DNA of 64,000 bases from positions 1,123 to 65,122 of the forward strand of contig DAIDAM010000002.1 in the NCBI GenBank assembly GCA_027310625.1, given 5' to 3'. Shown piece by piece: positions 1 through 64,000 of this stretch. Source of the stretch: a bacterium. GTDB taxonomy: Bacteria; Patescibacteriota; Minisyncoccia; UBA6257; 2-01-FULL-56-20. Below the pieces are notes generated by a model. It was not told the DNA's origin. It did not search any database and saw nothing but the letters and a program-made list of their open reading frames with translations. Every line of letters starts with the position of its first letter. The first letter of the stretch is position 1. The translations under genes were made by a program, and so were the position numbers.

Positions 1-1123
1 TCGCGAAGACCCCGAGCGACGGGTCGCTGATTTTTTGCCCAATGAGGTCGCGGAGCGCCGGCGGTTTTCCCGAAGACGAGGAATAAGCCGAAGCGGCCTG
101 AGAGTTTGTAGCCGCGAAGACAACGAAATTCCACGCCGCCGCGGCGTTTCTCGATTGCTTTGAAACCGCCAATCCCCAGTAGTAAGCATAGTTGACGGAG
201 TTGAACGACGTCGTCTGCGGCATGGGAGCGATTCCCATTCTCAAGAACGGACTTTTGTTCTTTATTTTCGCCACGTCCGCGCCGTACCCGAAGACCATTG
301 CCGTTTTTCCCGCGGCGAAGCCGTCAAAATCATTCGGCTGGCTATCGTTCCACGTGTAATAGTTTGACGAGGGATTGGCGAACTGAAGATAGAAATTGAA
401 GGCATTCGCTCCGTTTTCGGAAGCGAACGAAGCGTTATTCCCTGAAAGCATCGTTGTGCCGTTCTGGAAGATGAGATTGTTCAAAACGTCAACGGCGTTA
501 GTGATTGTTTTTTGCGAACCGCCGATGGCGGCGCCCGCTCTTGTTATCTCTCCGTTCGGCGAAATCGCGCGCAGTTTTGCGACCGCGTCTTCAAAGTCGC
601 TCCACGTCGCTGGCGGACCGACGACGCCGCCCTGGTCGAAAAGGTCTTTATTATAAATGAGAGCGAGTGTGTCGAAGTAAAGCGGAAGCGCGAAAATTTG
701 CTCCTGCGCGGTTCCGACTCCCGCCCCGAAATCAGTCTCGACTTCCGCAGGGAATAAATCCTGAACCTGCCCGGCGCTCAGCTGTGAGGGCGAAGCGGGG
801 TAAAGCGCCTTTATCAATTTTCCGAGTTGTCTGTTGTAAATCGGGAAAACGTCGGGACCCTGGCCAGACGCGAGCGCTCCCAAAAGATAATTTTCGTAGT
901 CGGCTGTTTTTATTTCTTTGTAGGAGATTTCAACATTCGGGCGGAGTTGTTTGTAGGCGCCGATCACCGGAGAAAAAACCTCGCCCTTGTCAAAACCCCA
1001 CACCAGAAGCGAAATTTTTTCTTTTCCGCTCGGCTGGCGGTTGAAAAAAACGAGAAGAGCGACGAGAGCGACGACGGCTAAAATCGCGCCTATGATTATT
1101 ATTTGCTTTTGGGAAAAATTCAT
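1..1123 (-). CDS. extracellular solute-binding protein of an ABC transporter (family 1-like). Only the 5' part is in the window; the gene continues past position 1.
   Basis: My own reverse-complement translation from the ATG at 1123 gives MNFSQKQIIIIGAILAVVALVALLVFFNRQPSGKEKISLLVWGFDKGEV..., a signal anchor followed by periplasmic-binding-protein-like sequence. The six-frame ORF track does not list it because it runs off the window edge. Confidence 0.55.
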   Translation of the reverse strand, partial: MNFSQKQIIIIGAILAVVALVALLVFFNRQPSGKEKISLLVWGFDKGEVFSPVIGAYKQLRPNVEISYKEIKTADYENYLLGALASGQGPDVFPIYNRQLGKLIKALYPASPSQLSAGQVQDLFPAEVETDFGAGVGTAQEQIFALPLYFDTLALIYNKDLFDQGGVVGPPATWSDFEDAVAKLRAISPNGEITRAGAAIGGSQKTITNAVDVLNNLIFQNGTTMLSGNNASFASENGANAFNFYLQFANPSSNYYTWNDSQPNDFDGFAAGKTAMVFGYGADVAKIKNKSPFLRMGIAPMPQTTSFNSVNYAYYWGLAVSKQSRNAAAAWNFVVFAATNSQAASAYSSSSGKPPALRDLIGQKISDPSLGVFA

Positions 1124-1191
1124 TTATCAAATCTGAAATCTTAAATCTGAAATCTGAAACCTTTCAAATTTCGTGCTTCAAATTTCGGATT

Positions 1192-3789
1192 TTAAATTAC
1201 AACTATTCCGGCAATTTTGTCTCCCTGTTTGAGGTTCATTATCCTCACTCCCTGCGCCGAGCGCCCCGTTGTCCTCACGTCGGAAATTTTCGTTTTTATC
1301 ACCTGCCCTTTTTCCGAAAGCGCCAGAAGTTCGGTCTCGCCGGAGATTACCCGCAGAGAAACGAGATGGCCGGTTTTTGCGGTAATGTTCGCCGTTTTTA
1401 TTCCCGAGCCGCCGCGGTTCTGAATTTTGTATTCTTTGAGCGGCGTCTGCTTGCCGAAACCGTTCGCCATCACCGCCAAAACCTTTGTCTCTGGTCTCTG
1501 GCCGCTTGTCTCTTTTCTAATTATATCAAACCCTGCGACCTCGTCGTCTTTCTTCAATTTTATCGCGCGCACGCCGGCGGCGGTTCGGGACATCGGGCGC
1601 GCCTGATTTTCCTTGAAGCGTATCGCCTGTCCGTTTTTCGTTCCGAGAATCAGCTGGTCGTTCCCGCTTGAAAGGCGAACCCACTTCAGCGCGTCGCCTT
1701 TCTTTCCGCCAGAGGCGGATCCGCCTTGGGCGGATAGCTTTATGGCGATGATTCCCGTCCGCCTGATGTTTTTGAAATCCTCCAACTTCGTTTTTTTGAT
1801 GACGCCGTTTTTGGTAATCATCATTAAATACGCGGACCGACGCTGACTTAACGCTGACTCTCGCGGACTTTCTCCACTTCCGCGTTGTTCTGCGTTCAGT
1901 CCGCGCTTGTCTGCGTAGGAGACCACGGCGCTGACGTTCTCGTCCGCCGGCAGTTCCAAGAAATTGTGTATCGCGCGTCCTTTGGAAACGCGGCTGGCGG
2001 CGGGGATTTCGTAAACCTTCGTTTGAAAAACTCTTCCTTTGTCGGTGAAGAAAAGAACGTTGTCGTGCGTGTGGGCGGCGAAAAACTGCGAGATGAAATC
2101 TTCTTCGCCGACCTCCGAGCCGATGAGTCCTTTCCCTCCGCGCTTTTGCGTCCTGAATGCGCCCGGCGGCAGACGTTTGATGTAGCCGCTCGCCGAGAGC
2201 GTTATCACCGCTTCCTCTTCGGGAACCAAGTCCTCTTCGCTGAAAGTTTTCACTCCGCCGGCGACGACCGCTGTTTTTCTCCCGCCCTCCCAAATTTTGC
2301 CGCTTGCCCCACTAAATTTGCTTGGCAAATTTTGAGGGGTGAATGAAACTTGGGAGGGTGAACCGCCGTATTTTTCCTTCAGTTCCGCCACTTCCTTTTT
2401 TACGATGCCGACGATTTTCGCCGGGCTTTTCAAAATGATGCCGAGTTCCTTTATGAGTGCGAGTTTTTCCTTCAGTTCGTCCTCGATTTTTTGTCGTTCG
2501 AGAGCGGCGAGCGTCTGCAGTTTCATTTCGAGGATGGCGTTCGCCTGAATTTCGCTCAACTTGAATTGTTTGACGAGGTTTTGGTGCGCGTCGTTTCTGT
2601 CCTTAGATTTTTTTATCGTCGCGATGACTCTGTCTATTGAACCAAGCGCCTTATGAAGTCCTTCAAGAATGTGCGCCCGCTCCTCCGCTTTTTTCAGTTC
2701 AAACTCCGTCCGTTTTCTGACGACTTTTTTTCTGTGTTCGAAATACGCCGAGATGACGTCTTTTAAAGTCATCAGCTGCGGTTGGATGCCGTCCGCGAGC
2801 GCAATCATATTCATATGAAAATATTTTTGAAGGTCGGTGTGCTGATAAAGTTGATTCAGAACTTTCTGCGGATTGGCGTCGGTTTTGAGCTCGATGACGA
2901 TGCGCAGTCCCTCGCGGTCGGATTCGTCGCGGATGTCGCGTATCCCCTCGATTTTTTTGTTCTGCACGAGGTCGGCGATGTGTTTGATGAGTTCCGCTTT
3001 GTTTACCTGATAGGGAATTTCGGTGACGACGATGTCGTATTGCCTGTTTTTTCTTTCCTGAATGTCGGTTTTCGCCCGCGTCAGAATCGGCCCCTTGCCG
3101 GAAACGTACGCTTCGCGAATCGCTTTCTGGTCGAAAATTATTCCGCCAGTCGGAAAGTCGGGACCCTTGATGAATTTCAGAAGGTCGTCGGAGTCGGCGT
3201 CGGGATTGTCGGCGAAGTAAATCACGGCGTCGGCGACTTCCCCGATGTTGTGCGGCGGAATGTTCGTCGCCATGCCGACGGCGATGCCCACCGTGCCGTT
3301 CAAAAGGAGATTGGGGAGTTTCGCCGGCAGAACTTTCGGTTCCTGCCTCGTGGTGTCGTAGTTCGGCTGCCATTCAACCGTTTCCTTTTCAATATCCGCG
3401 AGCATTTCCTCGCTTATTTTGGAAAGTTTCGCCTCCGTGTATCTCATTGCCGCCGGAGCGTCGCCGTCAACGCTGCCGAAATTTCCCTGACCGGTCACAA
3501 GGGGATATCTCAGCGACCATTCCTGAACCATTCTCGCAAGAGTGTCGTAAATGGAAGCGTCGCCGTGCGGATGGTAGCGGGCCATGGTTTCGCCGACCAC
3601 GTTCGCGGACTTTCTCGTTTTGGCGAGATGCGTCAAGCCGCTGTCCCACATCGCCCAGAGAATTCTTCTCTGCACCGGCTTCAGTCCGTCGCGGACGTCG
3701 GGCAGAGCGCGGCTGACGATGACCGACATCGCATAGTCGAGGTACGATTCCTGAAGCTCCGTTGTTATTTCGCGTTTTTGAATGGGCAT
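1192..3789 (-). CDS. gyrA: DNA gyrase subunit A
   Basis: 865 aa. The N-terminus has [26 protein letters not shown] and [10 protein letters not shown], which are catalytic-region hallmarks of GyrA, and the C-terminal pinwheel repeats are present. Confidence 0.95.
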
Positions 3790-3868
3790 AGATTAGACAT
3801 TAGACATCAGTTATCAGACATCAAAAGTTATTCTAATTACTGATTACTGATGACTGATTATTATTAAC
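3790..3868. repeat. ~78-bp ATCAG/CTGAT-motif hairpin-forming intergenic repeat, copy 1
   Basis: Sequence gattagacattagacatcagttatcagacatca...ttactgattactgatgactgatta. The two arms are imperfect reverse complements. It is near-identical to 4166-4238. Confidence 0.6.
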
Positions 3869-4165
3869 TCAGGGCTTAATGATGTAACTCGTCGGCTGAA
3901 GAATGAAATCAACGACGCTTTTTATCGCGCCGCCGATTGTTTTTACCACTATCGCAAGACCGGCTTTGAACGTTTCAAAAAAGGCGAGCCCGTTGCCCCC
4001 TCCAATGTTTTGCTGTTCCGCCGGGCTCACAGGACCGAGAAGGGAGTTGAAATACTTCAGCCACAAAAAAACTACCACCGCTATCGCCACGCCGGAAAAT
4101 ACAAAAAGCCATTTCCTTTTTTCGGCGTCGTCGCTTTCCTGAATTTTTTTCAAAAAATCGTTCAT
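3869..4165 (-). CDS. small membrane protein, hypothetical
   Basis: 98-aa ORF with one hydrophobic helix (FVFSGVAIAVVVFLWL), located between gyrA and the MBL hydrolase gene on the same strand. Confidence 0.45.
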   Translation of the reverse strand: MNDFLKKIQESDDAEKRKWLFVFSGVAIAVVVFLWLKYFNSLLGPVSPAEQQNIGGGNGLAFFETFKAGLAIVVKTIGGAIKSVVDFILQPTSYIIKP

Positions 4166-4238
4166 TTTAGATTAGACATCAGACATCAGTAATCAGACAT
4201 TAGAAGTTTTAACCCTGATTTCTGATGACTGATTACTA
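4166..4238. repeat. ATCAG/CTGAT-motif intergenic repeat, copy 2
   Basis: Sequence gattagacatcagacatcagtaatcagacat...ctgatttctgatgactgattactattaac. It aligns with 3790-3868 along its whole length. Confidence 0.6.
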
Positions 4239-4799
4239 TTAACTGGCTTTCAGTATCACCGCCTTGTTTTTCATATTCTCCAAATCCTTTTTCTTGAAGA
4301 CGAATTTTTCCTGAACATCCGCTTTCTGCCCGAGCGCTTTTGCGAGCGCATCGGGCTTTTTTGAAAAGCTCGGTATCACCGCCGCCGGTTCCATTTTTTT
4401 CACGAGCTTCGCCGCGTCTTCCTCCGACAAAAAATGTTCGCCGACGGGAACGAAAAGCACGTCCTGTTCACTCAATTCTTCGGCGATTTCCGGTTCCAGT
4501 CCGTTTGAAAGATGGCCGAGAAAAACGAAACTTAAACCCTCCCATTTCACGAGATAAACCGACTTTATGAATTTCGCGGTTGATTCTTTCGTCACAGGCC
4601 AGCCGCGCACCTGCATGTCTTTTGCTTCATATTCTCCCGGGAAACCGATTTCGTTTTCAGTGGGCATTTCCGCCTCCGGCGAAGCGATCGTCCTTAAAAC
4701 AACGTCGCCTTTGAGGCGGTTGCTGTTCGGGTCAACAAGAAGCGAAACATCCCCGCTCTGCAATCGGAAACACCCGTCGCCGAAGTAATTGATAACCAT
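4239..4799 (-). CDS. MBL-fold metal-dependent hydrolase (UlaG/UPF0173-like)
   Basis: 186 aa. The N-terminal GDGCFRLQSGDVSLLVDP is a typical metallo-beta-lactamase-fold start. Confidence 0.6.
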   Translation of the reverse strand: MVINYFGDGCFRLQSGDVSLLVDPNSNRLKGDVVLRTIASPEAEMPTENEIGFPGEYEAKDMQVRGWPVTKESTAKFIKSVYLVKWEGLSFVFLGHLSNGLEPEIAEELSEQDVLFVPVGEHFLSEEDAAKLVKKMEPAAVIPSFSKKPDALAKALGQKADVQEKFVFKKKDLENMKNKAVILKAS

Positions 4800-4884
4800 G
4801 ATTTTATGCTGAATTACCGCTCAATTTTACCCCAAAAAACAATTGATTTCAAATGAAAAATCGCGAAAATTTAGTACGCCCTTG

Positions 4885-5685
4885 TTATTTTTTCGCGGTT
4901 AAAAAGAACAATTCCCAGCCAAGTTCATAATGGCTGCCGACTTTCTTAAATCCGAGATACTTTTTGGCAATTGAAAACGATTCCTCTTTAGCGCATCTTG
5001 CGTTGTGTATGGTGTGAATAAAGTTTTTCGCTTCTTTTACAGATGAAAACCTCCATGGGACATAAGCAATTTTCACTTTTACATTCTCAAACCCTGCGTT
5101 TTTAACCGCTTTTACCAATTCTTTTTTCTTGAAGAAATTGTGCGGATGACCAAGAGGGAAGCAATGTTTCGGGTCATCTATAGAATGGAAATATTTTTGT
5201 GAAATTGTGCCGTGTAGCACGTCGCCAATGACTAATCTGCCGCCCTTTTTGAGGTTTCTATAGAAATACTTCAGCGCTTTTTTTCTTCCGTGGTCTCCCG
5301 TGCCCCTTCTGTCAAAGTGGTGGAGCGTAGCAAGAGACGTAACGACGTCAAAGAGATTTTCATATTTTTTTCCGCTGAGAAACGGTTTTTTAGGGGATAG
5401 TAGGATTACTTTTATATTCAAATTTTTTCTTTTACTTTTTTTAATTGCTTCTTTTATGCTGCCCGCGTCCACGTCTGTCGTTATAATTTCGCCGTTTTTC
5501 CCGACCGCCTTAGCCAAGGGAAGCGCAAGATAGCCGTTGCCTGTGCCGACTTCCCAGATTTTCATACATCTTTCCGGGGCAACCAATGAGAAAATCTTTT
5601 TAAATTCGTTTTCTCTTGCGTGCGGTTTTTCGGAATTCGCCTTTCTGTAATTTTTCCACCTAACCTTTATTTCTTTCGTTGTCAT
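4885..5685 (-). CDS. class I SAM-dependent methyltransferase
   Basis: Motif I VGTGNGYLALPLA plus RLVIGDV. The track ORF extends to 5787, but an internal ATG (MTTKEIKV..., at 5685) is the more plausible start. Confidence 0.65.
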   Translation of the reverse strand: MTTKEIKVRWKNYRKANSEKPHARENEFKKIFSLVAPERCMKIWEVGTGNGYLALPLAKAVGKNGEIITTDVDAGSIKEAIKKSKRKNLNIKVILLSPKKPFLSGKKYENLFDVVTSLATLHHFDRRGTGDHGRKKALKYFYRNLKKGGRLVIGDVLHGTISQKYFHSIDDPKHCFPLGHPHNFFKKKELVKAVKNAGFENVKVKIAYVPWRFSSVKEAKNFIHTIHNARCAKEESFSIAKKYLGFKKVGSHYELGWELFFLTAKK

Positions 5686-5768
5686 AACTTTAATCTCTAC
5701 CCTAACTTCCGCAATAAAACAAGCACCCCTCCTTTTTTTATCCGTCGAGGGAGTGTAAAATTTGTGCG

Positions 5769-7034
5769 ATGCCTGCGATAAAAACAATTCCGGAACTCTT
5801 GTCTTTTGTCTGGGATAATCCCCATTCCGATTTCTACAAAAAAAAGTACGAAGCTGCTGGTTTCACAAAGGGAAACGTTCTCAAGCCCGACAATTTCGCG
5901 AAGCTCCCGCCGCTTATTCGCGCCGAGCTTGAATCAACGCCGCCCGATGAGCGACTCTTCGTAAAAAAAGAAGACGTTGAATTCGTCGCCTATACGTCGG
6001 GAACGACAAGCGGAAATCCGCTCGTGATTTATTTTTCGGAGATAGAAAACCACTATTTTGATCCCACGCTCGGGACAGACGCTAGGCGAATTCTTGTAGT
6101 GCATCCTCCTTTGGCGAGGAATTTCGGACACACTTTTGTGAAGCAATGCCGCCAGGCGAAAAACAAGTGCACCCCGATTTTCGCCGACTTCCAGAATCTC
6201 TTAAACAGCGCTGTCATCGCCGCAAAAGTAAAAGCGGACGCAATTTGCACGCTTCCGACCCTGGCTTTCGATTTGGCGAAGCACATTGAGAAATACTACG
6301 ACCCGAAAGCGATAAAGCTCATCATCGTTTCTTCGGAAACCCTTACTGCGGCAAAGCGCGAGATTCTTGCGGAAAAATTCCCGAATGCCAAAATCGCAAA
6401 CGTCTACGGCAACGCGGAAGTCGGCCAGTTTTTTTTCTATCCCTGCAAGAAAATGATGGACGAAAAAAGCGACAAATTTCACGTTCTCAATCCTCCGATT
6501 ATGAAAACGGAGCTGGTGAACGGCGAACTTGTGATAACGTGCGCTAACAATCTTGCGACTCCGCTGATTCGCTATCGTACGGGCGACTATTTTGAGATTG
6601 TGGAAGAGAATTGTTCATGCGGAACCCCCGGACCGGTTCTCGCCATGTCCGGTCGCGACAAAATTGACAGACTTCGGATAGGAGGCGTGGAAATAAAAGT
6701 CGCCGACGTTGAAAAAATCTTTATGCCGATTCTCAATCTTACCGGCGACAAGTACCAACTCCACTTTTACGAAGTAGACAGCGATTCCGGGTTGAAAGTA
6801 AAGACGGTTGTAGAGATTTTGAAGGAAAGCAAGCCGGCGATGTTTTCGGAAAGCGACATCAGTTCTTCAATTTTGAAGCACCTTTTGGATAATTGGGTTC
6901 TCGCTCCCGGAACAACGTTGAGGAACGCTGTGGACAAAGGCAGTTTCACGTTTCCTGAAATAAAATTCGTTGATGAGTTTTCGCTCAAGAGCGGTAAAAT
7001 GAGACGGCTCGTCGGACACTTTGATGAAAAATAA
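5769..7034 (+). CDS. adenylate-forming enzyme of the phenylacetate-CoA ligase (PaaK) / F390 synthetase / CapK-like family
   Basis: 421 aa. It has the AMP-binding P-loop-like YTSGTTSGNPL and a PaaK-like C-terminal part. The substrate cannot be assigned from sequence. Confidence 0.65.
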   Translation: MPAIKTIPELLSFVWDNPHSDFYKKKYEAAGFTKGNVLKPDNFAKLPPLIRAELESTPPDERLFVKKEDVEFVAYTSGTTSGNPLVIYFSEIENHYFDPTLGTDARRILVVHPPLARNFGHTFVKQCRQAKNKCTPIFADFQNLLNSAVIAAKVKADAICTLPTLAFDLAKHIEKYYDPKAIKLIIVSSETLTAAKREILAEKFPNAKIANVYGNAEVGQFFFYPCKKMMDEKSDKFHVLNPPIMKTELVNGELVITCANNLATPLIRYRTGDYFEIVEENCSCGTPGPVLAMSGRDKIDRLRIGGVEIKVADVEKIFMPILNLTGDKYQLHFYEVDSDSGLKVKTVVEILKESKPAMFSESDISSSILKHLLDNWVLAPGTTLRNAVDKGSFTFPEIKFVDEFSLKSGKMRRLVGHFDEK

Positions 7035-8616
7035 TATCAAAGAATTTTTGGAAAAAAGGCCGCTGATTCTTCCTGTTGCGTCGGCGATTCTTTTGGTTGC
7101 CTCGTCTTACCCCTTTGATTTGTGGCCGCTGTCCATTGTTGCGCTCGCGCCATATTTTTACTTCATATATTTTTCCGAAAAAATTTCACTTAAAACGTTA
7201 TTCTTCGGAGGTTTTCTTTTTGGCTTCATTGTCGCGATTTCGCTCTCGTATTTCTCAATATTTCAGTTTCATTGGCTTCCGGAAACATATCTTTTTGTAT
7301 GGGCATTCAGGTTCGCCGGATTGCCGATATCGCTGGTGGCGGGATTGATTTCGGGGATTTTCTTGTCCGTAGTGCCGCGTTTTCTGAGAATCAATTTGGT
7401 TTTTGATATTTTTACAACATCGGTTTTCTACGCACTGGCAGAATATCTTGTAAATCAACTTTTCTTCGGCTACAACCTGGCGCGAATATCGTATCCACTT
7501 CATAACATTCCTTTCGTCGTCGGTATGGCGAGTATCGGCGGCGTGATTCTCTCGTCTTTTATGGTCGCGCTAGTGAATGCTTTCGTCGCCGCGTTTTTTG
7601 TTGTTCGGGGAAATGCGGGGAAATATCCCGGATACGGAAAGAAGCTCGCTTTTTCATTTGCCGTTACTTTTCTTGTATTCGCGGCAATTTATTCCTTGAA
7701 CTACGCGCGACTTAATGGCTTGCAGGCGGAGAAAAAAGAAGCGACTTTTGCGGTTATACAATTCGGCAGCAAGGGCGAGAAATTCGGCGAGTTCAAAAAC
7801 GGAAATTTCGAATTTCCGGAACTTCAAAAATATGTTTTGGAAGCGCAGAAATTAAACCCCGATTTCATAGTTTATCCGTTCAGTTTGACGGGCAACGTTG
7901 TCCCTTTTGAAGAAAGAAACAAATTTTTGGGCGACAGAGGAATAATTATTAAGGGGAGCATGTCGAAAATAGGCGACTGGCTGAAAAACATCGTTTCTTC
8001 AAGCACAGTTTTTGTTTCTTGGAACAACGTTGTCCGCGACGGCATTTATGGGGAGGTTGATTTCTGGCAGGACGGAAAAGTTATTCAGAGTTACAACAAG
8101 CGGAACATATTCCCTTTCATTGACTATACGCCAGAATTTTCAAAAAAAATCGGGCTTTACACGGTGCCGATAAACATGACGCCCGGTCCTCGCGGCCAGG
8201 TTTCCAAAATCGGCGATTTGAGTTTTAATACTTTGATTTGCTCGGAAATAACAAGTCCGGTTTTGGCGCGCGAGGGCGGGGCGAATATACTCATTTCCCC
8301 CGGTTCGGAAGCGGTTTTCCGAGGAAGCACGATGGGTTACGTTGATTTGGTGTCGGCGCAGTTCCGCGCGGCGGAAAACTATGCGCCGGCGGTGAGGGCG
8401 AACCGCTTCGGCCCCTCGGCGCTGATTGATTCGAGCGGGATGATTGTTAAAAAAATGGATTACGACGAAGAAGGAATTTTATTAGGGAAAGTTGGTTACC
8501 AAAAAAATGGTTCTTCAACTTTATATTCAAGATGGGGCGATGCAGCGCCCGTTGCCGCGGGACTTATTTTCCTGGCAATCGCGGCGATGTTGAAGATGCG
8601 GAGAAAAGAAAATTAA
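7021..8616 (+). CDS. apolipoprotein N-acyltransferase-like protein (polytopic N-terminus fused to a carbon-nitrogen hydrolase domain)
   Basis: 531 aa. There are about 6-8 N-terminal transmembrane helices followed by a nitrilase-type domain with the candidate catalytic Cys in LICSEITSP. This is the Lnt architecture. Confidence 0.55.
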   Translation: MMKNNIKEFLEKRPLILPVASAILLVASSYPFDLWPLSIVALAPYFYFIYFSEKISLKTLFFGGFLFGFIVAISLSYFSIFQFHWLPETYLFVWAFRFAGLPISLVAGLISGIFLSVVPRFLRINLVFDIFTTSVFYALAEYLVNQLFFGYNLARISYPLHNIPFVVGMASIGGVILSSFMVALVNAFVAAFFVVRGNAGKYPGYGKKLAFSFAVTFLVFAAIYSLNYARLNGLQAEKKEATFAVIQFGSKGEKFGEFKNGNFEFPELQKYVLEAQKLNPDFIVYPFSLTGNVVPFEERNKFLGDRGIIIKGSMSKIGDWLKNIVSSSTVFVSWNNVVRDGIYGEVDFWQDGKVIQSYNKRNIFPFIDYTPEFSKKIGLYTVPINMTPGPRGQVSKIGDLSFNTLICSEITSPVLAREGGANILISPGSEAVFRGSTMGYVDLVSAQFRAAENYAPAVRANRFGPSALIDSSGMIVKKMDYDEEGILLGKVGYQKNGSSTLYSRWGDAAPVAAGLIFLAIAAMLKMRRKEN

Positions 8617-9266
8617 AACAATCTCGGGAAAATCGCTCCGTGCGGCATTTGGTTGAAATATGTTTCCCCCAGAGTTCCCGTGATTTCATTCTCTTCTTCA
8701 TCTGCTATTTTGTAGAGAACAGGAAGAACTATAAAAAATGCGGATAGAATTCCAAGCCAGTTCATAAACATCAAAGACGGTCCAAGCCAAATCAAAAAGA
8801 AGCCTAGATAAATCGGGTGCCTGATAAATTTGTATGGGCCGGTTCTGACGAGCATTTGGCTCGGAGGAACAACGGGGACGAATTTTCCTTTCCATACTCC
8901 GCCGAGATAATAATTGGAAACTATTGAAAGCAAAACGCCGAAGGTGAAAATTACAAGTCCTACATAAAGAAAGTATGGTTCCAAACTTTTTATTTTGATT
9001 GCTCCGGTTCCCGTCAAAAGGAAAGCGTAAAGCAACAAATGGAGAATTATTATAAGTTTTATAAGTCCCTTTCCGACGACGGGTGTTTCCGTGGCGGTTC
9101 GCATACCGCCCTTTTTTCTTGCACCCATCGCACCGACGAGAAACATGCCTAAAACATAAATCATAACCAAAACTAAGCTCGCGATTTTCGCAAATCTGTC
9201 TTCAAACAAGAATTGGATGCCGAAAATTTGTAATAAAAGCTCGTTCATTTTAGTGACTAGCGACAA
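8613..9266 (-). CDS. isoprenylcysteine carboxyl methyltransferase / phospholipid methyltransferase family membrane protein
   Basis: 217 aa with multiple transmembrane helices and the ICMT/PEMT signature GPYKFIRHPIYLG. Confidence 0.65.
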   Translation of the reverse strand: MSLVTKMNELLLQIFGIQFLFEDRFAKIASLVLVMIYVLGMFLVGAMGARKKGGMRTATETPVVGKGLIKLIIILHLLLYAFLLTGTGAIKIKSLEPYFLYVGLVIFTFGVLLSIVSNYYLGGVWKGKFVPVVPPSQMLVRTGPYKFIRHPIYLGFFLIWLGPSLMFMNWLGILSAFFIVLPVLYKIADEEENEITGTLGETYFNQMPHGAIFPRLF

Positions 9267-9296
9267 AGAAACCAGGGACTGGCTTCTTTTTTAGAT

Positions 9297-9488
9297 TTAG
9301 AGAATGGAATTGCAGCCGGGGAAATTAGGTTCCTCTTGCGCCACGGCGCAGTTCGGGGATTCGGCAACCTTTATCTTCTGGCTGTCCGCAAGCCCCTTTT
9401 TCACGAAATTCGCGGCCTTCTGGAAGAAAAGAGCGGCGACCGCAAACACAACTCCGGCGACGAGAATTATTTTTTTGATTTTTGTCAT
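9297..9488 (-). CDS. small signal-anchored protein, hypothetical
   Basis: 63 aa with N-terminal MTKIKKIILVAGVVFAVAALFF. Confidence 0.3.
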   Translation of the reverse strand: MTKIKKIILVAGVVFAVAALFFQKAANFVKKGLADSQKIKVAESPNCAVAQEEPNFPGCNSIL

Positions 9489-9540
9489 AGTGTTTACTGA
9501 TAATTGATGACCGATAACCGACCTTTGGAAATTAACTTGG

Positions 9541-10398
9541 TTATGGCGCGACTTCTCTTAAATTAATTTTCTTTATAGTGACGGTCGTTTGGTAATCGGC
9601 AGGTCCGCCGCGGCCTGTGCACGAAAGCGTGTACGTTGTTGTCTCTCTCGGCGCGACAGTCCTTGAACCACTTGAGGGATCCACGCTTCCTATTCCCTGA
9701 TCAATTGAACAAGAATCTGCGTTTTGACATCCCCAGGAGACGGATGTTGTCTGCGGCGGGATTATTGACGACGGGTTCGGAGAAAAACTGCAGACTGGAG
9801 GCGGCGGTGGCGGAGGAGGAGCACACCTTGATTCCGGAGGAGACGTAGTAAGTTCGGAGCCGTCTGGTCCAACACAGGAAGTGCAAACTATTCCTCCATC
9901 CTCGTTGTAGGAGTAATTCCACGTGCCCTGATAAGATTCTCCACATGAGTTAATTGGCCCGTAGCAGTTTCCGCCCGCGACGCACTGTGCCTGGGGAACA
10001 TTAGAGGTTTCCCCTGTGTAATCTCCGGAACCGTATGTAAGAAGTCCGGCGGCAGCAGATTCCCCGAATACAAGTGGAGCGCTAAGTGAAGTTTGAAGAG
10101 CATACAAGCCCGCGCCAGCTTCGTTAACTCCAACAAACACAAGAGACCCTTCTGAAAGCACCCCTGTATTTATTAATCCCTGCACTGCAACCACTCCGGT
10201 ACTCTCCGCCCCGCCTAGCGGTACTAATACTTCTGGACCGACTATCACTGCGGCTGCAATGAGGGCTATAGTTAAAAGGTCTGCATCTGCTGAGACGCCG
10301 ACAGGCATTATAAGTAGAGAAATGCTCAGAAACGAAGCAACTATTGTATAGTACATCCTGATCTTGTGGATATCTTTGATTGGTGAGATTGGTGACAT
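9541..10398 (-). CDS. secreted Gly/Ser/Cys-rich protein with a poly-proline tract, hypothetical
   Basis: 285 aa. A signal-peptide-like segment (MYYTIVASFLSISLLIMPVGVSADA), a PPPPPPPP stretch and many Cys residues. Confidence 0.5.
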   Translation of the reverse strand: MSPISPIKDIHKIRMYYTIVASFLSISLLIMPVGVSADADLLTIALIAAAVIVGPEVLVPLGGAESTGVVAVQGLINTGVLSEGSLVFVGVNEAGAGLYALQTSLSAPLVFGESAAAGLLTYGSGDYTGETSNVPQAQCVAGGNCYGPINSCGESYQGTWNYSYNEDGGIVCTSCVGPDGSELTTSPPESRCAPPPPPPPPVCSFSPNPSSIIPPQTTSVSWGCQNADSCSIDQGIGSVDPSSGSRTVAPRETTTYTLSCTGRGGPADYQTTVTIKKINLREVAP

Positions 10399-10472
10399 GT
10401 TTTAATGGTTATGCTAGGATTATACTGCATTAATAGCATTCATCTAGAAGTTTATTAACAACCCACCGTCTA

Positions 10473-11210
10473 TTGCCGATGGACACTAACAAAACAAGAA
10501 TAATACTGGTTTCCGTGCTGGGAGGGATTGCGCTTTCGGGTGCAGCGCTCTTCTTGTTTGTTAATTCTAACCCCCAACTTGCTGAAAATTATATCAAGTC
10601 ATTCAAGGGTTTGCCGCCGGAAGACACTATTGTTGACGTTGGACAAGCGAATGCCGATTTAGGGTTGCGTAAATACGGGTTGGCAATTCCTAGTTCCAAG
10701 GCGTCTTCGGAATACAAAAATGCCTTTGAACTTGCCTTCAATGAACTTGATATTCTTGATTCAACATTCAGGACGTCTCTTTACCCTCTTCTCGTCGGCT
10801 TAAAAGATAAATCGGGAAATTACGACGAATTAAGTTCTTCAATACTTAAAATCAGAGGCATAAACGAAATTGAGAAAAAACGAATTGCGATTCTCGGAAA
10901 TTACCTTGATAACTTCAGTTCGGCGAATCAGAAAACCGCCGACGCCGAGACAAAATCGCTGACCTCCGATTTGATTTCAAAATTTATTACGCTTAATGAC
11001 GCCTTTTCATCGTACTTCAGATTCGTTGATAAGATGGTTTCGGGAAGGATCAATGAGGGTTATGTAGAAGAAGGAAAAGCGGTTGCCGCAAATCTTGCCT
11101 CCGCCAAAAAAGCTTTCTTGGAAGCGAGTAAAAAGTTGACTGAATTCTTTATAGGAGCTTCAAGGGCTGTTTCAACTTCGCCGACAATAGTTAAGCCTCC
11201 AGCCCAATAA
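10473..11210 (+). CDS. membrane-anchored hypothetical protein
   Basis: 245 aa with one N-terminal transmembrane helix and no recognisable motif. Confidence 0.45.
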   Translation: MPMDTNKTRIILVSVLGGIALSGAALFLFVNSNPQLAENYIKSFKGLPPEDTIVDVGQANADLGLRKYGLAIPSSKASSEYKNAFELAFNELDILDSTFRTSLYPLLVGLKDKSGNYDELSSSILKIRGINEIEKKRIAILGNYLDNFSSANQKTADAETKSLTSDLISKFITLNDAFSSYFRFVDKMVSGRINEGYVEEGKAVAANLASAKKAFLEASKKLTEFFIGASRAVSTSPTIVKPPAQ

Positions 11211-11231
11211 TTTGATCTTCGATGGTGAAGT

Positions 11232-11270
11232 AAAAAAAGCCCACGCGTACGGTTGAGCGTGGTGCTAGTT
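11232..11270. terminator. bidirectional rho-independent terminator between convergent genes
   Basis: Stem CCACGC/GCGTGG with a 10-nt loop. A 7-nt A-run on its 5' side gives a U-tract for the minus-strand gene, and a T-rich stretch on its 3' side serves the plus-strand gene. Confidence 0.6.
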
Positions 11271-11294
11271 TGTTCTGCTGTCGGCCGCCGCGAG

Positions 11295-11849
11295 TTAGTT
11301 CGTGCTCGTCTTCTTCGCGTCGCCTGCTCTGATTTTCTCGTTGAACTTCATGGCGACGCCTTTTGCCGCGAGCTCTACCAGCGGTCCGGTGATGCCGTTT
11401 CGCTGGTAGAACACTAGTCCCACGGGAGCAGGAGACTTGATGCCAGCGGGGGGTTGGATTCCCACACCGCCAGCAAGCTCGCCGCTGTCCGGATCGTACA
11501 CGATCGCGAGCCGGACCTCTCTTGCCCCGTTCGTCCCGTCCGGTACTACCTGGAAGCCGGAGTTTTCAAGTTTCTCCTTGAGGACGCCCGCGAAGACCCT
11601 GGCAACCTCGTCGATCGCAGCGTACTCGGGAGCATCTTCTGCCAACGGAGCTTTCGGGTTTTTGCCCGACCTCCTGATGACGGTGATGTACACCGGTCCT
11701 TCCACTGCATAGGGCAATTCCTTCAGGCGTTCGGCAGTGTCGACTTTGACGTCTATCCTTAGATTCATCTGCGGGTTCGGCTGTGCTCCCGCCGGCGCCG
11801 CGATCGCAAGCGCGAACAGCGCCGCGAGAACCGCTTTCAGGACCTTCAT
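11295..11849 (-). CDS. secreted hypothetical protein of atypical, GC-rich composition (probably foreign)
   Basis: 184 aa. Signal peptide MKVLKAVLAALFALAIAAPAGA. GC3-rich codons (roughly 60% GC) in a ~50% GC context. Confidence 0.6.
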   Translation of the reverse strand: MKVLKAVLAALFALAIAAPAGAQPNPQMNLRIDVKVDTAERLKELPYAVEGPVYITVIRRSGKNPKAPLAEDAPEYAAIDEVARVFAGVLKEKLENSGFQVVPDGTNGAREVRLAIVYDPDSGELAGGVGIQPPAGIKSPAPVGLVFYQRNGITGPLVELAAKGVAMKFNEKIRAGDAKKTSTN

Positions 11850-12105
11850 GGCTTACCTTACCTTTCTGCGTTCAAAACGCGTGTGAAATTGACAAGTACT
11901 GCTACGTGCCAATACCCTACCATACTTTCGCCAAAACTTCAAGGTGCAGAAATTCGTTGAAAATGCTTGTTTAGATGCCCAACAATCTCTGCCGGCAGCA
12001 TGAAGGATGGTTTTTATTTTATTTGAAATGCGGAGATGAGAAAAAATTCCTTACCGGTTTCATCGTTATTTTTCAGTATAGCAAAGGCAGGTTTTTTAAA
12101 GAGAT

Positions 12106-12134
12106 TTGCTCTTCTTAAATTTTTCGTTTATAAT
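12106..12134 (+). promoter_or_regulatory. sigma70-like promoter for rpsO (TTGCTC -35, 17-nt spacer, TATAAT -10)
   Basis: TATAAT at 12129-12134 and TTGCTC at 12106-12111. The -10 box ends 6 nt before the rpsO GTG. Confidence 0.35.
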
Positions 12135-12140
12135 CATGCG

Positions 12141-12401
12141 GTGCTTACCAAACGCGTAAAGTCAAAGACAATCAGAGAATCGCAAAGACACGAAAAGGAC
12201 ACTGGTTCAGCGGAAGTGCAGATTTCCGTCCTTTCAAGGCGGATTGAGGAACTCTCTTCGCATCTGAAGAAGAATCCAAAAGACCAGCATTCGCGGCGCG
12301 GGCTTTTGAAAATGGTCAGCAAAAGAAGGAAACTTTTGAATTATTTGAAGGAAAAACAGCCGAATGTGTATGCGAAACTCGCAAGAAAACTGGGGCTGTG
12401 A
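12141..12401 (+). CDS. rpsO: 30S ribosomal protein S15
   Basis: The sequence ...[56 protein letters not shown] matches bacterial S15 throughout. The start is taken as the GTG at 12141, giving 87 aa, because the track's longer ORF has an unrelated N-terminal extension. Confidence 0.9.
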
Positions 12402-12424
12402 CCATCACCGAATAACGAATCCGG

Positions 12425-12826
12425 TTGCGAATGAACGAATTAAAAAGAAAAGATTTAGTTTATCCAAATTTGAGCTATAAAATAATTGGATGTGCGTTTG
12501 ATGTACACAACAGTTTAGGCGATGGACATCATGAAAAGTATTACCAGCGAGCACTGGCAGAATCTTTTCGGCAAAACAATATTAATTTCAAACAACAAGT
12601 TTATTTTCCTTTGCAGTATCGCGGTAAAATAGTCGGGAGAAATTTCTTGGACTTTCTGGTGGAAGACAAAATTGTCGTCGAAATCAAAAAAGGAAACAGA
12701 TATTCCAAAAAGCACGTCAATCAGGTACTCGAATATTTAAAAATGACCAACACCAAGTTAGCCATTTTGATAAACTTTGGTTCCGATGGTGTTTCTTTCA
12801 AAAGAGTCGTAAACTTTAATTCGTAA
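12425..12826 (+). CDS. GxxExxY family protein (PD-(D/E)XK-like nuclease fold)
   Basis: 133 aa. The literal motif GHHEKYY follows CAFDVHNSLG. Size and context are typical of this family. Confidence 0.7.
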   Translation: MRMNELKRKDLVYPNLSYKIIGCAFDVHNSLGDGHHEKYYQRALAESFRQNNINFKQQVYFPLQYRGKIVGRNFLDFLVEDKIVVEIKKGNRYSKKHVNQVLEYLKMTNTKLAILINFGSDGVSFKRVVNFNS

Positions 12827-12863
12827 ATTCGTTCAAAATTCGTTATTCGTTGATGATAATAAC

Positions 12864-13376
12864 ATGAAATCCACCACTGTTCACGAGGACCAGCGCATAG
12901 GCATTTTCATTGACGTTCAGAATCTTTACCATTCCGCGAAAAACCTTTATCGCGGCAGGGTCAACTACAAAGAACTTCTGAAAAACCTCGTCGCCGGGCG
13001 AAAACTCATCCGTGCCGTGGCCTACGTCGTCAAAAGCGAAACCGCCGTCGGCGAAGCGGCGTTCTTCGAAGCGCTTGAAAAAGAGGGGCTGGAACTCCGC
13101 TCGAAGGATTTACAGATTTATCCCGACGGTACGAAAAAAGCCGACTGGGACGTGGGTATGGCGGTGGACGCAATCCGCATGGCGCCCTCGCTCGACTCCG
13201 TGATTCTGGTCACCGGCGACGGCGATTTCGTTCCGCTCGTGGAGTATATCAAGTGGGGAGTGGGCTCAATGGTTGAAGTCGCCGCCTTCAAAAGAAGCGC
13301 GTCGCTCAAGATTCAGGAAGCGGCCGACAGGTTTATAAATATGGAGGAGATACCGAGGATAATATTGCGCAAATAA
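12864..13376 (+). CDS. NYN domain (LabA/DUF88-like, PIN-related) protein
   Basis: 170 aa with IGIFIDVQNLY ... VILVTGDGDFVPLVE, the NYN acidic motifs. Confidence 0.7.
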   Translation: MKSTTVHEDQRIGIFIDVQNLYHSAKNLYRGRVNYKELLKNLVAGRKLIRAVAYVVKSETAVGEAAFFEALEKEGLELRSKDLQIYPDGTKKADWDVGMAVDAIRMAPSLDSVILVTGDGDFVPLVEYIKWGVGSMVEVAAFKRSASLKIQEAADRFINMEEIPRIILRK

Positions 13377-13487
13377 AAATCAGCATTAATCAGCCGCTAT
13401 CCGCATAAATCAGCGTCAAAAGTATTATTTCAGCCCTGAACGCTGATAGATGCTGATTTAGCCGATTGATGCTGATACGATGAATCA
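13377..13487. repeat. ATCAGC/GCTGAT-motif repeat cluster in the pnp 5' region
   Basis: Sequence aaatcagcattaatcagccgctatccgcataaatcagcg...gctgatagatgctgatttagccgattgatgctgatacg. The same motif grammar recurs at 27650-27770 and 40941-41023. Confidence 0.6.
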
Positions 13488-15590
13488 ATGACTAGAAAAC
13501 AATACACAACTGAAGTCGGCGGAAAAACGCTGACCATTGAAATCTCTCCTCTCGCAGAACAGGCAAACGGCGCCGCGCTCGCGAAATACGGCGAAACAGC
13601 GGTTTTGGTGACCGCGGTTATGGAAAAAAGGGAGGGCGATTTTGATTACGTCCCGCTCAAGGTTGACTACGAGGAAAGATTTTACGCCGCCGGAAAAGTT
13701 ATCGGTTCCAGATACATCAGGCGCGAAGGCCGTCCGTCGGAGGAAGCGGTTTTGTCGGCGCGGCTTGTGGACCGCGTCATCCGCCCGCTTTTTGACGAAC
13801 ACATCAGGAACGAAATGCAGGTGGTGGCGACCGTCCTCGCCTACGACGAGGAAAACGACCCCGACTTTGTGGGGCTGATGGCGGCGTCGATCGCGCTCGG
13901 AATCTCGGACATTTCCTGGAACGGGCCGGCCGCGGGCGTGCGCGTCGCGAAAATCGGCGGAAAAATCGTCGTCAACCCGACCTCGTCCGAAACAAAAAAC
14001 CCGGAGTGCGAGATGGAAATGTTCGCCGCCGGACCGAAAGGGAAAATAAATATGATTGAGCTCGGCGGGAAAGAAATTTCCGAAAAGGAAATCGTCTCGG
14101 CTTGCGAGGCGGCGCAGAGAGAAATAGACGAACTCATTCACTTTCAGGAAAAAATAATAAAGGAGAGCGGCAAGAAAAAAGCGGCCCTGAAACTTTTTGA
14201 AGTGGACGCGGAGTTTCGCGCCGAAGCGGAGAAATTTTTGAGAGAAAAAATCGAAAGCGCGATTTACAAGCCGAACAAGCTTGAATACACGGAGGCGATG
14301 GCCAACCTAAAAGCGGAGTACTTCGCCTTTATTTCCGCAAGCGAAAAGTTCGACGGCCGCTCGGCGAATCACGTCTGGGAAGAAGTCATTTGGGAAGTTG
14401 TCCAGAAAAACATTTTGGAAAAAGACAAACGTCCGGACGGCAGAAAACTCGGCGAAATCCGTAAGCTCGACGGCGAAGTGAAACTTTTCGAAAGGACGCA
14501 CGGCTCGGCGCTTTTTATAAGAGGCAACACGCAGACGCTCGCCGTGACGACGCTCGCCGCTCCCGGGGCGGAGCAGTTCATCGAGACGATGGAATTTACG
14601 GGCAAGCGGCGGTTTATGCTTCATTACAACTTTCCGCCTTATTCCGTCGGCGAAATCGGCTCTTTCCGCGGGCCGGGCAGGCGCGAAATCGGGCACGGCG
14701 CACTCGCGGAAAAAGCGCTCCGCTCCTTAATTCCTTCGCAGGAGGAATTTCCTTACACCGTCCGCGTCGTCGCCGAAACTCTTTCATCCAACGGCTCGTC
14801 TTCGATGGCGACGGTTTGCGCCTCCGCGCTTTCCCTGATGGATGCCGGCGTACCTCTCAAAAAACCGGCGGCGGGAATCGCAATGGGGATTGTGGAACGA
14901 CCAGCGACCAGCGACCAGCGACCAGAATATAAAATTTTAACGGACATTCAAGGTCCGGAGGATTTTTACGGCGGAATGGATTTCAAGGTCGCCGGCACGA
15001 GAGACGGCGTGACGGCGGTGCAGTTGGACGTCAAAATCCGCGGGCTCACTTCCGAAATGATTGAAAAAACTTTGGCGCAGGCAAAAGAGGCGCGCCTGCG
15101 GATACTTGATTTTATGAACGGCGTTTTGCCGTCGCCGCGCGAGAAACTTTCCGGCTACGCGCCGACGATAATCCAGCTCCGCATCAATCCCGAAAAAATC
15201 GGCGCCGTCATTGGTTCCGGCGGCAAGGTGATTAACGGACTAATCGAGAAATACAAACTATCGAGCATTGACATTGAAGAGGACGGCCGTGTTTTCATTT
15301 CGGCGGTTGACCGCGAACGCGCGGAAACGGCACTTGGCGAAATAAAAGCGTTGACGCGGGAATACAAAGTCGGCGAAATCGTCGAAGGCAAAGTTGTGAA
15401 ACTTCTGGATTTCGGAGCGATTGTCGATTTAGGCGGCGGCAAGGACGGGATGATCCACGTTTCTGAACTCAAGAATGGTTTCGTTAAAACCGTTAATGAA
15501 GTCGTCAAAGTCGGTGATTTCGTACGCGTGAAAGTGATTCGCGTTGACGCTGACGGGCACATCGGACTTTCGCTGAAGCAAATGGAGTAG
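13488..15590 (+). CDS. pnp: polyribonucleotide nucleotidyltransferase (PNPase)
   Basis: 700 aa with two RNase PH-like domains plus KH and S1 domains. The N-terminus MTRKQYTTEVGGKTLTIEI is typical. Confidence 0.95.
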   Translation: MTRKQYTTEVGGKTLTIEISPLAEQANGAALAKYGETAVLVTAVMEKREGDFDYVPLKVDYEERFYAAGKVIGSRYIRREGRPSEEAVLSARLVDRVIRPLFDEHIRNEMQVVATVLAYDEENDPDFVGLMAASIALGISDISWNGPAAGVRVAKIGGKIVVNPTSSETKNPECEMEMFAAGPKGKINMIELGGKEISEKEIVSACEAAQREIDELIHFQEKIIKESGKKKAALKLFEVDAEFRAEAEKFLREKIESAIYKPNKLEYTEAMANLKAEYFAFISASEKFDGRSANHVWEEVIWEVVQKNILEKDKRPDGRKLGEIRKLDGEVKLFERTHGSALFIRGNTQTLAVTTLAAPGAEQFIETMEFTGKRRFMLHYNFPPYSVGEIGSFRGPGRREIGHGALAEKALRSLIPSQEEFPYTVRVVAETLSSNGSSSMATVCASALSLMDAGVPLKKPAAGIAMGIVERPATSDQRPEYKILTDIQGPEDFYGGMDFKVAGTRDGVTAVQLDVKIRGLTSEMIEKTLAQAKEARLRILDFMNGVLPSPREKLSGYAPTIIQLRINPEKIGAVIGSGGKVINGLIEKYKLSSIDIEEDGRVFISAVDRERAETALGEIKALTREYKVGEIVEGKVVKLLDFGAIVDLGGGKDGMIHVSELKNGFVKTVNEVVKVGDFVRVKVIRVDADGHIGLSLKQME

Positions 15591-15592
15591 CG

Positions 15593-15653
15593 AGCGACCA
15601 GAGACCAGTGACCAGAGACCGGAAACCAGAGACCAGAGACCAGTAACTATATC
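15593..15653. repeat. GACCAG-family simple-sequence repeat cluster downstream of pnp
   Basis: Sequence cgagcgaccagagaccagtgaccagagaccggaaaccagagaccagagaccagtaac. Confidence 0.6.
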
Positions 15654-15672
15654 ACTTCTGTTATAATCAGGA

Positions 15673-16644
15673 GTGATTATGGCACAGGAAACTAATCCCG
15701 AACGCGAGCCGCTGACGAGCGTTTCTCCTCCTCCGTTCGAAATCACCGTCAGGACGATGGCTTCCGACGTCGCTTCCATTGCGGCGAGCGGCGGCGGTCC
15801 GCCGAAACCCCATCCGATTAAAATACTTTCAAGAACAGCACAGGAAGTAGGCGGCGTTGGCGGCTTTATAAAAACCGCCGAAGCACCCCCGAAACCGGAG
15901 AAAAAATCAATCCTTTCTTTTTTCTCAAACCCCGTTTTTCTTTACTCGCTTTCGGGAGTTTTTCTGATTTCTGTTTTTCTCGGCGGGTATTTTTTCCTTT
16001 ACCCGCTTCTCAACCCTTCGCCAGCGGAAAAGGGCGGCGCGGCCAACGCGAACCCGCCGCCCGCGTTAACGGAGCATAAAACGTTTTTCAATAAAGTCCT
16101 TGACGGAACGTTTGCGTCTGAAATCACATCGCCGATTAGTGGCCTTGAAATGAAACGCGACGAAATTAACTCCTTCGTCAGCGCGGTTTCCGGCTCGTTT
16201 TTTGAGATAACGCCCGAAAACGGGGAGAGAAAACCGATTTCCGCGGCTGACTTTTTCACGCTTATAAACGGCAACATAATTAATGCTGAGTTTCTGCAAA
16301 ACAATTTTGAAAGCGATTTCACTTTTTATTTGTACAGAAAAGACGGCGGACTTTTCCCGGGATATATTTTGCGCCTAAATGAAAATAAACTGAAAATTCT
16401 CACTGAGAGTTCCGTGCAGTCGAGGATAGAAAGCGCGTCATCAACCTGGACCAATCTCTTTTTTGATTATCCGGGCGATGCGAATGGGCAGTTCAGGAGC
16501 GAACTTTTGAGCGGACAGCCAATAAGAATTTTGAACTTCACAAACGCCTCAAGCGTCCTTGCCTACGGCTGGTTCGGAAACAACAGATATTTGATTATCA
16601 GCACGTCGCTTGAAGGTTTAAAGCAGGCGATTTCGCGATTCTGA
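15673..16644 (+). CDS. hypothetical membrane protein
   Basis: 323 aa with a Pro-rich N-terminus and one transmembrane helix. Confidence 0.45.
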   Translation: MIMAQETNPEREPLTSVSPPPFEITVRTMASDVASIAASGGGPPKPHPIKILSRTAQEVGGVGGFIKTAEAPPKPEKKSILSFFSNPVFLYSLSGVFLISVFLGGYFFLYPLLNPSPAEKGGAANANPPPALTEHKTFFNKVLDGTFASEITSPISGLEMKRDEINSFVSAVSGSFFEITPENGERKPISAADFFTLINGNIINAEFLQNNFESDFTFYLYRKDGGLFPGYILRLNENKLKILTESSVQSRIESASSTWTNLFFDYPGDANGQFRSELLSGQPIRILNFTNASSVLAYGWFGNNRYLIISTSLEGLKQAISRF

Positions 16645-16736
16645 TTTTCATTCCCGTAGCACGAGGTATTCAACCCTTTGTCAGCACGTTTCTGCTGGCG
16701 CAAAAAACAAACGGCAACAAAGAAAAAACAAGAACA

Positions 16737-16758
16737 CCGCTATGACTAGTCATAGCGG
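16737..16758 (-). terminator. rho-independent terminator of recA (perfect 22-nt palindrome)
   Basis: CCGCTATGACTAGTCATAGCGG. On the minus strand it is followed by a T-rich tract (plus strand 16700-16736 is A-rich). Confidence 0.5.
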
Positions 16759-16848
16759 CTCCCGTTGTTGTATTATTTGGCTGTTCAGTATCCCTTCATT
16801 CCTTCCGGTTTTTTAAAAATTTCCGAGTTTCTAACGTAGTTTCTACTC

Positions 16849-17862
16849 TTACTTCGCCTGTGCCTTAACCTTCGCCTTGATCTCGTTCAAAAGTTTTTTG
16901 TCTTCGGCGAGCTTTTCACAGGATTTTTCGAAGCCGACGCCGAGCTTTTCGCCGCCAAGGGAATACGACGCGCCGGATTTCGTAACGACGCCGTATTTCA
17001 GCGCCGCGTTCAAGACATCGGCTTCGTAGGAAATTCCCTTGCCGTACATCAGGTCGAACTCCGACATTTTGAACGGCGGCGCCACTTTGTTTTTTACGAC
17101 TTTCACGCGCACGCGGCTGCCGACGATGTCTTCGCCTTTTTTCACCTGCGCGATTCTGCGGACGTCGAGGCGGACGGAAGCGGCGAATTTCAAGGCGAGA
17201 CCGCCCGGCGTCGTTTCCGGATTGCCGAACATTATGCCGATTTTCATCCGGATTTGATTGATGAAAATTATCATCGTTTGCGTCCGCGCGGCGAGCGCCG
17301 TCAGTTTGCGGAGCGCCTGCGACATCATTCGCGCCTGCCGGCCGACGTGCTGGTCGCCCATCTCGCCTTCGATTTCGGCCTTCGGCGTTAGCGCGGCGAC
17401 GGAGTCAACGACGACGACGGAAATCGCTTCCGAGCGCACCAAACTTTCAAGAATGTTCAGCGCCTCTTCGCCGTTGTCCGGCTGCGATATCAGAAGATCG
17501 TTTACTTTCACGCCGAGATTGGAGGCGTACTCCGGGTCGAGAGCGTGTTCGGCGTCGATGTAAGCCGCTTTCCCGCCCTGCTTTTGCGCTTGGGCGACGA
17601 CATTCAGGGCGAGCGTCGTTTTGCCGCTGCCTTCCGGTCCGAAAATTTCAATCACTCTTCCGCGCGGCAAGCCGCCCACTCCGAGCGCCATATCAAGTGA
17701 AAAAGAGCCAGTCGGTATCACCGCGACGTCAACGTGCCTCACGTCGCCGAGTTTCATTATCGCGCCTTCGCCGAATTTTTCCTGCAGCGACGACATCAAG
17801 TCGTCAATTTGCGATTTTTTTTCTTGCGGCGAGTTTTCCCGGGCCGCTTCTTTTTTGGTCAT
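16849..17862 (-). CDS. recA: recombinase RecA
   Basis: 337 aa with Walker [10 protein letters not shown] and the canonical RecA core ([24 protein letters not shown]). Confidence 0.95.
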
Positions 17863-17951
17863 AGGTTTAAATAATCAGTGATCAGAATTAAAGGACTTCT
17901 GATGTCTATTGACCGGTGTCTGATACCTCAAATTTATTATACCCCATCCCG

Positions 17952-18611
17952 TTATTGCGATAAAACTTGGCCGCTCGTGCCCGTTGCCGGCTGATACATT
18001 ATTTGGCGCACAATTTTAGCTTCGCGCCCCAGGAATTTTTTTGCTTTCACTTCCACATTATTTATGCCCGCCTGAAGCTCAATGTCTTTTCGCCAGTCCC
18101 CGTTTGCCTGAATTTCAATTTTTTCGCCGTTAACCGTCAGTTCGTCGCTGTTTGAAACCTTGCCGCTTATAGTCGCGCGGTTGTTTACGGTTACAATCAG
18201 CGCCTCGGCGGGATTTTCAACCCTCAAAGCAGGAGTTCCTGAAATTTCGTAGAATCTGAAACCGAGGTAGAGAATGATTGCGAGTGCAACGGCGCCGATT
18301 ATCAGATATTTGTTCGCCGGCTTTCTTGAAAATCTGTTTCTTGTGATTTCGTCTCCTTTGCCGGAGCTTTTTTCGGCGGCAAGTTTTTTCATTTCTTCCC
18401 ACGCTTCTTCCGGATTGAAATCCAAAACTTCGCCGAGCTTCCAAAGATAACCCTTGAGATACGGGGGAGAAGGCAGGCGCGCCGGGTCGCCCGAAAAAAT
18501 GCCTTCAATGTTTTTTGCCGAAATCCCCGTCAGTTCTGATAGCTGTTTTATGCCGACTCCTTTCTCGCGCGCACGCTCGCTCAAAAAGTTTGAAAATTCA
18601 CTATAGTCCAT
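17952..18611 (-). CDS. helix-turn-helix (XRE-like) single-pass membrane protein, RodZ-like
   Basis: 219 aa with an N-terminal HTH (IKQLSELTGISAKNIEGIF), a central transmembrane helix and a C-terminal beta-rich domain. Confidence 0.55.
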   Translation of the reverse strand: MDYSEFSNFLSERAREKGVGIKQLSELTGISAKNIEGIFSGDPARLPSPPYLKGYLWKLGEVLDFNPEEAWEEMKKLAAEKSSGKGDEITRNRFSRKPANKYLIIGAVALAIILYLGFRFYEISGTPALRVENPAEALIVTVNNRATISGKVSNSDELTVNGEKIEIQANGDWRKDIELQAGINNVEVKAKKFLGREAKIVRQIMYQPATGTSGQVLSQ

Positions 18612-18706
18612 AATTTATTTATAAGCAATATCCATCGATATCCACAAGTATCAATAAATATCGAACTTGATATTTTAGATACTCGCTCCGCGATACTCAT
18701 GGATAT

Positions 18707-20851
18707 TTATTGCTCTAGAGAAGTATCTTTGCTGATATATACTTCTCTTGGTTTAGCGCCTTCGCCGGGACCGATGATGCCTTTTTCCTCCATTAAATCA
18801 AGGAGGCGCGCGGCGCGAGCATACCCGACCTTTAGGCGCCTTTGGAGAAGAGAAGCCGACGCTTTTTGCGCCTGTCTCACCACTTCCACCGCCTCATCGT
18901 ACATTTCGTCGCCGTCCTCTTCAAGCGAGTCGTCGAAAAGCGAAACGCCGCCGTTGCCGTTCCCGTTTTCTGCCGCGAATTGTATTTCTTCTTCGGCTAG
19001 AGCGGCATTGTTTTCGCGGATGAAATCTGCGACTTTTTTCGTTTCTTCTTCCGAAATATAGGCGCCCTGGATGCGTTTCGGTTTGGAAAGTTCGGAGGAG
19101 ACAAAAAGGAGGTCGCCCGCGCCGAGAAGTTTTTCTGCGCCGGAGGTGTCAATGATTGTTCTTGAATCAACCTGGCTTGCGACCTGAAGAGCGATTCTCG
19201 ACGTGATGTTTGCTTTGATTAAGCCGGTGATGATTTCCACCGACGGCCTTTGCGTCGAGAGAACGAGATGAATTCCCGTCGCCCGCGCCATCTGCGCAAG
19301 CCGGACAACAAACCCTTCCACTTCGCGTCCGTAGGAGGTCATCAGGTCGGCGAGTTCATCAACGATTATCACTATATAAGGAAGTAATTCATCGCTGTTG
19401 GCTGTTGGCTGTTGGCTGTTGGCTTTGCCATTGTAGCTCTTGATATCGCGGCTGCCGGATTTTTGCAAAAGCTCGTATCTTTTTTCCATTTCCTTTATCG
19501 CCCAGCGGAAAACGGCGAGCGCTTTTTTGTTTTCGACAATCACCGGGCTGACGAGATGCGGAATGCCTTCGTAGATGGAAAGCTCCACGCGCTTGGGGTC
19601 GAGCATAATCAGTTTCAGCGTCGTCGGCGAATTTTTATAAAGCAGCGAAACAATCAGCGACTGAATCATTATTGATTTGCCGCTGCCCGTGGAACCCGCT
19701 ATCAAAAGGTGCGGCATCTTCTCGAGGTCGGCGAAAATCGGTTCGCCGGTAACGTCGCGTCCGAGCGAAAATCCGAGAAGCCCGGAGGAATTGAATTCCG
19801 GATACGCCATCAAACTGCCGAGCCGGACGAGCGCCGCCGCTTTGTTCGGCACTTCGATGCCGACGAGAGATTTCCCGGGAATCGGCGCTTCGATTCTTAT
19901 CGGGTGAGCGGCAAGAGCGAGCGCGAGGTCTTGATTTAGCGCCGTGATCCGCGACAATTTCACCCCTTCGGCGGGCTTGAGCGTGTAGCGCGTTACCTTG
20001 GGACCGATATTTATCTCGCCCATTTCCACGGGGATGCCGAAGCTGTCCAATGTTCTTTTGATGATGTTCGCGTTCGCGCGGAGGTCGCCGGTGGTGGGTT
20101 TTTCTACGGAGGATTTCAAAAGCTCGAGTGGCGGAGGAACATAATTTGCGAAGCTCGGGCGCGGCGTTCTCCTCGCTTTTTTAACCGGCTCCGATTTCGC
20201 CGCTTCCGGCCTCGGCTCGGGAATTTCCTCTTCCTTTTCTTCCTGTTCCTTTTCGGCGGCGGCGATTTTCTTTTCTTCAACGGGCGCAAGGAGCGGCGCC
20301 CCTTCCGGCGCGGATTTCTCCGGCCATTTTATTTTCAGCGGAGCGTTCAGCGTCACGAGTATCGCCGAGACGAAAATTATCGAGTTAATTATTATCGCGG
20401 CGAGATTGCCGAAGGGGATTTTGAGCGAACCGAGAATCACTCCGAGCCAGCCGCCGTTCCCCGAAGTAGCGATATCAATTAGGCCGAGCGCCGAGAGCAT
20501 CATCAGAAAGCCGCCGAGGAGCGTCATGCCGACGAACAATTTTTTCTCCGAAATCAGGAATACGCCCGCGACCGCAAGAAGTATTGTCGGCAGGGCAAAA
20601 TATCCCAATCCCAAAAGCGTTTCAAAAATTCCGAGAAGAAATTCTCCGCCGGGACCAGCTTTATGAAATCCGGCGAGAAAAAAAATTACGGCGAGTCCCA
20701 CGAGCGCAACCGCCCAGATGCTCCGCTTCGTTTCCGGATGGAGACGGTGTTCTTTCGCGCGTTTGCCCCCGCGGTTGCCGCCGCGTTCCGCGACATCGCG
20801 CCCGTTTTTATCACCGTTGTTTCTCGCCATTTCTCTAAAAGTATATTTCAT
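18707..20851 (-). CDS. ftsK: DNA translocase FtsK
   Basis: 714 aa with N-terminal transmembrane helices, a Pro/Glu-rich linker and the FtsK/SpoIIIE ATPase (LIAGSTGSGKSIMIQSLIVSLL). Confidence 0.9.
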   Translation of the reverse strand: MKYTFREMARNNGDKNGRDVAERGGNRGGKRAKEHRLHPETKRSIWAVALVGLAVIFFLAGFHKAGPGGEFLLGIFETLLGLGYFALPTILLAVAGVFLISEKKLFVGMTLLGGFLMMLSALGLIDIATSGNGGWLGVILGSLKIPFGNLAAIIINSIIFVSAILVTLNAPLKIKWPEKSAPEGAPLLAPVEEKKIAAAEKEQEEKEEEIPEPRPEAAKSEPVKKARRTPRPSFANYVPPPLELLKSSVEKPTTGDLRANANIIKRTLDSFGIPVEMGEINIGPKVTRYTLKPAEGVKLSRITALNQDLALALAAHPIRIEAPIPGKSLVGIEVPNKAAALVRLGSLMAYPEFNSSGLLGFSLGRDVTGEPIFADLEKMPHLLIAGSTGSGKSIMIQSLIVSLLYKNSPTTLKLIMLDPKRVELSIYEGIPHLVSPVIVENKKALAVFRWAIKEMEKRYELLQKSGSRDIKSYNGKANSQQPTANSDELLPYIVIIVDELADLMTSYGREVEGFVVRLAQMARATGIHLVLSTQRPSVEIITGLIKANITSRIALQVASQVDSRTIIDTSGAEKLLGAGDLLFVSSELSKPKRIQGAYISEEETKKVADFIRENNAALAEEEIQFAAENGNGNGGVSLFDDSLEEDGDEMYDEAVEVVRQAQKASASLLQRRLKVGYARAARLLDLMEEKGIIGPGEGAKPREVYISKDTSLEQ

Positions 20852-21041
20852 CCCGCACCTTTCACAATACCACTCTGCCTACAAAGGCGATAAATCCAAG
20901 TAAGTTCTCTTTACAGATTCAATGTCATTCCAAAAGGTGCGGGATTCAAAAACATCCATTGTTGAAGCGTTAAGAATGCAAAAGGCGCCGAAGCGACGCC
21001 TTTGCTTCTTTCTCGTTTTTTTCAACTTGCAAAGTCAGCGG

Positions 21042-21281
21042 TGGATCCGGAGGGCGAGGAAAGGCACAAAGGTTTAAAACAAACAACCGCCGAGGTTCAG
21101 GGATTTGTGCTCCGTCTGAGATCATCCCCGCGATGATGAGTACGTCGGTGCGAGGGAAGAGAAAAAACTCCCGAACCATTAATGAGAATTCCCTTTTCAG
21201 GAAACCTCTACCCGCCACGTGGGTAACGAGTTTTTTTCTCGCCTGATGACGAGAGAATGCCTGTCCTGCTCTCCGGATCCA
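21042..21281. repeat. inverted-repeat-bounded structured element, an RT-less paralogue of the element upstream of the reverse transcriptase
   Basis: An 11-nt perfect inverted repeat TGGATCCGGAG (21042-21052) / CTCCGGATCCA (21271-21281). Its 52-nt core at 21184-21235 is 50/52 identical to 22496-22547. Confidence 0.5.
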
Positions 21282-21415
21282 GTCCACCTTGCCCATTAAG
21301 AGGGCTGAGGTGCAAGCTTGACCCGTCTCTGTACAGAAACGAGCTGCTTGCGGGACCTACCTAAATTTTATCATGTAAAGCTGCGCAGTCAAATTTTTTT
21401 GATAAAAAAAGAACG

Positions 21416-22354
21416 TCAGGTCGCACCCGACGTTCCCGATCGTTTCGCAATCGCCTGGCATTCCCTGAACCGGCGGACGAGCTTAAGTTCCGTCGTGTTC
21501 ATGGCTCCAAGACGACGTGCGTCATGGGTGGAATCGCGGAAAACACCCATCATCCCTGCGAGCTTTCGGTACAGGTCAACGTTTCGCTTGAAGACGATGC
21601 GCGCGAGGCCGCGGATTTTTCTTAGGTAGAACCGCGGCAGCATCATGCGTGCCGGAGAATTCACGCCGCGCCACTCGAGGCGGACGCCATTCATCGTAAT
21701 CGGCCCTTTCTTCAGGTCGGCCACCGTTGACTTCCGGTTATTGACCTGAAATCCGGCTTCTTTCATCGCTTCTCTTATAGCCGCGCGCTTCCTCCAGCCA
21801 ATCGGTTGCTTCGCCGAGAACGACAGGTCGTCTAGGTAGCGGGTATAGATAAGATGATGTTTTTCGGAGAGCTCCATCATCTTCCCGTCCATCAGTACCG
21901 CGGCGTAGACGTTGAAAAGGTCGGGGGACGCAGGAGCGCCGATGACCAACCCGCCCTTTTGCGAAAGGCAGTACTTCGCGAGGAACTCCGCAGTTTCTTC
22001 TTCTTCGCCGAAGAGTTCCGGGTTTGCCGCCGAGAGGATTTCGGTAAGTTTCCTGCCGTCAACCGATTGGTAGGCGTTCATGATATCGGTGAGATAGAAA
22101 TACCTGTTCTTCAGATGTTGTCGGACGCTTTCTCTCACCGATTTCCCCGGTTGCGCGCCGAAAGCGTAATCCATTCTTATTTTCAGCTTCCGTAATTCAC
22201 AAATCAGGCGCGCGTGAAGAATACGCATCGGCTCATTCGGGTCGCCTATTGTTCTTATTTTTTTCGTGCCGCCGAGCGGATTCTTATCGACATACCGGAA
22301 AGTTCGGAATTCCGGTTTTCCTTCAATTCCTTCAGTCAACTTGTTAAGGTACAT
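21416..22354 (-). CDS. reverse transcriptase, retron-type
   Basis: RT motifs DIMNAYQSV (motif 1), GGLVIGAPASPDLFNVY (motif 4, GAPxSP) and YTRYLDDLSFS (catalytic YxDD in the retron-style RYxDDLxFS context). The ATG at 22354 is preceded by AAGGAGG. Length is about 312 aa with no maturase or endonuclease domains. Confidence 0.8.
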   Translation of the reverse strand: MYLNKLTEGIEGKPEFRTFRYVDKNPLGGTKKIRTIGDPNEPMRILHARLICELRKLKIRMDYAFGAQPGKSVRESVRQHLKNRYFYLTDIMNAYQSVDGRKLTEILSAANPELFGEEEETAEFLAKYCLSQKGGLVIGAPASPDLFNVYAAVLMDGKMMELSEKHHLIYTRYLDDLSFSAKQPIGWRKRAAIREAMKEAGFQVNNRKSTVADLKKGPITMNGVRLEWRGVNSPARMMLPRFYLRKIRGLARIVFKRNVDLYRKLAGMMGVFRDSTHDARRLGAMNTTELKLVRRFRECQAIAKRSGTSGAT

Positions 22355-22380
22355 CCTAACCTCCTTGTAGAAATCAGCGG

Positions 22381-22598
22381 GAGACCTAGGGACGACTTGA
22401 AGCGTAGAGCCAGACAACAACCGCTGAGGTCTGGGATTCCTGCCTCGGCCCCCGTGGCGGCACGGGTGCAGGGGAGAAAAGCCAAGACCCGTATTGAGAG
22501 TTCCCTTTTCAGGAAACCTCTACCCGCCACGTGGGTGACGAGTTTTTGCTACCCTCATTGGTAGAGCCAAGCGCGCTTCTCGCCGTTCCCTAGGTCTC
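22381..22598 (-). ncRNA. candidate retron msr/msd non-coding RNA: a 12-nt perfect inverted repeat bracketing ~195 nt immediately upstream of the RT
   Basis: GGAGACCTAGGGA at 22380-22392 and TCCCTAGGTCTC at 22587-22598. The RT-proximal copy lies 27 nt upstream of the RT ATG. The internal sequence is GC-rich with several hairpins (CCCGUG-CCGC-CACGGG; CUCUACC...GGGUAGAG). Confidence 0.4.
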
Positions 22599-22772
22599 GG
22601 TCCCGCCTTGCCCTGTAGCCGCAGGGCGGAGGAGCGAGAGATACAACTTCTCGCCGGGACACGTCTATATTTTTTCTGATTCTTCAACAAAAGTCAATTT
22701 AAGCAACAGAAATTGTCGGACAGAAAGTAGTCCAATCGTTCACCCTCATATATTATAATATGAGAACTTCCA

Positions 22773-23546
22773 ATGCTAAAACCCAAAAAATCCTGGAAAG
22801 AAAAGGAGCTCGTCGTTTTTGATTTGGACGGGACGCTGACGGAGAGCAAGTCCGACCTTGAGGCGTGGATGTCGCGGCTTTTATGCAAACTTCTTCAAAA
22901 AAAGAAAGTCGCCGTCATCGGCGGCGGAAGCTACAAACAATTCCAAAAGCAGTTCTTGGCGAAACTGAAATGCCCGCCGCTCCTCAAAAAACATCTTTTT
23001 TTGTTTCCGACCACCTCAACTTCTTTTTATCGTTACAAAAACGGCGGTTGGCGGAATGTTTATACGGAAAATCTCAAACCGCGGCAAAAAAGGAAAATTT
23101 TTCGCGCCTTTGAATATGCTTTCACAAAAATCGGCTACAAACATCCCCAAAAGGTGTACGGAAAAATAATTGAAGACAGGGGAACGCAGATTACTTTTTC
23201 CGCGCTCGGGCAAAAAGCGCCGGTTAAACTCAAGGAGAGGTGGAACAAAGAGAATGACGTCAGGCAAAAGATAATGAGGGAAATGAGAAAAAATTTGCCG
23301 GAGTTTGAAGTGCGAAGCGGCGGGCTCACTTCCGTTGACGTCACTAAAAAAGGAATAGACAAGGCCTACGGCGTGCGGCAAATCAGAAACCATCTGCATA
23401 TACCGGTAAAGAAAATGCTTTTCGTCGGCGACGCGCTTTATCCGGGCGGGAACGACGCCGCCGCGAGAAAAACAGGCATTGAGTGTCTTCAGGTTTCCGG
23501 ACCGAAAGAAGCCGCGAAGTTTGTGTATTTTTTGTTGAAAAACTGA
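22773..23546 (+). CDS. HAD-superfamily hydrolase, phosphomannomutase-like (HAD-IIB)
   Basis: 257 aa with HAD motif I VFDLDGTLT and the C-terminal VGDALYPGGNDAA motif. Confidence 0.6.
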   Translation: MLKPKKSWKEKELVVFDLDGTLTESKSDLEAWMSRLLCKLLQKKKVAVIGGGSYKQFQKQFLAKLKCPPLLKKHLFLFPTTSTSFYRYKNGGWRNVYTENLKPRQKRKIFRAFEYAFTKIGYKHPQKVYGKIIEDRGTQITFSALGQKAPVKLKERWNKENDVRQKIMREMRKNLPEFEVRSGGLTSVDVTKKGIDKAYGVRQIRNHLHIPVKKMLFVGDALYPGGNDAAARKTGIECLQVSGPKEAAKFVYFLLKN

Positions 23547-23622
23547 GAATTGACTGGTGAAAAGTTTTTCCTTACGGTTGAAAGGCAACTTCCCATCAAC
23601 CTATTAACATACCTGAAAGGAG

Positions 23623-23919
23623 GTGATGAAGATGCTGATGTCTACTAGAAAAGACGCGCTGAAGAGAGAAGCTGAAAAAGAGCTGCCGGGGATCGATTCC
23701 CTTTTCACCACTTGCTCACCCTTGTCATTGGAGGAAGCAAAGAAAGTGATCGAAAACGGCGAATCAATTCTCGATCGGCTTGAGGAAGCACTAGCTGAAG
23801 ATCCGAAAGACCACGAGCTTCAAGGCCTAGCTCACAGTTATCGAGAGATGACTAAGAAAGCCAGAGAGGAACTGGATCTACCTAAGCAAGAGGAGATCGG
23901 CAATGAAGAAAACCAGTAG
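23623..23919 (+). CDS. small acidic hypothetical protein
   Basis: 98-aa ORF preceded by a strong AAAGGAGGTG Shine-Dalgarno and followed by a terminator. Confidence 0.45.
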   Translation: MMKMLMSTRKDALKREAEKELPGIDSLFTTCSPLSLEEAKKVIENGESILDRLEEALAEDPKDHELQGLAHSYREMTKKAREELDLPKQEEIGNEENQ

Positions 23920-23925
23920 AAAAAA

Positions 23926-23961
23926 GCGTCCCGATGTCACAGTCGGGACGCTAGCATTTTT
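23926..23961 (+). terminator. rho-independent terminator
   Basis: Stem GCGTCCCGA / TCGGGACGC followed by TAGCATTTTTA. Confidence 0.5.
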
Positions 23962-24088
23962 ACCCCCGCACCAAACGAGGATTGGGGTGCACGCGTCGCC
24001 GAATGGCAACAAATCACAATCCTCAGAATAATGAATTTATTTGTCAAAGAACGAAAAAAAGAAATTGTCCTCGTTTGGTGCGGGGATT
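23956..24088. repeat. 18-nt perfect inverted repeat (CCCCGCACCAAACGAGGA / TCCTCGTTTGGTGCGGGG) bounding a ~100-nt segment. The right arm is part of a promoter-like module repeated at 32254-32310.
   Basis: Direct reading of the sequence. The inner pair GAGGATTG...CAATCCTC is nested inside it. Confidence 0.5.
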
Positions 24089-24124
24089 GACACTCCTTAT
24101 TAATGAGGCGTAGAGTAGAAATGA

Positions 24125-24261
24125 TATGCCCCGTAAGAAACAGCGAGAAAATATAAATATTTTTGAGCTAATGTTACGGGCAACGGCACAAAAGTTGCTT
24201 CAGATAGCTGAAAAGTCGAACCAATGTTCACAAAAAATATTTAATTTCTTACGGGGATGCC
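24125..24261 (+). mobile_element. hairpin-ended element of the CCCCGTAAGAAA / TTTCTTACGGGG family (empty copy)
   Basis: Left end TATGCCCCGTAAGAAA (24125-24140) and right end TTTCTTACGGGGATGCC (24245-24261). Roughly the first 45 nt and last 25 nt match the copy at 32631-32772. The right end supplies the ATG of the downstream gene. Confidence 0.45.
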
Positions 24262-24751
24262 CGAATTTTTCAACAGCTCATTGGGACTTAAAATGACCGT
24301 CCGCCAGGTGGCGGACGAAATTGTCCGCTTTATGAAAGCGGAGCCGAAGCGGAAATATAAAATCATGGTCGGCACGGATTCCGAGCGCCTGATGGACGGA
24401 CGCGCCGATTTTGTGACGGCGGCGGTTGTCCACCGCGTCGGCAACGGCGGACGCTATTTTTGGCGGCGCGCGCAGCTCGGAAAATTTCATACCCTCCGCG
24501 ACCGCATCATCCGCGAGGTCTTGATTTCCATTGACCTCGGCAAGGGAATACTTACCGAATTGAGGAATCTTTCCGATAAATCCGGCGCGATGCCCGAGTG
24601 GGATTTTGAAATTCACGCCGACGTCGGCGAAAACGGCCCCACGAAAGCGATGATTCAGGAAGTCGTCGGCATGATTCGCGCGCACGATTTCGAACCGATT
24701 ACGAAGCCGGCGAGCTACGCGGCGTCCAACGTCGCCGACCGCCACGTGTAG
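24257..24751 (+). CDS. YkuK/DUF458-like protein (RNase H-like fold)
   Basis: 164 aa with YKIMVGTDSE, which resembles the DUF458 core as I remember it. I did not run a search. Confidence 0.45.
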   Translation: MPEFFNSSLGLKMTVRQVADEIVRFMKAEPKRKYKIMVGTDSERLMDGRADFVTAAVVHRVGNGGRYFWRRAQLGKFHTLRDRIIREVLISIDLGKGILTELRNLSDKSGAMPEWDFEIHADVGENGPTKAMIQEVVGMIRAHDFEPITKPASYAASNVADRHV

Positions 24752-24845
24752 GAGTAGTCGCCAATAACGCGAATATTGGCGAAATAATGCGAATAAAATT
24801 CGCGTTATTATAAAACAAAAATCAGCGTTATTCGCGATTACTCCT

Positions 24846-26261
24846 ATGCAGAGAATTTACCTCGATTACGCCGCTTCCACGCCCGTTGCGCCGGAAGTGG
24901 AGCGGGCGATGCGCCCGTACTTTATAAAAGAGTTCGGCAACGCCGGCTCACTCCATTCTTTCGGACAGAAAGCGATGGCGGCGATTGACGAGTCGCGCGA
25001 AACGATTGCAAAAGCCATCGGCGCGGATTTCCGCGAAGTGATATTCACCGCCTCGGCGACCGAGAGCAATAATATTGCTCTCCGCGGAATAACGCAGACC
25101 GCACGCAGAACAACGCGGAATTTTTTCAGCGTGAGTCCGCGTACAGTCCGCGTAAGTCCGCGGCCGAGATTAATAATCTCGGCAATAGAACACGAATCCG
25201 TTCTTGAAACAGCGCGCGACCTAGCCGCCCCCTTTATCAATAAAAATGGGGCGAGCCTCGCCCCTCCAGGGCGGGAGAAAGACGGCGTGGAAGTTGTTTA
25301 TCTGCCGGTTTCCAAAGGCGGCATTGTTGATTTGAAAAAACTCAAGGAGTCACTAAACGAACGGACGATTTTGGTTTCGGTGATGTACGCCAATAACGAG
25401 ATTGGAACCATTCAACCAATCGCGGAAATTTCAGAAATAATCAGAAATTTCCGAGAGACCAGGGACCAGCGACTAGCGACAAAGGGAAAAGACTGGTCTC
25501 CGGTTTCTGGTCTCTATCCTCTCTTCCACACCGACGCCGTCCAGGCATTCCAGTTTCTTGATTGTGATGTGAAAAAACTCGGCGTCGATTTGATGACGCT
25601 TTCGGCGCACAAAATTTACGGACCGAAAGGGATCGGAGCGTTATATGTTCGAAGTTCGGCGTTCGGAGTTCGAAATGAAAAAGACAATCGAACAATTCGA
25701 ACCTCGAACCTCGAACCGATAATTACCGGCGGCGGCCAGGAATTCGGGCTTCGCTCCGGAACGGAAAACGTCCCGCTCATCGTCGGTTTCGCGAAAGCCG
25801 TTTCGCTCGCCGCTAAACTCCGCGAGAAGGAATCAAAAAGAATCGGAGACCTCCGCGATTATTTATGGAGGGAGTTGAAAAAGATTTATCCACCTGCGCA
25901 GGTTAACGGTCAATTTTCATCAACGAATAACGAATCAATTTCGAATAAACGAATTCGTGAATTCGGGACGAATTCGCTATTCGCCGATATTCTTCCGAAT
26001 TTTCTGAATGTTTACTTTCCCGACTACAAGGCGGAGGACCTGCTGACGCGGTTTGATTTGGCGGGCATTGCCGTTTCCGCCGGTTCGGCATGCGCGGCGC
26101 GTTCGACCGAGCCGTCCTATGTCATAAAAACCCTTGTTTTGGGGATGAAACAACCCAGCCGCAGTATTCGTATTACTTTAGGGAGGCCGACGAGCAAAAA
26201 AGACATTGACATAACCCTAAAATTGGCTAGAAAATTATTTGCCACCAATGCCAGGCGGTAG
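24846..26261 (+). CDS. cysteine desulfurase (IscS/NifS family) carrying several repeat-derived in-frame insertions
   Basis: N-terminal YLDYAASTPVAPEV, the PLP-lysine region SAHKIYGPKGIGALYV and the active-site loop SAGSACAARSTEPSYV. It is 471 aa against about 400 aa for typical members. The extra segments map onto repetitive DNA at 25131-25163, 25454-25513, 25646-25718 and 25921-25989. Confidence 0.8.
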   Translation: MQRIYLDYAASTPVAPEVERAMRPYFIKEFGNAGSLHSFGQKAMAAIDESRETIAKAIGADFREVIFTASATESNNIALRGITQTARRTTRNFFSVSPRTVRVSPRPRLIISAIEHESVLETARDLAAPFINKNGASLAPPGREKDGVEVVYLPVSKGGIVDLKKLKESLNERTILVSVMYANNEIGTIQPIAEISEIIRNFRETRDQRLATKGKDWSPVSGLYPLFHTDAVQAFQFLDCDVKKLGVDLMTLSAHKIYGPKGIGALYVRSSAFGVRNEKDNRTIRTSNLEPIITGGGQEFGLRSGTENVPLIVGFAKAVSLAAKLREKESKRIGDLRDYLWRELKKIYPPAQVNGQFSSTNNESISNKRIREFGTNSLFADILPNFLNVYFPDYKAEDLLTRFDLAGIAVSAGSACAARSTEPSYVIKTLVLGMKQPSRSIRITLGRPTSKKDIDITLKLARKLFATNARR

Positions 26262-26387
26262 AAATTCGACTGTTGTGCTAAAGCACAACAATGGGCGAGA
26301 TCTCTATTGCTTGGCTGATGACATTGGCGTACATAACGAGTCGAGGTTATCATTAAGTAAAAATCAAATCGAATTTTCACTGCCTGG

Positions 26388-27647
26388 ATGAATAAAAACT
26401 TGGACAAAAAAATCGTTCTGATTCTCTTGGCGGGAATTTTAATCGGCGCAATTGTTTCACCAGCTCTTCGAACGCCGCTTGCAAGGGCAAACTTTTTGGA
26501 GGACCTTTGGAAAAGCATAATTTCACCCCTGGGCGGAGTAAGTTCAACGGCGCAAAAGGCGACGGGCGGCGTGCAGCCCTACCAGCCGACGATGGATTAC
26601 GAGCGCGCCGTGATTGATGCCGTGAAAAAGACCTCGCCCGCCGTCGTTTCCATCACCATTTCAAAGTATGTACCGATACTCGAGCAGTGTCCCTACAGTC
26701 CGTTCAGCGATTTGCCGCAGGAATTCCAGCAGTTTTTCGGCGACCAGAACCAGTTCTACGCTCCTTGTAACACAGGGAAAAAAGAGCTGCAGGAAGTCGG
26801 CAGCGGAAGCGGGTTCATTATCTCTTCCAACGGACTGATTTTGACGAATAAACACGTTGTTTCCGATAAAAACGCCTCCTATACGGTTTTCACGAATGAC
26901 GGAAAGAAATATGACGCTAAAGTTCTCGCGCGCGACCCCGTCCAGGATTTGGCGGTTGTCAGAATAAACGCCGAGAACATGCCGACGATTGAGCTCGGCG
27001 ATTCCGACCAGCTTGAACTCGGACAAACCGCGATAGCCATCGGCAACGCGCTCGGCGAATTCAGAAATACGGTTTCAGTTGGAGTTATATCCGGGCTCTC
27101 AAGGACTGTTACCGCAGGCGGAGCGAACTTCGGGCAGGAAACCATCCAAGGCGTTATCCAGACCGATGCTGCCATCAATCCGGGAAATTCCGGCGGTCCG
27201 CTTTTGAATCTCCGCGGTCAGGTTATCGGCATTAACACCGCCGTGGCCTCCGGCGCGCAGGGCATCGGCTTTGCGATTCCCATAAACCGCGCCAAGCGCG
27301 ACATCGAGTCGGTGAAAACAAGCGGTGAAATCCAAGTCGCATTCCTCGGCGTCCGCTACATTGCGATTACTCCCGAACTGGCGAAGAAAGAAAAACTTTC
27401 CGTTGAATACGGCGCGCTCGTTCGCGGAAGCTCCGACGGTCCGGCTATTCAGAAAAATTCTCCCGCCGAGAAAGCGGGAATAAAAGCGGAGGACATAATC
27501 CTTGAAGTGGACGGCAAAAAAGTTACGAGCGAAAGTCCTCTCGGCGACATAATTTCGCAGAAGAACGTCGGGCAAACCGTAACAATTAAAATCCTCCGCG
27601 ACGGAAAGGAAATTACCGTTACGGCCACGCTTGAGAAACGTCAATAG
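26388..27647 (+). CDS. HtrA/DegP-family serine protease with a C-terminal PDZ domain
   Basis: Trypsin-fold catalytic motifs TNKHVV, DLAVVRI and GNSGGPLLN, with a PDZ domain at the C-terminus. Confidence 0.85.
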   Translation: MNKNLDKKIVLILLAGILIGAIVSPALRTPLARANFLEDLWKSIISPLGGVSSTAQKATGGVQPYQPTMDYERAVIDAVKKTSPAVVSITISKYVPILEQCPYSPFSDLPQEFQQFFGDQNQFYAPCNTGKKELQEVGSGSGFIISSNGLILTNKHVVSDKNASYTVFTNDGKKYDAKVLARDPVQDLAVVRINAENMPTIELGDSDQLELGQTAIAIGNALGEFRNTVSVGVISGLSRTVTAGGANFGQETIQGVIQTDAAINPGNSGGPLLNLRGQVIGINTAVASGAQGIGFAIPINRAKRDIESVKTSGEIQVAFLGVRYIAITPELAKKEKLSVEYGALVRGSSDGPAIQKNSPAEKAGIKAEDIILEVDGKKVTSESPLGDIISQKNVGQTVTIKILRDGKEITVTATLEKRQ

Positions 27648-27649
27648 AT

Positions 27650-27770
27650 GCCGTAGAATATCGGCATAAATCAGCCCGCATCGGCATTTATCAGCGTTAA
27701 AAGTTCGGCGACATAGTTCCACGCTGATTTATGCTGATTGTTGCGGATAGATGCTGATAAATAAACTAAA
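27650..27770. repeat. ATCAGC/GCTGAT-motif repeat cluster in the clpB 5' region
   Basis: Sequence cggcataaatcagcccgcatcggcatttatcagcg...gctgatttatgctgattgttgcggatagatgctgataaat. Confidence 0.6.
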
Positions 27771-30428
27771 GTGCCTAATTTCCATCGTTTCACAATCAAA
27801 GCGCAGGAAGCGTTGCAGAACGCGCAGGAGATAGCGGCGCAGAGAAGCCACGGCGAGCTTAAAGCGATTCATCTTTTGTACAGTTTGCTTGAAGACCAGC
27901 AGTCGCTCGTTCAGCCGATGCTCCTTCGCGCCGGCGTGAATCTTGAAAAACTTCACCGCGAAATTGACGCGGAAATGAATCGGCTGCCGAAACTCATCAG
28001 CGGCTCCAACGTCGGGCAACTCTATCTTTCGCAGGAGCTGATGCGGATTTTGGACCAGGCGGCGAAAATAGCGTCGCAGCAGAAAGACGAATTCATTTCC
28101 TGCGAGCATCTTTTGCTCGCGATTGTGGACGTTGATTCTCTGGCGCGGGAGATTTTGTCACGTTTCGGAGTGAAAAGAGAGCCGATGATAAGAATCCTCG
28201 CTCAGCTACGCGGCTCCGTCCGCGTGACGGACGAAACGCCGGAGAGCAAGTTTCAGGTTCTTGAAAAATACGCGATAAACATAACGGAAAAAGCGAAGGC
28301 GGGGCAGCTTGACCCGGTGATAGGACGCGAAACGGAGCTCCGACGCGTGATACAGGTTTTGAGCAGAAGAACGAAGAACAATCCGGTTTTGATAGGCGAG
28401 CCGGGCGTCGGCAAGACGGCGATTGTCGAGGGTTTGGCGCAAAAAATCGTCTCCGGCGAAGTCCCGGAAACGCTGAAGGACAAACAGATAATCATGCTTG
28501 ATTTGGGCGCGCTCATCGCCGGAACGAAATTCCGCGGGGAATTCGAAGACCGCCTGAAAGCGTTCGTGAAGGAAATAAAAAACTCTAGCGGCCAGATGAT
28601 ACTTTTCATAGACGAAATTCACACCATCGTCGGCGCGGGGGCGGCTGAAGGCGCGGTGGACGCATCCAATCTTTTGAAGCCGGCGCTTGCAAGAGGCGAG
28701 CTTCACTGCGTCGGGGCGACAACCATCCGCGAGTACCAGCGCTACATCGAAAAAGACCCGGCGCTGGAGAGAAGATTTCAGCCGATAATCGTTGAGGAGC
28801 CGAGTATCGAGGACAGCGTCGCCATTCTCCGCGGGTTGAAAGAGAAATACGAAATCCATCACGGGCTCCGCATCAGCGACGAGGCGCTTGTGGAAGCCGT
28901 TCAGCTTTCGGCGCGCTACATCACTGACAGGTTTTTGCCGGACAAAGCAGTGGATTTGATAGACGAGGCGGCTTCGGCAAGGCGGCTTGAGAGCGAGAGT
29001 TTGCCGTCGGAAATAGACCGCGTGCGCCGGGAAATTACGCGCCTTGAAGTGGAACGCCAGGCGCTTTCAAAAGAAAAAGGGAATAAAAGTTCTGCGAGGA
29101 TAAAAGAAATTGACGCGGAGCTCAAAAAATACAAGGAAGAAAACGATGAACTTTCGTCAAAGTGGCATGCGGAAAAAATAAAATTTGAAACACTTCACCA
29201 ACTGCGGAGGAAGATTGAAAACCTCAAGCACGAAGCGGAAGCGGCCGAGAGAGAAGGAAACCTTGAACGCCTCGCGCAAATAACCTACGGCGAACTTCCG
29301 CAGTCGCAGAAGGATTTTGAAATTTTTGAAAGGAAGAATTTCTCCGTCGGTAAAAAAGTGCGGAAGGGCGCGAAAAAATCCGACGAAGAGAGAATGTTTC
29401 TTAAAGAAGCCGTTGATAAAGAAGACGTGGCGGCAGTCGTTTCGGCGTGGACGGGAGTACCGCTCCACCGCATGCTTGAAACGGAGGCGGAAAAGCTCGT
29501 GAAAATAGAAGACGAATTGCACGGGCGCGTTATCGGACAGGACGAAGCGATTAAAGCCGTTGCGAGGGCTCTCCGCCGTGCGCGCGCGGGACTCGCGGAC
29601 GTTAATCGTCCTCTTGGTTCGTTTATGTTTCTCGGGCCGACGGGCGTCGGAAAAACGGAGCTGGCGCGGGCGCTCGCCGAGTTCATGTTCAACGACGAAA
29701 AAGCGCTCGTGAGAATTGACATGTCGGAGTACATGGAAAGGCACTCGGTCAGCCGGCTCATCGGTTCGCCGCCGGGATACGTCGGTCACGAAGAAGGGGG
29801 ACAGCTTACGGAAACGTTGCGCCATCGCCCTTATAGCCTGATTCTTTTTGACGAAATAGAAAAAGCGCATCCCGAGGTTTTTAATCTCCTTCTTCAGGTG
29901 TTGGACAACGGACGTTTGACGGACAGCAAGGGCAAGACGGTCAATTTCAAAAATTCCATCATCATTATGACCTCCAACGTCGGCAGCCAGTATTTGAGGG
30001 CGATGTCCGGGCTCGGCTTCACGGCTTCGGATTCCCGGGAACTTAAAGACGAAGAGGAAAACTATCGCGACAAGATAAAAAATTCCCTTCGCGAAAGCTT
30101 CAGGCCGGAGTTTTTAAACCGCATAGACGAGATAATAATTTTCAATCCTCTCCGCCCCGATGACATAGAAAAAATAGTTGATTTGCACCTCGCGCAAATT
30201 GAAAAGAAACTCGGCGAAAGGAAGATAAAAATGACGGTTGAGGCGGCGGCAAGGAAATATCTTGCAAAGGAAGGGTTTGACCCGGAATTCGGCGCGCGCC
30301 CGCTTAAGAGATTGGTGCAAAAAATGATTTTGGACACGCTCGCCGATAAAATAATCCGCGGAGAGCTGAAAGACGGCGGGGAAGTGAAAGTGAATTTCAA
30401 ATCGGATTCGCTGGTGTTCACCCCGTAG
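27771..30428 (+). CDS. clpB: ATP-dependent chaperone ClpB
   Basis: 885 aa with an N-domain, two AAA+ modules (GEPGVGKT and GPTGVGKT) and a long middle coiled coil. Confidence 0.95.
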
Positions 30429-30476
30429 TAGAAATGCGACTGTGTCTAAATTAACCTCCGTTGCAGCTTACTCACG

Positions 30477-31187
30477 ATGATGAATTTTGTGCAAAGGGTA
30501 TTATCGCGCGCATTTTCATTGCGGGGTTTACTCCTCAAGTCCGCGGCGCTCGGGTTGATCTGGTTTTTCCTGCCGTTTTGGCTATTTTTTGTCTTTGCTG
30601 TCTATTTTTACTTTGTTCCCCCTTTCCAGCCGTTCAAAATTTTTTTCCCGTTTCTTCTGACGATTGCATTTTCTTTTTTTCTTCAACAAAATCTTTTGTC
30701 GGTGTTTCTCGTCGGAGTTCTTTTTTTCCTTGTGCTCGGAATTAAAAATCTCATTCTGGTCCACCGCTTTCAGAGCCACCAGTTGATGGCGTTTCTTCTT
30801 CTCTTTTTGGGATATTTTTATTTTTTTTCAGTTTTCGGCAATTGGGGGAGACCGATTTCTTCGTTTGCTTTGTTTGCAGTCGGCTTTTCTTTTTTCTTTC
30901 TTTTCTACGAGCTTTCCGCGTACACCAGCGAGAAAAAGAGAGAAAAGAAAATTGCTATTTCAGCCATCGGCGCATTTCTTGTTTTTCAGGCGGCGGCCGC
31001 AATTCTTTTCCTGCCCATGAATCGCTTCTACCAGACGGCCGTTTTGTTTCTTTCGTCGGTCATAATTGCGGATATTTTCCTGGAGTATCTGAATAACGGT
31101 CTTTCCCGGAAGAAAATATTGCAGGATTTCTCGGTTTTTTTCGTTGTGGCCACGCTGCTTCTTGCCGCCGCAAATTGGGAACTTTAA
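30477..31187 (+). CDS. polytopic membrane protein, hypothetical
   Basis: 236 aa with 6-7 predicted transmembrane helices and no motif. Confidence 0.45.
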   Translation: MMNFVQRVLSRAFSLRGLLLKSAALGLIWFFLPFWLFFVFAVYFYFVPPFQPFKIFFPFLLTIAFSFFLQQNLLSVFLVGVLFFLVLGIKNLILVHRFQSHQLMAFLLLFLGYFYFFSVFGNWGRPISSFALFAVGFSFFFLFYELSAYTSEKKREKKIAISAIGAFLVFQAAAAILFLPMNRFYQTAVLFLSSVIIADIFLEYLNNGLSRKKILQDFSVFFVVATLLLAAANWEL

Positions 31188-31193
31188 GAATGA

Positions 31194-31352
31194 AAGCATG
31201 CAGTGCCTCTCGCAACACGCTTCGCTCGTCCTGCGACTCCTTGCTTGCCCCCCGCCCGCGTCGATGCTTCGGCGGGCAGGTCGCCGATTGGTCACCTTAG
31301 GCGACACCATGCCAATCGGTTGCGGAGGTTGCTTCGGACACTGCATGCTTTG
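31194..31352. repeat. GC-rich structured element flanked by the 13-nt inverted repeat AAAGCATGCAGTG / CACTGCATGCTTT, copy 1
   Basis: The internal ~125 nt is about 65% GC with hairpins GCCCGC...GCGGGC and CCGATTGG...CCAATCGG. It shares GCGACACCATGCC, CGCTCGTCC and GCGGAGGTT with 40308-40438. Confidence 0.5.
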
Positions 31353-31407
31353 ATAGATTTATGGGTTTCGGTATAATTCAGCGAATCGAGTTTAGAGTGT
31401 TCAAAAT

Positions 31408-32229
31408 ATGAAGAAGGTAACAAAACTGGTTCTGCCGGTTGCGGGATTCGGAAAAAGGTTGATGCCCCTGACAAAAAAGACCCCCAAGAACCTTTTGAGA
31501 GTCAACGGGAAACCGCTTGTGGAATATGTTTTTGAAGAAGCAGTCGGCTCGGGAATAAAGGACATAATTTTGATAGTGAATCCCAGCCACAGGGACGATT
31601 TCAAATCCTATTTGGAATCCGCGGGGGAGAAATTCCCCTTTTTCCGTTTTCACACAAGGGTTCAGGAGACCCCGGCGGGAAACGGCCATGCGCTTATTTC
31701 CGCAAAAGACATTTTGAAGGAAGAGCCGTTCGCCGTGAGATTCTGCGACGACATCGTCGTTTCCGATTCCCCGATAATTCCCTCAATGCTCAAGATTTTT
31801 GGAAAACACAAATCTTCCGTTGTGCTTCTTGAACGCATTCCTAAAACGCACGTCGGCCGTTTCGGGGTTGTGAGCGCGAAAAATTCCGAGTCAATAAGCG
31901 GCATAAAAGGAAAGATTTACGAAATTGACGGGGTCGTTGAAAAACCGAAGCCGAAATATGCCCCCTCCAATTTAATCGTCGTCGGCGGATACATTCTCAC
32001 GCCGACCGTTCTCCGCAATCTCATTAAGGTATCGGAATCCCTTCCGCATGCGGCAGCCGACGCCATTCCGATAAACGTCGGGCTCCAGATAGAATTGATT
32101 ACGGGGAAAAAGATTTACGGATGGGAGTTTGTCGGAAAACGTCTTGATTGCGGAACTCTGGAAAAATTCCACAAAGCGCAGGAGGCGTTGAGAAAGCTCG
32201 CCAAGCGGGATATGTTGCCTCCACACTAA
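31408..32229 (+). CDS. sugar-1-phosphate nucleotidyltransferase, UTP--glucose-1-phosphate uridylyltransferase-like
   Basis: N-terminal LVLPVAGFGKRLMPLTKKTPKNLL, the G-x-G-x-R nucleotidyltransferase loop. Confidence 0.6.
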   Translation: MKKVTKLVLPVAGFGKRLMPLTKKTPKNLLRVNGKPLVEYVFEEAVGSGIKDIILIVNPSHRDDFKSYLESAGEKFPFFRFHTRVQETPAGNGHALISAKDILKEEPFAVRFCDDIVVSDSPIIPSMLKIFGKHKSSVVLLERIPKTHVGRFGVVSAKNSESISGIKGKIYEIDGVVEKPKPKYAPSNLIVVGGYILTPTVLRNLIKVSESLPHAAADAIPINVGLQIELITGKKIYGWEFVGKRLDCGTLEKFHKAQEALRKLAKRDMLPPH

Positions 32230-32283
32230 ACGGCAAGCGCGCGGAGCACAAAAAATAAATACATTGCCGTTTGGTGTGGGGGT

Positions 32284-32310
32284 TGACACCCCTTTTTTTG
32301 CCGTTAGAAT
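32284..32310 (+). promoter_or_regulatory. promoter-like module: TTGACA, 15-nt spacer, TAGAAT
   Basis: GGGGTTGACACCCC...TAGAAT. The same CGTTTGGTG-GGGG-TTGACAC module precedes the element at 24125 (24087-24116). Confidence 0.35.
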
Positions 32311-32317
32311 TTCCGAT

Positions 32318-32772
32318 TATGCCCCGTAAGAAATAGTTATGTTTTATGTCTATATTTTACAAAGTGAAAAAGACGGCAAACTATATGCAGGGTTCACATC
32401 CGACCTCAGAAAAAGATTACTAAAACATAACTCCGGCAAAGTATTTTCAACGAAGTCGCGCAGGCCACTCAAATTAATTTACTGTGAAGTATGCACCAAT
32501 GAGCAAGATGCAAAACAACGAGAAAAATATTTTAAGGCGGGGGCTGGCAAGAAATTCATCAAAAACAGACTGAGAAATTATTTTCAAGGCCATATTATGA
32601 CATCAACAAAAATATTTTAGTTTCTTACGGGGTATGCCCCGTAAGAAATGGCGAGAAAATGAAAAATATTTTTGAGCAAAGATTAAGGAATATCAAATAT
32701 GAAATCGATAACTGAATATTGTAAGGTCGGGCTGATGTCAACAAAAATATTTTAGTTTCTTACGGGGTATGC
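32318..32772 (+). mobile_element. composite hairpin-element locus: CCCCGTAAGAAA inverted repeats precisely bracketing a GIY-YIG gene, followed by an empty tandem copy
   Basis: Left half TATGCCCCGTAAGAAATAG (32318-32336). Full 12-bp-stem hairpin TTTCTTACGGGG-TATG-CCCCGTAAGAAA (32621-32648) directly after the GIY-YIG stop. Right half TTTCTTACGGGGTATGCC (32755-32772) supplies the ATG of the next gene. Confidence 0.5.
32339..32620 (+). CDS. GIY-YIG nuclease family protein (small YhbQ/URI-domain type)
   Basis: 93 aa with FYVYILQSEKDGKLYAGFTSDLRKRLLKHN, the GIY...YIG motifs with the conserved R and N. Confidence 0.8.
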   Translation: MFYVYILQSEKDGKLYAGFTSDLRKRLLKHNSGKVFSTKSRRPLKLIYCEVCTNEQDAKQREKYFKAGAGKKFIKNRLRNYFQGHIMTSTKIF

Positions 32773-33509
32773 CAAAAACCATTCAGGAGGAATTCCTTTA
32801 TAAGAAGGTTTATGAATTCAGCTACGCCACTTTGAGAATATCCTCATCGGCAAAGAACAGGGAAGTTGCCGAAATTCTCGAAGGCAGGGCATTTTCGCTG
32901 CTCAATTCCGTTTTGACTGCCGATTACAGTAAAACGAGCGACACAGTTAATTCCATAATCAGTATTTCGGGCTTGTTGGTTGACGGCGGATTTCTTCATC
33001 CTGCAAACAAAGAAATACTTCAGAGGGAATCGGAAAGCATCCATCTCGCGATAAAAGCTTTGCCGAAGAAAAAAGAAGTTCTCCAAGATCTTGGTCTCGG
33101 AAAAATATTTTCAAAATCGCCATTGCCGAAACGGCAAATTGTCGATAAACCCGTGAAGCAGGTCCAATCGGCAATGGGCAATGGCGAATCGGAAATTTCC
33201 GATAAAACCGTTGCCGATAAAATTTCCGATGGAATTTCCGATAAAAACTCTTTTAAATACGAATCGGAAAAACGGCAATCGGCAATAATCGGCAAATTGC
33301 GACAAGTTGAGAATTGCCGATTAAATGATCTACAAGCACTTTTCCCGAACATAAGCGACAGGACGCTTCGTTACGATATAGAATCGCTTATCTTAAAAGG
33401 CGTGGTTGAGAGGGTGGGAAGCAGGAGAAACAGCGTTTACCGGCTTAAAAACACTTTCGGAACGGCCATAGAACTGCCGGCTTCTTCCTCGCCGGTCCGG
33501 ACGGCGTAA
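32769..33509 (+). CDS. hypothetical protein with a C-terminal winged-helix DNA-binding-like segment
   Basis: 246 aa. The C-terminus NDLQALFPNISDRTLRYDIESLILKGVVERV resembles a DeoR/wHTH fold, and the N-terminus weakly resembles the four-helix-bundle family. Confidence 0.45.
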   Translation: MPKTIQEEFLYKKVYEFSYATLRISSSAKNREVAEILEGRAFSLLNSVLTADYSKTSDTVNSIISISGLLVDGGFLHPANKEILQRESESIHLAIKALPKKKEVLQDLGLGKIFSKSPLPKRQIVDKPVKQVQSAMGNGESEISDKTVADKISDGISDKNSFKYESEKRQSAIIGKLRQVENCRLNDLQALFPNISDRTLRYDIESLILKGVVERVGSRRNSVYRLKNTFGTAIELPASSSPVRTA

Positions 33510-33709
33510 AAGTAACCATTTTTCGGCTTTCATCGTTGTAATATCAGCAAAAGCGGAAAAGCCAGTTATCCACAACTTGCTTTAGTGCTTTTGTTGTATA
33601 GTATAGGACACGGAAATTGGTTCGGAGTCCCGCTAAGCGGGACAAGTGAGGTCGAACTAATAGCCAATAGCAAATTGCTGTAAGCGATTCGCTGTTTGCT
33701 GTTTATGGC

Positions 33710-33738
33710 CTCGCTCGATAGCGAGTTTTTTCTTTTTT
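33710..33738 (+). terminator. rho-independent terminator, possibly the 3' end of a small RNA
   Basis: Stem CTCGCT / AGCGAG with loop CGAT, followed by TTTTTTCTTTTTTT. Confidence 0.5.
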
Positions 33739-33968
33739 TAGACACCAGACCGTGCGCTTTCGTAACCTTCGCCAGAGAATCCTCACTTTTCTTGCGACGG
33801 TCGAAATGAAGGCGAAGCGGTTTCAGAAAAAATAATTTTCGAAGAAAGGTCGACGTGTCCGCCTAAGGCGGGCTCGATAAACCAAAATTAGAAAACAAAA
33901 ATAGTATTCGGATGTGCGCATTTGTAGTGCGCTATTCGGATACAAAAAGTCGAAAAACAAACTACCAA

Positions 33969-36900
33969 ATGAGTACTAGCAAAAAAATAGTATCAGCTGC
34001 GCTTACCGTCGCCACAGGAGTGTGGATGTCGGGGGCGCTTTTTTCGGTTGCAAATGCTCAATCGGTAACTGACCTACAAGCACAGATAGCAAGCTTGCTC
34101 GCCCAAATACAGCAGCTCCAGGCGCAACTTAGCTCTGCGCAAGGAGGCACTTCCGTCGCAGCCCCGAGCTTTACCCGCAACCTCACTGTGGGAAGCACCG
34201 GCAATGACGTGAAGTCCCTTCAGCAGTGGCTGAACGCCCAGGGCTACAAAATTGCAGCAAGCGGTACCGGTTCTCCGGGAAATGAAACCACTTACTTCGG
34301 TCAGCTTACGAAAGCAGCCGTCGCCAAATGGCAGGCAGCTGTGGGCATTTCGCCAGCCGCGGGCTACTTCGGCCCCGTATCAAGGGCAAAAGTTGCCTCA
34401 ATGGCTGGAGGAACAACTGGCGGAACCACAGGAGGAACGACACAGCTTCCCCCTCCAGTTTCCGGTCTTAATGTTTCTCTTTCGCCAAGCAATCCTGCGC
34501 CGGGTTCGTTGATTTCCGGCTCAGCGAGAAATTCCGTTCTGACGGTTTCGCTTACGGCGGGAACGGCAAGCGGAGTTACAGTCAACACGCTTAAGTTCAC
34601 GAAAGTCGGCGTCATTTCCGACTCCAACATAGCGGGCGCATACCTCGTCCGGAACGGGAATGTCGTCGCCCAGTACCAGTCGCTCTCTAACGGAGTGATT
34701 ACGTTCGCGGGTATGAACTTGAACGTCGCCGCGGGACAGACGGTTGAACTTTGGCTCCAGATCGACGTTGCTAAGGGAGTTAAGGCGGGAAACACCGCTG
34801 CCTTCAAGCTTGCTTCCGCGAGCGATGTGGACTCAATAGACGCTTCCGGAAACTCAGTTAACGAGGGAGGAGCATTTCCGCTTACAGGCAACATGTTCAC
34901 GATGACGGAGGTTTCAACCCCGAGTCTCGCGAGCATTGCTGTCGCTTCGTCTTCAGTCGGAACACAGGTAACCGCGGGCACCCAGAATAACCTTGTGGGA
35001 GCGTTCAAGTTCACCGGTTCCGACAACAAGACCTGGCTTAAGGGAGTCAAATTCACGGTCACCGGTTCGGCGAACAAGTCGGACATCAGGAACGTCAAGC
35101 TTGTTGTCAACGGCACGCAGGCGGGTGCAACACTCGCTTCAGTCGCGAACGACGGCTCGGCTTACTTTGATTTGTCCTCTTCGCCGGCGGCAATCAACAC
35201 CGGCGCGAACAACATCCAGGTTTTCGCCGACATTATGGGCTCGCCTTCGTTTGACTTCAAATTCCAAGTTCTGAACGCCTACGATGTCTATGCTCTTGAC
35301 TCGCAGTACAACGTTCCGGTTACCGCCGGTTCGGCAAGCGACGCGTCGGTAACAATCGACAAAGGCAGTATCACGGTCACTCAGGACACTACCACGCCCA
35401 CTGGCAATATCACCAAGGGGCAGAGCAATGTGACGCTTGCTAAATTCGACATCTATGCCGCGGGCGAGGCGGTCAAGGTGAAGTGGGTTGACTTCCAGCT
35501 CGATTTCGCCGGTCTCACCAACGGCACGTTTGACGACGTCATCAAGAACGTCAGTCTTACAGACGACGCGGGCGGACAGGTGGGTTCAACGCTCACTTCC
35601 ATCAACACAAAGGCCACCTGTGAGGAAGTAGGCACAGTAGCTTCAACTTCTGTGCAAACCTGCTTCGGCAACTCCAGCTCGCCGATCAACTACACTGTGC
35701 CGGCGAACACGACGAGAGTGTTGTCCCTCAAGGGCGACATCCAGTCCAATGCCTTCTTCAGTACTATAACGGCGAGCTTGCGCCGTTCCACGAAGGGCAA
35801 CCTTCAGGGATTGACTTCCAGTCAGACCGCGGACAGCGGTTCGGTGGGGGGCGCGTCCCTGACATTTTCTCAGAGCGCGCTTACGACGGCGGCTAACACC
35901 GCTTTCGGAACGCCGACTTACGCCGCGAACTCCACGAACAAGAAAGTGGGTTCCTACTCGCTTACGGCATCTTCCGCTGAGGGAGTATCGGTTTCCAACC
36001 TGACGGTCAAGACATTCAGCACTTCAACCACCCCATATCCGCTGCAAAACTTGAAAGTTATGATTGGAAGCACACAGTTCGGCAGCACGAAAGCAAGTCT
36101 ATCATCGAATAGCGCTTATGCTTTCTCCGGAACTCCATTCACGGTCCCGGCGGGAAGCACGGTCTACATTGACGTTTACGCCGACCTTCTCTCCAGCGCT
36201 GCAGGAACTCTGACGACGGCGACTCGGCTCGACAGTTGCAGCGGTTCGGGACTTTTGTCCTACAGTGCAGTGACTTGTGATGGACGCGACGGCAGTAGCG
36301 TTAAGATTGCCGGTCAGCCAGGCCTGACGATTTCGGCCGACTCATCCAACCCGGCTTCCAACCAGCTGGTTATGGGTTCGACTGGAAACGCCCTGGCCGC
36401 GTTCCTCTTCACCGAGACCTCGAACGCCGACAGCGTCAAGGTGACCCAGCTTAACATCATTGACTCTGTAACGGCGACGTCGTCGGTTCTCGGCAGCTTC
36501 CAGAACCTCTGCTTATACCAGGGGACAACCAACCTCGGTTGCTCGGGTTCTGCGCAGTCGAACGTTGCTTCGACAAGCTACCTCTACGCCTTCAACTTCT
36601 CGAGTCCGATTGTCGTTCCGCAGGCGGGCTCCGTTGTTCTCACGCTTAAAGGCGATGTAGCGTCGTTCATCTCGAGCGGCGCCACGGACAACGCACCTCA
36701 CGGCTTCAAGTTCGAGATCTCGAACGAGACGAACAACAACACGGTGGCGAAGATGATAACCGCCATCGGTCTCACTTCCAACGCCACGGCGACGATTACG
36801 ACGTCTTCGGCGGTTGGAAACACGATGACGGTTCTTCGCACGAAGCTGACGGTTTCGGGCGCAACGCTTGGGGGCTCGGCGCACGCGAAATCCGCGATTG

Positions 36901-37376
36901 ACGACATCGGCTACATTAACTTTGCAGCCGACTCCGCCGGTTCGCTGAAAGTCGGTTCGGTTACCGTCACCTTCAGCGGCGGCGCTCCGTCCAGCACGCA
37001 GTTCTGGAACACAACGACCACCGGCTACACCGGTCAGTGCTCGACGTGTTACGTGACGCTCTACGACACGGCAACTGGTGTCTCGTATTACCCCGTTGCC
37101 GAAGCTACGACTACGGCAGTGGATGGAAGCTTGACGTACGACTTCAACAACTACGTGGTCAGCACCAACAAGAGCTTCAACCTTCGCTTGAACTCCGGCC
37201 AGTCGGGAGTCCTCCAGAACGCCGGTACCAACACTCTGACGCGAAGCTTGTCGGCGACAATTTCCGCGGCAGGCAACGTGACATGGGTTGACGCGCTTGC
37301 GGGCGGCACCTCGATCGCAACGATTGTGACGAGCACCATCCCGATAAGCATCGCCAACGTCCAGTACACGTACTAA
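33969..37376 (+). CDS. very large secreted cell-surface protein with an N-terminal peptidoglycan-binding (PG_binding_1-like) domain and long Thr/Ser/Gly/Ala-rich beta-repeat region
   Basis: The start is taken at the ATG at 33969 (MSTSKKIVSAALTVATGVWMSGALFSVANAQ, a signal peptide), although the track ORF begins at 33912. LTVGSTGNDVKSLQQWLNAQGY matches the PG-binding fold. Total length about 1135 aa. Confidence 0.75.
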   Translation: MSTSKKIVSAALTVATGVWMSGALFSVANAQSVTDLQAQIASLLAQIQQLQAQLSSAQGGTSVAAPSFTRNLTVGSTGNDVKSLQQWLNAQGYKIAASGTGSPGNETTYFGQLTKAAVAKWQAAVGISPAAGYFGPVSRAKVASMAGGTTGGTTGGTTQLPPPVSGLNVSLSPSNPAPGSLISGSARNSVLTVSLTAGTASGVTVNTLKFTKVGVISDSNIAGAYLVRNGNVVAQYQSLSNGVITFAGMNLNVAAGQTVELWLQIDVAKGVKAGNTAAFKLASASDVDSIDASGNSVNEGGAFPLTGNMFTMTEVSTPSLASIAVASSSVGTQVTAGTQNNLVGAFKFTGSDNKTWLKGVKFTVTGSANKSDIRNVKLVVNGTQAGATLASVANDGSAYFDLSSSPAAINTGANNIQVFADIMGSPSFDFKFQVLNAYDVYALDSQYNVPVTAGSASDASVTIDKGSITVTQDTTTPTGNITKGQSNVTLAKFDIYAAGEAVKVKWVDFQLDFAGLTNGTFDDVIKNVSLTDDAGGQVGSTLTSINTKATCEEVGTVASTSVQTCFGNSSSPINYTVPANTTRVLSLKGDIQSNAFFSTITASLRRSTKGNLQGLTSSQTADSGSVGGASLTFSQSALTTAANTAFGTPTYAANSTNKKVGSYSLTASSAEGVSVSNLTVKTFSTSTTPYPLQNLKVMIGSTQFGSTKASLSSNSAYAFSGTPFTVPAGSTVYIDVYADLLSSAAGTLTTATRLDSCSGSGLLSYSAVTCDGRDGSSVKIAGQPGLTISADSSNPASNQLVMGSTGNALAAFLFTETSNADSVKVTQLNIIDSVTATSSVLGSFQNLCLYQGTTNLGCSGSAQSNVASTSYLYAFNFSSPIVVPQAGSVVLTLKGDVASFISSGATDNAPHGFKFEISNETNNNTVAKMITAIGLTSNATATITTSSAVGNTMTVLRTKLTVSGATLGGSAHAKSAIDDIGYINFAADSAGSLKVGSVTVTFSGGAPSSTQFWNTTTTGYTGQCSTCYVTLYDTATGVSYYPVAEATTTAVDGSLTYDFNNYVVSTNKSFNLRLNSGQSGVLQNAGTNTLTRSLSATISAAGNVTWVDALAGGTSIATIVTSTIPISIANVQYTY

Positions 37377-37431
37377 TCTGAAACGATTGCAGCGATACCG
37401 GTTGGCGCGAGGAACGCCTGAACCGGAAACT

Positions 37432-37461
37432 AAGGGGCCCCGCAAGGGGCCTTTTAGTTTT
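37432..37461 (+). terminator. rho-independent terminator of the surface-protein gene
   Basis: AAGGGGCCCCGCAAGGGGCCTT followed by TTAGTTTT. Confidence 0.6.
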
Positions 37462-37577
37462 GATAAACATTGATAAATTTAGATAAAGATTGAGAAAGAT
37501 TGTGACGCTAATTGATTGACGAGTTGTGGCAAAAAAGATAAAAATGGATAAAAATTGATGACATAGACTTATATGAT

Positions 37578-37940
37578 TTGGAAGTTTACAAATTGAGCAA
37601 AGAAATTTCCAAAGAATGCTGGGAAATTTATAAGAAGCTTGACTGGCAAACGAGGAAAACAATCGGTGACCAGTTTATATCTGCAATTGATTCAATTGGC
37701 GCCAATGTCGCGGAGGGCTTCGGAAGGTTCCATTATTTAGACAGGAATAAATTTAACTACAACGCGCGAGGTTCGCTCTTGGAATCTTTGCATTGGGTTG
37801 ATTTGCTGAAAGACCGTGGTTTTATCAGTAAAGAAATCCATGCAAACTTGAACGGAAATTTAAGGACGCTTATGGTAAAGCTGAATAACTACATAGTTTC
37901 TACGAAGAATAAAAACAAGGAGAAAAGCAAAGTTCTCTAA
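37578..37940 (+). CDS. four-helix-bundle protein of the Avd / 23S rRNA intervening-sequence protein family
   Basis: 120 aa with SIGANVAEGFGRFHYLDRNKFNYNARGSLLES, the family signature. Confidence 0.8.
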   Translation: MEVYKLSKEISKECWEIYKKLDWQTRKTIGDQFISAIDSIGANVAEGFGRFHYLDRNKFNYNARGSLLESLHWVDLLKDRGFISKEIHANLNGNLRTLMVKLNNYIVSTKNKNKEKSKVL

Positions 37941-37994
37941 CAACATTTACTCAACATTTATCTACTTTTATCTATGTTTATCTTTATTTGACTT

Positions 37995-40304
37995 ATGACC
38001 GAAAAATCATTATTCAACGCGATAAAGTTTCTCGTTTTTATAATCGTCGTCGGCGCGCCGCTTTTTTATTTTCCCTGGGGCGTTTATCCCTACACCCTTT
38101 CCAAAACTCTTTTCTTTCAGGCGGCGGTTGAAATTCTCTTTTTCCTTTGGCTCGCGCTTGTCCTCCCAAATTTTGTAAGGCAAAACTCGGGAGGACGAGC
38201 CGTTTCCAATCCGCGTTATCGTCCCAAGCCGACACCACTTTTGGTTTCGCTGGCGGTTTTTCTTTCGGTTTATTTTCTCGTCTCGCTTAACGGCATTGAT
38301 TTCTGGAAAAGTTTTTGGTCAACATACGAGCGCGGCATTGGATTTTTCGCCATGCTTCATTTCGCGGCTCTCGCCCTCGTTCTCTCCTCGCTTTATAAAG
38401 AACTTCCGTGGAGAAAAATTTTTTATTCGTCGCTCGCAACCTCGGTTATTATCGACGCCATTGCTTATGTTCAGATTTACATTCCCAATTTGCTCTTGAT
38501 TGAAAACCCCGGCTCGAGACCGGGCGCGACTTTCGGCAACCCCGGGTTCATGTCCGGATACCTCCTATTCAATATTTTTCTTTCCATTTACCTTCTCTTC
38601 TCGATTTTTCGCGAGTCCAAAGGTGTTGCGCCTCCGTTCGCAAAAATTTTTTTCATTGCTTCCGCGGGCGTGATAGACGTTGCGGCTATGTTTTTGGCTC
38701 AAACAAGAGGAGACATACTCGCTCTTGTTTTGGGCTTATTAACTCTCCTTTTCCTTTTTTGTTTCGTCCCGCCGGAAAATGCCCCCGGTTTTTTGAAGAG
38801 ACGAAGCACCTACTTATCTTTAATAATTGTTATCGTCACTTTCGCGGCAATTTTCTTTTTGACAAAAGACAATCCGTTTTGGGCGAAAGTTCCTGGACTC
38901 TCACGTTTCAGCTCCGTTTCTTTTTCGGGCGAGGGGTCGATTGCGCCGCGGTTCGCCGCCCTTCGCGCGGGATGGCAGGGATTTCTTAAAAAACCGGTTC
39001 TCGGATGGGGGCCGGAGAATTTCATGCCGATATACGACCGTAACTATGACCCGAAAGATTTAACGTCTTCGTACGAAGAAACGAGATTCGATAAGCCGCA
39101 CAATCTTTTCCTCGAATACTTGGACTCCGGCGGGATAATTCTTTTCGCGGCCTTTATTTTCCTTTTCGGAGCGGCGATTTACGAATCAATCAGACAGAAA
39201 GACAAACTTTTTCGCGCGATATTTTTGTCGGCGCTCGTTTCCTACGGCGTCAGCCAGTTTTTCTTATTTGAAACAATCGGAACGACGCTTATGCTCTATC
39301 TCTTTTTCGGCGCCGCTGACGGCGGGTTCAGAGAAAAAGACGAATCCGCATCTTTTTCGGTTGTCAAAGCCGCCGGTCAGGAAAACGCAAACGTGAACAT
39401 TTGGAGCGTGATTTTGTTTTTGGCTCTCGCCGCAATTCCGATTTACAAAATAAATTTTGAATCCCTCCGCGCTTCTTTGAACCAATACTATGCTTTCCAA
39501 TACTTTTTGCAGCAAAAGATTTTTCTCGGTCTCCGTTCCTTTGAAAAATCCGTGAGCATTTGGAGCCCCTACTCCTGGAACTTCAAACGCGATTACGCCA
39601 TCGCCGTCGCCGGACAATATTTCAATTACCCCGGAACGGTTGCCGATGAAGACGTTTTGAAAGCGGTGAAAGCGATGGAGGAAACCCGCGACGAACATCC
39701 GGCGGACGCATTCAATCATTACGCGCTCGTGAACATCTATAATGAAGTTGCCGACATAAATAAGAACGAATACACCGCGAAAGCCGAGAAGGAGGCGGAA
39801 ATTGCTCTGAAGATAAGCCCGAGAAGGCAGGAAGCTCTCTTTCTCCTCGCGAAGACGAAAACCATAAAAGGCGATTATGCCGGCGCGCTTTCAATTCTGA
39901 AAGGCGCGCTGGAAGACAATCCCAAAGTCGCCGATGCGCATTTTTACTACGGAATTGTTGCGTTCGCGACCGGCGACAAAACGACGGGCTACAACGAAGT
40001 TAAAACCGCCATTTCCATGGGGCGGGAGTGGAAAACTTTTTACGAGGCGCGCACCGCCGCGGGCTTTTTTGCCGATTCCGGACATATTGATGAGGCGCTG
40101 GAACTTTATAAAACCGCCTGGGGTATGTCGTATCAGTCCGATTTGGAAACGGAAATCAAACTGGGTGTGATCTATTTCTTCAAAGGCCAGCGCGATGTCG
40201 CTAAAACCTATCTTGAAGACGCGGTTAAAAAATTTGACGTCGCGAAAAGTCCTTCCTACGCCCAACTTGAGCCGATTTTGAAACAGCTCGGGATAAAGTT
40301 CTGA
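37995..40304 (+). CDS. O-antigen ligase/polymerase (Wzy_C)-like polytopic membrane protein with C-terminal TPR repeats
   Basis: 769 aa. About 12 transmembrane helices in the first ~450 aa, then repeated TPR-like helices (e.g. YYGIVAFATGD). Confidence 0.65.
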   Translation: MTEKSLFNAIKFLVFIIVVGAPLFYFPWGVYPYTLSKTLFFQAAVEILFFLWLALVLPNFVRQNSGGRAVSNPRYRPKPTPLLVSLAVFLSVYFLVSLNGIDFWKSFWSTYERGIGFFAMLHFAALALVLSSLYKELPWRKIFYSSLATSVIIDAIAYVQIYIPNLLLIENPGSRPGATFGNPGFMSGYLLFNIFLSIYLLFSIFRESKGVAPPFAKIFFIASAGVIDVAAMFLAQTRGDILALVLGLLTLLFLFCFVPPENAPGFLKRRSTYLSLIIVIVTFAAIFFLTKDNPFWAKVPGLSRFSSVSFSGEGSIAPRFAALRAGWQGFLKKPVLGWGPENFMPIYDRNYDPKDLTSSYEETRFDKPHNLFLEYLDSGGIILFAAFIFLFGAAIYESIRQKDKLFRAIFLSALVSYGVSQFFLFETIGTTLMLYLFFGAADGGFREKDESASFSVVKAAGQENANVNIWSVILFLALAAIPIYKINFESLRASLNQYYAFQYFLQQKIFLGLRSFEKSVSIWSPYSWNFKRDYAIAVAGQYFNYPGTVADEDVLKAVKAMEETRDEHPADAFNHYALVNIYNEVADINKNEYTAKAEKEAEIALKISPRRQEALFLLAKTKTIKGDYAGALSILKGALEDNPKVADAHFYYGIVAFATGDKTTGYNEVKTAISMGREWKTFYEARTAAGFFADSGHIDEALELYKTAWGMSYQSDLETEIKLGVIYFFKGQRDVAKTYLEDAVKKFDVAKSPSYAQLEPILKQLGIKF

Positions 40305-40307
40305 TCG

Positions 40308-40438
40308 TTATGGACTTTGTACGAAAACACGCTATCAATTTCCCCAGCGAGGAAATTGCGCTCTCGCTCGGCCTCGCTCGTCCGCCCGGGGCGGACACCA
40401 TGCCCGCTCGGCCTGCGCGGAGGTTTTCTTAACAAAGT
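40308..40438. repeat. GC-rich inverted-repeat-flanked structured element, copy 2 (inverted repeat GGACTTTGT / ACAAAGTCC)
   Basis: Internal hairpin GTCCGCCCGGGGCGGAC. Shares GGCGGACACCATGCC, CGCTCGTCC and GCGGAGGTT with 31194-31352. Confidence 0.5.
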
Positions 40439-40617
40439 CCGTCACGGACTCTGGGTATTGGTGTTTTGGGGCGAATTTGCTATACTTATTCCGACGAGCG
40501 AGGATGCAAAATGAAAAAGTTTTCATTTTGTCCGAGCGCTGTCGGAGCAAGAGGTTTGAAAAACCTCTTAACCGCAATAGGAAAACAAAAGGTCGGTTAA
40601 TATTCCAACAAATTTAA

Positions 40618-40893
40618 ATGACAAAAGACGGATTGATTGAGGCAGTGATGAAGGCTGCAGGCCTTGAAACGAAGGCGCAGGCTCACCGCCTCGTGGAAGC
40701 GGTGTTTGACACCATCGTAAAGACAATGGGCCGCGGCGAGGATGTGGCAATAACCGGCTTCGGAACTTTCCGGGTGGCGAAAAGAGCCGCTCGTCAGGGA
40801 CGCAACCCCAAAACCGGCGAGACCATTCAAATCGCGGCTTCGGTTAAGCCGAAGTTCCGCGCCGGAAAAGTTTTGAAGGAAGCGGTGAAGTAA
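40618..40893 (+). CDS. hup: DNA-binding protein HU
   Basis: 91 aa with GFGTFRVAKRAARQGRNPKTGETIQI, the HU arm. Confidence 0.9.
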   Translation: MTKDGLIEAVMKAAGLETKAQAHRLVEAVFDTIVKTMGRGEDVAITGFGTFRVAKRAARQGRNPKTGETIQIAASVKPKFRAGKVLKEAVK

Positions 40894-40910
40894 GCAGGTT
40901 TTTAGAAAAC

Positions 40911-40940
40911 AAAAAATCCCCAAAAAGGGATTTTTTGTTT
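40911..40940 (+). terminator. rho-independent terminator of hup
   Basis: AAATCCC-CAAAAA-GGGATTT followed by TTTTGTTT. Confidence 0.65.
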
Positions 40941-41023
40941 CGCCGATTGATGCCGATACGGCTGATTTGTGCTGATTAAAAATACATCGGCATCCATCAG
41001 CTTAAATCCGCATAAATCAGCGG
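40941..41023. repeat. ATCAGC/GCTGAT-motif repeat cluster
   Basis: Sequence gccgattgatgccgatacggctgatttgtgctgatt...catcagcttaaatccgcataaatcagcggc. Confidence 0.6.
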
Positions 41024-41782
41024 CTATTTAGATGCTGACATTATTTTCCCCGTTTCCTCGCCGATGCTGAAAAAGTTTCCGTAGGCGTTCTTCAGATATT
41101 CAAGAGAAGAAATCATCAAATCGTAAGCGTTGTTCGGCCAGATGAGATTTTTGAATATTTCTCCCGCCTGATTGTTTTTCTCCTTTGCAAGTTTGAGGTT
41201 TTTGTCGGCTTCCTGCAGTAATTCCCTTACGCGCTGATTCTCCGATAATTCCAAAACTTTCAGCGACAAATTTATCTGATTGAATCTGTTTTCTGTGGTT
41301 TGAATTATGTCCTGATTTTTTACGAATATCGCAAAGTTATTGCTTAGATCCACAATCGGGTCATAATTTGAGTTGCGCCAACTCTTGAGGTTTGCAGAAA
41401 AAATTTTACTTCCTCCGATTCCCAAATCGCCGATGAGGTTTTTTTGGATTTGATAATAAGCAATTATTTCTCCGAACCTCGAAGCAATTCTATCTCTGGT
41501 TGTTTTTATTTCGCCATCATCGGTTTTTATGGATTTTACTTTTGACTGGAACTTCGACGCTTCGTTTGAAGCGCAGTCCATGACCTTGTATAGATACGAC
41601 TTTCTGAAATCAAGTTCGTTTTTTATGTCCTCCGCCCTGCCGCTTTCGGAAATGCCGCTTACTTCTGAAAATTTTTTCAAGTCGTCCTTAAAATCGCAAA
41701 CGTCCGTTGCGCCGGCGCGGACGATGTACAAGAGAGCCGCCGCCAAAATTGCCGCGGCGCTTATTTTTGACTTTTTTTGCAT
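41024..41782 (-). CDS. secreted hypothetical protein (last gene of the sigma / anti-sigma cluster)
   Basis: 252 aa with an N-terminal signal-like segment. Confidence 0.45.
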   Translation of the reverse strand: MQKKSKISAAAILAAALLYIVRAGATDVCDFKDDLKKFSEVSGISESGRAEDIKNELDFRKSYLYKVMDCASNEASKFQSKVKSIKTDDGEIKTTRDRIASRFGEIIAYYQIQKNLIGDLGIGGSKIFSANLKSWRNSNYDPIVDLSNNFAIFVKNQDIIQTTENRFNQINLSLKVLELSENQRVRELLQEADKNLKLAKEKNNQAGEIFKNLIWPNNAYDLMISSLEYLKNAYGNFFSIGEETGKIMSASK

Positions 41783-41785
41783 CGC

Positions 41786-42244
41786 TTATTTAGAAAGCTC
41801 AAGAAGCGCTGTGTCTATTATTTCATCGGTGGTTGAGGTGTTGGAAAGAGTGTCCGCCTTCTTTACGGGGGCTTTTGTGCCGCGGATAACCATTCTTACC
41901 GTGCTTGTTTTGTTTTCAAGCGAGGAGTAATTGATGTTTGTGAGCTGGATTTGCGCGTCTATCACCTCTGCCTCCGCTCTTAAGCCGGCGACGTCAACCA
42001 CAGCCGTGGTTGCGGGAGAAATGATTGTTTTCAACGCGGAAAAGCTTCCTATTGCAAGCAAAAGAAGAACCGCCGCCAGAGCCATTGACCATCCGGAGCG
42101 GAAAACCCCTGCAGCAATGTCTTTTATTGAAAATGAAAAACTTTGCCTCTGCCTTTGGCTTAAAATAATCGCCTTGGACTTTCTTGAATAGTCGCTGTCC
42201 GGCGCAACATTTTTCAGTTTTTTCAAAATCTCATTTAGTTCCAT
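41786..42244 (-). CDS. putative anti-sigma factor (single-pass membrane protein)
   Basis: 152 aa with a central transmembrane helix (MALAAVLLLLAIGSF). The call is based on its position immediately downstream of an ECF sigma gene and overlapping it. Confidence 0.4.
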   Translation of the reverse strand: MELNEILKKLKNVAPDSDYSRKSKAIILSQRQRQSFSFSIKDIAAGVFRSGWSMALAAVLLLLAIGSFSALKTIISPATTAVVDVAGLRAEAEVIDAQIQLTNINYSSLENKTSTVRMVIRGTKAPVKKADTLSNTSTTDEIIDTALLELSK

Positions 42245-42824
42245 GTTTTTCCTTGACGTGTTTTTTTAGTTCTTTCATCGCGCGGTGCTGCATCAGTTTT
42301 ACCGCTCCCTCGCTTTTGTTTACCGCCGCGGCCGTTTCCTTCACGGATAAATCTTCAATGAATCTCATTATCAGAACCTCCTGATAATCTTCTTTAAGTT
42401 CCCTTATCGCTTCGACGACTTTTTCAAGCCACATTCTTTCTTCCAGGTTCTTTTCAACGCTTTCCGAGCTCGGGTCGGATATGTTCTCTGCGTCCGCGCT
42501 TTCCAGTCCGAGTTCAATCTTTTTCGTGCGGTATCTGTCTATTATTTGATTCTTTGCGATTCTGTACAACCAGCTTGAAAAGGGGAATCCGAGATTTTTG
42601 TAGCTTTTGATGTTCTGCCAGGCGTTCAGGAAAACCTGGTGCGTGAGGTCCTCGGCGTCCTCACGACGGCCCACTTTGATTAGCACGAACCGGTATATTT
42701 TCGGCTGATAATAATCATAAAGGAGGCCGAAAGCCGAGGCCTCACCCCTGACGGCGTTTTCAACGAGTTTTATTTCGCCATCCAACATAGAAAACGATAT
42801 AAAAAGCGGCCGGTTACTGGCCAT
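42231..42824 (-). CDS. RNA polymerase sigma-70 factor, ECF subfamily
   Basis: Region 2 (DLTHQVFLNAWQNIKSYKN...FSSWLYRIAKNQIID) and a region 4 HTH (AAAVNKSEGAVKLMQHRAMKELK). Confidence 0.85.
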   Translation of the reverse strand: MASNRPLFISFSMLDGEIKLVENAVRGEASAFGLLYDYYQPKIYRFVLIKVGRREDAEDLTHQVFLNAWQNIKSYKNLGFPFSSWLYRIAKNQIIDRYRTKKIELGLESADAENISDPSSESVEKNLEERMWLEKVVEAIRELKEDYQEVLIMRFIEDLSVKETAAAVNKSEGAVKLMQHRAMKELKKHVKEKHGTK

Positions 42825-42901
42825 GCAGGATATTATACTAAAACAGAGTTTGAATTAGTCAAAACCTAAGTGCCGTTGCGTAAGATTAGCGACAATTTTT
42901 G

Positions 42902-42972
42902 AGCGGGTGAAGGGAATTGAACCCTCGTCTTATCCATGGCAAGGATATGTATTGCCACTATACTACACCCGC
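42902..42972 (-). tRNA. tRNA-Gly (anticodon GCC)
   Basis: The reverse complement folds as a cloverleaf: acceptor GCGGGUG/CACCCGC, anticodon stem UAUCC/GGAUA with loop UUGCCAU, and a T-arm GAGGG-UUCAAUU-CCCUU. CCA is not encoded. Confidence 0.8.
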
Positions 42973-43017
42973 ATTCGCGAATTTCATTCTACATTCTATA
43001 TTCCAAATTCTCAACTA

Positions 43018-43275
43018 TCAGTAACTCGGCGGGTTTGTCGGAGGTCCGATGAATCCTTCGCCGGGTTTTATTTTCGGCGGACCCTGAAAATTCGTCTGCT
43101 TCTGATTTTTGTTTGTTGAAGTTGAAGCAGCCGAACTGTTATATTGCACGTTATTTTTTTTCAAATCAGGACCCTCTTTTTGATTCTGAGCGATTCCGAG
43201 AATCACATTTGAAATGAAATAAAAAAACGCCACCGTCAGCGCAATAAAAACTGCAAGAAGATAAGTTGTTTTCAT
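43018..43275 (-). CDS. small membrane protein, hypothetical
   Basis: Starts MKTTYLLAVFIALTVAFFYF, 6 nt after the tRNA-Arg 3' end. The track's longer version overlaps the tRNA and is rejected. Confidence 0.4.
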   Translation of the reverse strand: MKTTYLLAVFIALTVAFFYFISNVILGIAQNQKEGPDLKKNNVQYNSSAASTSTNKNQKQTNFQGPPKIKPGEGFIGPPTNPPSY

Positions 43276-43281
43276 TTTTTG

Positions 43282-43354
43282 CGTCCCCGACAGGATTTGA
43301 ACCTGTGGCCTCCAGGTCCGCAACCTGGCGCTCTATCCCCTGAGCTACGAGGAC
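43282..43354 (-). tRNA. tRNA-Arg (anticodon reads GCG in my hand fold)
   Basis: The reverse complement has acceptor GUCCUCG/CGGGGAC, D-arm GCUC-AGGGGAUA-GAGC, anticodon stem CCAGG/CCUGG with loop UUGCGGA, and T-arm ACAGG-UUCAAAU-CCUGU. Confidence 0.7.
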
Positions 43355-43544
43355 AATGTTGTAATTGTAAAGTGAAATTTTAGTGCGGGGCAAGCAATCT
43401 CGCATTCTACCTGCCCCGCACTGAACCTTGCTCTGGTGCGGGGTCCGTTGCCCGCCGAAGGCGGATCCGCCTCTGGCGGAAACTATGAGGGCCTAGAGAA
43501 TTTTTAACCCAAATTTCCATCGGATACAAGGACCTTCTACAACC

Positions 43545-44048
43545 TCAGAACCTTACCAGTTTTTCAAGAGAATCAAAAAAGGATTCTTCAATTTCGGATT
43601 TTTTGACAACCGGAACGAGAACTTTTTCCGCTTCTTCCACAAGATTGGAAGGTATCCTTGTTCTCAGAAGCGGCCGTAAACCGCGGCTGAACTTGAAAGA
43701 TATTTCCGACCATGCGTCGCCGTTCTCCATTACATTGAAAGCTTCAATTCTTGAGTAGGGGTAGAATTTTTTTTCGTCCACAGTGACTCCTTTTTCGTCA
43801 ATCCTGAATTTTACCGTGCGCGGTTTCTTTCCTGCCCAGACAAGAATCAATATTTCAGCGATAACTATGAAAACCGAGAACAAAAAATTTTTTTGCCAAA
43901 TCGAGGCGCTTAAAAGAATTACCGCGACGATGACGCTCAGCCAGTACCAGGAAATGCCTTTCTCGCTGTATTCAAATTCGGGCGCGGACCACTCCACTTC
44001 AACTTTCTTCATTGAAAGAATTTTAACTCCCGGCGACAGCGAGAGCAA
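43545..44048 (-). CDS. hypothetical membrane protein
   Basis: 167 aa with two transmembrane helices followed by a soluble domain. Confidence 0.4.
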   Translation of the reverse strand: MLSLSPGVKILSMKKVEVEWSAPEFEYSEKGISWYWLSVIVAVILLSASIWQKNFLFSVFIVIAEILILVWAGKKPRTVKFRIDEKGVTVDEKKFYPYSRIEAFNVMENGDAWSEISFKFSRGLRPLLRTRIPSNLVEEAEKVLVPVVKKSEIEESFFDSLEKLVRF

Positions 44049-44739
44049 CTATTTTTTTCGCGCCCGCTTTTTTGAGGGATGTTGCCGCTTCGAAAAACGT
44101 CGCCCCCGACGTTGAAACATCGTCAATTAAAACGATTTTTCTGCCCCTGAATTTTTCCGGCGCGGCAACTGCGAAACACCCCGACACGTTTTCAATGCGT
44201 TCTTTCAGGTTTTTCATTTCGCTTTGCTGTTTTGTCTCTTTTGAGCGGATAAAACCATTACTTTCAATTTCAAGCGAAAATTTTTTTGAAAATATTTCCG
44301 CAATGAGAAACGACTGATTGAATCCCCGCTTTCTCATTCGCGCTTTTCCGAGCGGAACCGGGACGACAAGCATGTCGTTTTCGGGCAGATTGAGGTTCTC
44401 CGCGTAAGAGACGAGCAATTCTCCGAGCGGTTTTGCCGCATCTTTTCTGAATCCGAATTTCAATTCGCGGACGAGGCCGTTTATCGCGGGATTTTTATAC
44501 TGCGCCGCGATTCCAAGAATGTACGGAAAATCCTTGTGACATATTTTTGACGATTCCGGAAAGCGGGCGCGGCACTCGCCGCAGAAAAGCGAACCATTGA
44601 GATGTATATTTCCCATGCACCGCCTGCAGATAATTTCCTTTCCCTCCATCGCTTCCTCGCATGAAACGCACAAAGCGGGGAACAAAATGTTCAGAACGGA
44701 GTCCGAAACAAAACTTAATAAATTTTTGATTCCACTCAT
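44023..44739 (-). CDS. comF: ComF-family protein (competence, phosphoribosyltransferase domain with N-terminal Cys-rich zinc ribbon)
   Basis: CVSCEEAMEGKEIICRRCMG...CGECRARF followed by a PRTase motif VLIDDVSTSGATF. Confidence 0.7.
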   Translation of the reverse strand: MSGIKNLLSFVSDSVLNILFPALCVSCEEAMEGKEIICRRCMGNIHLNGSLFCGECRARFPESSKICHKDFPYILGIAAQYKNPAINGLVRELKFGFRKDAAKPLGELLVSYAENLNLPENDMLVVPVPLGKARMRKRGFNQSFLIAEIFSKKFSLEIESNGFIRSKETKQQSEMKNLKERIENVSGCFAVAAPEKFRGRKIVLIDDVSTSGATFFEAATSLKKAGAKKIVALAVAGS

Positions 44740-44797
44740 TTTTGTTCAATCGGCGCAACCGTTTGGCTCGTGGTATAATCACTTTGAATTATAGAAC

Positions 44798-45904
44798 ATG
44801 CCCGGGATATCAAAACTTCTCAATCCCTTCGGAGCGATTAAACAGAGAATAATTCCGGTTTATCTCGGAGTGGACATAGGGACGGCGTCAATAAAAATAA
44901 CGGAAGTGGAGCAGGGCGAGCGCCTGCCGCGGCTTTCGAATTACTGCATTCTTGAAGACAAAAGTTCTCTTCTCAGGGCGAACACCGCCATACAAACCAG
45001 CAGCTTGAAACTTTTTGAGGACGAAGTCGTGGAACTCCTTTCCGGCGCGATTGCCGAAATGAAGCCGAAGACGACGGAAGCCATCGCTTCTCTGCCCGTT
45101 TTTTCCTCCTTCACTGCGATTATAAATTTCCCCGAGATGTCTAAAGACGAACTTGAAAAATCCATTTCCTTCGGAATCAAGCAGTACATACCCATGCCTC
45201 TTTCCGAGGTTGCGATTGACTGGATGAAAGTCGGGGAGTACAAGGACGAAAAGGGTCTTCCTTTCCAGCAGGTGCTTTTGATATCGGTTCCGCAGGAGCA
45301 GATAAGAAAGTATCAGCGGATTTTTGAAGACGCCGGACTGCATTTGAACGCGCTCGAAATAGAAAGTTTGAGTTTGGTGCGTGCCGCCGCCGGAACCGAC
45401 CCGACGCCGTCTTTCATTATTGACATCGGCAGCAGGTCAACCGCGATCGTGATAGCCGAAGGAGGCAATGTCCGCTTCAGCGGCCAGAGCGATTTCGGCG
45501 GTTCTTCGCTCACGCAGGCCCTTTCATCCGGGCTTAATATAAATCCCCTTCGCGCGGAGGAGCTTAAAAAGGAAAAAGGAGTGGATGCAACAGGGCCGAA
45601 TTACGAGTTATCCACAATAATGATTCCTTTTCTTGATGCTATAATTAATGAGGTAAAAAGAGTGGAATTCAATTACAAAAGCCAGAATCCGAGCGCGAAA
45701 AAGATGGAGCGCGCGGTCATTAGCGGCGGCGGCGCGAATTTGCCGGGCATTGAAAGATATTTTGAATCCCGTCTCGGCATCCCTTCCGTAAAGGCCGCGC
45801 CGTTTCTGAAACTCGAATATCCGCCGTCGATTGAACCCCTCGTGAAAGAACTCAATCCGCTTTTGAGCGTTTCGCTCGGACTCGGATTGAGAGAGTTTGT
45901 TTAA
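44798..45904 (+). CDS. pilM: type IV pilus assembly protein PilM (actin-like ATPase)
   Basis: 368 aa with YLGVDIGTASIKITEV, the ASKHA phosphate-1 motif. PilN/O-like genes follow. Confidence 0.8.
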   Translation: MPGISKLLNPFGAIKQRIIPVYLGVDIGTASIKITEVEQGERLPRLSNYCILEDKSSLLRANTAIQTSSLKLFEDEVVELLSGAIAEMKPKTTEAIASLPVFSSFTAIINFPEMSKDELEKSISFGIKQYIPMPLSEVAIDWMKVGEYKDEKGLPFQQVLLISVPQEQIRKYQRIFEDAGLHLNALEIESLSLVRAAAGTDPTPSFIIDIGSRSTAIVIAEGGNVRFSGQSDFGGSSLTQALSSGLNINPLRAEELKKEKGVDATGPNYELSTIMIPFLDAIINEVKRVEFNYKSQNPSAKKMERAVISGGGANLPGIERYFESRLGIPSVKAAPFLKLEYPPSIEPLVKELNPLLSVSLGLGLREFV

Positions 45905-45959
45905 ATTTTGTTTGAAAATTGAACAAAGTGAAAATTTTCATTACAAAATCTTAACCGAG

Positions 45960-46122
45960 CACATAAATTTATGAATATACCAAACAATAGAGAATTAAGT
46001 AATCGCAGCACAAACCAGCCATATTATATTAATCGTTTGATTAAATTTATGTGCTCGGTGCTCAATTTTGAATACCGCTCGGTCTGCGGTATAACTACCT
46101 TGCCCTCGCGGGCAAAATTACC
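45960..46122 (+). promoter_or_regulatory. pilus-gene leader module, copy 1 (interrupted variant)
   Basis: ACCGAGCACATAAATTTATG...AAATTTATGTGCTCGGTGCTCAATTTTG...CGCTCGGTCTGCGGTATAACTACCTTGCCCTCGCGGGCAAAATTACC then ATG. It shares its 3' ~75 nt with copies 2 and 3. Confidence 0.5.
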
Positions 46123-46695
46123 ATGCCTCTTCCTGAACAAATAGCAAATCGGACGGCGCACGGACCGATAGGAACACCGGGATGGTCAGGCCAGCTTCTG
46201 ATGTTCAGCGGCACCGTTTTTTTCATAAGCTTGGCGGTTTATCTCGGGATCGCTTACGGGTACAAACCCTATCTTGAAAGGCAGGTTGCGATTCTTGACG
46301 AGCAGATAAAAAGCTACACCAGGCAAATTACTCCCGACGAACAGGAAAAACTCATTTCCTTTTACTCGCAGGTGGCGAACCTTAACGAAATCCTCAAAAG
46401 CCGGTTTACTCCCTCGCAGATATTCGGCTGGCTTGAAAAAAACACCGGTGCGAACATTTATTACAACGGGTTCGGTTTTCTCCTTGCCGATTATCAAGTC
46501 AATCTTTCCGGCATTTCAAAAACAGTGGACGGTTTTTCAAAACAGATGGTTTTATTCCAGAATAATCCTGCCGTTGAAAGGGCGTCCATCAACAGCTTTT
46601 CGTCGGCGGGAGGAAACCTTTGGCAGTTTAACGTTTCTCTTTTCCTGAATAAAGACGCCTTGAATTCAGGAGTCACGGTTCAACAAGAACAATGA
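46123..46695 (+). CDS. PilN-like type IV pilus biogenesis protein (bitopic)
   Basis: 190 aa with one N-terminal transmembrane helix. The call relies on its position after pilM. Confidence 0.5.
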   Translation: MPLPEQIANRTAHGPIGTPGWSGQLLMFSGTVFFISLAVYLGIAYGYKPYLERQVAILDEQIKSYTRQITPDEQEKLISFYSQVANLNEILKSRFTPSQIFGWLEKNTGANIYYNGFGFLLADYQVNLSGISKTVDGFSKQMVLFQNNPAVERASINSFSSAGGNLWQFNVSLFLNKDALNSGVTVQQEQ

Positions 46696-47273
46696 AGCAG
46701 GCAACAAAAAGATTTTTGAGCTTGATAGTTTCCTTTATTCTTTTCACTTCCGCGCTGGTGGTTTATTTCAATTTCATAGTCCCCGCAAACGAGGAAGGGC
46801 AACAGATAAAATCAAGATACATCAGCAGGCAGAATTTCATCGAGAGCCAAAAGTCCGCAATCTCGCAGGTGCAAAAGCTGGTGCAGTCGTATGAAGGTCA
46901 GGGGCAGGTGCAGGACGTAATTTCCTCAATCGTCCCTCCGTCAATTGATGCCGCTGGGGCGTTTGCGCAGATAAGCGGAATCACAGAGATAAACAAACTT
47001 CTCATACAAGGTATCACCGTAAGCATTCCCGTGGAACAAAGCGTCTCGCCGACGAGCACCGCCGTAAATCCGCTGGTCAAGCCGCTCGGCTCTTTTGATT
47101 TCCAAATAAGAATGGTCGGGACATACGAGAATTTCAAGTCGTTTCTCGGAAATCTTGAAACGAACATAAGAATTTTTGACATAAAGAGGATAGACATCCA
47201 AGCCGCGGCAAAGCCAAATCAGGACGTTTATTCCTTTGACATTACGGCTACAACTTACTATCAGGTAAAATAA
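46692..47273 (+). CDS. PilO-like type IV pilus biogenesis protein
   Basis: 193 aa, bitopic, overlapping the stop of the preceding gene by 4 nt. Confidence 0.45.
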   Translation: MKQATKRFLSLIVSFILFTSALVVYFNFIVPANEEGQQIKSRYISRQNFIESQKSAISQVQKLVQSYEGQGQVQDVISSIVPPSIDAAGAFAQISGITEINKLLIQGITVSIPVEQSVSPTSTAVNPLVKPLGSFDFQIRMVGTYENFKSFLGNLETNIRIFDIKRIDIQAAAKPNQDVYSFDITATTYYQVK

Positions 47274-47285
47274 AAGCTGAAAAAC

Positions 47286-47576
47286 ATGGCTATAGTCTTT
47301 GAAGAAAAGACAAACACAGGCGCAATAACGACCTTCATCGTTTGGGTGATTATTCTTGGGGTAATAGCCGCAAGCGTCTATTACGTCTTTTTCAAAGAAC
47401 CGCAGCTTGTGGAATTCACTTCTTCTGCTTCTTTCAAAAATATCCAGCAGCTTTCAAAAATCACCATCAACTCCGCGGAACTCGTTAATAATCCCCAGTT
47501 CGCGGCCCTTAAGCAGTACATCACCGTTTCGCCGCTGGAAGGCGCGGGAAAGTCAAATCCATTTTTGGGGTTCTGA
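47286..47576 (+). CDS. small bitopic protein of the pilus cluster, hypothetical
   Basis: 96 aa with one transmembrane helix. Confidence 0.35.
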   Translation: MAIVFEEKTNTGAITTFIVWVIILGVIAASVYYVFFKEPQLVEFTSSASFKNIQQLSKITINSAELVNNPQFAALKQYITVSPLEGAGKSNPFLGF

Positions 47577-47730
47577 AGGTCTTTGCCTAAATTTTGGAGC
47601 ATGAAATGCAAACAAAATTTATCGCAAACACCTTTACCGAGCACATAGGTCTATTATGTGCTCGGTGCTCAATTTTGCAGCCGCTCGGGCTGCGTTATAA
47701 AATTAACTTGCCCTCGCGGGCAAAATTGGC
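47577..47730 (+). promoter_or_regulatory. pilus-gene leader module, copy 2 (in front of pilB)
   Basis: About 150 nt near-identical to 50660-50813. Contains the hairpin GAGCACATA-GGTCTAT-TATGTGCTC, a candidate -35/-10 pair (TTGCAG, 17 nt, TAAAAT) and the hairpin TTGCCC-TCGC-GGGCAA abutting the ATG. Confidence 0.5.
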
Positions 47731-49461
47731 ATGACCACAGATCAACTTCTCGGCGAACTTCAGAAGCGGAAACTTCTCACCGAAGAGGTTTCGAACAAAA
47801 TCAGGAGGGAATCGCTTCTTTCGGGGCGCTCCGCGGAAGACATAATTTTTTCTCAGCGGCTTGTTGAAAACGAGCAAGTCGCAAAGCTCAAGAGCGAGGT
47901 TTTAAAAATACCGTATCAAAAGGTGGATGCTTCCAAACTTGACGAAAAACTTTTTGAGTTAATACCCGAGGAAACAGCAAGGACTTACGGAGCAGTTCCC
48001 ATTTCCCAGAGCGACAATCTTTTGGTTGTCGGGATGCTGAGACCCGACGACCCGAAAGCGCAGGAGGCGCTGAAGTTCATCGCTAGGCGCCGCCGTTTGA
48101 ATCTCGGAGTTTACGTGATTTCATATTCCGACTGGCAGGATGTTTTGAGAAGATATTCTCCATATAAAAGCGAAGTGGAAGCTGCTGTGCGCTCGCTTGA
48201 TATTAAGTCGGGCGGCGCCGGCGGCAGGCGACTCGTCGGACTTGAGGAAACGGCTTCAACCAAGCTGGAAGACGCGCCGATTATAAGAATAGTCGCGAAG
48301 ACCTTCAGCGAAGCCGTTCAAAAAGGCGCTTCCGACGTTCACATCGAACCGCTTGAAAATTATTTGAGAGTGAGATTCAGGATAAACGGGCAGCTTGAAG
48401 AAGAAATTGCTTTGCCGGCGGAACTTTCGCAATCAGTAGTTTCGCGCGTGAAGGTTATTTCCAATCTCAAGATAGACGAGGCAAGAGTGCCCCAGGACGG
48501 ACGTTTCCGGACGAGAGTTTTTGACAGAGAAATAGATTTCCGCGTTTCCACGTTTCCGACTCCGCTCGGCGAAAAAGTCGCCATTCGCGTTCTCGACCCC
48601 TCCACCGGGCTAAAAGATTTCGGACAACTCGGCCTTGAAGGGAAAAATCTTTCAACAATAAAAGAAGGACTTTCAAAACCGTTTGGTATGATACTTCTCA
48701 CCGGCCCTACCGGCTCCGGAAAAACAACTACCCTTTACGCGATTCTCCAAACCCTCAACAAAGAAAATATAAACATTCTTAGTTTGGAAGACCCCGTGGA
48801 GTATCTCGTTTCCGGAATAAACCAGTCGCAGGTCAGACCGGAGATAGGATACGATTTTGCTTCCGGATTGAGAGAAATGTTGCGGCAGGACCCGGACATA
48901 ATAATGGTCGGCGAGATAAGGGATAACGAAACAGCGGGGCTTGCGGTCCACGCCGCGCTCACGGGACATATAGTTCTTTCAACCTTGCATACCAATAATG
49001 CCATCGGCGTCATTCCGCGGCTGATTGACATGAAAGTTGAGCCGTTTCTTCTGCCGCCTTCACTCAACCTGATGGTTTCACAGCGCCTCGTCGGCCGCCT
49101 TTGTCAAAATTGCAGGAAGAAAGAGACGGCGCCGCAGGAAATGCAAAGAATAATCAAAAAAGCACTGAACGATTTGCCGTCCGAAATAACGTCCGCCTAC
49201 AAAGAACCGTACGAGATTTACAAAAGCGAGGGGTGTCCCAAATGTCAGGGGAAGGGAATTGTCGGCAGGATAGCGCTTTTCGAGGTTTTCAAAATGACGA
49301 ACGAGCTTCAAAAAATAATAGTTTCCAGCCCCACCGTCCAGCTCATTTCCGAGGAAGCAAAGAGACAGGGAATGATAACACTGCACCAAGACGGCATAAT
49401 AAAAGCGCTCTCCGGTCTTGTAAAAATCGAGGAGGTGATTAAGGAAACGGAAGAATCGTGA
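47731..49461 (+). CDS. pilB: type IV pilus assembly ATPase PilB (GspE family)
   Basis: 576 aa with Walker A LLTGPTGSGKTTTL, a tetracysteine motif CQNC...CPKC and a GspE N-domain. Confidence 0.9.
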   Translation: MTTDQLLGELQKRKLLTEEVSNKIRRESLLSGRSAEDIIFSQRLVENEQVAKLKSEVLKIPYQKVDASKLDEKLFELIPEETARTYGAVPISQSDNLLVVGMLRPDDPKAQEALKFIARRRRLNLGVYVISYSDWQDVLRRYSPYKSEVEAAVRSLDIKSGGAGGRRLVGLEETASTKLEDAPIIRIVAKTFSEAVQKGASDVHIEPLENYLRVRFRINGQLEEEIALPAELSQSVVSRVKVISNLKIDEARVPQDGRFRTRVFDREIDFRVSTFPTPLGEKVAIRVLDPSTGLKDFGQLGLEGKNLSTIKEGLSKPFGMILLTGPTGSGKTTTLYAILQTLNKENINILSLEDPVEYLVSGINQSQVRPEIGYDFASGLREMLRQDPDIIMVGEIRDNETAGLAVHAALTGHIVLSTLHTNNAIGVIPRLIDMKVEPFLLPPSLNLMVSQRLVGRLCQNCRKKETAPQEMQRIIKKALNDLPSEITSAYKEPYEIYKSEGCPKCQGKGIVGRIALFEVFKMTNELQKIIVSSPTVQLISEEAKRQGMITLHQDGIIKALSGLVKIEEVIKETEES

Positions 49462-49489
49462 TAGAATGAAATCAACTAATAACTAATCA

Positions 49490-49581
49490 ATTGCGAATAA
49501 ACGAATTCGCTCCTACGCCGTCGAGAGTCCTCGATGTAATCGGGATAAATTAGAAAAAGATTCGCTATTCGCCGATGATAA
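49490..49581. repeat. CGAAT/ATTCG-family repeat in the pilB-pilT intergenic region
   Basis: Sequence ttgcgaataaacgaattcgc...gattcgctattcgccgat. The same strings occur in-frame inside the cysteine desulfurase gene (25946-25989). Confidence 0.6.
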
Positions 49582-49585
49582 ACGC

Positions 49586-50659
49586 ATGCCCACGCCACAG
49601 GAACAACTGAATGACCTTCTTATAACCACCGCAAAACAGAACGCTTCCGACCTTCATTTGGCCGTTGGACGGCGCCCGACCCTCCGCGTTGACGGAGTTC
49701 TCGTTCCTATTCAAAAAGAACCGCAGCTTACCCGAGAAGCAGTTGAGGGCGTAATTTCCGCGCTCATAACTCCCGAACAAAAAAAAGTTTTTCTTGAAAA
49801 AAAGCAACTGGACTTCGCTTATAGTTTTGAAGACAAGGCGAGATTCCGCGTCAACGTTTATTTCCAGCGCGGCTATATGTCGGCGTCGCTGCGCTTGATA
49901 CCCGCGAGGATAAGAACGGTAGAAGAATTGAATCTCGCGCCGATACTTCACGAGTTCCCGAAGCTTTCGCAGGGCTTCGTTCTCATTGTCGGTCCGGCGG
50001 GACACGGGAAATCGACTACGCTCGCCGCCATGCTTGATGAGGTGAACCACAACCGCACCGACCACATTGTTACAATAGAAGACCCGATTGAATACATTTT
50101 TACGCAGGACAGATGCATAGTTTCGCAGAGGGAAGTCGGGGCCGACGCCTTGAGTTTCCACTCGGCATTGAGAACTGTTTTGCGTCAGGACCCCGACGTT
50201 ATCATGATAGGAGAAATGCGCGACACAATTTCAATCGCAACAGCGATGACCGCGGCGGAAACGGGCCACCTCGTTTTTTCCACACTTCACACCAATTCCG
50301 CTTCGCAGACGATAGACAGAGTCATTGATTCCTTCCCGGCGGAACAGCAGGGACAAATTGTTTCTCAGCTTGCCTCCACGCTTGTCGGCATAATTTCCCA
50401 GCGTCTCATTCCGCGTCTTTCCGGAGGAAGAATTCCGGCGCTTGAGATAATGATAACGAACCCCGCCGTCAGGAACCTCATCCGTGAAAGGAAAATCTAT
50501 CAGATTGACCTTGTGATAGAGACGAGCTTGCAGGAAGGAATGCTGACGATGAACCGTTCTCTTGCAAACCTCGTAAAAACGAAGGAAATTTCGCTTGAAA
50601 ACGCGGAGCTCTATTCCCCGAATCCGGCGGAATTGAGGATACTGCTGGAGAGGATGTAA
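49586..50659 (+). CDS. pilT: twitching motility ATPase PilT
   Basis: 357 aa with Walker A LIVGPAGHGKSTT and the PilT-type AIRNLIRE motif. Confidence 0.9.
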   Translation: MPTPQEQLNDLLITTAKQNASDLHLAVGRRPTLRVDGVLVPIQKEPQLTREAVEGVISALITPEQKKVFLEKKQLDFAYSFEDKARFRVNVYFQRGYMSASLRLIPARIRTVEELNLAPILHEFPKLSQGFVLIVGPAGHGKSTTLAAMLDEVNHNRTDHIVTIEDPIEYIFTQDRCIVSQREVGADALSFHSALRTVLRQDPDVIMIGEMRDTISIATAMTAAETGHLVFSTLHTNSASQTIDRVIDSFPAEQQGQIVSQLASTLVGIISQRLIPRLSGGRIPALEIMITNPAVRNLIRERKIYQIDLVIETSLQEGMLTMNRSLANLVKTKEISLENAELYSPNPAELRILLERM

Positions 50660-50813
50660 ATGTCTTTGCCTAAATTTTGGAGCATGAAATGCGAACAAAA
50701 TTTATCGCAAACACCTTTACCGAGCACATAGGTCTATTATGTGCTCGGTGCTCAATTTTGCAGCCGCTCGGGCTGCGTTATAAAATTAACTTGCCCTCAC
50801 GGGCAAAATTGGC
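50660..50813 (+). promoter_or_regulatory. pilus-gene leader module, copy 3 (in front of pilC)
   Basis: Differs from copy 2 at only about 3 positions. Confidence 0.5.
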
Positions 50814-52028
50814 ATGAAGTTTAAATACCAGGCAAAAACAAGAGAAGGAGAAAACCAGGTTGGATTCGTGGAAGCGCCTTCAAGAGACGTCGCCGCGAGC
50901 ATTCTTTCGAGCCACAATCTCTTCATTCTGACGCTTAATGAGGTGGGCAAAGAAGGGTTCTTTCAAAGGTTTGAAAGTTATTTTTCAAAACGCCTTAAAA
51001 AGAGCGAACTCGTTATCTTCACAAGACAGCTTGCAATGCTTCTTGAAGCAAGGGTGCCTCTCAACACGAGTTTAAAAGCGATTCATGAGCAGTCGCAAAA
51101 TCCCATTTTGAAGGAAGCGGCGCTTGAAATAGCGGAAGATATAGACGCGGGACTTCCCTTTTCGCAGGCGATAGAGCGCCAGCCGGAAATTTTTTCCGGG
51201 TTCTTCTCAAGCATGGTGCGTTCCGCAGAGATCACCGGCAATCTTGAAAACGTGATGAACTTCCTTGCGGACTACCTTGAACGCGAGTATTCGCTTCAAA
51301 AAAGAGTGGAGTCGGCGCTGATTTATCCGGGAATGATTATAGGCCTTTTCATAGTTGTTTCATTCATTCTCGTGGCTTTCGTCATTCCCCAGATCAGTCC
51401 GATATTCAGAGACGCAGGGGTAAATCTTCCTTTTTTCGTAATGATACTTGTCGGCGTAGGTGCTTTTGTGGGCCAGTGGTGGCCCGTTGTCGCTCTCGGA
51501 TTATTTTTCCTTGCTCTTTTTGCTATAGATTACTTTCAAACGCCGGAGGGCAAAGCCCTGAAAGATGAACTTAAAATAAAACTTCCGATGCTGAAAAGCA
51601 TTTATCTCCCCCTTACAATAACGAGAATCGCCAATTCGGCGTCAATGCTTTTGAGAGGCGGCGTCCCGATTGTGCAATCGCTTGAAATAATCGGGGAAAC
51701 CGCGGACAACGTCGTTTACAAAGAAATAATGCACCAGATTGCGGAAGAAGTTCGCCAAGGTCAGCAAATTTCGGCTTCCGCATCAAAATACCCTGAATAT
51801 TTTCCCTCAACCGTCACGCAAATGATAGCGGTAGGCGAAGCCGCTGGTCAGCTTGAGCAGACATTTTCAAGAATATCCGTTTTTTACGGAAGGGAGGCCG
51901 ACTCGGTGATAAATAACATCGTTGAGCTTATCCAGCCGGTGCTTATCATCGGCGTCGGAATACTCGTCGGACTTCTTTTTTCTTCCATTCTTCTTCCGAT
52001 ATACCAGCTCATCGGGACAATACGTTAA
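50814..52028 (+). CDS. pilC: type IV pilus inner-membrane platform protein PilC (GspF family)
   Basis: 404 aa with two GspF repeats and three transmembrane segments. Confidence 0.85.
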   Translation: MKFKYQAKTREGENQVGFVEAPSRDVAASILSSHNLFILTLNEVGKEGFFQRFESYFSKRLKKSELVIFTRQLAMLLEARVPLNTSLKAIHEQSQNPILKEAALEIAEDIDAGLPFSQAIERQPEIFSGFFSSMVRSAEITGNLENVMNFLADYLEREYSLQKRVESALIYPGMIIGLFIVVSFILVAFVIPQISPIFRDAGVNLPFFVMILVGVGAFVGQWWPVVALGLFFLALFAIDYFQTPEGKALKDELKIKLPMLKSIYLPLTITRIANSASMLLRGGVPIVQSLEIIGETADNVVYKEIMHQIAEEVRQGQQISASASKYPEYFPSTVTQMIAVGEAAGQLEQTFSRISVFYGREADSVINNIVELIQPVLIIGVGILVGLLFSSILLPIYQLIGTIR

Positions 52029-52099
52029 ATCCAGCGGAATCGGAGTTATGCACACGTGAGACGCTGACACAAAACGAGGTTTGATATAATATTGGTACA

Positions 52100-52576
52100 A
52101 TGAAACGAGATATGAAAAGAGGATTCACGCTAATTGAGATTTTGATAGTCGTCGCGATAATAGCGATTTTGGCGAGCGTGGTTCTCGTAGGTTTTGGTCC
52201 CGCTCAGCGCCAGGGAAGAGATACGAGGAGGATAGCTGATCTTCGTCAGGTACAAAATGCGCTTGAACTTTACTACGCGAAGTGCGGGTATTATCCGGGG
52301 ACGGCGCAGGCGACTTCTCCCTGCGGTGGCTTCAGCCAGATTAGCAGCTGGGCCTCTCTTATAACGTCCCTTACGGGGAGCAACATCGGCGTCAGCCAAA
52401 TTCCTAACGACCCAAGCAGCGGGAAGAACTATCTCTATGGAACCAACATTGCTGGTTCAAGCTATACTCTTGGTGCTGTTCTTGAAGACGCGAACAACCC
52501 TGCCCTTCAGAGTAGTGCGACAGGGAACGTAAACAATATTAACTGCACCGGAAACACGTACTGCGTACAATTTTAG
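52100..52576 (+). CDS. type IV pilin (major pilin candidate)
   Basis: N-terminus KRGFTLIEILIVVAIIAILASVVLVGF, a class III signal peptide (G-FTLIE). Confidence 0.8.
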   Translation: MKRDMKRGFTLIEILIVVAIIAILASVVLVGFGPAQRQGRDTRRIADLRQVQNALELYYAKCGYYPGTAQATSPCGGFSQISSWASLITSLTGSNIGVSQIPNDPSSGKNYLYGTNIAGSSYTLGAVLEDANNPALQSSATGNVNNINCTGNTYCVQF

Positions 52577-52629
52577 AAACTTTTATAGCATCAGGTAATG
52601 AGTTTTTTCTCTTTTTCCTCGGCGCGGCG

Positions 52630-53463
52630 GTGGGGAGCTTTTTGGGCGTGGTTTCTGACCGCTACAAAGAGGACTTGCCGATTTGGGATAAGAGCGTGAT
52701 CGGCGGTCCGCCCGGCGGCGAGACAAGCCGCTCGCGCTGCGAATACTGCGGCACTAAACTACGCTGGTTTGAACTCATTCCCATTCTCAGCTTTTTTTTG
52801 CAAAAAGGCAGGTGCCTCACCTGCGGGCGTAAGCTCAGTTTCCGCTACCCGCTTATTGAAATAGCGACGGGCTTGGTTTTTGTTTTTGTTCCCGTTGGCC
52901 TCAAAAACATTTACTTAGTCGAACCGATTCCTTACACTTCGTCCTTTATTTGGATACTTGTTTTTTCGTTTATCTTTCTTGCCTCCCTCATAGATTTCAG
53001 ATTGCGGATAATTCCCGACGAAATTGTGGTCGCGTTGACCATATTGGGGATTTTTGCAACGGCCATTCAACCGTTCAGCGCAACTGAAGGATCGTTCCTT
53101 GGGAACTACGGATTGATATTCGGCATTCGCGGGAACGTCTGGCTGAATCATTTTTCGGCCGCCTTAATCGCGGCGATTTTCTTCGCGCTGATTATACTCG
53201 TTACCAAAGGAAAGGGAATGGGCGGAGGGGATGTGAAGCTCGCCGCCGCGATGGGGCTTATTTTCGGCTGGCCGGATATTTTACTCATCGTCATTCTTTC
53301 CTTTGTTATCGGCTCTCTTTTTGGAATCGCCGCAATCGCCCTTAAAAGAGAAAAGTTAAAAAGTTTAGTGCCTTTCGGGCCGTTCCTTTTTGTTTCAAGT
53401 ATTCTTGTTTTTTTCTTTGGTAACGAGATTTTGAGGTTTTATTTCGGACTCTTCGGATTGTAA
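52630..53463 (+). CDS. pilD: prepilin peptidase PilD (A24 family). The true 5' end is probably upstream of the GTG used here.
   Basis: The zinc-binding tetracysteine CEYCGTKLRWFELIPILSFF...CLTCGRKLSFRYPLIEIATG plus C-terminal transmembrane helices. The conserved first transmembrane helix FFLFFLGAAVGSFL is encoded in-frame upstream (52600-52629) without an ATG. Confidence 0.8.
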   Translation: MGSFLGVVSDRYKEDLPIWDKSVIGGPPGGETSRSRCEYCGTKLRWFELIPILSFFLQKGRCLTCGRKLSFRYPLIEIATGLVFVFVPVGLKNIYLVEPIPYTSSFIWILVFSFIFLASLIDFRLRIIPDEIVVALTILGIFATAIQPFSATEGSFLGNYGLIFGIRGNVWLNHFSAALIAAIFFALIILVTKGKGMGGGDVKLAAAMGLIFGWPDILLIVILSFVIGSLFGIAAIALKREKLKSLVPFGPFLFVSSILVFFFGNEILRFYFGLFGL

Positions 53464-53489
53464 GGATGTATAATTAAAACGGACCATCT

Positions 53490-54068
53490 ATGTTTTCCGA
53501 GTTTTTAGGGAAATTTATAAAACAGGCGCGCGGGAGAGGCATGACGCTTTTGGAAGTGCTTATAACAATCGGGATAACGTTGCTTCTTTCCTCCTTTTTG
53601 ATTTCCTACACGAGCTCCAGCCGACAGCAGATAGCGCTTTATTCAGAGGAGGTAAAGCTTGGGCAGACAATTTATCGCGCAAAGTCACTTTCGCTCTCGC
53701 TTTACAGCCAGCCAGGAAGCCAGCCGATATGCGGATACGGCGTTCATTTCGATTATTCTTCAATGACCTACAATCTTTTCAGCTACAACAAGCCCTCCGA
53801 TTCAAGCTGCGGAAGCATAAACTCCATAAGCGCCGGCTCAAAAAATACCGTTTCAACTTTTGGAATCAATAAAAACGTAAAAATCGTTTCTCCTTCGGGC
53901 GGCAGAAAAATTGACGACGTTCTTTTCATTGCGCCGGGTCCGAAGACCATTATCAATTCCAATGGAACGATGATTAGCGACGGCTCGGCTGCGGTCGCCA
54001 TTCAAACCGCTGACGGACTCCTTTTGTTCACGATAACCGTGAATACCAACGGGCTGATAGATTTCTGA
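53490..54068 (+). CDS. minor pilin / pseudopilin
   Basis: RGMTLLEVLITIGITLLLSSFLI, a prepilin N-terminal methylation motif. Confidence 0.65.
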   Translation: MFSEFLGKFIKQARGRGMTLLEVLITIGITLLLSSFLISYTSSSRQQIALYSEEVKLGQTIYRAKSLSLSLYSQPGSQPICGYGVHFDYSSMTYNLFSYNKPSDSSCGSINSISAGSKNTVSTFGINKNVKIVSPSGGRKIDDVLFIAPGPKTIINSNGTMISDGSAAVAIQTADGLLLFTITVNTNGLIDF

Positions 54069-54093
54069 GAAAGGAAGTATAATTACTTCTAAG

Positions 54094-54630
54094 ATGCTTT
54101 CAGGCGACTTAAACCCCGCTAAAAGAATTTTCTTTGAGGCAGGATTTTCAAAAAAGGGGCAGGCGCTTATAGAAGCGGTGGTCGCCGTTTCCGTTCTTTC
54201 CGTGGGAATAATTTCAATACTCGCTCTGCTCAATCGTTCGCTTGCGCTCAACCGCAGTTCCGCCGAAAGATTCGTCGCGACTTATCTTGCCGCCGAGGGA
54301 ATAGAGGTTTTGAAAAACATCGTTGATTCCAACGCAATGAGAAAAATTGCCTGGACGAGCGGCATTCAAAACGGCGACTATGAAGTGGAATACGGAAGCA
54401 ACTCACTAGTTCCCTATCAGGACCGCTTTCTGAACTACGACCCTTCAACGCGTATTTATTCCTACGGGGGCGGCTCCGTGACGCTTTTCAAAAGAATTCT
54501 AAGGATAAATGTAATAGGGCCGGAGGAAATAAAAGTGAATTCCATAGTTTCCTGGACCGCCTCCGGCGGGGCATCATTTAACGTTAACTTGGAAGACCAT
54601 TTTATGAATTGGCAAAATGTAGGTTCGTAA
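54094..54630 (+). CDS. minor pilin (PilV-like)
   Basis: KKGQALIEAVVAVSVLSVGIISILAL prepilin-type N-terminus. Confidence 0.6.
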   Translation: MLSGDLNPAKRIFFEAGFSKKGQALIEAVVAVSVLSVGIISILALLNRSLALNRSSAERFVATYLAAEGIEVLKNIVDSNAMRKIAWTSGIQNGDYEVEYGSNSLVPYQDRFLNYDPSTRIYSYGGGSVTLFKRILRINVIGPEEIKVNSIVSWTASGGASFNVNLEDHFMNWQNVGS

Positions 54631-54643
54631 ATTAACGAAGAAG

Positions 54644-55204
54644 ATGATTCGGAAAATAATAAAAAGTTCGCACGGGCTCGCGCCGCGCATAATGAAATTG
54701 CGTAAGGGATTTACTCTGGTTGAGATTATGGTTTCACTCACGATATTTTCCGTTCTTATAGTTTTGGCGACCAGTTCGTTTGTGAGGGCGCTTAGAACGG
54801 AAAGACAAATCGCCGCCTTTATAGCTGTCAACAGCAACGTCGGCGCTTTTTTGGAGCAAATAGCGAGAGAAATGAGGACAGGAAAGGATTTCTGCATTAA
54901 CGGGAACAACTGCTCCGCAACCAGCATCGCTTTCACAAACGCCGATGGCGAAAAAATTTCCTATTGTTTGGACGACAACTCGATAAAAAGAAGCGCAAAC
55001 TCGAGCTGTTCTTCGGGGCAAAGCATGACGGGCGCAAACGTGCTTGTTGAATACCTTTCCTTCGTCGTTTCCGGCAACCGCGATAACGATAATTTGCCTC
55101 CGCGGATTACAATTCTTGTCGGCGCGACATCAAACAAGCAGTATGCTGTGAGCTATGAGGTTAACCTTCAAACGACCGTAAGCGCGCGGTTGTCCGGAGG
55201 ATAA
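54644..55204 (+). CDS. minor pilin (PilW-like)
   Basis: RKGFTLVEIMVSLTIFSVLIVLATSSF prepilin-type N-terminus. Confidence 0.65.
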   Translation: MIRKIIKSSHGLAPRIMKLRKGFTLVEIMVSLTIFSVLIVLATSSFVRALRTERQIAAFIAVNSNVGAFLEQIAREMRTGKDFCINGNNCSATSIAFTNADGEKISYCLDDNSIKRSANSSCSSGQSMTGANVLVEYLSFVVSGNRDNDNLPPRITILVGATSNKQYAVSYEVNLQTTVSARLSGG

Positions 55205-55212
55205 TTTTCAAA

Positions 55213-55590
55213 ATGATTAAAGGTAAAAATAAAAAAAGAGGACAGGCGATGATTTTAAGCGTTCTAACCCTCGGGACGGTGATGCTCGGTGCCTCCGCCA
55301 TCGCCGGCTTCCTCGCGATTTATCAAATTAGGTCGTCGTGGGACGCGGCTAATTCCGCGAAAGCGATTTTTGCCGCGGACACCGGAATTGAATGGGGACT
55401 TTACAAGTATTCCAAACCAACCTCAACAGCGCCCGCTCCGGTAATGTCCAATGGCGCTTACTATTCGGTTGTATGCTATGATTCGTCGCTCAATTCGATT
55501 GATTGCAGCAGCAGCGCCTCCGTATCTTTAATCAGGTCTTCCGGTCGTTCTTCCAATTCCAACCGCTCGTTTGAGCTGGGCATAAAATGA
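55213..55590 (+). CDS. minor pilin-like protein (PilX-like)
   Basis: 125 aa with an N-terminal hydrophobic helix after RGQAMILSVLTLGTVMLGA. Confidence 0.4.
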   Translation: MIKGKNKKRGQAMILSVLTLGTVMLGASAIAGFLAIYQIRSSWDAANSAKAIFAADTGIEWGLYKYSKPTSTAPAPVMSNGAYYSVVCYDSSLNSIDCSSSASVSLIRSSGRSSNSNRSFELGIK

Positions 55591-57656
55591 AAGGCGAGGA
55601 GAAAAGAAAAATTTCTTTAAGCGCCGCAAAAGAAAGAATAGAACACCTCAAAAAGGCGATAAAAAAATACAGGTACGAAAGATTGGTTTTCAACAAAGAA
55701 ATTATTTCACCGGAAGCGGAAGATGCCCTCAAGAAAGAACTTTTCGATTTGGAGGAGAAATTTCCGGAACTTATGACATCCGATTCGCCGACCCGGCGCG
55801 TCGGCGGAAAGCCGCTCCAGCAATTCAAAAAAGTGCGCCACGAGGAGCGCATGCTCTCGTTCAACGACGCTTTTTCGGGAAAAGACGTCGAGGACTGGCT
55901 TGGAAGGGTTTCGAATTATCTCGGAAGAAAAATCGCCGGCCCGTTTTACGCCGAGCTCAAAATTGACGGCCTCGCGATAGAACTTGTCTACGAAAACGGG
56001 ATTTTTGTTGAAGGTTCAACGCGCGGCGACGGCGAAATCGGCGAAGACGTAACGCAGAATCTCAAAACCATCGAAGCGATACCGCTGTCGCTAGACATCA
56101 GACATCAGACATCAGACATCAGAATCCCCGAACGTTTGGTTGTTCGCGGCGAGATTTTCTTGAACAAAAAAGAATTCGAGGCGATAAACCGCGAGCAGAA
56201 AAAAATGGGATTGAAAACTTACGCCAATCCGCGGAATGTCGCCGCCGGCTCGGTGCGCCAGCTTGACCCGAAAATAACCGCCAGCCGAAAACTCGATTCT
56301 TTTCAGTACGATATAGTCACAAATGTCGGCCAGAAAAAGCACAGCGAGGAGCATGAAATTCTCCACAAACTCGGCTTTCACACCAATCCGAACAATAAAG
56401 TTTGCGAGACGATAAAAGACGTTTTTGAATTCCACGATTACTGGAACAGGCATCGGGAGAAACTTCCTTACGAAATAGACGGCATCGTCATAATAGTTGA
56501 CGACAACAAAACTTACGATTCCGCCGGCGTCATCGGCAAAGCGCCGCGCGCCGCCATCGCTTACAAATTCTCTCCCAAGGAAGCGACGACCGTCGTTGAA
56601 AACATAAAAGTGCAGGTGGGGAGAACCGGGGCGCTGACGCCCGTCGCCGTTATGCGTCCCGTGCAGGTCGGCGGCGTGACGATTACGCACGCCACGCTTC
56701 ACAACGCCGACGAAATAAAACGGCTCGGTCTCAAAATTGGCGACACCGTCATCGTCAGCCGCGCGGGCGACGTCATTCCGCAGATAACAAGAGTTTTGAA
56801 AGAAATGCGGACGGGAAAGGAAAAGGAATTTGAAGTGCCGTCGCATTGCCCAATCGACGGCTCGAAACTTGTTCAGGACGGAGCGATTTTAAGATGCTCG
56901 AGCAAGACCTGCGCCGCGCGCCACAGGGAATCGCTTTATCACTTCGTTTCCCGTCCCGCTTTCGATATCCGCGGGCTCGGGCCGAAAATCATCGACAGAT
57001 TTTTGGATGAAGGTTTGATTTCGGATGCCGCCGACATCTTCGAACTTAAGGAAGGCGACATCGCGGCGCTCGAAAGATTCGGTGAAAAATCGGCGGAAAA
57101 TATCGTCGGCGAAATCGAAAGCAGAAAAAAAATTTCTTTGAGCCGCTTTATTTTTTCGCTCGGAGTTTTGCATGTCGGCGAGGAGACGGCGAATGTGCTT
57201 ACGCAACATATAGCATATAGCGTATCGCATATTGCAAAACCAAATGACATTTATAAAGCATTTCGCGGTTTGTCGCTTGAAAATCTGCAGGAGATTCGCG
57301 ACATCGGGCCGAAAGTGGCGCAAAGCATTCACGATTGGTTCCGCGAACAGAGAAACATAAAACTACTCGAAAAACTCGGGAGAGTTGGAATAGTGATAAA
57401 AAGCGACCAGCGACCAGCGACCAGCGGTAAACTCAAGGGAAAAACTTTCGTGCTCACCGGCGGACTGGAATCGCTAACTCGCGACGAAGCGAAAGAAAAA
57501 ATCCGCGAGCTCGGCGGCGACGTATCGGAATCAGTCAGTAGAATGATATCTTACGTCGTCGCCGGCAGCGAACCGGGGTCGAAATACGAAAAAGCACAAA
57601 AATTAGGCATCAAGATAATTTCGGAGAGAGAATTTCTCAACATTTTGAAGGGTTGA
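55587..57656 (+). CDS. ligA: NAD-dependent DNA ligase
   Basis: 689 aa with the adenylation KxDG motif (ELKIDGLA), Zn-finger cysteines, HhH and BRCT domains. Confidence 0.95.
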   Translation: MKGEEKRKISLSAAKERIEHLKKAIKKYRYERLVFNKEIISPEAEDALKKELFDLEEKFPELMTSDSPTRRVGGKPLQQFKKVRHEERMLSFNDAFSGKDVEDWLGRVSNYLGRKIAGPFYAELKIDGLAIELVYENGIFVEGSTRGDGEIGEDVTQNLKTIEAIPLSLDIRHQTSDIRIPERLVVRGEIFLNKKEFEAINREQKKMGLKTYANPRNVAAGSVRQLDPKITASRKLDSFQYDIVTNVGQKKHSEEHEILHKLGFHTNPNNKVCETIKDVFEFHDYWNRHREKLPYEIDGIVIIVDDNKTYDSAGVIGKAPRAAIAYKFSPKEATTVVENIKVQVGRTGALTPVAVMRPVQVGGVTITHATLHNADEIKRLGLKIGDTVIVSRAGDVIPQITRVLKEMRTGKEKEFEVPSHCPIDGSKLVQDGAILRCSSKTCAARHRESLYHFVSRPAFDIRGLGPKIIDRFLDEGLISDAADIFELKEGDIAALERFGEKSAENIVGEIESRKKISLSRFIFSLGVLHVGEETANVLTQHIAYSVSHIAKPNDIYKAFRGLSLENLQEIRDIGPKVAQSIHDWFREQRNIKLLEKLGRVGIVIKSDQRPATSGKLKGKTFVLTGGLESLTRDEAKEKIRELGGDVSESVSRMISYVVAGSEPGSKYEKAQKLGIKIISEREFLNILKG

Positions 57657-57691
57657 TTTTCTTTTGTTGAAATAATATTATTTGTGGGCAT

Positions 57692-57768
57692 GCGGGCGTA
57701 GCGTAGCCTGGTTTTATCGCGCCTCCTTGTCAAGGAGGAGATCGCCGGTTCAAATCCGGTCGCCCGCG
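57692..57768 (+). tRNA. tRNA-Asp (anticodon GTC)
   Basis: Acceptor GCGGGCG/CGCCCGC, anticodon stem CCUCC/GGAGG with loop UUGUCAA, T-arm GCCGG-UUCAAAU-CCGGU and discriminator G. Confidence 0.85.
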
Positions 57769-57780
57769 CAGAAAGTTTTG

Positions 57781-57811
57781 ACCGCCACTTGTTGGCGGTT
57801 TAAACTTTTTG
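57781..57811 (+). terminator. rho-independent terminator after tRNA-Asp
   Basis: ACCGCCA-CTTGT-TGGCGGT followed by TTAAACTTTTT. Confidence 0.5.
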
Positions 57812-58071
57812 TACGACTGGATTTGAACAGGAAAGAGGTCGGGAGAACGCCCGTCCTCCGCAGTAGCGACTGCTACGGAGGATGGAGAAGTTTTCCCGAG
57901 ACGGAGGCAGCGCAGCGTTGGAACCACTGGGTTCCAGGATGCAACGAGCGAATGCGAGCGAGTAGTGAAATTCTCTGCCTGCCGGTAGGCAGGCGGTCGT
58001 CCGCGCCGGAAAAATAAGATAAAACACGGCCCACCGTTGCGGTGAGCCGCTTTCTGAAATCCGACGATTCC

Positions 58072-59478
58072 TCAAAGATTCCTCAAGTCAACCGGATCTG
58101 GGGATCTGTCGCGGTTTCTGAGTATTTTGACGAAATCATCAAACGTTGTGCAACCAAGCTTTCCCAAGTCGTGTCTTCTTTTTGAGACAAAGACGATAAA
58201 TTCATTCATTGTTGGGCGACTTGGGTCAGGAGGAACTCGCCAGTACCTATCGATTATCCTGAGAGATCTTGTTGTTATTCCCCCGACGTTTTCCAGCGAG
58301 ACGCCGTTGCCGATTGCCCTGCAAAGGAGTTGTTTGCTGAGCAGTGCGCGCCGGCCGTTATCCACCTGTTCACAGAGAAACCAAAGGACCTGGCGAGCCG
58401 CTTTCAGCTCGGCGTCATTCGGGATATCTGCATTTTTTTCTTTTACGGCCTGTTGTATCTGTTCTGCTGGCGGCGTGCTCGGCACCACAGAAAGGTGCGG
58501 CTTCGGTGGCGTTTCCTGCTCGATGATGAGCCGCGGCTTTTCCTTCGGTTGCAGCGCGTCTTTTTGTGGTTGAATAACTGCTGCTCTTTTTGGAATTTGC
58601 TTAGTTTCGGGGAGCGATGCCAAGTTCAATTCAAGCGCCCGCAGACTTTTTCTCAGCTCCTGCAGCTGCGACGCGAAGTTCCATCTTGTCGCCTTCGTGA
58701 AATGCCGCCACCCCTCAACTTGCCTGTCCGTCGGCAGATCGAGGAATGCCCTTATCACGAACGGAACCGCATTGCTACGAAGGCGGAATTGAAGCATTCG
58801 TCTGATCAGGCCTTCGGCGGTTTCAGGCAGCCGCGCGATTATTCTTGCTTCGCTTGAATCGCTTGCTTTAGTGAGCTGCTCGTCCAGTTCTGGGGGATCT
58901 TCGCCCGCGATAAGTTTCTGAGCGAGCTCGATTTGCTTCGCGTAACCCTTGAACTGAGCAAGGTTGTGTGCGGCACCCCTTCTTAGCTTGCCTTCACGAA
59001 TCATTTCTTTCACTACGAACGGCAGCTTGAGGAGCCGTAGCGCGCGATAGATGTCGTTCACGTTCTTGCCCGTGAATCCGGCGAGTTCAGCGACCGACAT
59101 TTTCTCGCGCTCCGTGCACTCTTTGTAAGCTTCCGCCTCATCGATGGGGTTCAAATCTTCTCTGTTATCGTTTTCGATGAGAGAAATGAGATACGAAGGT
59201 ACTTCTCCTTCGGCGACGTGGAAGTCAAATTCCTCCACGCCTATGAACTGGAGGGCGCGGAAACGGCGCTCTCCCGCGATAACGATGTACCGCCCTGCAA
59301 CTTCCGGATGCGGTTTTACGAGTATCGCGTAAATCATGAATCCGAAAGACTGGATGTTCGCCGCGAGCTTCTTCAGCCCCTCTTCAGGAAACACCTTTCT
59401 CGGTTGCCGCGGATCCCGGTCAACCAAATCAAGGCGAATCCTCTCGACGCGGCTCGGCAACAACTTTATCTTGTCCAC
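58072..59478 (-). CDS. ParB/Srx-fold N-terminal domain protein, large (ParB-like nuclease domain plus extended C-terminal region)
   Basis: 468 aa. The N-terminus IRLDLVDRDPRQPRKVF...GFMIYAILVKPHPEVAGRYIVIAGERRFRA matches the ParB-type GERR(F/W)RA box. Confidence 0.65.
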   Translation of the reverse strand: MDKIKLLPSRVERIRLDLVDRDPRQPRKVFPEEGLKKLAANIQSFGFMIYAILVKPHPEVAGRYIVIAGERRFRALQFIGVEEFDFHVAEGEVPSYLISLIENDNREDLNPIDEAEAYKECTEREKMSVAELAGFTGKNVNDIYRALRLLKLPFVVKEMIREGKLRRGAAHNLAQFKGYAKQIELAQKLIAGEDPPELDEQLTKASDSSEARIIARLPETAEGLIRRMLQFRLRSNAVPFVIRAFLDLPTDRQVEGWRHFTKATRWNFASQLQELRKSLRALELNLASLPETKQIPKRAAVIQPQKDALQPKEKPRLIIEQETPPKPHLSVVPSTPPAEQIQQAVKEKNADIPNDAELKAARQVLWFLCEQVDNGRRALLSKQLLCRAIGNGVSLENVGGITTRSLRIIDRYWRVPPDPSRPTMNEFIVFVSKRRHDLGKLGCTTFDDFVKILRNRDRSPDPVDLRNL

Positions 59479-59570
59479 ATCGTTCTCCTTCTCGTCAGAT
59501 CTGGTTAGTCGGATTGTTGCGATTTTTCAACTGTTGCTGATGTTAATATATTATCTATATTTGACCTTCG

Positions 59571-60074
59571 TCAAATTAAAAGAACCGCAGCATAAATAAA
59601 AGCAATCGAAACCGCAACTTCCTGCAGAATTCCCCTCACCGGTTTTTCGTCTAGAAAAACTTTTGAGTGCGCTTTCTCGTGAAACAGTTGAAGGTAGTAA
59701 AGCGGTTTGGAGTTTGGGAAGCGGTGGTAGACAACCTGGAGGGCGTCGGGAAGGGCGCCGGCAAGCGCGCCGAGGAAAACAAGGAGAGAATTACCGGGAA
59801 AAAAGAATTGCGAAACTGCAAGCGAAATCCCCAGCCCGATTCCGAAATCAACCCCCGTTCTTAAAATGTCTTTCAGGAACTCCTCGTTGAATGCGAGTTT
59901 CTCGCCGAACGGCAGGGACTGGTCTTTGATTCTTGAAAGAATTCTGTAATGCCAGTGAGGGAAGGCGTCCAGAAGAAAATGGCTAAGGAACGCAAGCGCA
60001 ATTCCCGCCGCCGGATTTCCGCGGAATATAACCGAAATGGACGCTCCGGCTACGGCGTGAGTGGACAAAATCAT
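59571..60074 (-). CDS. polytopic membrane protein, hypothetical
   Basis: 167 aa with 4-5 transmembrane helices. Confidence 0.4.
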   Translation of the reverse strand: MILSTHAVAGASISVIFRGNPAAGIALAFLSHFLLDAFPHWHYRILSRIKDQSLPFGEKLAFNEEFLKDILRTGVDFGIGLGISLAVSQFFFPGNSLLVFLGALAGALPDALQVVYHRFPNSKPLYYLQLFHEKAHSKVFLDEKPVRGILQEVAVSIAFIYAAVLLI

Positions 60075-60134
60075 TACAGAGTCATTTTAAGCGCTGCAGC
60101 GATGCGCGGCAATTATTTTTGAAACCGTTAGGTT

Positions 60135-61097
60135 GTGGATTACTTCCCTTTTTTCAAGATTGGTTTTGGTATAATTGGGACAATGGCCGCAAACCAACAA
60201 TTGAAAGATTACATCGCCCAGCAGACGAAACTCGGGGTCTCAAAAGACGCAATAAAAAGCGCGCTGATGAGCGCGGGGTGGAACGAGCCCGATATTCTTC
60301 AGGCGCTTTCCGAAACCGAAGCCGTGCCGCCGGAAATCCAGCCGGCAAAGCCATCTCCGATGGTTAAACCCGCCGAAAGTTCGCCGGTTTCGTTTGTCAC
60401 GAGCGACATATTCAAGCCGAAGGGGGACGATGTTTTCCAGCCGAAGGAGCCGATTCGGAGCGCGGTTTCCGAATCGAAGCCGGAAATTGTTTCTATGGAA
60501 GAAAAGGGAAAACGCTCATTGGCGGGGAAGTTGGCGAAAATTCTTGTCGGAGTTGTTTTCCTGACTCTTTTGGGAGGGAATGTTTATTTCTTTTTGCAAA
60601 CAAGAAACGCGGGTTCACAAGTTGATTCTCTCAATGTTACAAATACCGGCCTTGTCGCCGAAAAGGACTCGCTTTCAAGGGACAAAAGCAGTTTGACCGC
60701 CGAGATTGATTCATTGAATAAAACGATAGCGGAACTCAATAACCAACTTTCCATTTTCGCGGCGCAGCCGGCGAATTCTTCGAGTGGAATAGTTTCTTTC
60801 AAAATCAAGGGAACGATAAGTTTGGTGAAGCAGCAATATCTGCTGACGACGTCGCAGAACATAATTTTGACGGTTAAGAATTCAACTAACTCCTCCGTCA
60901 ACGCCGCTCTTAAGCTTTTTGTCGGAAAGGAAGCGGAAATCGCGGGCACGCATCAGGCGGGATCTCCGCAAGTGGATGTGACAACCATAAACGGCCAATC
61001 GCTGCAGGAGATAGTGAATGCCGCCGCTACGTCTACCGCAGCGACGTCAACCTCTGCTACGTCAACTACGCAAACCTCAACGAGCACGACGCCTTAA
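60135..61097 (+). CDS. membrane-anchored coiled-coil protein with Thr/Ser-rich tail, hypothetical
   Basis: 320 aa with a transmembrane helix (LAKILVGVVFLTLLGGNVYFF), heptad-like LxxxIxxL repeats and a C-terminus ATSTAATSTSATSTTQTSTSTTP. Confidence 0.4.
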   Translation: MDYFPFFKIGFGIIGTMAANQQLKDYIAQQTKLGVSKDAIKSALMSAGWNEPDILQALSETEAVPPEIQPAKPSPMVKPAESSPVSFVTSDIFKPKGDDVFQPKEPIRSAVSESKPEIVSMEEKGKRSLAGKLAKILVGVVFLTLLGGNVYFFLQTRNAGSQVDSLNVTNTGLVAEKDSLSRDKSSLTAEIDSLNKTIAELNNQLSIFAAQPANSSSGIVSFKIKGTISLVKQQYLLTTSQNIILTVKNSTNSSVNAALKLFVGKEAEIAGTHQAGSPQVDVTTINGQSLQEIVNAAATSTAATSTSATSTTQTSTSTTP

Positions 61098-61098
61098 T

Positions 61099-62667
61099 TT
61101 AATATAAATCGGGCGCCGTAGCTCTCTCGTAATATTGTCCGAGTCCGAGAATTTCGTGGTCTTTCCATTGCCTGCCGATGAGTTGAAAACCGACCGGCAT
61201 CCCTTCCTTCCCGCCTGCGCCAAGGCTTTGGCGAGCAGGTTTTTCACGAACTGGAAGCGAAAGCGACGGCAAACCGGCGAGGTTCACGGGCACGGTGAAA
61301 ATATCTTCGAGATACATCGCCAGCGGGTCGCTCGTTTTTTCCCCGATTTTGAACGCCGTTCCGGGCGTAGTTGGGGCGAATATTACGTCAACGTCTCTGA
61401 AGGCGTTTTCAAAATCATTTTTTATTATGCTCCGCACTTGCTGCGCTTTTTTGTAGTAGGCGTCGTAATACCCCGACGAGAGAACGAAAGTGCCGAGGAT
61501 AATGCGGCGCTTGGCTTCCGCTCCGAATCCCCGCCCCCTCTGTCGGAAATAAATTTCCTCCAGCGCTGACATACGCGGACTTAACGCTGAATCTCGCTGA
61601 ATTTTTTCCGCGTTATTCCGTGTTCCGCCTGCGTTAGTCCGCGCGTTATGCGCAATGCGCGCATAACGAATGCCGTCAAACCGAGCAAGATTCGAGCTCA
61701 CTTCCGCCGGAACAATGATGTAGTAGCACGAAAGAGTGTATTTCGTGTGCGGCAGAGAAATTTTTTTGAATTTTACTCCCATGCTTTCAATTGTTTTCCT
61801 CGCCGTTTCGACGCATTTTTTAACTTCCTCGCTTACGCCTTCGACGAAATATTCTTCCGGGACGCCGACGACGAGATTTTTTATTTTTTCAAACTCCGGC
61901 TCGAGTATTTTTTTGTCGCTTCCGTTCGGCCCGTCGGCGCTGGTGGCATCGAGCGGGTCGCGTCCGCGGATGGCGTTGAAAATTATCGCGGCGTCCTCCG
62001 CGGTTTTTGCCAGCGGTCCGATTTGGTCCAAGCTTGACGCCATAGCTATCAAGCCGGAACGGGAAACGGCGCCGTAAGTCGGCTTGAATCCGACGACGCC
62101 GCAGAACGCCGCCGGCTCGCGTATCGAACCGCCGGTGTCGGAGCCGAGCGCGCCGAGCGCAAGATTCGCTGCAACTGCCGCCGCCGAACCGCCGGAAGAA
62201 CCGCCCGCAACCCGTTCCAAATCGTGCGGATTCCTCGTTATTTTGAAGGCGGAGTTTTCCGTTGAAGAGCCCATGGCGAATTCGTCCAGATTCGTTTTTC
62301 CGAGGAAGACCGCTTTTTCGGCTTTCAGTTTTTGAATCACGCCGGCGTCGTAGCTCGCGACGTAATTTTTGAGAATTTTCGACGCCGCGGTCGCCGGCTG
62401 GCCTTTTATTAAAATATTGTCTTTTATCGCCAGCGGAACGCCGGCAAGGAGACCGATTTCGTCGCCTTCGGCAAGCGAAACGTCAACGGCCTCCGCCTGG
62501 CGAAGCGCCTCCTCCTCATTCGCGCTCAAATAGGCGCCAATCTTTCCGTCGCGCTCCTTTATTTCGCCGAAGTACGCCTCGGCGATTTCAAGCGCGGAAA
62601 ACTCCTTTTTAAGGAGACCTTCGTGGAATTTTCCGATGGTGAGATTTTGCAAAGGTATATGAGCCAT
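61099..62667 (-). CDS. gatA: aspartyl/glutamyl-tRNA(Asn/Gln) amidotransferase subunit A
   Basis: Amidase signature GGSSGGSAAAVAA...GSDTGGSIREPAAFCGVVGFKPTYG. It is 522 aa and carries a repeat-derived insert. Confidence 0.9.
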   Translation of the reverse strand: MAHIPLQNLTIGKFHEGLLKKEFSALEIAEAYFGEIKERDGKIGAYLSANEEEALRQAEAVDVSLAEGDEIGLLAGVPLAIKDNILIKGQPATAASKILKNYVASYDAGVIQKLKAEKAVFLGKTNLDEFAMGSSTENSAFKITRNPHDLERVAGGSSGGSAAAVAANLALGALGSDTGGSIREPAAFCGVVGFKPTYGAVSRSGLIAMASSLDQIGPLAKTAEDAAIIFNAIRGRDPLDATSADGPNGSDKKILEPEFEKIKNLVVGVPEEYFVEGVSEEVKKCVETARKTIESMGVKFKKISLPHTKYTLSCYYIIVPAEVSSNLARFDGIRYARIAHNARTNAGGTRNNAEKIQRDSALSPRMSALEEIYFRQRGRGFGAEAKRRIILGTFVLSSGYYDAYYKKAQQVRSIIKNDFENAFRDVDVIFAPTTPGTAFKIGEKTSDPLAMYLEDIFTVPVNLAGLPSLSLPVREKPARQSLGAGGKEGMPVGFQLIGRQWKDHEILGLGQYYERATAPDLY

Positions 62668-62782
62668 AAAATTTAAGCGTAACTCAAATATCGCGAATCC
62701 GCGCGAATATAACGAATGAGAAGAGAGAAATTATTCGCCAAATTAGCACACATTTGTAGATTCGAGTTATGGTTCATTTGCA

Positions 62783-63118
62783 TTATTCAAAGACCGGCGG
62801 GACCTTCAAAAATCCGTTCTCCGTTTCCGGAAAAGCGTCGACGCCATCGCCGCGATTGGTGTTAATTCTTTCTTCGTCTTCGCGGAAAGCGTTTTTGAGT
62901 TCCGTTCCGCCGCTCACCGCGCCCGACTTCGCTATCGACGAAGTCGATGGCGGGCGGGTTGGTTCAACACCGGAAGTATCAAGCGATTTCAGCTCCTCAA
63001 AGTAATCAAGAATTTTTTGGAGGTCCTTCAAAAGTTTTTCTTCCTCGCGGGCGTCGAGTTTTATTCTGGAAAGTTCGGCAAGGTATTCAAGAGTTTTTTT
63101 GTCGATGTTCGACTTCAT
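62783..63118 (-). CDS. gatC: aspartyl/glutamyl-tRNA amidotransferase subunit C
   Basis: 111 aa, LAELSRIKLDAREEEKLLKDLQKILDYFEEL, located immediately upstream of gatA on the same strand. Confidence 0.8.
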   Translation of the reverse strand: MKSNIDKKTLEYLAELSRIKLDAREEEKLLKDLQKILDYFEELKSLDTSGVEPTRPPSTSSIAKSGAVSGGTELKNAFREDEERINTNRGDGVDAFPETENGFLKVPPVFE

Positions 63119-63122
63119 GGGA

Positions 63123-64000
63123 TTATTTTAGCCCTTTTACGATTTTTTTAAACTTCTCGCCGCGGTCGGCGTAATCTTCAAACATATCGAAGCTCGTGGC
63201 GCCGGGAGAAAATATAATAGTGACCCGTGACCAGCGACCAGTGACCGGTATATTTTTAGCAAAATCATAAGCCCTGCGTACGGCCTCATTTAAATTTTTG
63301 CACATTATTACCGGTCTCTGGTCTCTAGTCCCTATTTTCTTAATTGCTCTTGCGATTTTGTTTTTATTTTCACCGAACAAAATTATCAGTTTCGTATTCG
63401 AACCCATCAACGCTCGCGCCAGCGGCTTATAGTCCAGATTTTTGTCCTGCCCGCCGGCAATTAAAATAAGTGACCTGTGACCGGCGACGGGCAACAAAGA
63501 TAATTTATTGTCTCTTGTCTCTTGTCTCTTGTTGCTAAACGCCATTATTGCCGCTATCGTCGTTTGCGGATTTGTGGACGCAGAGTCATTATAAAATTCA
63601 ATCGTCGCGGATTTACGCGGATTGTTGGGCGGATTTACGCGGATGTTATTTTTATTCGTGGCATTCGGATGTATTCGCAGATTCGGATTGCGTATTTGAC
63701 GGACGAATTCCAGGCGGTGTTCGTTGCCCCTGAAATTAACCGCAACTTCGCGAATTATTTTGTCCGGCACGCCGAGCGATTTTGCGACTGCCGCGGCCAT
63801 CACGGCGTTTTTAAAATTGTGGAAACCCTTAATCTTCAAGTCGTTCGGCGAAAATAATCTGAAGGTTTTTTCATCAACGCCGATTTTTTTACCTTTTCCG
63901 AAGTCGGCGATTTTTTTGCTTAAGGTGCTATTTTTTCCGCCCGAGGCGGAAAAGAAGAATATTTTATCGCCCGGCTTTTGATAACGCGCGATGTTTGCCT
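63123..64000 (-). CDS. murD: UDP-N-acetylmuramoyl-L-alanine--D-glutamate ligase, C-terminal two thirds (N-terminus lies beyond the window end)
   Basis: GFHNFKNAVMAAA, HRLEFV and EFYNDSASTN are Mur ligase central and C-terminal motifs. The C-terminal SFDMFEDYADRGEKF matches the MurD end. My own translation shows the reading frame stays open through position 64000. Confidence 0.8.
   Translation of the reverse strand, partial: ANIARYQKPGDKIFFFSASGGKNSTLSKKIADFGKGKKIGVDEKTFRLFSPNDLKIKGFHNFKNAVMAAAVAKSLGVPDKIIREVAVNFRGNEHRLEFVRQIRNPNLRIHPNATNKNNIRVNPPNNPRKSATIEFYNDSASTNPQTTIAAIMAFSNKRQETRDNKLSLLPVAGHRSLILIAGGQDKNLDYKPLARALMGSNTKLIILFGENKNKIARAIKKIGTRDQRPVIMCKNLNEAVRRAYDFAKNIPVTGRWSRVTIIFSPGATSFDMFEDYADRGEKFKKIVKGLK

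Follow-up and report, generated by a model that had tools for sequence, protein, structure and literature searches.

The window, by which we mean the whole 64,000-nt stretch of DNA that was analysed, lies on a contig of a metagenome-assembled genome (MAG) from an uncultured ultra-small CPR/Patescibacteria bacterium. At positions 24846..26261 of the + strand it carries a gene for a type I, IscS/NifS-like cysteine desulfurase, an intact ORF of 471 aa with five inserts. The initial annotation had reported such an ORF here, and homology searches bore this out. The Pfam family PF00266 (Aminotran_5, class-V aminotransferase) matched over the whole 471-aa protein (E = 8e-58), with the match split into two stretches by the inserts, and the closest solved relative was A. 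fulgidus IscS (4r5f, E = 5e-67).

The active-site motifs were kept, namely the PLP-binding lysine in S-x-H-K, the catalytic cysteine loop S-x-G-S-A-C and the conserved His, Asp, Gln and Arg residues, with roles that we take to be those of their counterparts in E. coli IscS. Among 119 orthologues, H116, D230, S253, K256, C416 and R442 were invariant and Q233 and H255 were nearly invariant (90% or more). An AF2 run with a 22-sequence alignment gave a pLDDT of 64 and was unusable, and the model from a rerun with 119 sequences (pLDDT 82, pTM 0.86) was used instead. A Foldseek comparison of this model with NFS1/IscS/NifS gave E = 3e-36 and target-normalised TM scores of 0.85-0.92. The protein scored below the NCBIfam equivalog cut-offs (320 bits against 530.75 for NifS and 303 against 643 for IscS) and was therefore filed at family level only; the scores are low because the inserts split the alignment into 2-3 stretches. 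The ORF encodes an intact type-I cysteine desulfurase in which every catalytic residue is kept.

Compared with solved homologues and insert-free orthologues, the cysteine desulfurase had five extra segments. Each consisted of hairpin or short-period repeat DNA, had a length that was a multiple of three, and was free of stop codons. Their RNA folding was scored against 200 dinucleotide shuffles. Insert 1 (25082..25163, + strand) is an 82-nt hairpin (inverted repeat I2) that encodes approximately aa 82-106 (ITQTARRTTRNFFSVSPRTVRVSPR). Its left arm (25082-25120) and right arm (25131-25163) carry CGCGGA/TCCGCG cores at a period of about 10 nt, and the region 25078-25167 had a folding z-score of -5.1. 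The initial annotation had placed this insert at 25131-25163, where the repeat is real but forms only the right arm of the full hairpin. It had counted four insertions, and all four were found, with coordinates within 1-3 nt and the quoted peptides encoded; the count is nevertheless five, with insert 2 (25224..25274, + strand) having been missed. Insert 2 is a 51-nt GC-rich hairpin containing GGGGCGAG-C-CTCGCCCC, encodes aa 127-143 (AAPFINKNGASLAPPGR) and had a folding z-score of -2.3.

The other three inserts also lie on the + strand. Insert 3 (25454..25515, inverted repeat I6) is made of GACCAGN heptamers and their complements and encodes about aa 204-224 (z = -4.0 for 25448-25520). Insert 4 (25641..25722, inverted repeats I4/I5) is made of GTTCGRN heptamers and TCGAACC complements and encodes about aa 268-291 (z = -4.95 for 25636-25726); its first unit overlaps conserved V-R codons. 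Insert 5 (25919..25988) is a 70-nt palindrome of the ATCAACGAATAACGAAT...ATTCGnTATTCGnTGAT family that encodes SSTNNESISNKRIREFGTNSLFAD (z = -2.5 for 25912-25995).

Alignment to 4r5f placed gaps in the solved protein exactly at all five repeat segments, including a 12-aa gap at insert 2 and a 15-aa gap at insert 4. All five inserts fell between secondary-structure elements (helices and strands). They were the low-confidence parts of an otherwise good AF2 model, insert 4 being its lowest-confidence stretch. The encoded peptides were basic and hydrophilic. Predicted peptides across the insert junctions include VNGQFSSTNNESISNK and IREFGTNSLFADILPNFLNVYFPDYK.

Repeats of this kind were abundant throughout the window, which contained 20 period-7 tandem arrays against 1.05 expected (19-fold) and 12 period-10 arrays against 2.55 expected (5-fold). 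Together with the folding z-scores, this excess indicates that the repeat segments are not a product of chance. Fourteen of the 20 period-7 arrays lay inside ORFs, and 17 other CPR loci likewise had 7 as their most frequent period. The GACCAGN dimer occurred at 7 loci in 5 ORFs (18 matches against 0.11 expected), and AGACATC units recurred at 3 separate loci. TRF detected a CGACCAG x4 array in PNPase (14898..14925, + strand; RPATSDQRPE), where it corresponds to a 6-aa insertion relative to 5yjj. It also detected an AGACATC x4.4 array in NAD-dependent DNA ligase (56093..56123, + strand), further LigA arrays at 57207-57236 and 57402-57426, and in GyrA an array of GTCTCTG, the complement of GACCAGA (1487..1513, - strand). 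The DNA ligase arrays correspond to 6-aa and 11-aa insertions relative to E. coli LigA (2owo). In FtsK, a GCTGTTG x4.4 array (19394..19424, - strand; KANSQQPTANS) occupied a site that varied among three syntenic genomes.

Intergenic DNA carried such structures as well. A hairpin of GCGAATA-type units (24749..24846, + strand; inverted repeat I1) extended from the upstream TAG stop to the A of the IscS ATG, with a folding z-score of -9.4 and an 87% match over 47 nt in another genome, L055. A search of the window with Rfam at gathering thresholds returned three tRNAs only, with no rRNA gene and no hairpin assigned to a described RNA family. An orphan ORF at 3869-4165 with heptamer arms on both sides was considered as a cargo gene and rejected, with 0 homologues among 5.8 billion proteins.

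The palindrome of insert 5 was found nearly unchanged over its arms, across about 70 nt, in many genomes from several CPR classes, with hosts among the Staskawicz-, Jorgensen-, Sungii-, Lipton- and Saccharibacteria. The ends of the element are ATCAACG...CGTTGAT. Copies elsewhere were mostly intergenic, as was one in the window with extra loop sequence (49471..49576, + strand; nhmmer E = 1.7e-10). In other CPR genomes the element was also found in frame in UvrD-like and MnmA-like ORFs, and in coding DNA the family used its stop-free frames only. In one sister genome, L002, the gene carries insert-5 DNA twice: the insert-5 site holds a copy with a nested hairpin, and site 1 holds a copy in another reading frame, which argues that conservation acts at the DNA level and points to a mobile family. 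At least one of the inserts thus appears to belong to a mobile family that has entered unrelated genes of other CPR bacteria in frame.

At the ends of insert-5 family copies we found no flanking direct repeat beyond the palindrome itself and hence no target-site duplication. A search of the approximately 55 window ORFs with Pfam, NCBIfam and PADLOC detected no DDE, Y1 or serine recombinase. Among the window ORFs scanned, the one polymerase-like gene encodes a retron-type reverse transcriptase that has no apparent connection with the repeats. One strand of the insert-5 element folded better than the other in 13 of 13 copies, and the few unbiased copies were mixed; we did not rely on this asymmetry because the copies had been chosen by exact match to one arm.

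Two longer elements in the window enclosed a gene. At 12403..12855 (+ strand), terminal arms of the insert-5 type, matching at 17 of 18 positions, surrounded a 131-aa GxxExxY PD-(D/E)XK nuclease gene (12431-12826; PF13366, E = 1.5e-34; TIGR04256, E = 1.4e-36). The same arrangement was found in L054 and L055, which makes three genomes in all, and periodic TIRs were found at 44 of 57 metagenomic GxxExxY homologues. The second element (37462..37982, + strand) held an ORF for a four-helix-bundle "23S rRNA intervening sequence protein" (37578-37940; PF05635, E = 2.8e-21; TIGR02436) between arms of inverted GATAAA units with a 10-nt period (37462-37497 and 37947-37982, matching at 30 of 36 positions). 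A PF05635-family ORF in a paired-end element also occurred in L033.

The gene was compared with its counterparts in two sister genomes, L001 and L002, both syntenic at this locus. Insert 2 was an exact 17-codon presence/absence difference from both and was missing from the solved homologues. Insert 5 was absent from L001. Site 1 held a homologous insert in L001 and a different element in L002, and at site 3 both sister genomes had an AAATCYGAAA-type element instead of the GACCAGN hairpin; among the three genomes, sites 1, 3 and 4 were occupied by different element families. No indels were found in the neighbouring syntenic RecA and ClpB.

Across the 119 CPR orthologues, length at the four main sites (1, 3, 4 and 5) varied in 71-83% of sequences, with ranges of 14-65, 6-53, 13-55 and 5-58 aa, and control stretches were invariant. 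At the insert 2 site only 8% carried an insert. These comparisons indicate that insertion or remodelling has struck the same four or five loops time and again across the Parcubacteria, so that the gene would be a hotspot because it tolerates inserts and possibly also because it is a preferred target. The initial annotation had singled the gene out as a hotspot, and the variability of its four main sites agrees with this; the phenomenon itself, however, is genome-wide and lineage-wide and is not special to the cysteine desulfurase gene.

The results are probably best explained by a gene whose type-I cysteine desulfurase still works and into which short palindromic repeat DNA from dispersed families has been inserted five times. 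A resemblance to the Rickettsia palindromic elements (RPEs) had been proposed, and it gained support from the insert sites in homologue gaps, the dispersed insert-5 DNA family, the length variation at the sites and the constraint on stems described below. The elements form dispersed families with arms of iterated 7-nt or roughly 10-nt units, and would spread at the DNA level, presumably by a copy-and-paste mechanism, into intergenic spacers and genes. A copy in coding DNA would persist only if its length was a multiple of three, it was read in one of its stop-free frames, and it had landed in a loop that tolerates extra residues. Persisting copies would be transcribed and then translated into hydrophilic segments that protrude from the protein and are probably disordered.

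A local, non-mobile origin is unlikely. Here, replication slippage or snap-back (template-switch) synthesis would duplicate a native 7- or 10-nt piece and then produce an inverted copy, and the loops would grow and shrink in situ. Several arrays do begin at conserved codons of the native sequence (CGC GGA at site 1, GTT CGA at site 4, and CGA AGC at site 4 of L001), a pattern compatible with local growth and with insertion alike. Unit sequences differed between loci and genomes while the period stayed at 7, direct-only arrays without a partner arm were present at 14898, 15596 and 57402, and a blastn search of approximately 0.8 Mb of related loci found no close copies of inserts 2-4 outside this genome, the only insert copy recovered being insert 1 in L001. 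Local growth does not, however, account for the insert-5 sequence, of which about 70 nt are conserved across CPR classes and which occurs in unrelated genes, between genes and in two frames of one gene. Nor does it account for units that recur identically at separate window loci (GACCAGN at 7, AGACATC at 3), or for a single site that holds different families in sister genomes. Local expansion after insertion probably contributes, yet cannot explain everything.

It is quite improbable that the inserts are adaptive, for example as arginine-rich surface loops that bind tRNA or partner proteins and are kept for that function. The partners of IscS include tRNA-modification proteins, the insert peptides are basic and hydrophilic, and most orthologues carry something at sites 1, 3, 4 and 5. 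The peptides were, however, conserved neither in sequence nor in length among orthologues, the same DNA was read in different frames, and orthologues of 386-393 aa had no inserts. Moreover, in the shared insert 1, 12 of the 14 differences between the window and L001 fell at unpaired positions (P = 1e-4) and the substitutions showed no codon-position bias, which places the constraint on hairpin stems and not on codon positions.

We consider it very improbable that the inserts are cut out of the RNA or skipped and so stay out of the protein, whether by RNase III excision as in rRNA intervening sequences, by an intron-like process or by ribosomal bypass. The elements form strong stems, and the PF05635 and PF13366 ORF families are known from RNase III-excised rRNA intervening sequences (PMC4990558, PMC11270868). 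Against this, an RNase III cut with no ligation to follow would split the mRNA into two pieces and so destroy the message. All five inserts consist of whole codons without stops, and the insert-5 family occurs in coding DNA in its stop-free frames alone. The reading frame was kept through inserts of 33 or more different lengths in the 119 orthologues, a set of gene-caller proteins in which disrupted alleles would be invisible. Sense and antisense folding of 16 hairpins, compared as a test for selection at the mRNA level, showed no consistent bias and no consistent advantage of the sense strand. From these frame and stop-codon statistics we infer that the inserts are translated. A decaying pseudogene or MAG assembly artefacts, suggested by the MAG origin of the contig and by family scores under the cut-offs (320 bits vs 530), can hardly be credited for an intact ORF with catalytic residues invariant in 119 orthologues, a confident IscS-like AF2 model, low scores that come from inserts splitting the alignment, and the same pattern in more than 100 independently assembled orthologues.

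With insertion of dispersed palindromic DNA as the preferred reading, we suggest that the gene-bearing relatives, with their GxxExxY or four-helix-bundle IVS-protein ORFs, may be autonomous forms that supply a mobilising or arm-binding activity. It is possible, though doubtful, that the hairpins are ORF-less derivatives of unrecognised small selfish elements whose arms are arrays of short protein-binding units with a 7-8 or 10-11-nt period and whose autonomous forms encode a GxxExxY PD-(D/E)XK nuclease or the four-helix-bundle "IVS protein". If this were true, a single system would lie behind rRNA intervening sequences and the heptamer arrays seen in Cyanobacteria, Bacteroidota and Beggiatoaceae, and also behind the hairpins between CPR genes and the in-frame changes to CPR proteins. 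The link to the GxxExxY and IVS-protein genes would give two large families of unknown role a testable function, and a possible origin is suggested for the cyanobacterial heptamer repeats.

CPR genomes are tiny and strongly streamlined, yet selfish hairpin DNA seems to be tolerated in cysteine desulfurase, gyrase, PNPase, DNA ligase and FtsK. Selfish DNA thus appears to add loops to essential proteins across the lineage. If the inserts are translated, they would continually supply proteins with new surface loops and disordered stretches, and would explain much of the length variation seen among CPR proteins and their low family scores. Such segments should be masked in annotation pipelines and in structure prediction. 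In the literature, we found no prior description of MITE, palindromic or in-frame insertions in CPR bacteria. A second, independent case of the Rickettsia phenomenon would help to separate what is general (tolerant loops and stop-free palindromes) from what is lineage-specific.

Several known systems share features with these elements. The 23S rRNA intervening sequences with an internal ORF, as in the Coxiella S23p IVS (PMC4990558) and the rRNA insertions of CPR bacteria (PMC11270868), likewise have ends that pair in a long stem, an optional small PF05635 ORF in the loop, and a selfish presence in an essential gene; paired ends with such an ORF were seen here at 37462-37982 and in L033. Unlike the intervening sequences, which lie in rRNA helices and are cut by RNase III, the present elements lie between or inside protein-coding genes and appear to be translated.

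REP/REPIN elements are mobilised by RAYT transposases, with the RAYT gene between inverted repeats (PMC3116915, PMC3733652). Like MITEs and REPINs, the present elements are short, non-coding, dispersed hairpin repeats with terminal inverted repeats in many contexts, and as in the REP/RAYT case a presumed mobilising gene lies between inverted copies. Unlike REPs, they have no GTAG/CGTC head and are not confined to extragenic DNA, many copies being intragenic; the insert-5 family copies showed no target-site duplication of the kind expected for MITEs, and no Y1 transposase was found among the window ORFs scanned. The flanked gene encodes a GxxExxY nuclease or a four-helix-bundle protein and not an IS200-like tyrosine transposase, and the GxxExxY protein flanked by insert-5 arms is not a known transposase.

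Heptamer tandem repeats include the STRR sequences of Cyanobacteria, described decades ago, and the TAACTGA repeats of Beggiatoaceae, Cyanobacteria and Bacteroidetes (PMC4679880). Such repeats run in direct orientation and lie overwhelmingly between genes, with one dominant unit per genome. Both resemble the present arrays in having tandem 7-nt units at many loci, often by start codons, and the ACGAATN unit of insert 5 itself forms long direct arrays in Saprospiraceae and in a deltaproteobacterial MAG. In the window, however, heptamer arrays far above chance were not dominated by one direct intergenic unit: many units coexist, arrays are commonly paired as inverted arms, and most lie in ORFs. 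Borg proteins contain perfect direct repeats with in-gene unit lengths divisible by three that create disordered regions (PMC9879509), and here too fast-evolving in-ORF repeat DNA would add hydrophilic, probably disordered segments. Unlike in Borgs, the unit is 7 nt, and therefore each of its three frames is read in succession, and most inserts are palindromic.

The closest comparison is with the RPEs (Ogata et al. 2000, 2002; summarised in PMC10969869), which are approximately 100-150 bp long, follow a family consensus and lack short-period repeats within the element. By the same account, the RPEs are many-copy palindromic DNA that lies in frame in unrelated housekeeping genes with the ORF left intact, occurs in intergenic DNA as well, and is predicted to be compatible with the protein fold. 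The present elements are likewise many-copy palindromic repeats in frame in unrelated genes with the ORF kept (IscS, UvrD-like and MnmA-like, with arrays in PNPase, LigA, FtsK and GyrA), and they too lie between genes as well. They are not members of the RPE families, from which size, architecture and host set them apart. They measure about 50-82 nt, with arms of 7- or approximately 10-nt units, and their CPR host belongs to a different phylum and is free-living or epibiotic, not an intracellular alphaproteobacterium such as Rickettsia. Several inserts share one gene, the same loops are re-used lineage-wide, and an ORF-bearing relative exists. By analogy, the phenomenon resembles that of the RPEs, with a different architecture and in a different phylum.

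The 471-aa ORF proposed in the initial annotation was found at 24846-26261 (+). Its product is a class-V aminotransferase/cysteine desulfurase (PF00266, E=8e-58) whose best solved relative is A. fulgidus IscS (4r5f, E=5e-67) and whose closest proteins belong to Patescibacteria (Parcubacteria; Liptonbacteria-like). IscS orthologues were 386-531 aa long. Across 119 aligned orthologues, H116, D230, K256, C416, and R442 of the active site were invariant; K256 we take to be the PLP lysine, by its role in E. coli IscS. The conserved active site, together with more than 100 independent assemblies, excluded a pseudogene or an assembly artefact. An AlphaFold2 model built from this alignment (mean pLDDT 82, pTM 0.86) had low confidence in the gene's five inserts and in the catalytic cysteine loop, which is flexible in such enzymes. 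Target-normalised TM-scores were 0.85-0.92 when the model core was superposed on human NFS1, E. coli IscS, and NifS-like proteins. Each insert was placed between two regular secondary-structure elements, and a location in the PLP core, which had been equated with a pseudogene, is not what the model predicts. From alignment and model, the gene looks functional and its inserts appear to avoid the core.

Residue-level alignment showed that the gaps in 4r5f fall exactly at the repeat segments. The four segments quoted in the initial annotation were found within 1-3 nt of where they had been placed and their peptides were reproduced, but the gene holds five inserts, at 25082-25163, 25224-25274, 25454-25515, 25641-25722, and 25919-25988 (inserts 1-5, in loops referred to as sites 1-5). 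The overlooked insert 2 covers aa 127-143 and includes the hairpin GGGGCGAG-C-CTCGCCCC. For insert 1, the quoted segment 25131-25163 is real but makes up one arm, the right one, of a hairpin of 82 nt. RNA folding z-scores for inserts 1-5 were -5.1, -2.3, -4.0, -4.95, and -2.5 against 200 dinucleotide shuffles, so the insert hairpins are not due to chance. Sixteen hairpins compared by strand showed no consistent preference for better folding of the sense strand, which gives no indication of selection on host mRNA structure.

An intergenic hairpin at 24749-24846 begins at the stop codon of the upstream gene and reaches the start codon of IscS (z=-9.4, 200 dinucleotide shuffles). No Shine-Dalgarno sequence precedes the IscS ATG. 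The hexamer ACTCCT directly before this ATG pairs with AGGAGT, which follows the upstream TAG at a distance of ~90 nt, and this pairing forms the foot of the hairpin (region 24749-24848); it may point to translational coupling or occlusion.

Site lengths were measured between fixed anchor residues in the 119 orthologues. The lengths ranged over 14-65 aa at site 1, 6-53 aa at site 3, 13-55 aa at site 4, and 5-58 aa at site 5, and at these four sites 71-83% of orthologues had an insert clearly longer than the minimum. Site 2 ranged over 3-27 aa, with such an insert in 8%. Five control stretches were constant in length or nearly so, and the proposal that the gene is a hotspot holds lineage-wide.

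Two syntenic sister loci, L001 (GCA_030650255.1) and L002 (GCA_030699605.1), share the gene order PNPase - RecA - FtsK - ... - RNaseH-like - IscS - HtrA - ClpB. Their RecA and ClpB match the window proteins at 281/337 and 764/887 residues, respectively, and are free of indels; L001 and L002 are therefore close relatives, and IscS is the gene that varies. In a codon alignment of the three IscS genes, insert 2 was an exact 17-codon presence/absence difference. At site 5 the element was missing from L001 and present in L002, where its loop contains a further, GC-rich hairpin (CCGCCCGCCTTGCTTCGCAACGCGAAGCGGGCAGG, L002 11104-11209). At site 1 a CGCGGA-type hairpin was common to the window and L001, while L002 held a different element, nearly identical in DNA to window insert 5 but read in a different frame (HQRITNQKRINEFVNSKRIRYSLM vs SSTNNESISNKRIREFGTNSLFAD in the window). 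The repeat family at sites 3 and 4 differed between the genomes at each site. Conservation therefore acts at the DNA level, and one and the same loop has held different elements. Between the window and L001, 12 of the 14 nucleotide differences in insert 1 lay at hairpin-unpaired positions (hypergeometric P=1e-4) and were evenly spread over codon positions (4/4/6). This pattern points to constraint, or homogenisation, on nucleic-acid stems or core units and not on the peptide. A perfect GC-rich hairpin, AAAGGCGGCCTGCCTGCGCCTGTCAGCGCAGGCAGG (KGGLPAPVSAGR), was also seen at ~2197-2232 of L001, in the orthologue of window ORF 15673-16644.

An exact 19-mer from the left arm of insert 5 was searched in a species-representative genome collection and matched 67 genome stretches, with two kinds of match. 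In CPR genomes (Staskawicz-, Jorgensen-, Sungii-, Lipton-, and Saccharibacteria and further Patescibacteria) it belonged to the full ~70-nt palindrome ATCAACGAATAACGAATCAA...CGAATTCG...ATTCGnTATTCGnTGAT, which is usually located between a stop codon and the start codon that follows. In Saprospiraceae, Lewinellaceae, and a deltaproteobacterial MAG, the same unit, ACGAATN, formed long direct heptamer arrays. The array carriers (L003, L006, L025, L027, L028, L031, L063, and others) included Saprospiraceae, Lewinellaceae, and Phaeodactylibacter MAGs and the deltaproteobacterial MAG WY5.bin12 (10 loci), and many arrays stopped a few bases 5' of a start codon, like TAACTGA repeats. Three CPR palindrome copies lay in frame within long ORFs of other kinds: a UvrD/PcrA-like helicase holds two (L060; L020 partly; shared peptide STNNES...NKRIRKF...LFAD) and an MnmA-like protein (L047) holds one. 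Each strand of the family's sequence offers two frames without stops, and the coding copies use those frames only. Insert 5 is thus a member of a dispersed family that, by its sequence distribution, would be mobile by copy-and-paste.

Repeats of this kind are genome-wide in the window and extend beyond IscS. Tandem Repeats Finder detected 20 period-7 arrays (1.05 expected) and 12 period-10 arrays (2.55 expected) in the window; 17 other CPR loci likewise had 7 as their modal period. Fourteen of the period-7 arrays were within ORFs, where they would be translated, and six were intergenic, with intergenic DNA making up ~10% of the window. The arrays in DNA ligase and PNPase were 6-11-residue insertions relative to solved structures. 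GACCAGN, the insert 3 unit, gave 18 matches against 0.11 expected, spread over seven loci: one each in GyrA, PNPase, IscS, LigA, and the spacer that follows PNPase, and two in a Mur-ligase-like ORF. AGACATC occurred at three loci. Successive copies of a 7-nt unit fall into each of the three reading frames by turns; survival within genes is limited to units that are stop-free in every frame, and frame is kept only by three-unit steps.

Arrays or hairpins were also seen at 63219, 63309, 63508, and 63606 in ORF 63123-63839 (-), a weak Mur_ligase_C match, and at 33109-33195 and 33277 in ORF 32769-33509 (+), a weak HTH DeoR-like match; these two may bear even more inserts than IscS, or may have been wrongly called as ORFs. 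Intergenic hairpins at 13372-13482, 27653-27758, and 40961-41021, directly upstream of the PNPase, ClpB, and ORF 41024 starts, had ATCAGC/ATCCGC/ATCGGC cores with a 10-nt period. This core family is common to insert 1 and many orthologue site-1 inserts (peptides e.g. ISVNQRPR).

Insert-5-family arms at 12403-12420 and 12838-12855, which agree at 17/18 positions and are similar over a longer stretch when gaps are allowed, bracket a 131-aa ORF encoding a GxxExxY PD-(D/E)XK protein (PF13366, E=1.5e-34; TIGR04256, E=1.4e-36). One genome each of Saccharibacteria (72% aa identity) and Liptonbacteria (68%) had a homologue with the same arms, in both cases in the spacer 5' of fusA. A metagenome scan returned 57 distinct homologous loci, of which 44 had an ORF bounded by terminal inverted repeats; with the best of 20 shuffles taken for each locus, the number was 7 of 57. 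Their flanks showed 5-mer self-match peaks at 8, 7, 10, and 11 nt spacing, 5- to 13-fold over shuffles, and the neighbour genes formed 78 clusters among 142 flanks, many of them different contexts. ORF 37578-37940, of the PF05635 family (four-helix-bundle '23S rRNA intervening sequence protein'), lies between 36-nt inverted arms of GATAAA units at a 10-nt period (30/36 matching), and a Saprospiraceae homologue is bracketed by inverted ACGAATN arrays. These sequence relationships suggest that the hairpins may be ORF-less derivatives of GxxExxY and IVS-protein elements. The GxxExxY element stood directly before fusA in at least six loci of distant CPR lineages (L054 1900-2390, L055 1350-1820, L070, L094/L095, L103, and L141), which suggests an ancient insertion or site-specific homing.

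Other inverted repeats were observed in the window. ORF 3869-4165 (-; 98 aa), within 3790-4240, is flanked by inverted arms built from CTGATKA/AGACATC heptamers, 28 nt long and matching at 25/28 positions, and has no homologue among 5.8 billion proteins; it is either an orphan cargo or a non-coding stretch that separates two hairpins. A second family, (ATG)CCCCGTAAGAAA / TTTCTTACGGGG, without an Rfam match, occurred at 24129-24256, 32319-32333, 32621-32648, and 32756-32773. One pair encloses a 93-aa GIY-YIG nuclease ORF (32339-32620), and two close ~105-nt structures that stop precisely at a start codon, one at that of the RNaseH-like ORF (24257) and one at that of ORF 32769-33509. Spacers within the type IV pilus operon (PilM, PilB, PilT, PilC) contained three copies of the palindrome ACCGAGCACATA...TATGTGCTCGGT, at 45954-46059, 47636-47666, and 50719-50749; two copies are identical, with the same 7-nt loop, and the palindrome may be an operator or terminator. 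A retron-type reverse transcriptase at 21416-22420 (-) (RVT_1, E=3e-14; PADLOC retron RT types VI/III-A, E about 1e-26; below NCBIfam cut-offs), with a 108-aa orphan ORF downstream (20970-21296), was missing at the syntenic L001/L002 position, where phosphoglucomutase stood instead.

The best-supported reading is that dispersed palindromic elements spread as DNA and persist at tolerant loops. A copy at such a loop would persist and be translated when it contributes whole codons and lies in a stop-free frame. The sequences themselves show how the elements are built, where they sit, that the family is dispersed, and that the sites are hypervariable; translation, like copy-and-paste mobility and the identity of a mobilising or arm-binding protein, is what we infer. 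Some arrays start on conserved native codons (CGC GGA at site 1, GTT CGA at site 4), and expansion in place from native sequence, or targeting through microhomology at the ends, probably contributes as well. A simple MITE model is disfavoured: no target duplication was seen, and no known transposase was found among about 55 window ORFs. Removal of the inserts at the RNA level is unlikely, because the frame and stop statistics speak against it. Spread as DNA with persistence at tolerant loops remains our preferred reading.

The repeat inserts were thus confirmed and extended, and their likeness to Rickettsia palindromic elements (RPEs), raised in the initial annotation, is supported. Full-text searches of non-subscription literature brought up no earlier description of CPR MITEs, palindromic elements, or in-frame insertions. 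The GxxExxY and IVS-protein elements with periodic arms are the more novel hypothesis and directly testable. RPEs (PMC10969869, summarising Ogata 2000 and 2002) are functionally the same phenomenon; however, the CPR elements differ in phylum and architecture, being RPE-like in working and not family members. As in REP/RAYT systems, a gene is enclosed by repeats of its own kind, but the CPR elements lack the defining REP head and a RAYT gene. With rRNA IVSs they share the design of a stem with an optional ORF and the same ORF families (PMC4990558, PMC11270868), and with STRR/TAACTGA repeats the 7-nt period (PMC4679880).

Follow-up and report, generated by a model that had tools for sequence, protein, structure and literature searches.

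Inverted-repeat elements at bacterial start codons, with a stand-alone GIY-YIG nuclease as their possible mobility enzyme

THREE UNITS AND THEIR SURROUNDINGS

The window analysed here is a 64,000-nucleotide stretch of a Patescibacteriota contig (GenBank assembly GCA_027310625.1, contig DAIDAM010000002.1). A 12-nt sequence, CCCCGTAAGAAA, and its complement are found in it at six exact sites, where 0.52 are expected and none of 100 shuffles reaches six. These sites are the boundaries of three units, termed U1, U2 and U3 (Table 1), whose two ends are complementary at 12 of 12 positions in each case; an earlier note had proposed three units bounded by this repeat, and the counts agree with it. U1 and U3 are 67% identical overall, with conserved ends and variable interiors, and their right ends adjoin ATGs at 24257 (RNase H-like ORF, 164 aa) and 32769 (HTH ORF, 246 aa). 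The nuclease gene of U2 begins 5 nt after the left 12-mer, rather than the 3 nt first reported, and its last ~7 codons run into the right subterminal block of the element. Directly after its TAG, as the earlier note had described, is a hairpin, TTTCTTACGGGG-TATG-CCCCGTAAGAAA, at 32621–32648. Short direct repeats, which the note had proposed to look for and had overlooked, flank every unit.

Table 1. Positions of the units and adjoining features in the window
Feature	Coordinates	Strand	Comment
U1, non-coding derivative, MITE-like, 128 bp	24129..24256	+	ends 24129-24140 and 24245-24256; subterminal hairpin ~24142-24169
Host promoter of RNase H-like gene, TTGACA-18-TAGAGT, 10/12	24087..24116	+	not the element's; also present in element-free orthologues
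ATG, left copy of U1's 3-bp duplication	24126..24128	+	original start-codon position
ATG, right copy of U1's duplication	24257..24259	+	start codon of RNase H-like gene (24257-24751)
U2, full-length element, 311 bp	32322..32632	+	inverted ends 32322-32333 (left) and 32621-32632 (right), with the nuclease ORF between them
GIY-YIG nuclease gene, 93 aa	32339..32620	+	inside U2; stand-alone Slx1-like/UPF0213 type; Pfam PF01541, E=2.6e-17
Host promoter, TTGACA-16-TAGAAT, 11/12	32283..32310	+	outside U2 duplication; not the element's; would now drive U2, U3 and the HTH gene
TATG, left target-site duplication of U2	32318..32321	+	original host start site, just past −10 box
TATG common to U2 (right duplication) and U3 (left duplication)	32633..32636	+	4-nt loop of the junction hairpin
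U3, non-coding derivative, MITE-like, 131 bp	32637..32767	+	ends 32637-32648 and 32756-32767; subterminal hairpin ~32650-32678
TATG, right duplication of U3	32768..32771	+	contains the start ATG of the HTH gene (32769-33509)

Promoter-like modules had been described upstream of two of the units and are indeed present there. The sequence GGTGNGGGGNTTGACA occurs in the window only at these two sites, upstream of U1 and U2, and the left ATG has its A 8 nt (U2) or 9 nt (U1) past the −10 box. Before both −35 boxes is a GGTGNGGGG block, the 3′ arm of a separate inverted repeat outside the duplications, and the same block is present in two element-free orthologous loci (L102 and L106). A small conserved ORF starting at the left ATG (MPRKK...) was considered and rejected, because its stops differ among U1, U2, U3 and their relatives.

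Exact-protein look-up found neither the window nuclease nor the RNase H-like protein on record. The exact HTH protein has matches only in two short contigs, both broken inside the repeat and therefore uninformative on the empty site. These repeats break assemblies; gene callers are also misled by them, producing MP-extended or read-through nuclease ORFs.

ORTHOLOGOUS SITES WITHOUT THE ELEMENT

Eighty relatives of the RNase H-like gene were fetched, and the 23 closest (65–88% identity) were inspected, 21 of them with intact upstream sequence. The element is absent from all 21, in which the upstream reads TTGACA-N17-TAGAGT-N6-11-ATGCCnGAATTTTT. Aligned with these orthologues the window has exactly 131 additional nt, made up of the 128-bp U1 and a second ATG; U1 is a 128-bp insertion accompanied by duplication of the ATG. 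The presence/absence polymorphism that the earlier note had suggested looking for in relatives is thus clear at this locus.

Since the element-free orthologues keep both the promoter and the MP start, both belong to the host, and several of the first readings of the units have to be given up. They had been credited with a promoter of their own, whose −35 and −10 boxes prove to lie outside the duplication, at the same position in orthologues that have no element. They had also been thought to donate start codons to the downstream genes; the ATG is instead the host's, duplicated on insertion, and element-free orthologues likewise start ATGCCnGAATTT (MPEF). The MP with which both downstream proteins begin, taken as a feature of the element, is for the same reason a host trait.

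DISTRIBUTION AND TARGET-SITE DUPLICATIONS

We scanned one genome per species, MAGs being incomplete, for exact matches to a pattern of the conserved right end, AATATTTN{2,3}TTTCYTACGGGG. Among the 63 loci found, 50 are in Patescibacteria or unclassified MAGs, with hosts that include Saccharibacteria, Nealson-, Lipton- and Roizmanbacteria and Parcubacteria, and 4–6 copies were seen in several genomes. The other 13 are isolated loci in other phyla with no partner end; a hand estimate from the pattern and the collection size gives ~17 chance matches. No match to the pattern was found in viral contigs. A search for bigger elements with the same ends (up to 4 kb, two mismatches allowed) gave only a chance pair in Photorhabdus. 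At the loci examined, no gene other than the nuclease, and in particular no transposase, was found to lie between such ends; where an end stands alone, the copy is truncated. Full-text searches of the literature returned no description of such elements.

Fifty copies with both ends were analysed, 8 long and 42 miniature. The 12-mer inverted ends are perfect in 38 of them and have one mismatch in the remainder. Matching 4-mers flank 35 of the 50, against a mean of 10.8 and a maximum of 20 in 10,000 shuffles; where the left flank is other than TATG, the flanks match in 15 of 28 copies (1.5 expected). The duplicated sites are TATG (20 copies), TATA (5) and CATG (3), and also ATGA, TAAA, TTAG, TAAG and AATG; there are in addition one 5-bp duplication, CTTTA, and a few of 3 bp. 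Flanks that differ between sites yet match within a copy are the signature of insertion. Sequence comparison thus indicates that U1, U2 and U3 are very probably transposable elements, of a family so far seen mainly in Patescibacteria.

Close homologues of the nuclease (80–86% identity) lie in unrelated genomic contexts with the same element architecture: two are upstream of a gene, sigma-like in L001 and DUF2283 in L008, and the third, L006, is between mreD-like and PBP2 genes. Their ends are the same apart from a compensated change, CCCCGTAGGAAA / TTTCCTACGGGG, and their flanks co-vary, being TATG/TATG in two and TATA/TATA in L006. These three, L015 and L058 are all built as U2 is (309–311 bp). 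The small mobile element family that the earlier note had suspected is borne out by the duplications, the many dispersed copies and the empty orthologous sites.

A full and a miniature copy in tandem, sharing one TATG, are found both in the window and in a Nealsonbacteria genome (L058). This recurrence identifies the 12-bp hairpin of the window as the junction of two copies and not, as had been proposed, a terminator. The hairpin has no T-run, being followed by TGGCGAGAAAATG with no U-tract in the transcript as an intrinsic terminator would have, and a terminator scan was silent there.

THE LONG FORM AND ITS NUCLEASE

The sole gene of the long form (~310 bp) encodes a stand-alone Slx1-like GIY-YIG nuclease and is placed between 12-bp perfect ends, CCCCGTARGAAA. 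The GIY-YIG gene, suggested before to be a part of the system, is integral to the element. No recognised transposase (DDE, DEDD, HUH, Ser or Tyr) was found in the element, where the only ORF is the PF01541 GIY-YIG. Six of the eight long copies (290–311 bp) have an intact 86–93-aa ORF starting 5 nt past the left end.

By sequence the nuclease is placed in the stand-alone Slx1-like/UPF0213 clade of the GIY-YIG superfamily, with PDB matches to 1zg2 (3e-7), 1ywl (1e-6) and SLX1 7wme (0.018). Residues Y5, Y16, G18, R26, H30 and E62 are invariant among 26 sequences; the Y, Y, R, H and E of the predicted active site are all among them. Purifying selection on the gene is strong, with pN at 0.08–0.22 and synonymous sites saturated (pS 0.63–0.94). 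The 12-nt ends are invariant while synonymous sites are saturated, which implies strong constraint on the ends too.

The element has no promoter and would be transcribed from that of the host. In the main lineage the left end would supply a Shine-Dalgarno-like box, AGGA, found 7–8 nt ahead of the nuclease start in the common variant of this end; other lineages would begin the ORF at the left duplicated host ATG.

Divergent nuclease lineages have inverted ends of their own, all of which begin CCCNGT or CCCGCT. The ends of L181 are CCCCGTAGGACAAC (14/14), with TATG duplicated. L164 has ends CCCAGT(T)AATTCAACTTTAA and also a TATG duplication, its right ATG being the start of the next gene. L170, with ends CCCGC(T)CCAAATTTTTATTTA (20/21) and a CCTA duplication, is located within a tRNA-Gly gene, at its 3′ end, which the left end of the element rebuilds. 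The nucleases of P0062 (L181) and P0063 lack an ATG of their own and begin at the duplicated host ATG (MPRRTTTWYYVY), reading from this left copy through the end sequence (MPRRTTT-WYYVYVL); in P0088 and P0100, of the L164 lineage, the ORF is likewise in frame with the duplicated host ATG. Bacteroidota copies have ends CCCTGTTAAATA (12/12; L176) or CCYGTGAAATA, and one of them adjoins a 50-bp hairpin mini-element. The Bacteroidota homologues interrupt one gene family (PF05635) at the same conserved motif and look more homing-like; no clear duplication was found in this lineage.

THE MINIATURE FORM

The 42 miniature copies are non-coding and 120–191 bp long (mode ~130). Their layout is a 12-nt end, a subterminal hairpin, a variable middle, AAGGTC and ACGGAAAATATTTAATTTCCTACGGGG; they keep the ends and ~40 nt of right subterminal sequence, and the structured hairpin takes the place of the gene. 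Stem variants of this hairpin include GGCGAG.., CAAGTG.., GCGGAG.. and CGCAGA... Its two arms covary, with 37 double-change cells against 10.5 in shuffles (0/500), and the signal collapses in controls with slid pairing. Many of the pairs are G·U and would be C·A on the opposite strand; they fit one strand only, so the folded strand is the sense strand, as RNA or as top-strand DNA. The units fold better than shuffles (z −4.2 to −4.9). In an Rfam search of the window only tRNAs reach the gathering score, and a permissive search gave only chance-level matches.

When the miniature interior was compared with the nuclease gene, pairwise and by profile, only collinear anchors were found (E 0.04–0.7): one at the REKYF codons (CGAGAA..AAATATTTT), one at YFQG (TTCAAGGTC) and the right-hand 30 nt. 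From these it is plausible that the miniature interior derives from the 3′ third of the nuclease gene.

PLACEMENT AT START CODONS

The right-hand ATG starts an ORF of at least 74 aa in 28 of 50 copies. With orientation set by the subterminal motif, the ratio TATG:CATA is 20:0, and the downstream gene is co-oriented in 40 of 46 informative cases. Strong −10 hexamers are enriched 3.7-fold at 4–11 nt upstream of the left ATG, and this closeness implies that many targets are leaderless or near-leaderless. Sites that are not starts (TATA, TAAA, TTAG and TAAG) are also occupied, with perfect duplications.

Insertion, then, duplicates 4 bp of target (3 in some cases), and TATG or YATR sites are strongly preferred. 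The insertions that survive are overwhelmingly at start codons and run in the direction of the gene, which is often leaderless or nearly so and begins just past its −10 box. The duplication leaves an ATG on either side; the right copy would preserve the host ORF, and the left remains promoter-proximal. The bias in start codon and orientation could reflect selection after insertion in very compact genomes instead of targeting; targeting, for example to the promoter bubble, is a possible basis. For translation of the host gene behind a structured leader of 130–310 nt, the possibilities include processing at the end stem and re-initiation.

MOBILITY AND ALTERNATIVE EXPLANATIONS

As a whole, the evidence is best explained, and we think probably so, by miniature inverted-repeat transposons that insert at start codons and have the nuclease as their mobility factor. 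The nuclease would recognise or cut ends of the CCCNGT type. It would probably see them as a structure, on the sense strand or branched, as the structure-specific activity of Slx1 relatives suggests, and excision and insertion of both forms may follow from its action. That it is the mobility enzyme of both forms is, on comparative grounds, about an even call. The more specific proposal, that this 87-aa Slx1-like GIY-YIG nuclease acts as the transposase of prokaryotic DNA transposons of a new class, directional at the 5′-terminal ATG of leaderless genes and capturing the host promoter and, in some lineages, the start codon for its own expression, we put forward tentatively, at a shade under even chances. 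Counting against a mobility role, the 87-aa nuclease domain has no obvious DNA-binding module. Also on this side are the Bacteroidota copies, with no clear duplication, and the miniature interior, whose homology to the gene amounts to collinear anchors. We know of no GIY-YIG enzyme that catalyses strand transfer, and duplications of exactly 4 bp are the footprint that DDE-type transposases classically leave.

That footprint, together with the short perfect ends also typical of DDE insertion sequences, is what would be expected if both forms were non-autonomous cassettes, acted on in trans by a conventional transposase with the same ends, and the GIY-YIG gene were a passenger or hitch-hiker. 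Miniature copies are moreover alone in many MAGs; several have 4–6 with no full-length copy in the exact right-end scan, MAGs being incomplete. GIY-YIG proteins are hydrolytic nucleases rather than known transposases (PMC1564403). Yet not one transposase lies between such ends in the 50 paired copies, solo ends being truncated copies, and the nuclease and the ends co-diverge in at least five lineages and two phyla, with the CCC terminus kept. The position of the gene between the ends is fixed, and in two lineages its ORF is fused to the end and the duplicated ATG, which is not expected of a random passenger. We consider this explanation unlikely.

GIY-YIG enzymes are classic homing endonucleases, and the gene could instead be a homing-type selfish gene that invaded pre-existing miniature repeats, themselves spread by an unrelated mechanism; the Bacteroidota homologues at a single conserved motif in PF05635 genes and the tandem of full and miniature copies, seen twice (in the window and L058), would suit such a history. 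The full form, however, holds no split miniature: the two forms have in common ~17 nt at the left and ~40 nt at the right, with other sequence in place of the hairpin module. Full copies also have varied duplications of their own (TATG, TATA and CATG) at unrelated loci (L001, L006, L008, L015, L071 and L181), which homing would not create, and we hold the invasion history to be very improbable. Slighter still are the chances that the units are not mobile DNA at all and represent conserved structured 5′-leader RNA of the downstream genes. Their place between promoter and ATG, their folding beyond that of shuffles and the covarying sense-strand hairpin would fit a leader, but the matched duplications, the copies at non-start sites including one inside a tRNA gene, the tandems, the clean empty sites and the lack of an Rfam match do not. 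A secondary role at the RNA level, after insertion, is possible.

Two particular mechanisms of mobility were also considered. In a guide model in the style of IS605 the right tetranucleotide would move along with the element; on inspection, no position inside it covaried with the flank variant, the flanks vary freely, and the model was rejected. Cutting and ligation of sticky ends, or recombination at a core of homology, is disfavoured by matched flanks of many different sequences.

COMPARISON WITH KNOWN SYSTEMS

Like a MITE/IS pair, the family has full and miniature copies with the same ends, and by its encoded enzyme it fits no IS family; in kind it belongs with MITEs and ISs, its gene content is unprecedented, and its strategy is one of start-codon capture. 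The mobile element is adapted to start codons in that the duplication regenerates the host ATG, while the element gains a promoter and in some lineages a start codon. If the nuclease is the mobility enzyme, it would represent a sixth catalytic class of prokaryotic transposases, and the long form, at ~310 bp with one 87-aa protein, would be a minimal autonomous transposon, smaller than any other known to us.

Insertion sequences and mobile insertion cassettes share with the family their inverted ends, target duplication and single small gene. The elements described here differ in having no DDE, HUH, serine or tyrosine enzyme and a length of only 310 bp, which to our knowledge is far below that of any autonomous IS (IS200 is ~700 bp). 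A search of up to 4 kb gave no cognate IS bounded by these ends.

Correia elements, the MITEs of Neisseria, are similar in size (100–190 bp), terminal inverted repeats, short duplication and many copies, and in inserting beside genes so that their ends form a stem in the transcript. They duplicate TA, and we know of no cognate enzyme for them. In the present family, by contrast, there is a ~310-bp relative whose ends are the same and whose product, a GIY-YIG nuclease, is not a known transposase; insertion is at the TATG of start codons, strictly in the direction of the gene.

The REP/RAYT (REPIN) and IS200/IS605 systems are comparable in having a small nuclease gene flanked by inverted palindromic repeats, dispersed non-coding hairpin copies, structure on one strand, orientation bias and a tetranucleotide target preference. 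Their enzyme is an HUH Y1 transposase rather than a GIY-YIG nuclease, and IS200/IS605 elements are without terminal inverted repeats or duplications, both of which the window family has.

Penelope-like retroelements have a GIY-YIG endonuclease domain and leave target duplications. Unlike both these and the homing enzymes, the nuclease described here belongs to the Slx1-like clade and is accompanied by no DNA-binding extension, intron or reverse transcriptase. GIY-YIG homing endonucleases such as I-TevI and Seg act at one allele, whereas the copies here occupy many non-homologous sites. Homing implies one conserved target, with neither repeats nor duplications borne by the element; the Patescibacteria copies have duplications and are found ahead of many genes unrelated to one another.

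According to a 2006 survey, selfish GIY-YIG enzymes all derive from the UvrC-like lineage and not the Slx1-like one, and bacterial Slx1-like proteins are vertically inherited, minimal nucleases of repair type (PMC1564403). Contrary to this, the bacterial Slx1-like 'repair' clade includes selfish members. In the same phylum as the window, GIY-YIG ORFs were reported in 2024 in short insertions of CPR rRNA genes; these insertions are neither group I nor group II introns and are not explained by homing, and inverted repeats and target duplications go unmentioned (PMC11270868). The window family offers a possible mechanistic lead for these unexplained GIY-YIG insertions.

Copies within a tRNA gene and beside other copies

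One GIY-YIG element (locus L170), flanked by a short target duplication, lies in the gene for tRNA-Gly(TCC), where it has entered the 3′ strand of the acceptor stem. The left end of the element (CCCGCTCCA) substitutes exactly for the displaced 3′ end, and the tRNA gene therefore remains intact. Other copies are nested or placed close to one another: three ends of miniature copies fall inside 250 bp of L055, and two miniature copies are separated by 1.4 kb in L036, which suggests insertion beside or into existing copies. L082 and L083 come from publicly available short-read assemblies of a single strain, and in both the contig breaks exactly within the right end of the element; these repeats fragment Patescibacteria assemblies. 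Annotation is affected as well, with nuclease ORFs in gene-caller output (P0026, P0045, P0050, P0062, P0088) being MP-extended or reading through the end.

Positions of elements and repeats in the window and at compared loci
Feature	Sequence	Position	Remark
GIY-YIG element, 292 bp	L170	853-1144, within 787-1157	CCTA duplication
Bacteroidota GIY-YIG element	L176	677-961, within 519-1229	
Mini hairpin	L176	1000-1049	
Bacteroidota GIY-YIG element	L072	1476-1761	
Ends of miniature copies	L055	about 665-913	Reverse strand
Miniature copies	L036	3889-5594	
Contig breaks	L082, L083	1-30 in each	
Second inverted-repeat family	Window	23965-24086, 32218-32282	
Reverse-transcriptase ORF	Window	21416-22420	− strand
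90-nt direct repeat	Window	21146-21235, 22458-22547	
Putative diversity-generating retroelement	Window	21146-22547	
Three-copy intergenic repeat	Window	45945-46125, 47569-47734, 50652-50817	
Heptamer-like arrays	Window	3789-4208, 13371-13415, 14899-15648, 25083-25123, 25457-25523, 27652-27758, 40978-41022, 56087-56127, 57398-57429, 63222-63530	
Heptamer-like arrays	L072	1240-1310, 1960-2100	

Inverted repeats at the promoters

A second inverted-repeat family (CCCCRCACCWAACG... / ...CGTTWGGTGYGGGG; arms of 17-19 nt spaced 20-130 nt apart) occurs in the window and also upstream of the RNase H-like gene in L102 and L106. At both promoters feeding GIY-YIG elements the −35 box begins 1-2 nt after its 3′ arm, and the conserved promoter-like block that an earlier note placed just upstream of two units is this family. 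No duplication is evident around it. Since some orthologous loci carry the repeat and others lack it, this family may represent a further type of mobile hairpin, or else act as a terminator.

Other repeats in the window

The reverse-transcriptase ORF (RVT_1, E=3e-14; YLDD motif) has on both sides a direct repeat of 80% identity, and judged by sequence the whole looks like a diversity-generating retroelement, of which the repeats would be the template/variable repeat pair. An intergenic repeat present in three copies has no relation to the GIY-YIG elements; two of its copies are 96% identical over 166 nt, and it includes both an exact 24-mer, TTATGTGCTCGGTGCTCAATTTTG, and the palindrome TTGCCCTCGCGGGCAA. 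Degenerate heptamer-like repeats (GACCAGC, CAGACAT, ATCAGCn, CGCGGAn and others) form scattered arrays, some apparently within ORFs, and very similar arrays (ACAGTCC/ACAGATG...) flank the Psychroflexus four-helix-bundle gene that hosts a GIY-YIG element.

Copies in Bacteroidota genes

In Bacteroidota (L176, L072), PF05635 ‘23S rRNA IVS / four-helix-bundle’ genes are interrupted at a conserved ...DN/IAEG... motif (slash, point of interruption) by GIY-YIG genes that are 60% identical and whose 12-nt inverted ends, CCCTGTTAAATA, are perfect. In L176 a hairpin mini-element of 50 bp, its ends related to these, follows 40 bp downstream. The target duplication is not clear at either locus, and for this reason the Bacteroidota copies look more homing-like than those of Patescibacteria.

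Follow-up and report, generated by a model that had tools for sequence, protein, structure and literature searches.

We found that three essential genes, gatA, gyrA and a cysteine desulfurase gene, located within one 64-kb stretch of DNA (the whole of which we refer to as the window) from an ultra-small, Liptonbacteria-like bacterium of the Candidate Phyla Radiation (CPR; Patescibacteria), carry copies of a single palindromic element of about 80 nt that is inserted in frame. This element, the ladder palindrome, has been copied to several sites in genomes of related bacteria, including 23S rRNA genes, and its short cores are conserved at the nucleotide level in two reading frames. We consider it probable that it represents a non-autonomous family of palindromic repeats, akin to the palindromic elements of Rickettsia (RPEs), which is tolerated at permissive sites.

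Three genes of the window carry copies of one element

The copy in gatA (61564-61643) consists of 4+4 units that are somewhat degenerate, and encodes in frame the peptide ARTNAGGTRNNAEKIQRDSALSPRMSA (aa 342-368) of a 522-aa protein whose gene lies on the minus strand (61099-62667). The gyrA copy (1829-1917), with a loop of 11 nt, is in frame in the C-terminal domain (aa 625-654) of an 865-aa protein, also encoded on the minus strand (1192-3789). The desulfurase gene, on the plus strand (24846-26261, 471 aa), holds a canonical 80-nt copy (25083-25162), which is in frame in the second usable frame and encodes RGITQTARRTTRNFFSVSPRTVRVSPR (aa 80-106). Pfam searches identified the hosts as GatA (Amidase, E 2e-147), GyrA (DNA_topoisoIV, with six propeller repeats at the C-terminus) and an aminotransferase of class V that belongs to the cysteine desulfurases. 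All the strings quoted from these genes in the preliminary description were found in the sequence where it had placed them, and its peptides agreed with the translations of the three long ORFs. Its sites were right, but the desulfurase interval 25131-25163 covers the 3′ arm only. The gatA element is directly abutted by a separate, perfect 10-bp hairpin (61644-61668). A diverged 4+4 relative of the element, built of YGCNGAT and ATCNGCR words, lies in an intergenic region (40941-41022) and adjoins a terminator-like hairpin.

Our results supported the proposal that the three sites hold members of a single family for which a genuine consensus exists. They have in common the sequence of the unit, the 4+4 number of units, the 10-11-10 spacing and the loop, and a repeat search linked them to one another (matches D4, D15, I1 and I3; D15 is 73% over 80 nt and I1 is 78% complementary over 80 nt). 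Full clusters of CGCNGA/TCNGCG words in the arrangement FFFF..RRRR occur in the window at exactly these three sites, and clusters of these words of any kind numbered 0-1 in 20 shuffles. The word GTCCGCG was observed 27 times in the 64-kb window versus 14.3 expected, with about eight of the occurrences inside the three elements. We also built a covariance model, R1, trained on 15 copies with the gyrA copy left out. Its scores were 92 bits for the desulfurase copy, 82.9 bits for the gatA copy and 74.5 bits for the gyrA copy (E 1e-17 to 1e-23), so that the gyrA copy was recovered at E~1e-18 despite its absence from the training set, and it gave 43.9 bits (E 7.5e-10) to the relative at 40941-41022. 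In view of the consensus and of these scores, the similarity does not reduce to GC-rich codon runs without a shared consensus. The identity among the three copies of the window is only 70-79%, which indicates that they are old, and we saw no sign of activity in this genome.

Anatomy and predicted fold of the element

The ladder palindrome is composed of four CGCNGA(C) units, an A/T-rich centre of 4-11 nt and four (G)TCNGCG units, and the consensus of nine 80-nt copies from different genomes is CGCgGAcnnaCGCaGACnnnACGCaGActaACGCnGAAaanntTCnGCGTaAgTCaGCGTtnaGTCcGCGTnAgTCcGCG. The units of each arm are spaced by 10-11-10 nt (~10.3 nt), so that consecutive cores are separated by roughly one turn of the helix. 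What is kept is a 7-nt core, CGCNGAC on one arm and GTCNGCG on the other, with free variation at the central N and in the 2-3-nt spacer cores. Long "ladder" hairpins were predicted for all three window copies, with folding z-scores of -3.4 to -7.4. In the fold the cores pair with each other; the central N is paired in only 0-20% of the copies and the middle of each spacer in 0-30%. RNAalifold reported 23 pairs, essentially all of them invariant, an invariance that is partly due to the selection of copies by a regular expression. As the paired columns do not vary, covariation argues neither for nor against the hairpin.

The inserts occupy length-variable positions of the host proteins

Each of the three copies is stop-free and falls in a gap when the protein is compared with solved homologues, in accord with the earlier claim of in-frame insertion into intact genes. 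GatA splits into two stretches that match the solved structures; residues ~339-366 have no match, the homologue having six residues there. The net addition in GatA is ~24 aa. The GyrA segment that ends in SALSQRRSA sits in two gaps versus PDB 8s7k, of 21 residues in total. The desulfurase element lies in a 13-residue gap versus IscS structures (at least 13 extra aa), and the four other gaps of this comparison coincide with four more in-frame palindromes of the gene, made of other word types (25225-25275, 25454-25515, 25654-25716 and 25913-25988). Likewise, in the alignments of GatA, GyrA and IscS the inserts occupy gaps and columns that vary in length. An AlphaFold2 model of GatA, with a mean pLDDT of 61, was too poor to place the insert. 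Judging from their frame and the absence of stops, the inserts are probably translated, and the peptides, which are polar and basic, recur at variable loops.

Orthologous sites and insertion points

The closest relatives of the GatA and IscS proteins are named Candidatus Liptonbacteria, Patescibacteria or Paceibacterota. An insert is present at the same position in 14 of the 33 GatA orthologues, with the signature ..(Y/N)A(D/E)..T(Q/R)xNAExxPRxSASSPRKSAL, and in six others it is found at a second site. The first site holds no insert in the closest GatA relative, whose identity is 75%. At the DNA level, the ladder hairpin is present in six gatA orthologues, its arms having between two and four units each, and the site is empty in L082, the closest relative. 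The IscS alignment has at least six positions of variable length, which are filled, depending on the lineage, by hairpin-type peptides of different kinds, and in some lineages by none.

Host codons contribute to the ends of the element. The first core of the desulfurase copy, CGCGGA, is formed by the codons of the invariant Arg80-Gly81 of the host, and Arg-Gly is written CGC GGA also in an orthologue that lacks the element (one case only). The last core, CCGCG, falls on the Pro-Arg codons that precede the conserved IIVSAIEHES, and the five sequenced carriers all retain this P-R. Ser-Arg codons of the host make up the first core in two gatA orthologues. Such terminal cores on host codons hint that short matches to the host anchor the element. 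The hairpin at 61644-61668, beside the gatA element, has the conserved host codons R-Y-A as one arm and their inverted copy, which adds A-H-N, as the other, which shows that local inverted duplication also happens here. No direct repeat indicative of a target-site duplication was evident in the flanks of 46 copies.

Host range and copying

The ladder palindrome has a wide host range within Liptonbacteria-like CPR bacteria. We scanned public metagenomes with an 18-mer from the 3′ arm and obtained 71 contigs; in ~40 of these the complete ladder surrounds the match, mostly within long ORFs. The matches of the 18-mer in gut phages turned out to be three tandem 11-mers in non-coding DNA and were rejected as ladder elements. 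According to Pfam, the metagenomic hosts include class I aminoacyl-tRNA synthetases (IleRS- and LeuRS-like), Mur ligase, GatB, NusA, SecA, the CCA-adding enzyme (two orthologues, same site) and TsaD (two copies). Among the relatives examined, R1 added LepA, DNA ligase and MurD-like genes to the hosts, and it found no copy in ten loci of more distant CPR groups (e.g., Saccharibacteria, Nealsonbacteria and Nomurabacteria). A profile of the insert peptide, of little power with its 35 positions searched against 1.8 billion proteins and only 27 significant matches, added MnmA, an RluD-like pseudouridine synthase, IF-2, DnaG, a MurD-like ligase and another synthetase as hosts. A word-indexed search with the peptide of two insert consensi gave no candidates.

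The gatA gene of one relative, L084, has two 84-nt copies at a distance of 456 nt, which are identical at 80 of 84 positions, a second hairpin nested in the arm included. On the metagenomic contig L094, one 23S rRNA gene contains four copies, three of which are composites of 146-155 nt with 93-96% identity. We mapped two of the L094 copies by Infernal: one replaces a 6-nt rRNA hairpin loop by 135 nt, and the other is at model position ~1218. On three more contigs the element lies in a 23S gene or, in one case, beside the rRNA match. The presence of near-identical copies at several sites of one gene indicates that the DNA is copied.

Reading frames and conservation at the nucleotide level

The preliminary description had proposed a test of whether all three frames through the element are open. 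They are not, as stops are found in one to four of the six frames in each copy. Two frames are usable, both on one strand. One of them (NAE...SALSxR) is used in gatA, gyrA and nearly all metagenomic hosts, and the other (TQTARR...VSPRxVRVSPR) in the desulfurase and its orthologues. TGA and TAA are abundant on the strand that bears the CGCTGA units, and thus it is the A-rich strand that serves as sense, as seen in the coding copies whose orientation was compared.

Conservation of the element was assessed in five syntenic iscS orthologues, which were picked by protein orthology and not by the words. Their elements are 74-81% identical over 84 aligned nt, versus 28-48% identity at the 4-fold synonymous sites of the same orthologues, a level that corresponds to saturation, and 38 of the 40 words in these elements are intact (counted by eye). 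The same cores are found in gatA and gyrA, where quite different residues are encoded, and in rRNA. That the cores are kept at saturated divergence, in two frames and in rRNA, places the constraint on the DNA or RNA and not on the peptide. The cores could be under selection, or they could be re-copied again and again; conservation between orthologous copies at saturated divergence is not predicted for neutral selfish DNA.

Comparison with known repeats and insertions

To our knowledge, in-frame "protein-coding palindromes" have been treated so far as a peculiarity of Rickettsia. RPEs are found also in non-protein-coding DNA, and they map to protein surfaces. The ladder palindrome resembles them in being a short palindrome that sits in frame in many housekeeping genes, leaves these genes intact and has no transposase of its own. 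As summarized in PMC3184786, RPEs are ~105-146 nt long and lie in frame in protein genes (Ogata et al., 2000). The CPR element belongs to another phylum and is shorter (80 nt), and we claim no sequence relationship between the two. It differs from RPEs also in its arms, each of which consists of four sub-repeats of 10-11 nt that are in phase with the helix and share a 7-nt core that does not vary. Several families coexist, and a single gene can hold as many as five palindromic inserts that differ in type. Further differences are the copies at 23S rRNA helix tips and the nucleotide-level conservation at saturated divergence. Full-text searches gave no account of palindromic elements that lie in frame in CPR genes; a 2026 preprint on mining with genome language models (10.64898/2026.09.22.753630), in which the terms in-frame, hairpin and REP occur together, may concern a similar element.

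Like MITEs, the ladder palindrome is small, non-coding and present in many copies, with two long (~35-nt) inverted arms that make up the whole element, and its sub-terminal repeated motifs resemble the multi-site transposase-binding ends of MITEs. Unlike MITEs, which are intergenic, it is mostly intragenic and in frame, and we saw neither a target-site duplication nor, in the window, a parent IS with matching ends. REPs are extragenic repeats of 20-40 nt with a GTAG or CGTC tag and RAYT transposases (PMC3733652). The ladder palindrome shares with REP/BIME elements an imperfect palindromic structure, a dispersed distribution and probably an action as a hairpin, but it is 80 nt long and intragenic, the window ORFs include no Y1_Tnp, and no GTAG/CGTC tag was noticed by eye. 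Papers on CPR ribosomes describe insertions in rRNA as frequent and, for the most part, as introns, and make no mention of palindromes; those in the account given in PMC9297842, which cites Brown et al. (2015), are mostly of at least 0.5 kb. The ladder copies likewise constitute extra sequence in CPR 23S genes, but as ~130-nt hairpins at helix tips and of the same repeat that is found in protein genes. The rRNA copies of the relatives, not those of the window, match the bacterial IVS in one feature, an extended hairpin that replaces the tip of a 23S helix. Hence, at least some CPR rRNA insertions, in 23S genes on four contigs, are the same repeat as in protein genes.

Possible origin and maintenance of the element

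In the reading that we favor, the ladder palindrome would be DNA that is copied to new sites, non-autonomous in the manner of MITEs and RPEs, and that survives in gene-dense genomes only where it is harmless. In proteins, the harmless positions would be variable surface loops, where an in-frame and stop-free copy would be translated into a polar or basic peptide of 20-30 residues, and in rRNA they would be the tips of 23S helices. Spread would need a trans-acting factor whose target is either the folded hairpin or the array of phased cores, and short matches to the host sequence may help to fix the insertion site. Against this reading stand the conservation of orthologous copies described above, the absence of a visible target-site duplication and the outcome of a Pfam search of the ~50 window ORFs, which revealed ordinary housekeeping and type IV pilus genes, and no transposase, recombinase, autonomous parent element or Nop/Tas protein. 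The family, which is structurally distinct, does in CPR bacteria what RPEs do in Rickettsia, on a larger scale, and accounts for many length differences and low-complexity "loops" of CPR proteins that had been unexplained. Palindromic inserts of this kind inflate the divergence of protein families, and annotation, alignment and structure prediction can go astray because of them. The ladder palindrome is also a clean example from nature on which to study how essential proteins acquire new stretches of peptide.

The conservation of the cores raises the alternative, possible but in our estimate rather unlikely, that the eight phased GTCNGCG cores are a selected nucleic-acid signal, a platform where some host factor binds or processes duplex DNA or an RNA hairpin, which might serve as a recombination, uptake or nucleoid signal or as an RNase processing site, with the peptide as a tolerated by-product. 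It is consistent with the survival of the cores where synonymous sites are saturated, with their recurrence in two frames and in rRNA, with the freedom of the N and the spacers, as in a protein recognition site, and with the spacing of ~10.3 nt, and the type IV pilus cluster of the window provides no more than a context for it. Against it, the word GTCCGCG taken singly shows hardly any enrichment beyond the elements, and its 27 occurrences per 64 kb fall short of the DUS/USS-type over-representation of about one per kb; at least five unrelated palindrome word types occur in the same genes, many orthologues do without the insert, and there is no candidate binding protein. We raise only tentatively the idea that the eight GTCNGCG cores form an array of two-fold symmetry, spaced at one core for each turn of the helix, for a putative CPR factor to read. 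Were it true, the ladder would be a device planted in essential genes and in 23S rRNA and kept until synonymous sites saturate, not mere junk; the conserved and phased 7-nt cores do point to a putative sequence-specific factor. An origin in place, with host sequence as the seed from which slippage and inverted duplication (template switching) generate palindromes, appears unlikely to us. Signs of such events exist, namely the hairpin at 61644-61668 with its inverted copy of the R-Y-A codons, the terminal word of the iscS copy, which equals the host R-G codons also of the empty orthologue, the range of two to four units per arm among orthologues, and a 21-nt array, purely tandem and made of these units, which L122 carries in what looks by eye like a LeuRS gene. 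However, neither a consensus shared by unrelated genes and genomes down to spacers such as TTAAG nor near-identical composite copies at distant sites is explained in this way, and local events probably contribute to the change in length and not to the origin.

The remaining two readings have very little to recommend them. Selected peptide linkers, or low-complexity codon runs with no common origin, would fit the polar, basic peptides that recur at variable loops, but we deem either highly improbable, given that two frames are used on one and the same DNA, with unrelated peptides as the outcome, that this DNA is found in rRNA, that the covariance model matches at E 1e-17 or better and that shuffled sequences contain 0-1 clusters. 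Least credible is the identification of the ladder hairpins with stem-loop TIGR arrays, that is, guide-RNA arrays, sometimes in frame in tas genes. TIGR units have two 8-12-nt spacers and box C/D, and are located at tas loci (PMC12045711; bioRxiv 10.64898/2026.09.09.750476). Such arrays are indeed palindromic, occur in Patescibacteria (CPR) and can lie inside a coding sequence without breaking its frame. In the ladder palindrome, however, the variable parts are 1-4 nt long and not two spacers of 8-12 nt, no box C/D pair is present, no Nop/Tas protein is encoded among the ~50 window ORFs, and the copies are dispersed in unrelated housekeeping genes and not beside tas. We rejected a TIGR array on these defining features (Tas/Nop neighbor, spacers and box C/D).

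Other palindromes in the window

A reverse transcriptase is encoded at 21416-22420. Together with its flanking repeats it was considered as a diversity-generating retroelement and rejected, as the mismatches are not adenine-specific, and no link between it and the palindromes was found. The window contains 20 long imperfect palindromes, versus 1-3 in shuffles. Their words include GACCAGN, CAGACAT, ATCAGCNNNN, ACGAAT and GTTCGRNG, and many are in frame in genes. Besides the ladder palindrome and the hairpin that abuts it, gatA has a third, small palindromic insert at 61210-61239 (PARQSLGAGG), and gyrA has further in-frame palindromes at 1702-1737, 1487-1514 and ~2270-2350. Altogether, gatA, gyrA and the desulfurase gene hold ~12 in-frame palindromic inserts, and the presence of palindromes of other word types indicates that the GTCCGCG family is one of several.

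Palindromes in and next to protein-coding genes

The cysteine desulfurase gene (24846-26261) carries five in-frame palindromic inserts of five distinct word types, at 25083-25162, 25225-25275, 25454-25515 (GACCAGN heptamers), 25654-25716 and 25913-25988 (ACGAAT words), and every one of these five positions corresponds to a gap in comparison with solved IscS structures. The hairpin in gatA (61644-61668) is perfect over 10 bp: conserved codons for Arg-Tyr-Ala make up its first arm, and the second, an inverted copy of them, adds Ala-His-Asn. This hairpin is host sequence that was inverted and duplicated locally.

Three additional in-frame palindromes are found in gyrA, at 1487-1514, 1702-1737 and approximately 2270-2350. 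The segment at 43452-43482 is 97% complementary to the GGCGGATCCGCC palindrome of gyrA, and the CCTCCCAAATTTTG palindrome of the same gene is similar to a palindrome within an O-antigen-ligase-like gene (38156-38200). The start of gyrA is flanked by palindromes and repeats of the heptamers CAGACAT / CTGATGA (3799-3858, 4173-4238 and 56087-56127), which are reminiscent of the heptamer tandem repeats of cyanobacteria.

The ladder element in other genomes

Among related CPR bacteria, the ladder element also occurs in 23S rRNA genes, where it numbers one to four copies (contigs L094, positions 9928-12369, L155, L157 and L113). The two copies mapped in L094 are located at helix tips, within longer outer stems, forming composites of 131 nt. 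In another contig, L122, the ladder units form a pure tandem array with a 21-nt period and no inverted arm (4028-4108), which keeps the frame of what appears to be a LeuRS gene and encodes RESALSQ repeatedly; this array indicates that the units can expand by slippage. In viral contigs from the human gut (L158-L169), which come from related phages, the 11-mer TTAACGCTGA(Y)T is repeated three times in tandem within non-coding DNA. These repeats look like iterons, and though they have the 18-mer in common with the CPR ladder element they have no relationship to it.

Intergenic palindromes and repeats in the window

Palindromic ladders of ATCAGC/GCTGAT 10-mers are found in two intergenic regions (13371-13457 and 27652-27759). 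Their unit order is opposite, reverse-then-forward, they begin directly 3′ of stop codons and they look like terminators. A motif of about 40 nt, TATGCCCCGTAAGAAA, recurs together with its inverse in intergenic DNA (24125-24164, 24222-24262, 32318-32357, 32598-32672 and 32733-32773).

The reverse transcriptase gene (RVT_1, 21416-22420) has on each side a repeat of about 110 nt (21144-21255 and 22456-22566). The two repeats are 80% identical and end in a T-run. We rejected them as a classical diversity-generating retroelement pair because their mismatches are not adenine-specific; the locus may encode an RT-associated non-coding RNA.

A 166-nt repeat is present in two copies that are 96% identical (47569-47734 and 50652-50817), with a third, shorter copy at 46090-46125. 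Each of the three includes the hairpin TTGCCCTCGCGGGCAA and terminates at the start codon (ATG) of a type IV pilus gene; the copies possibly represent a common 5′ regulatory leader.
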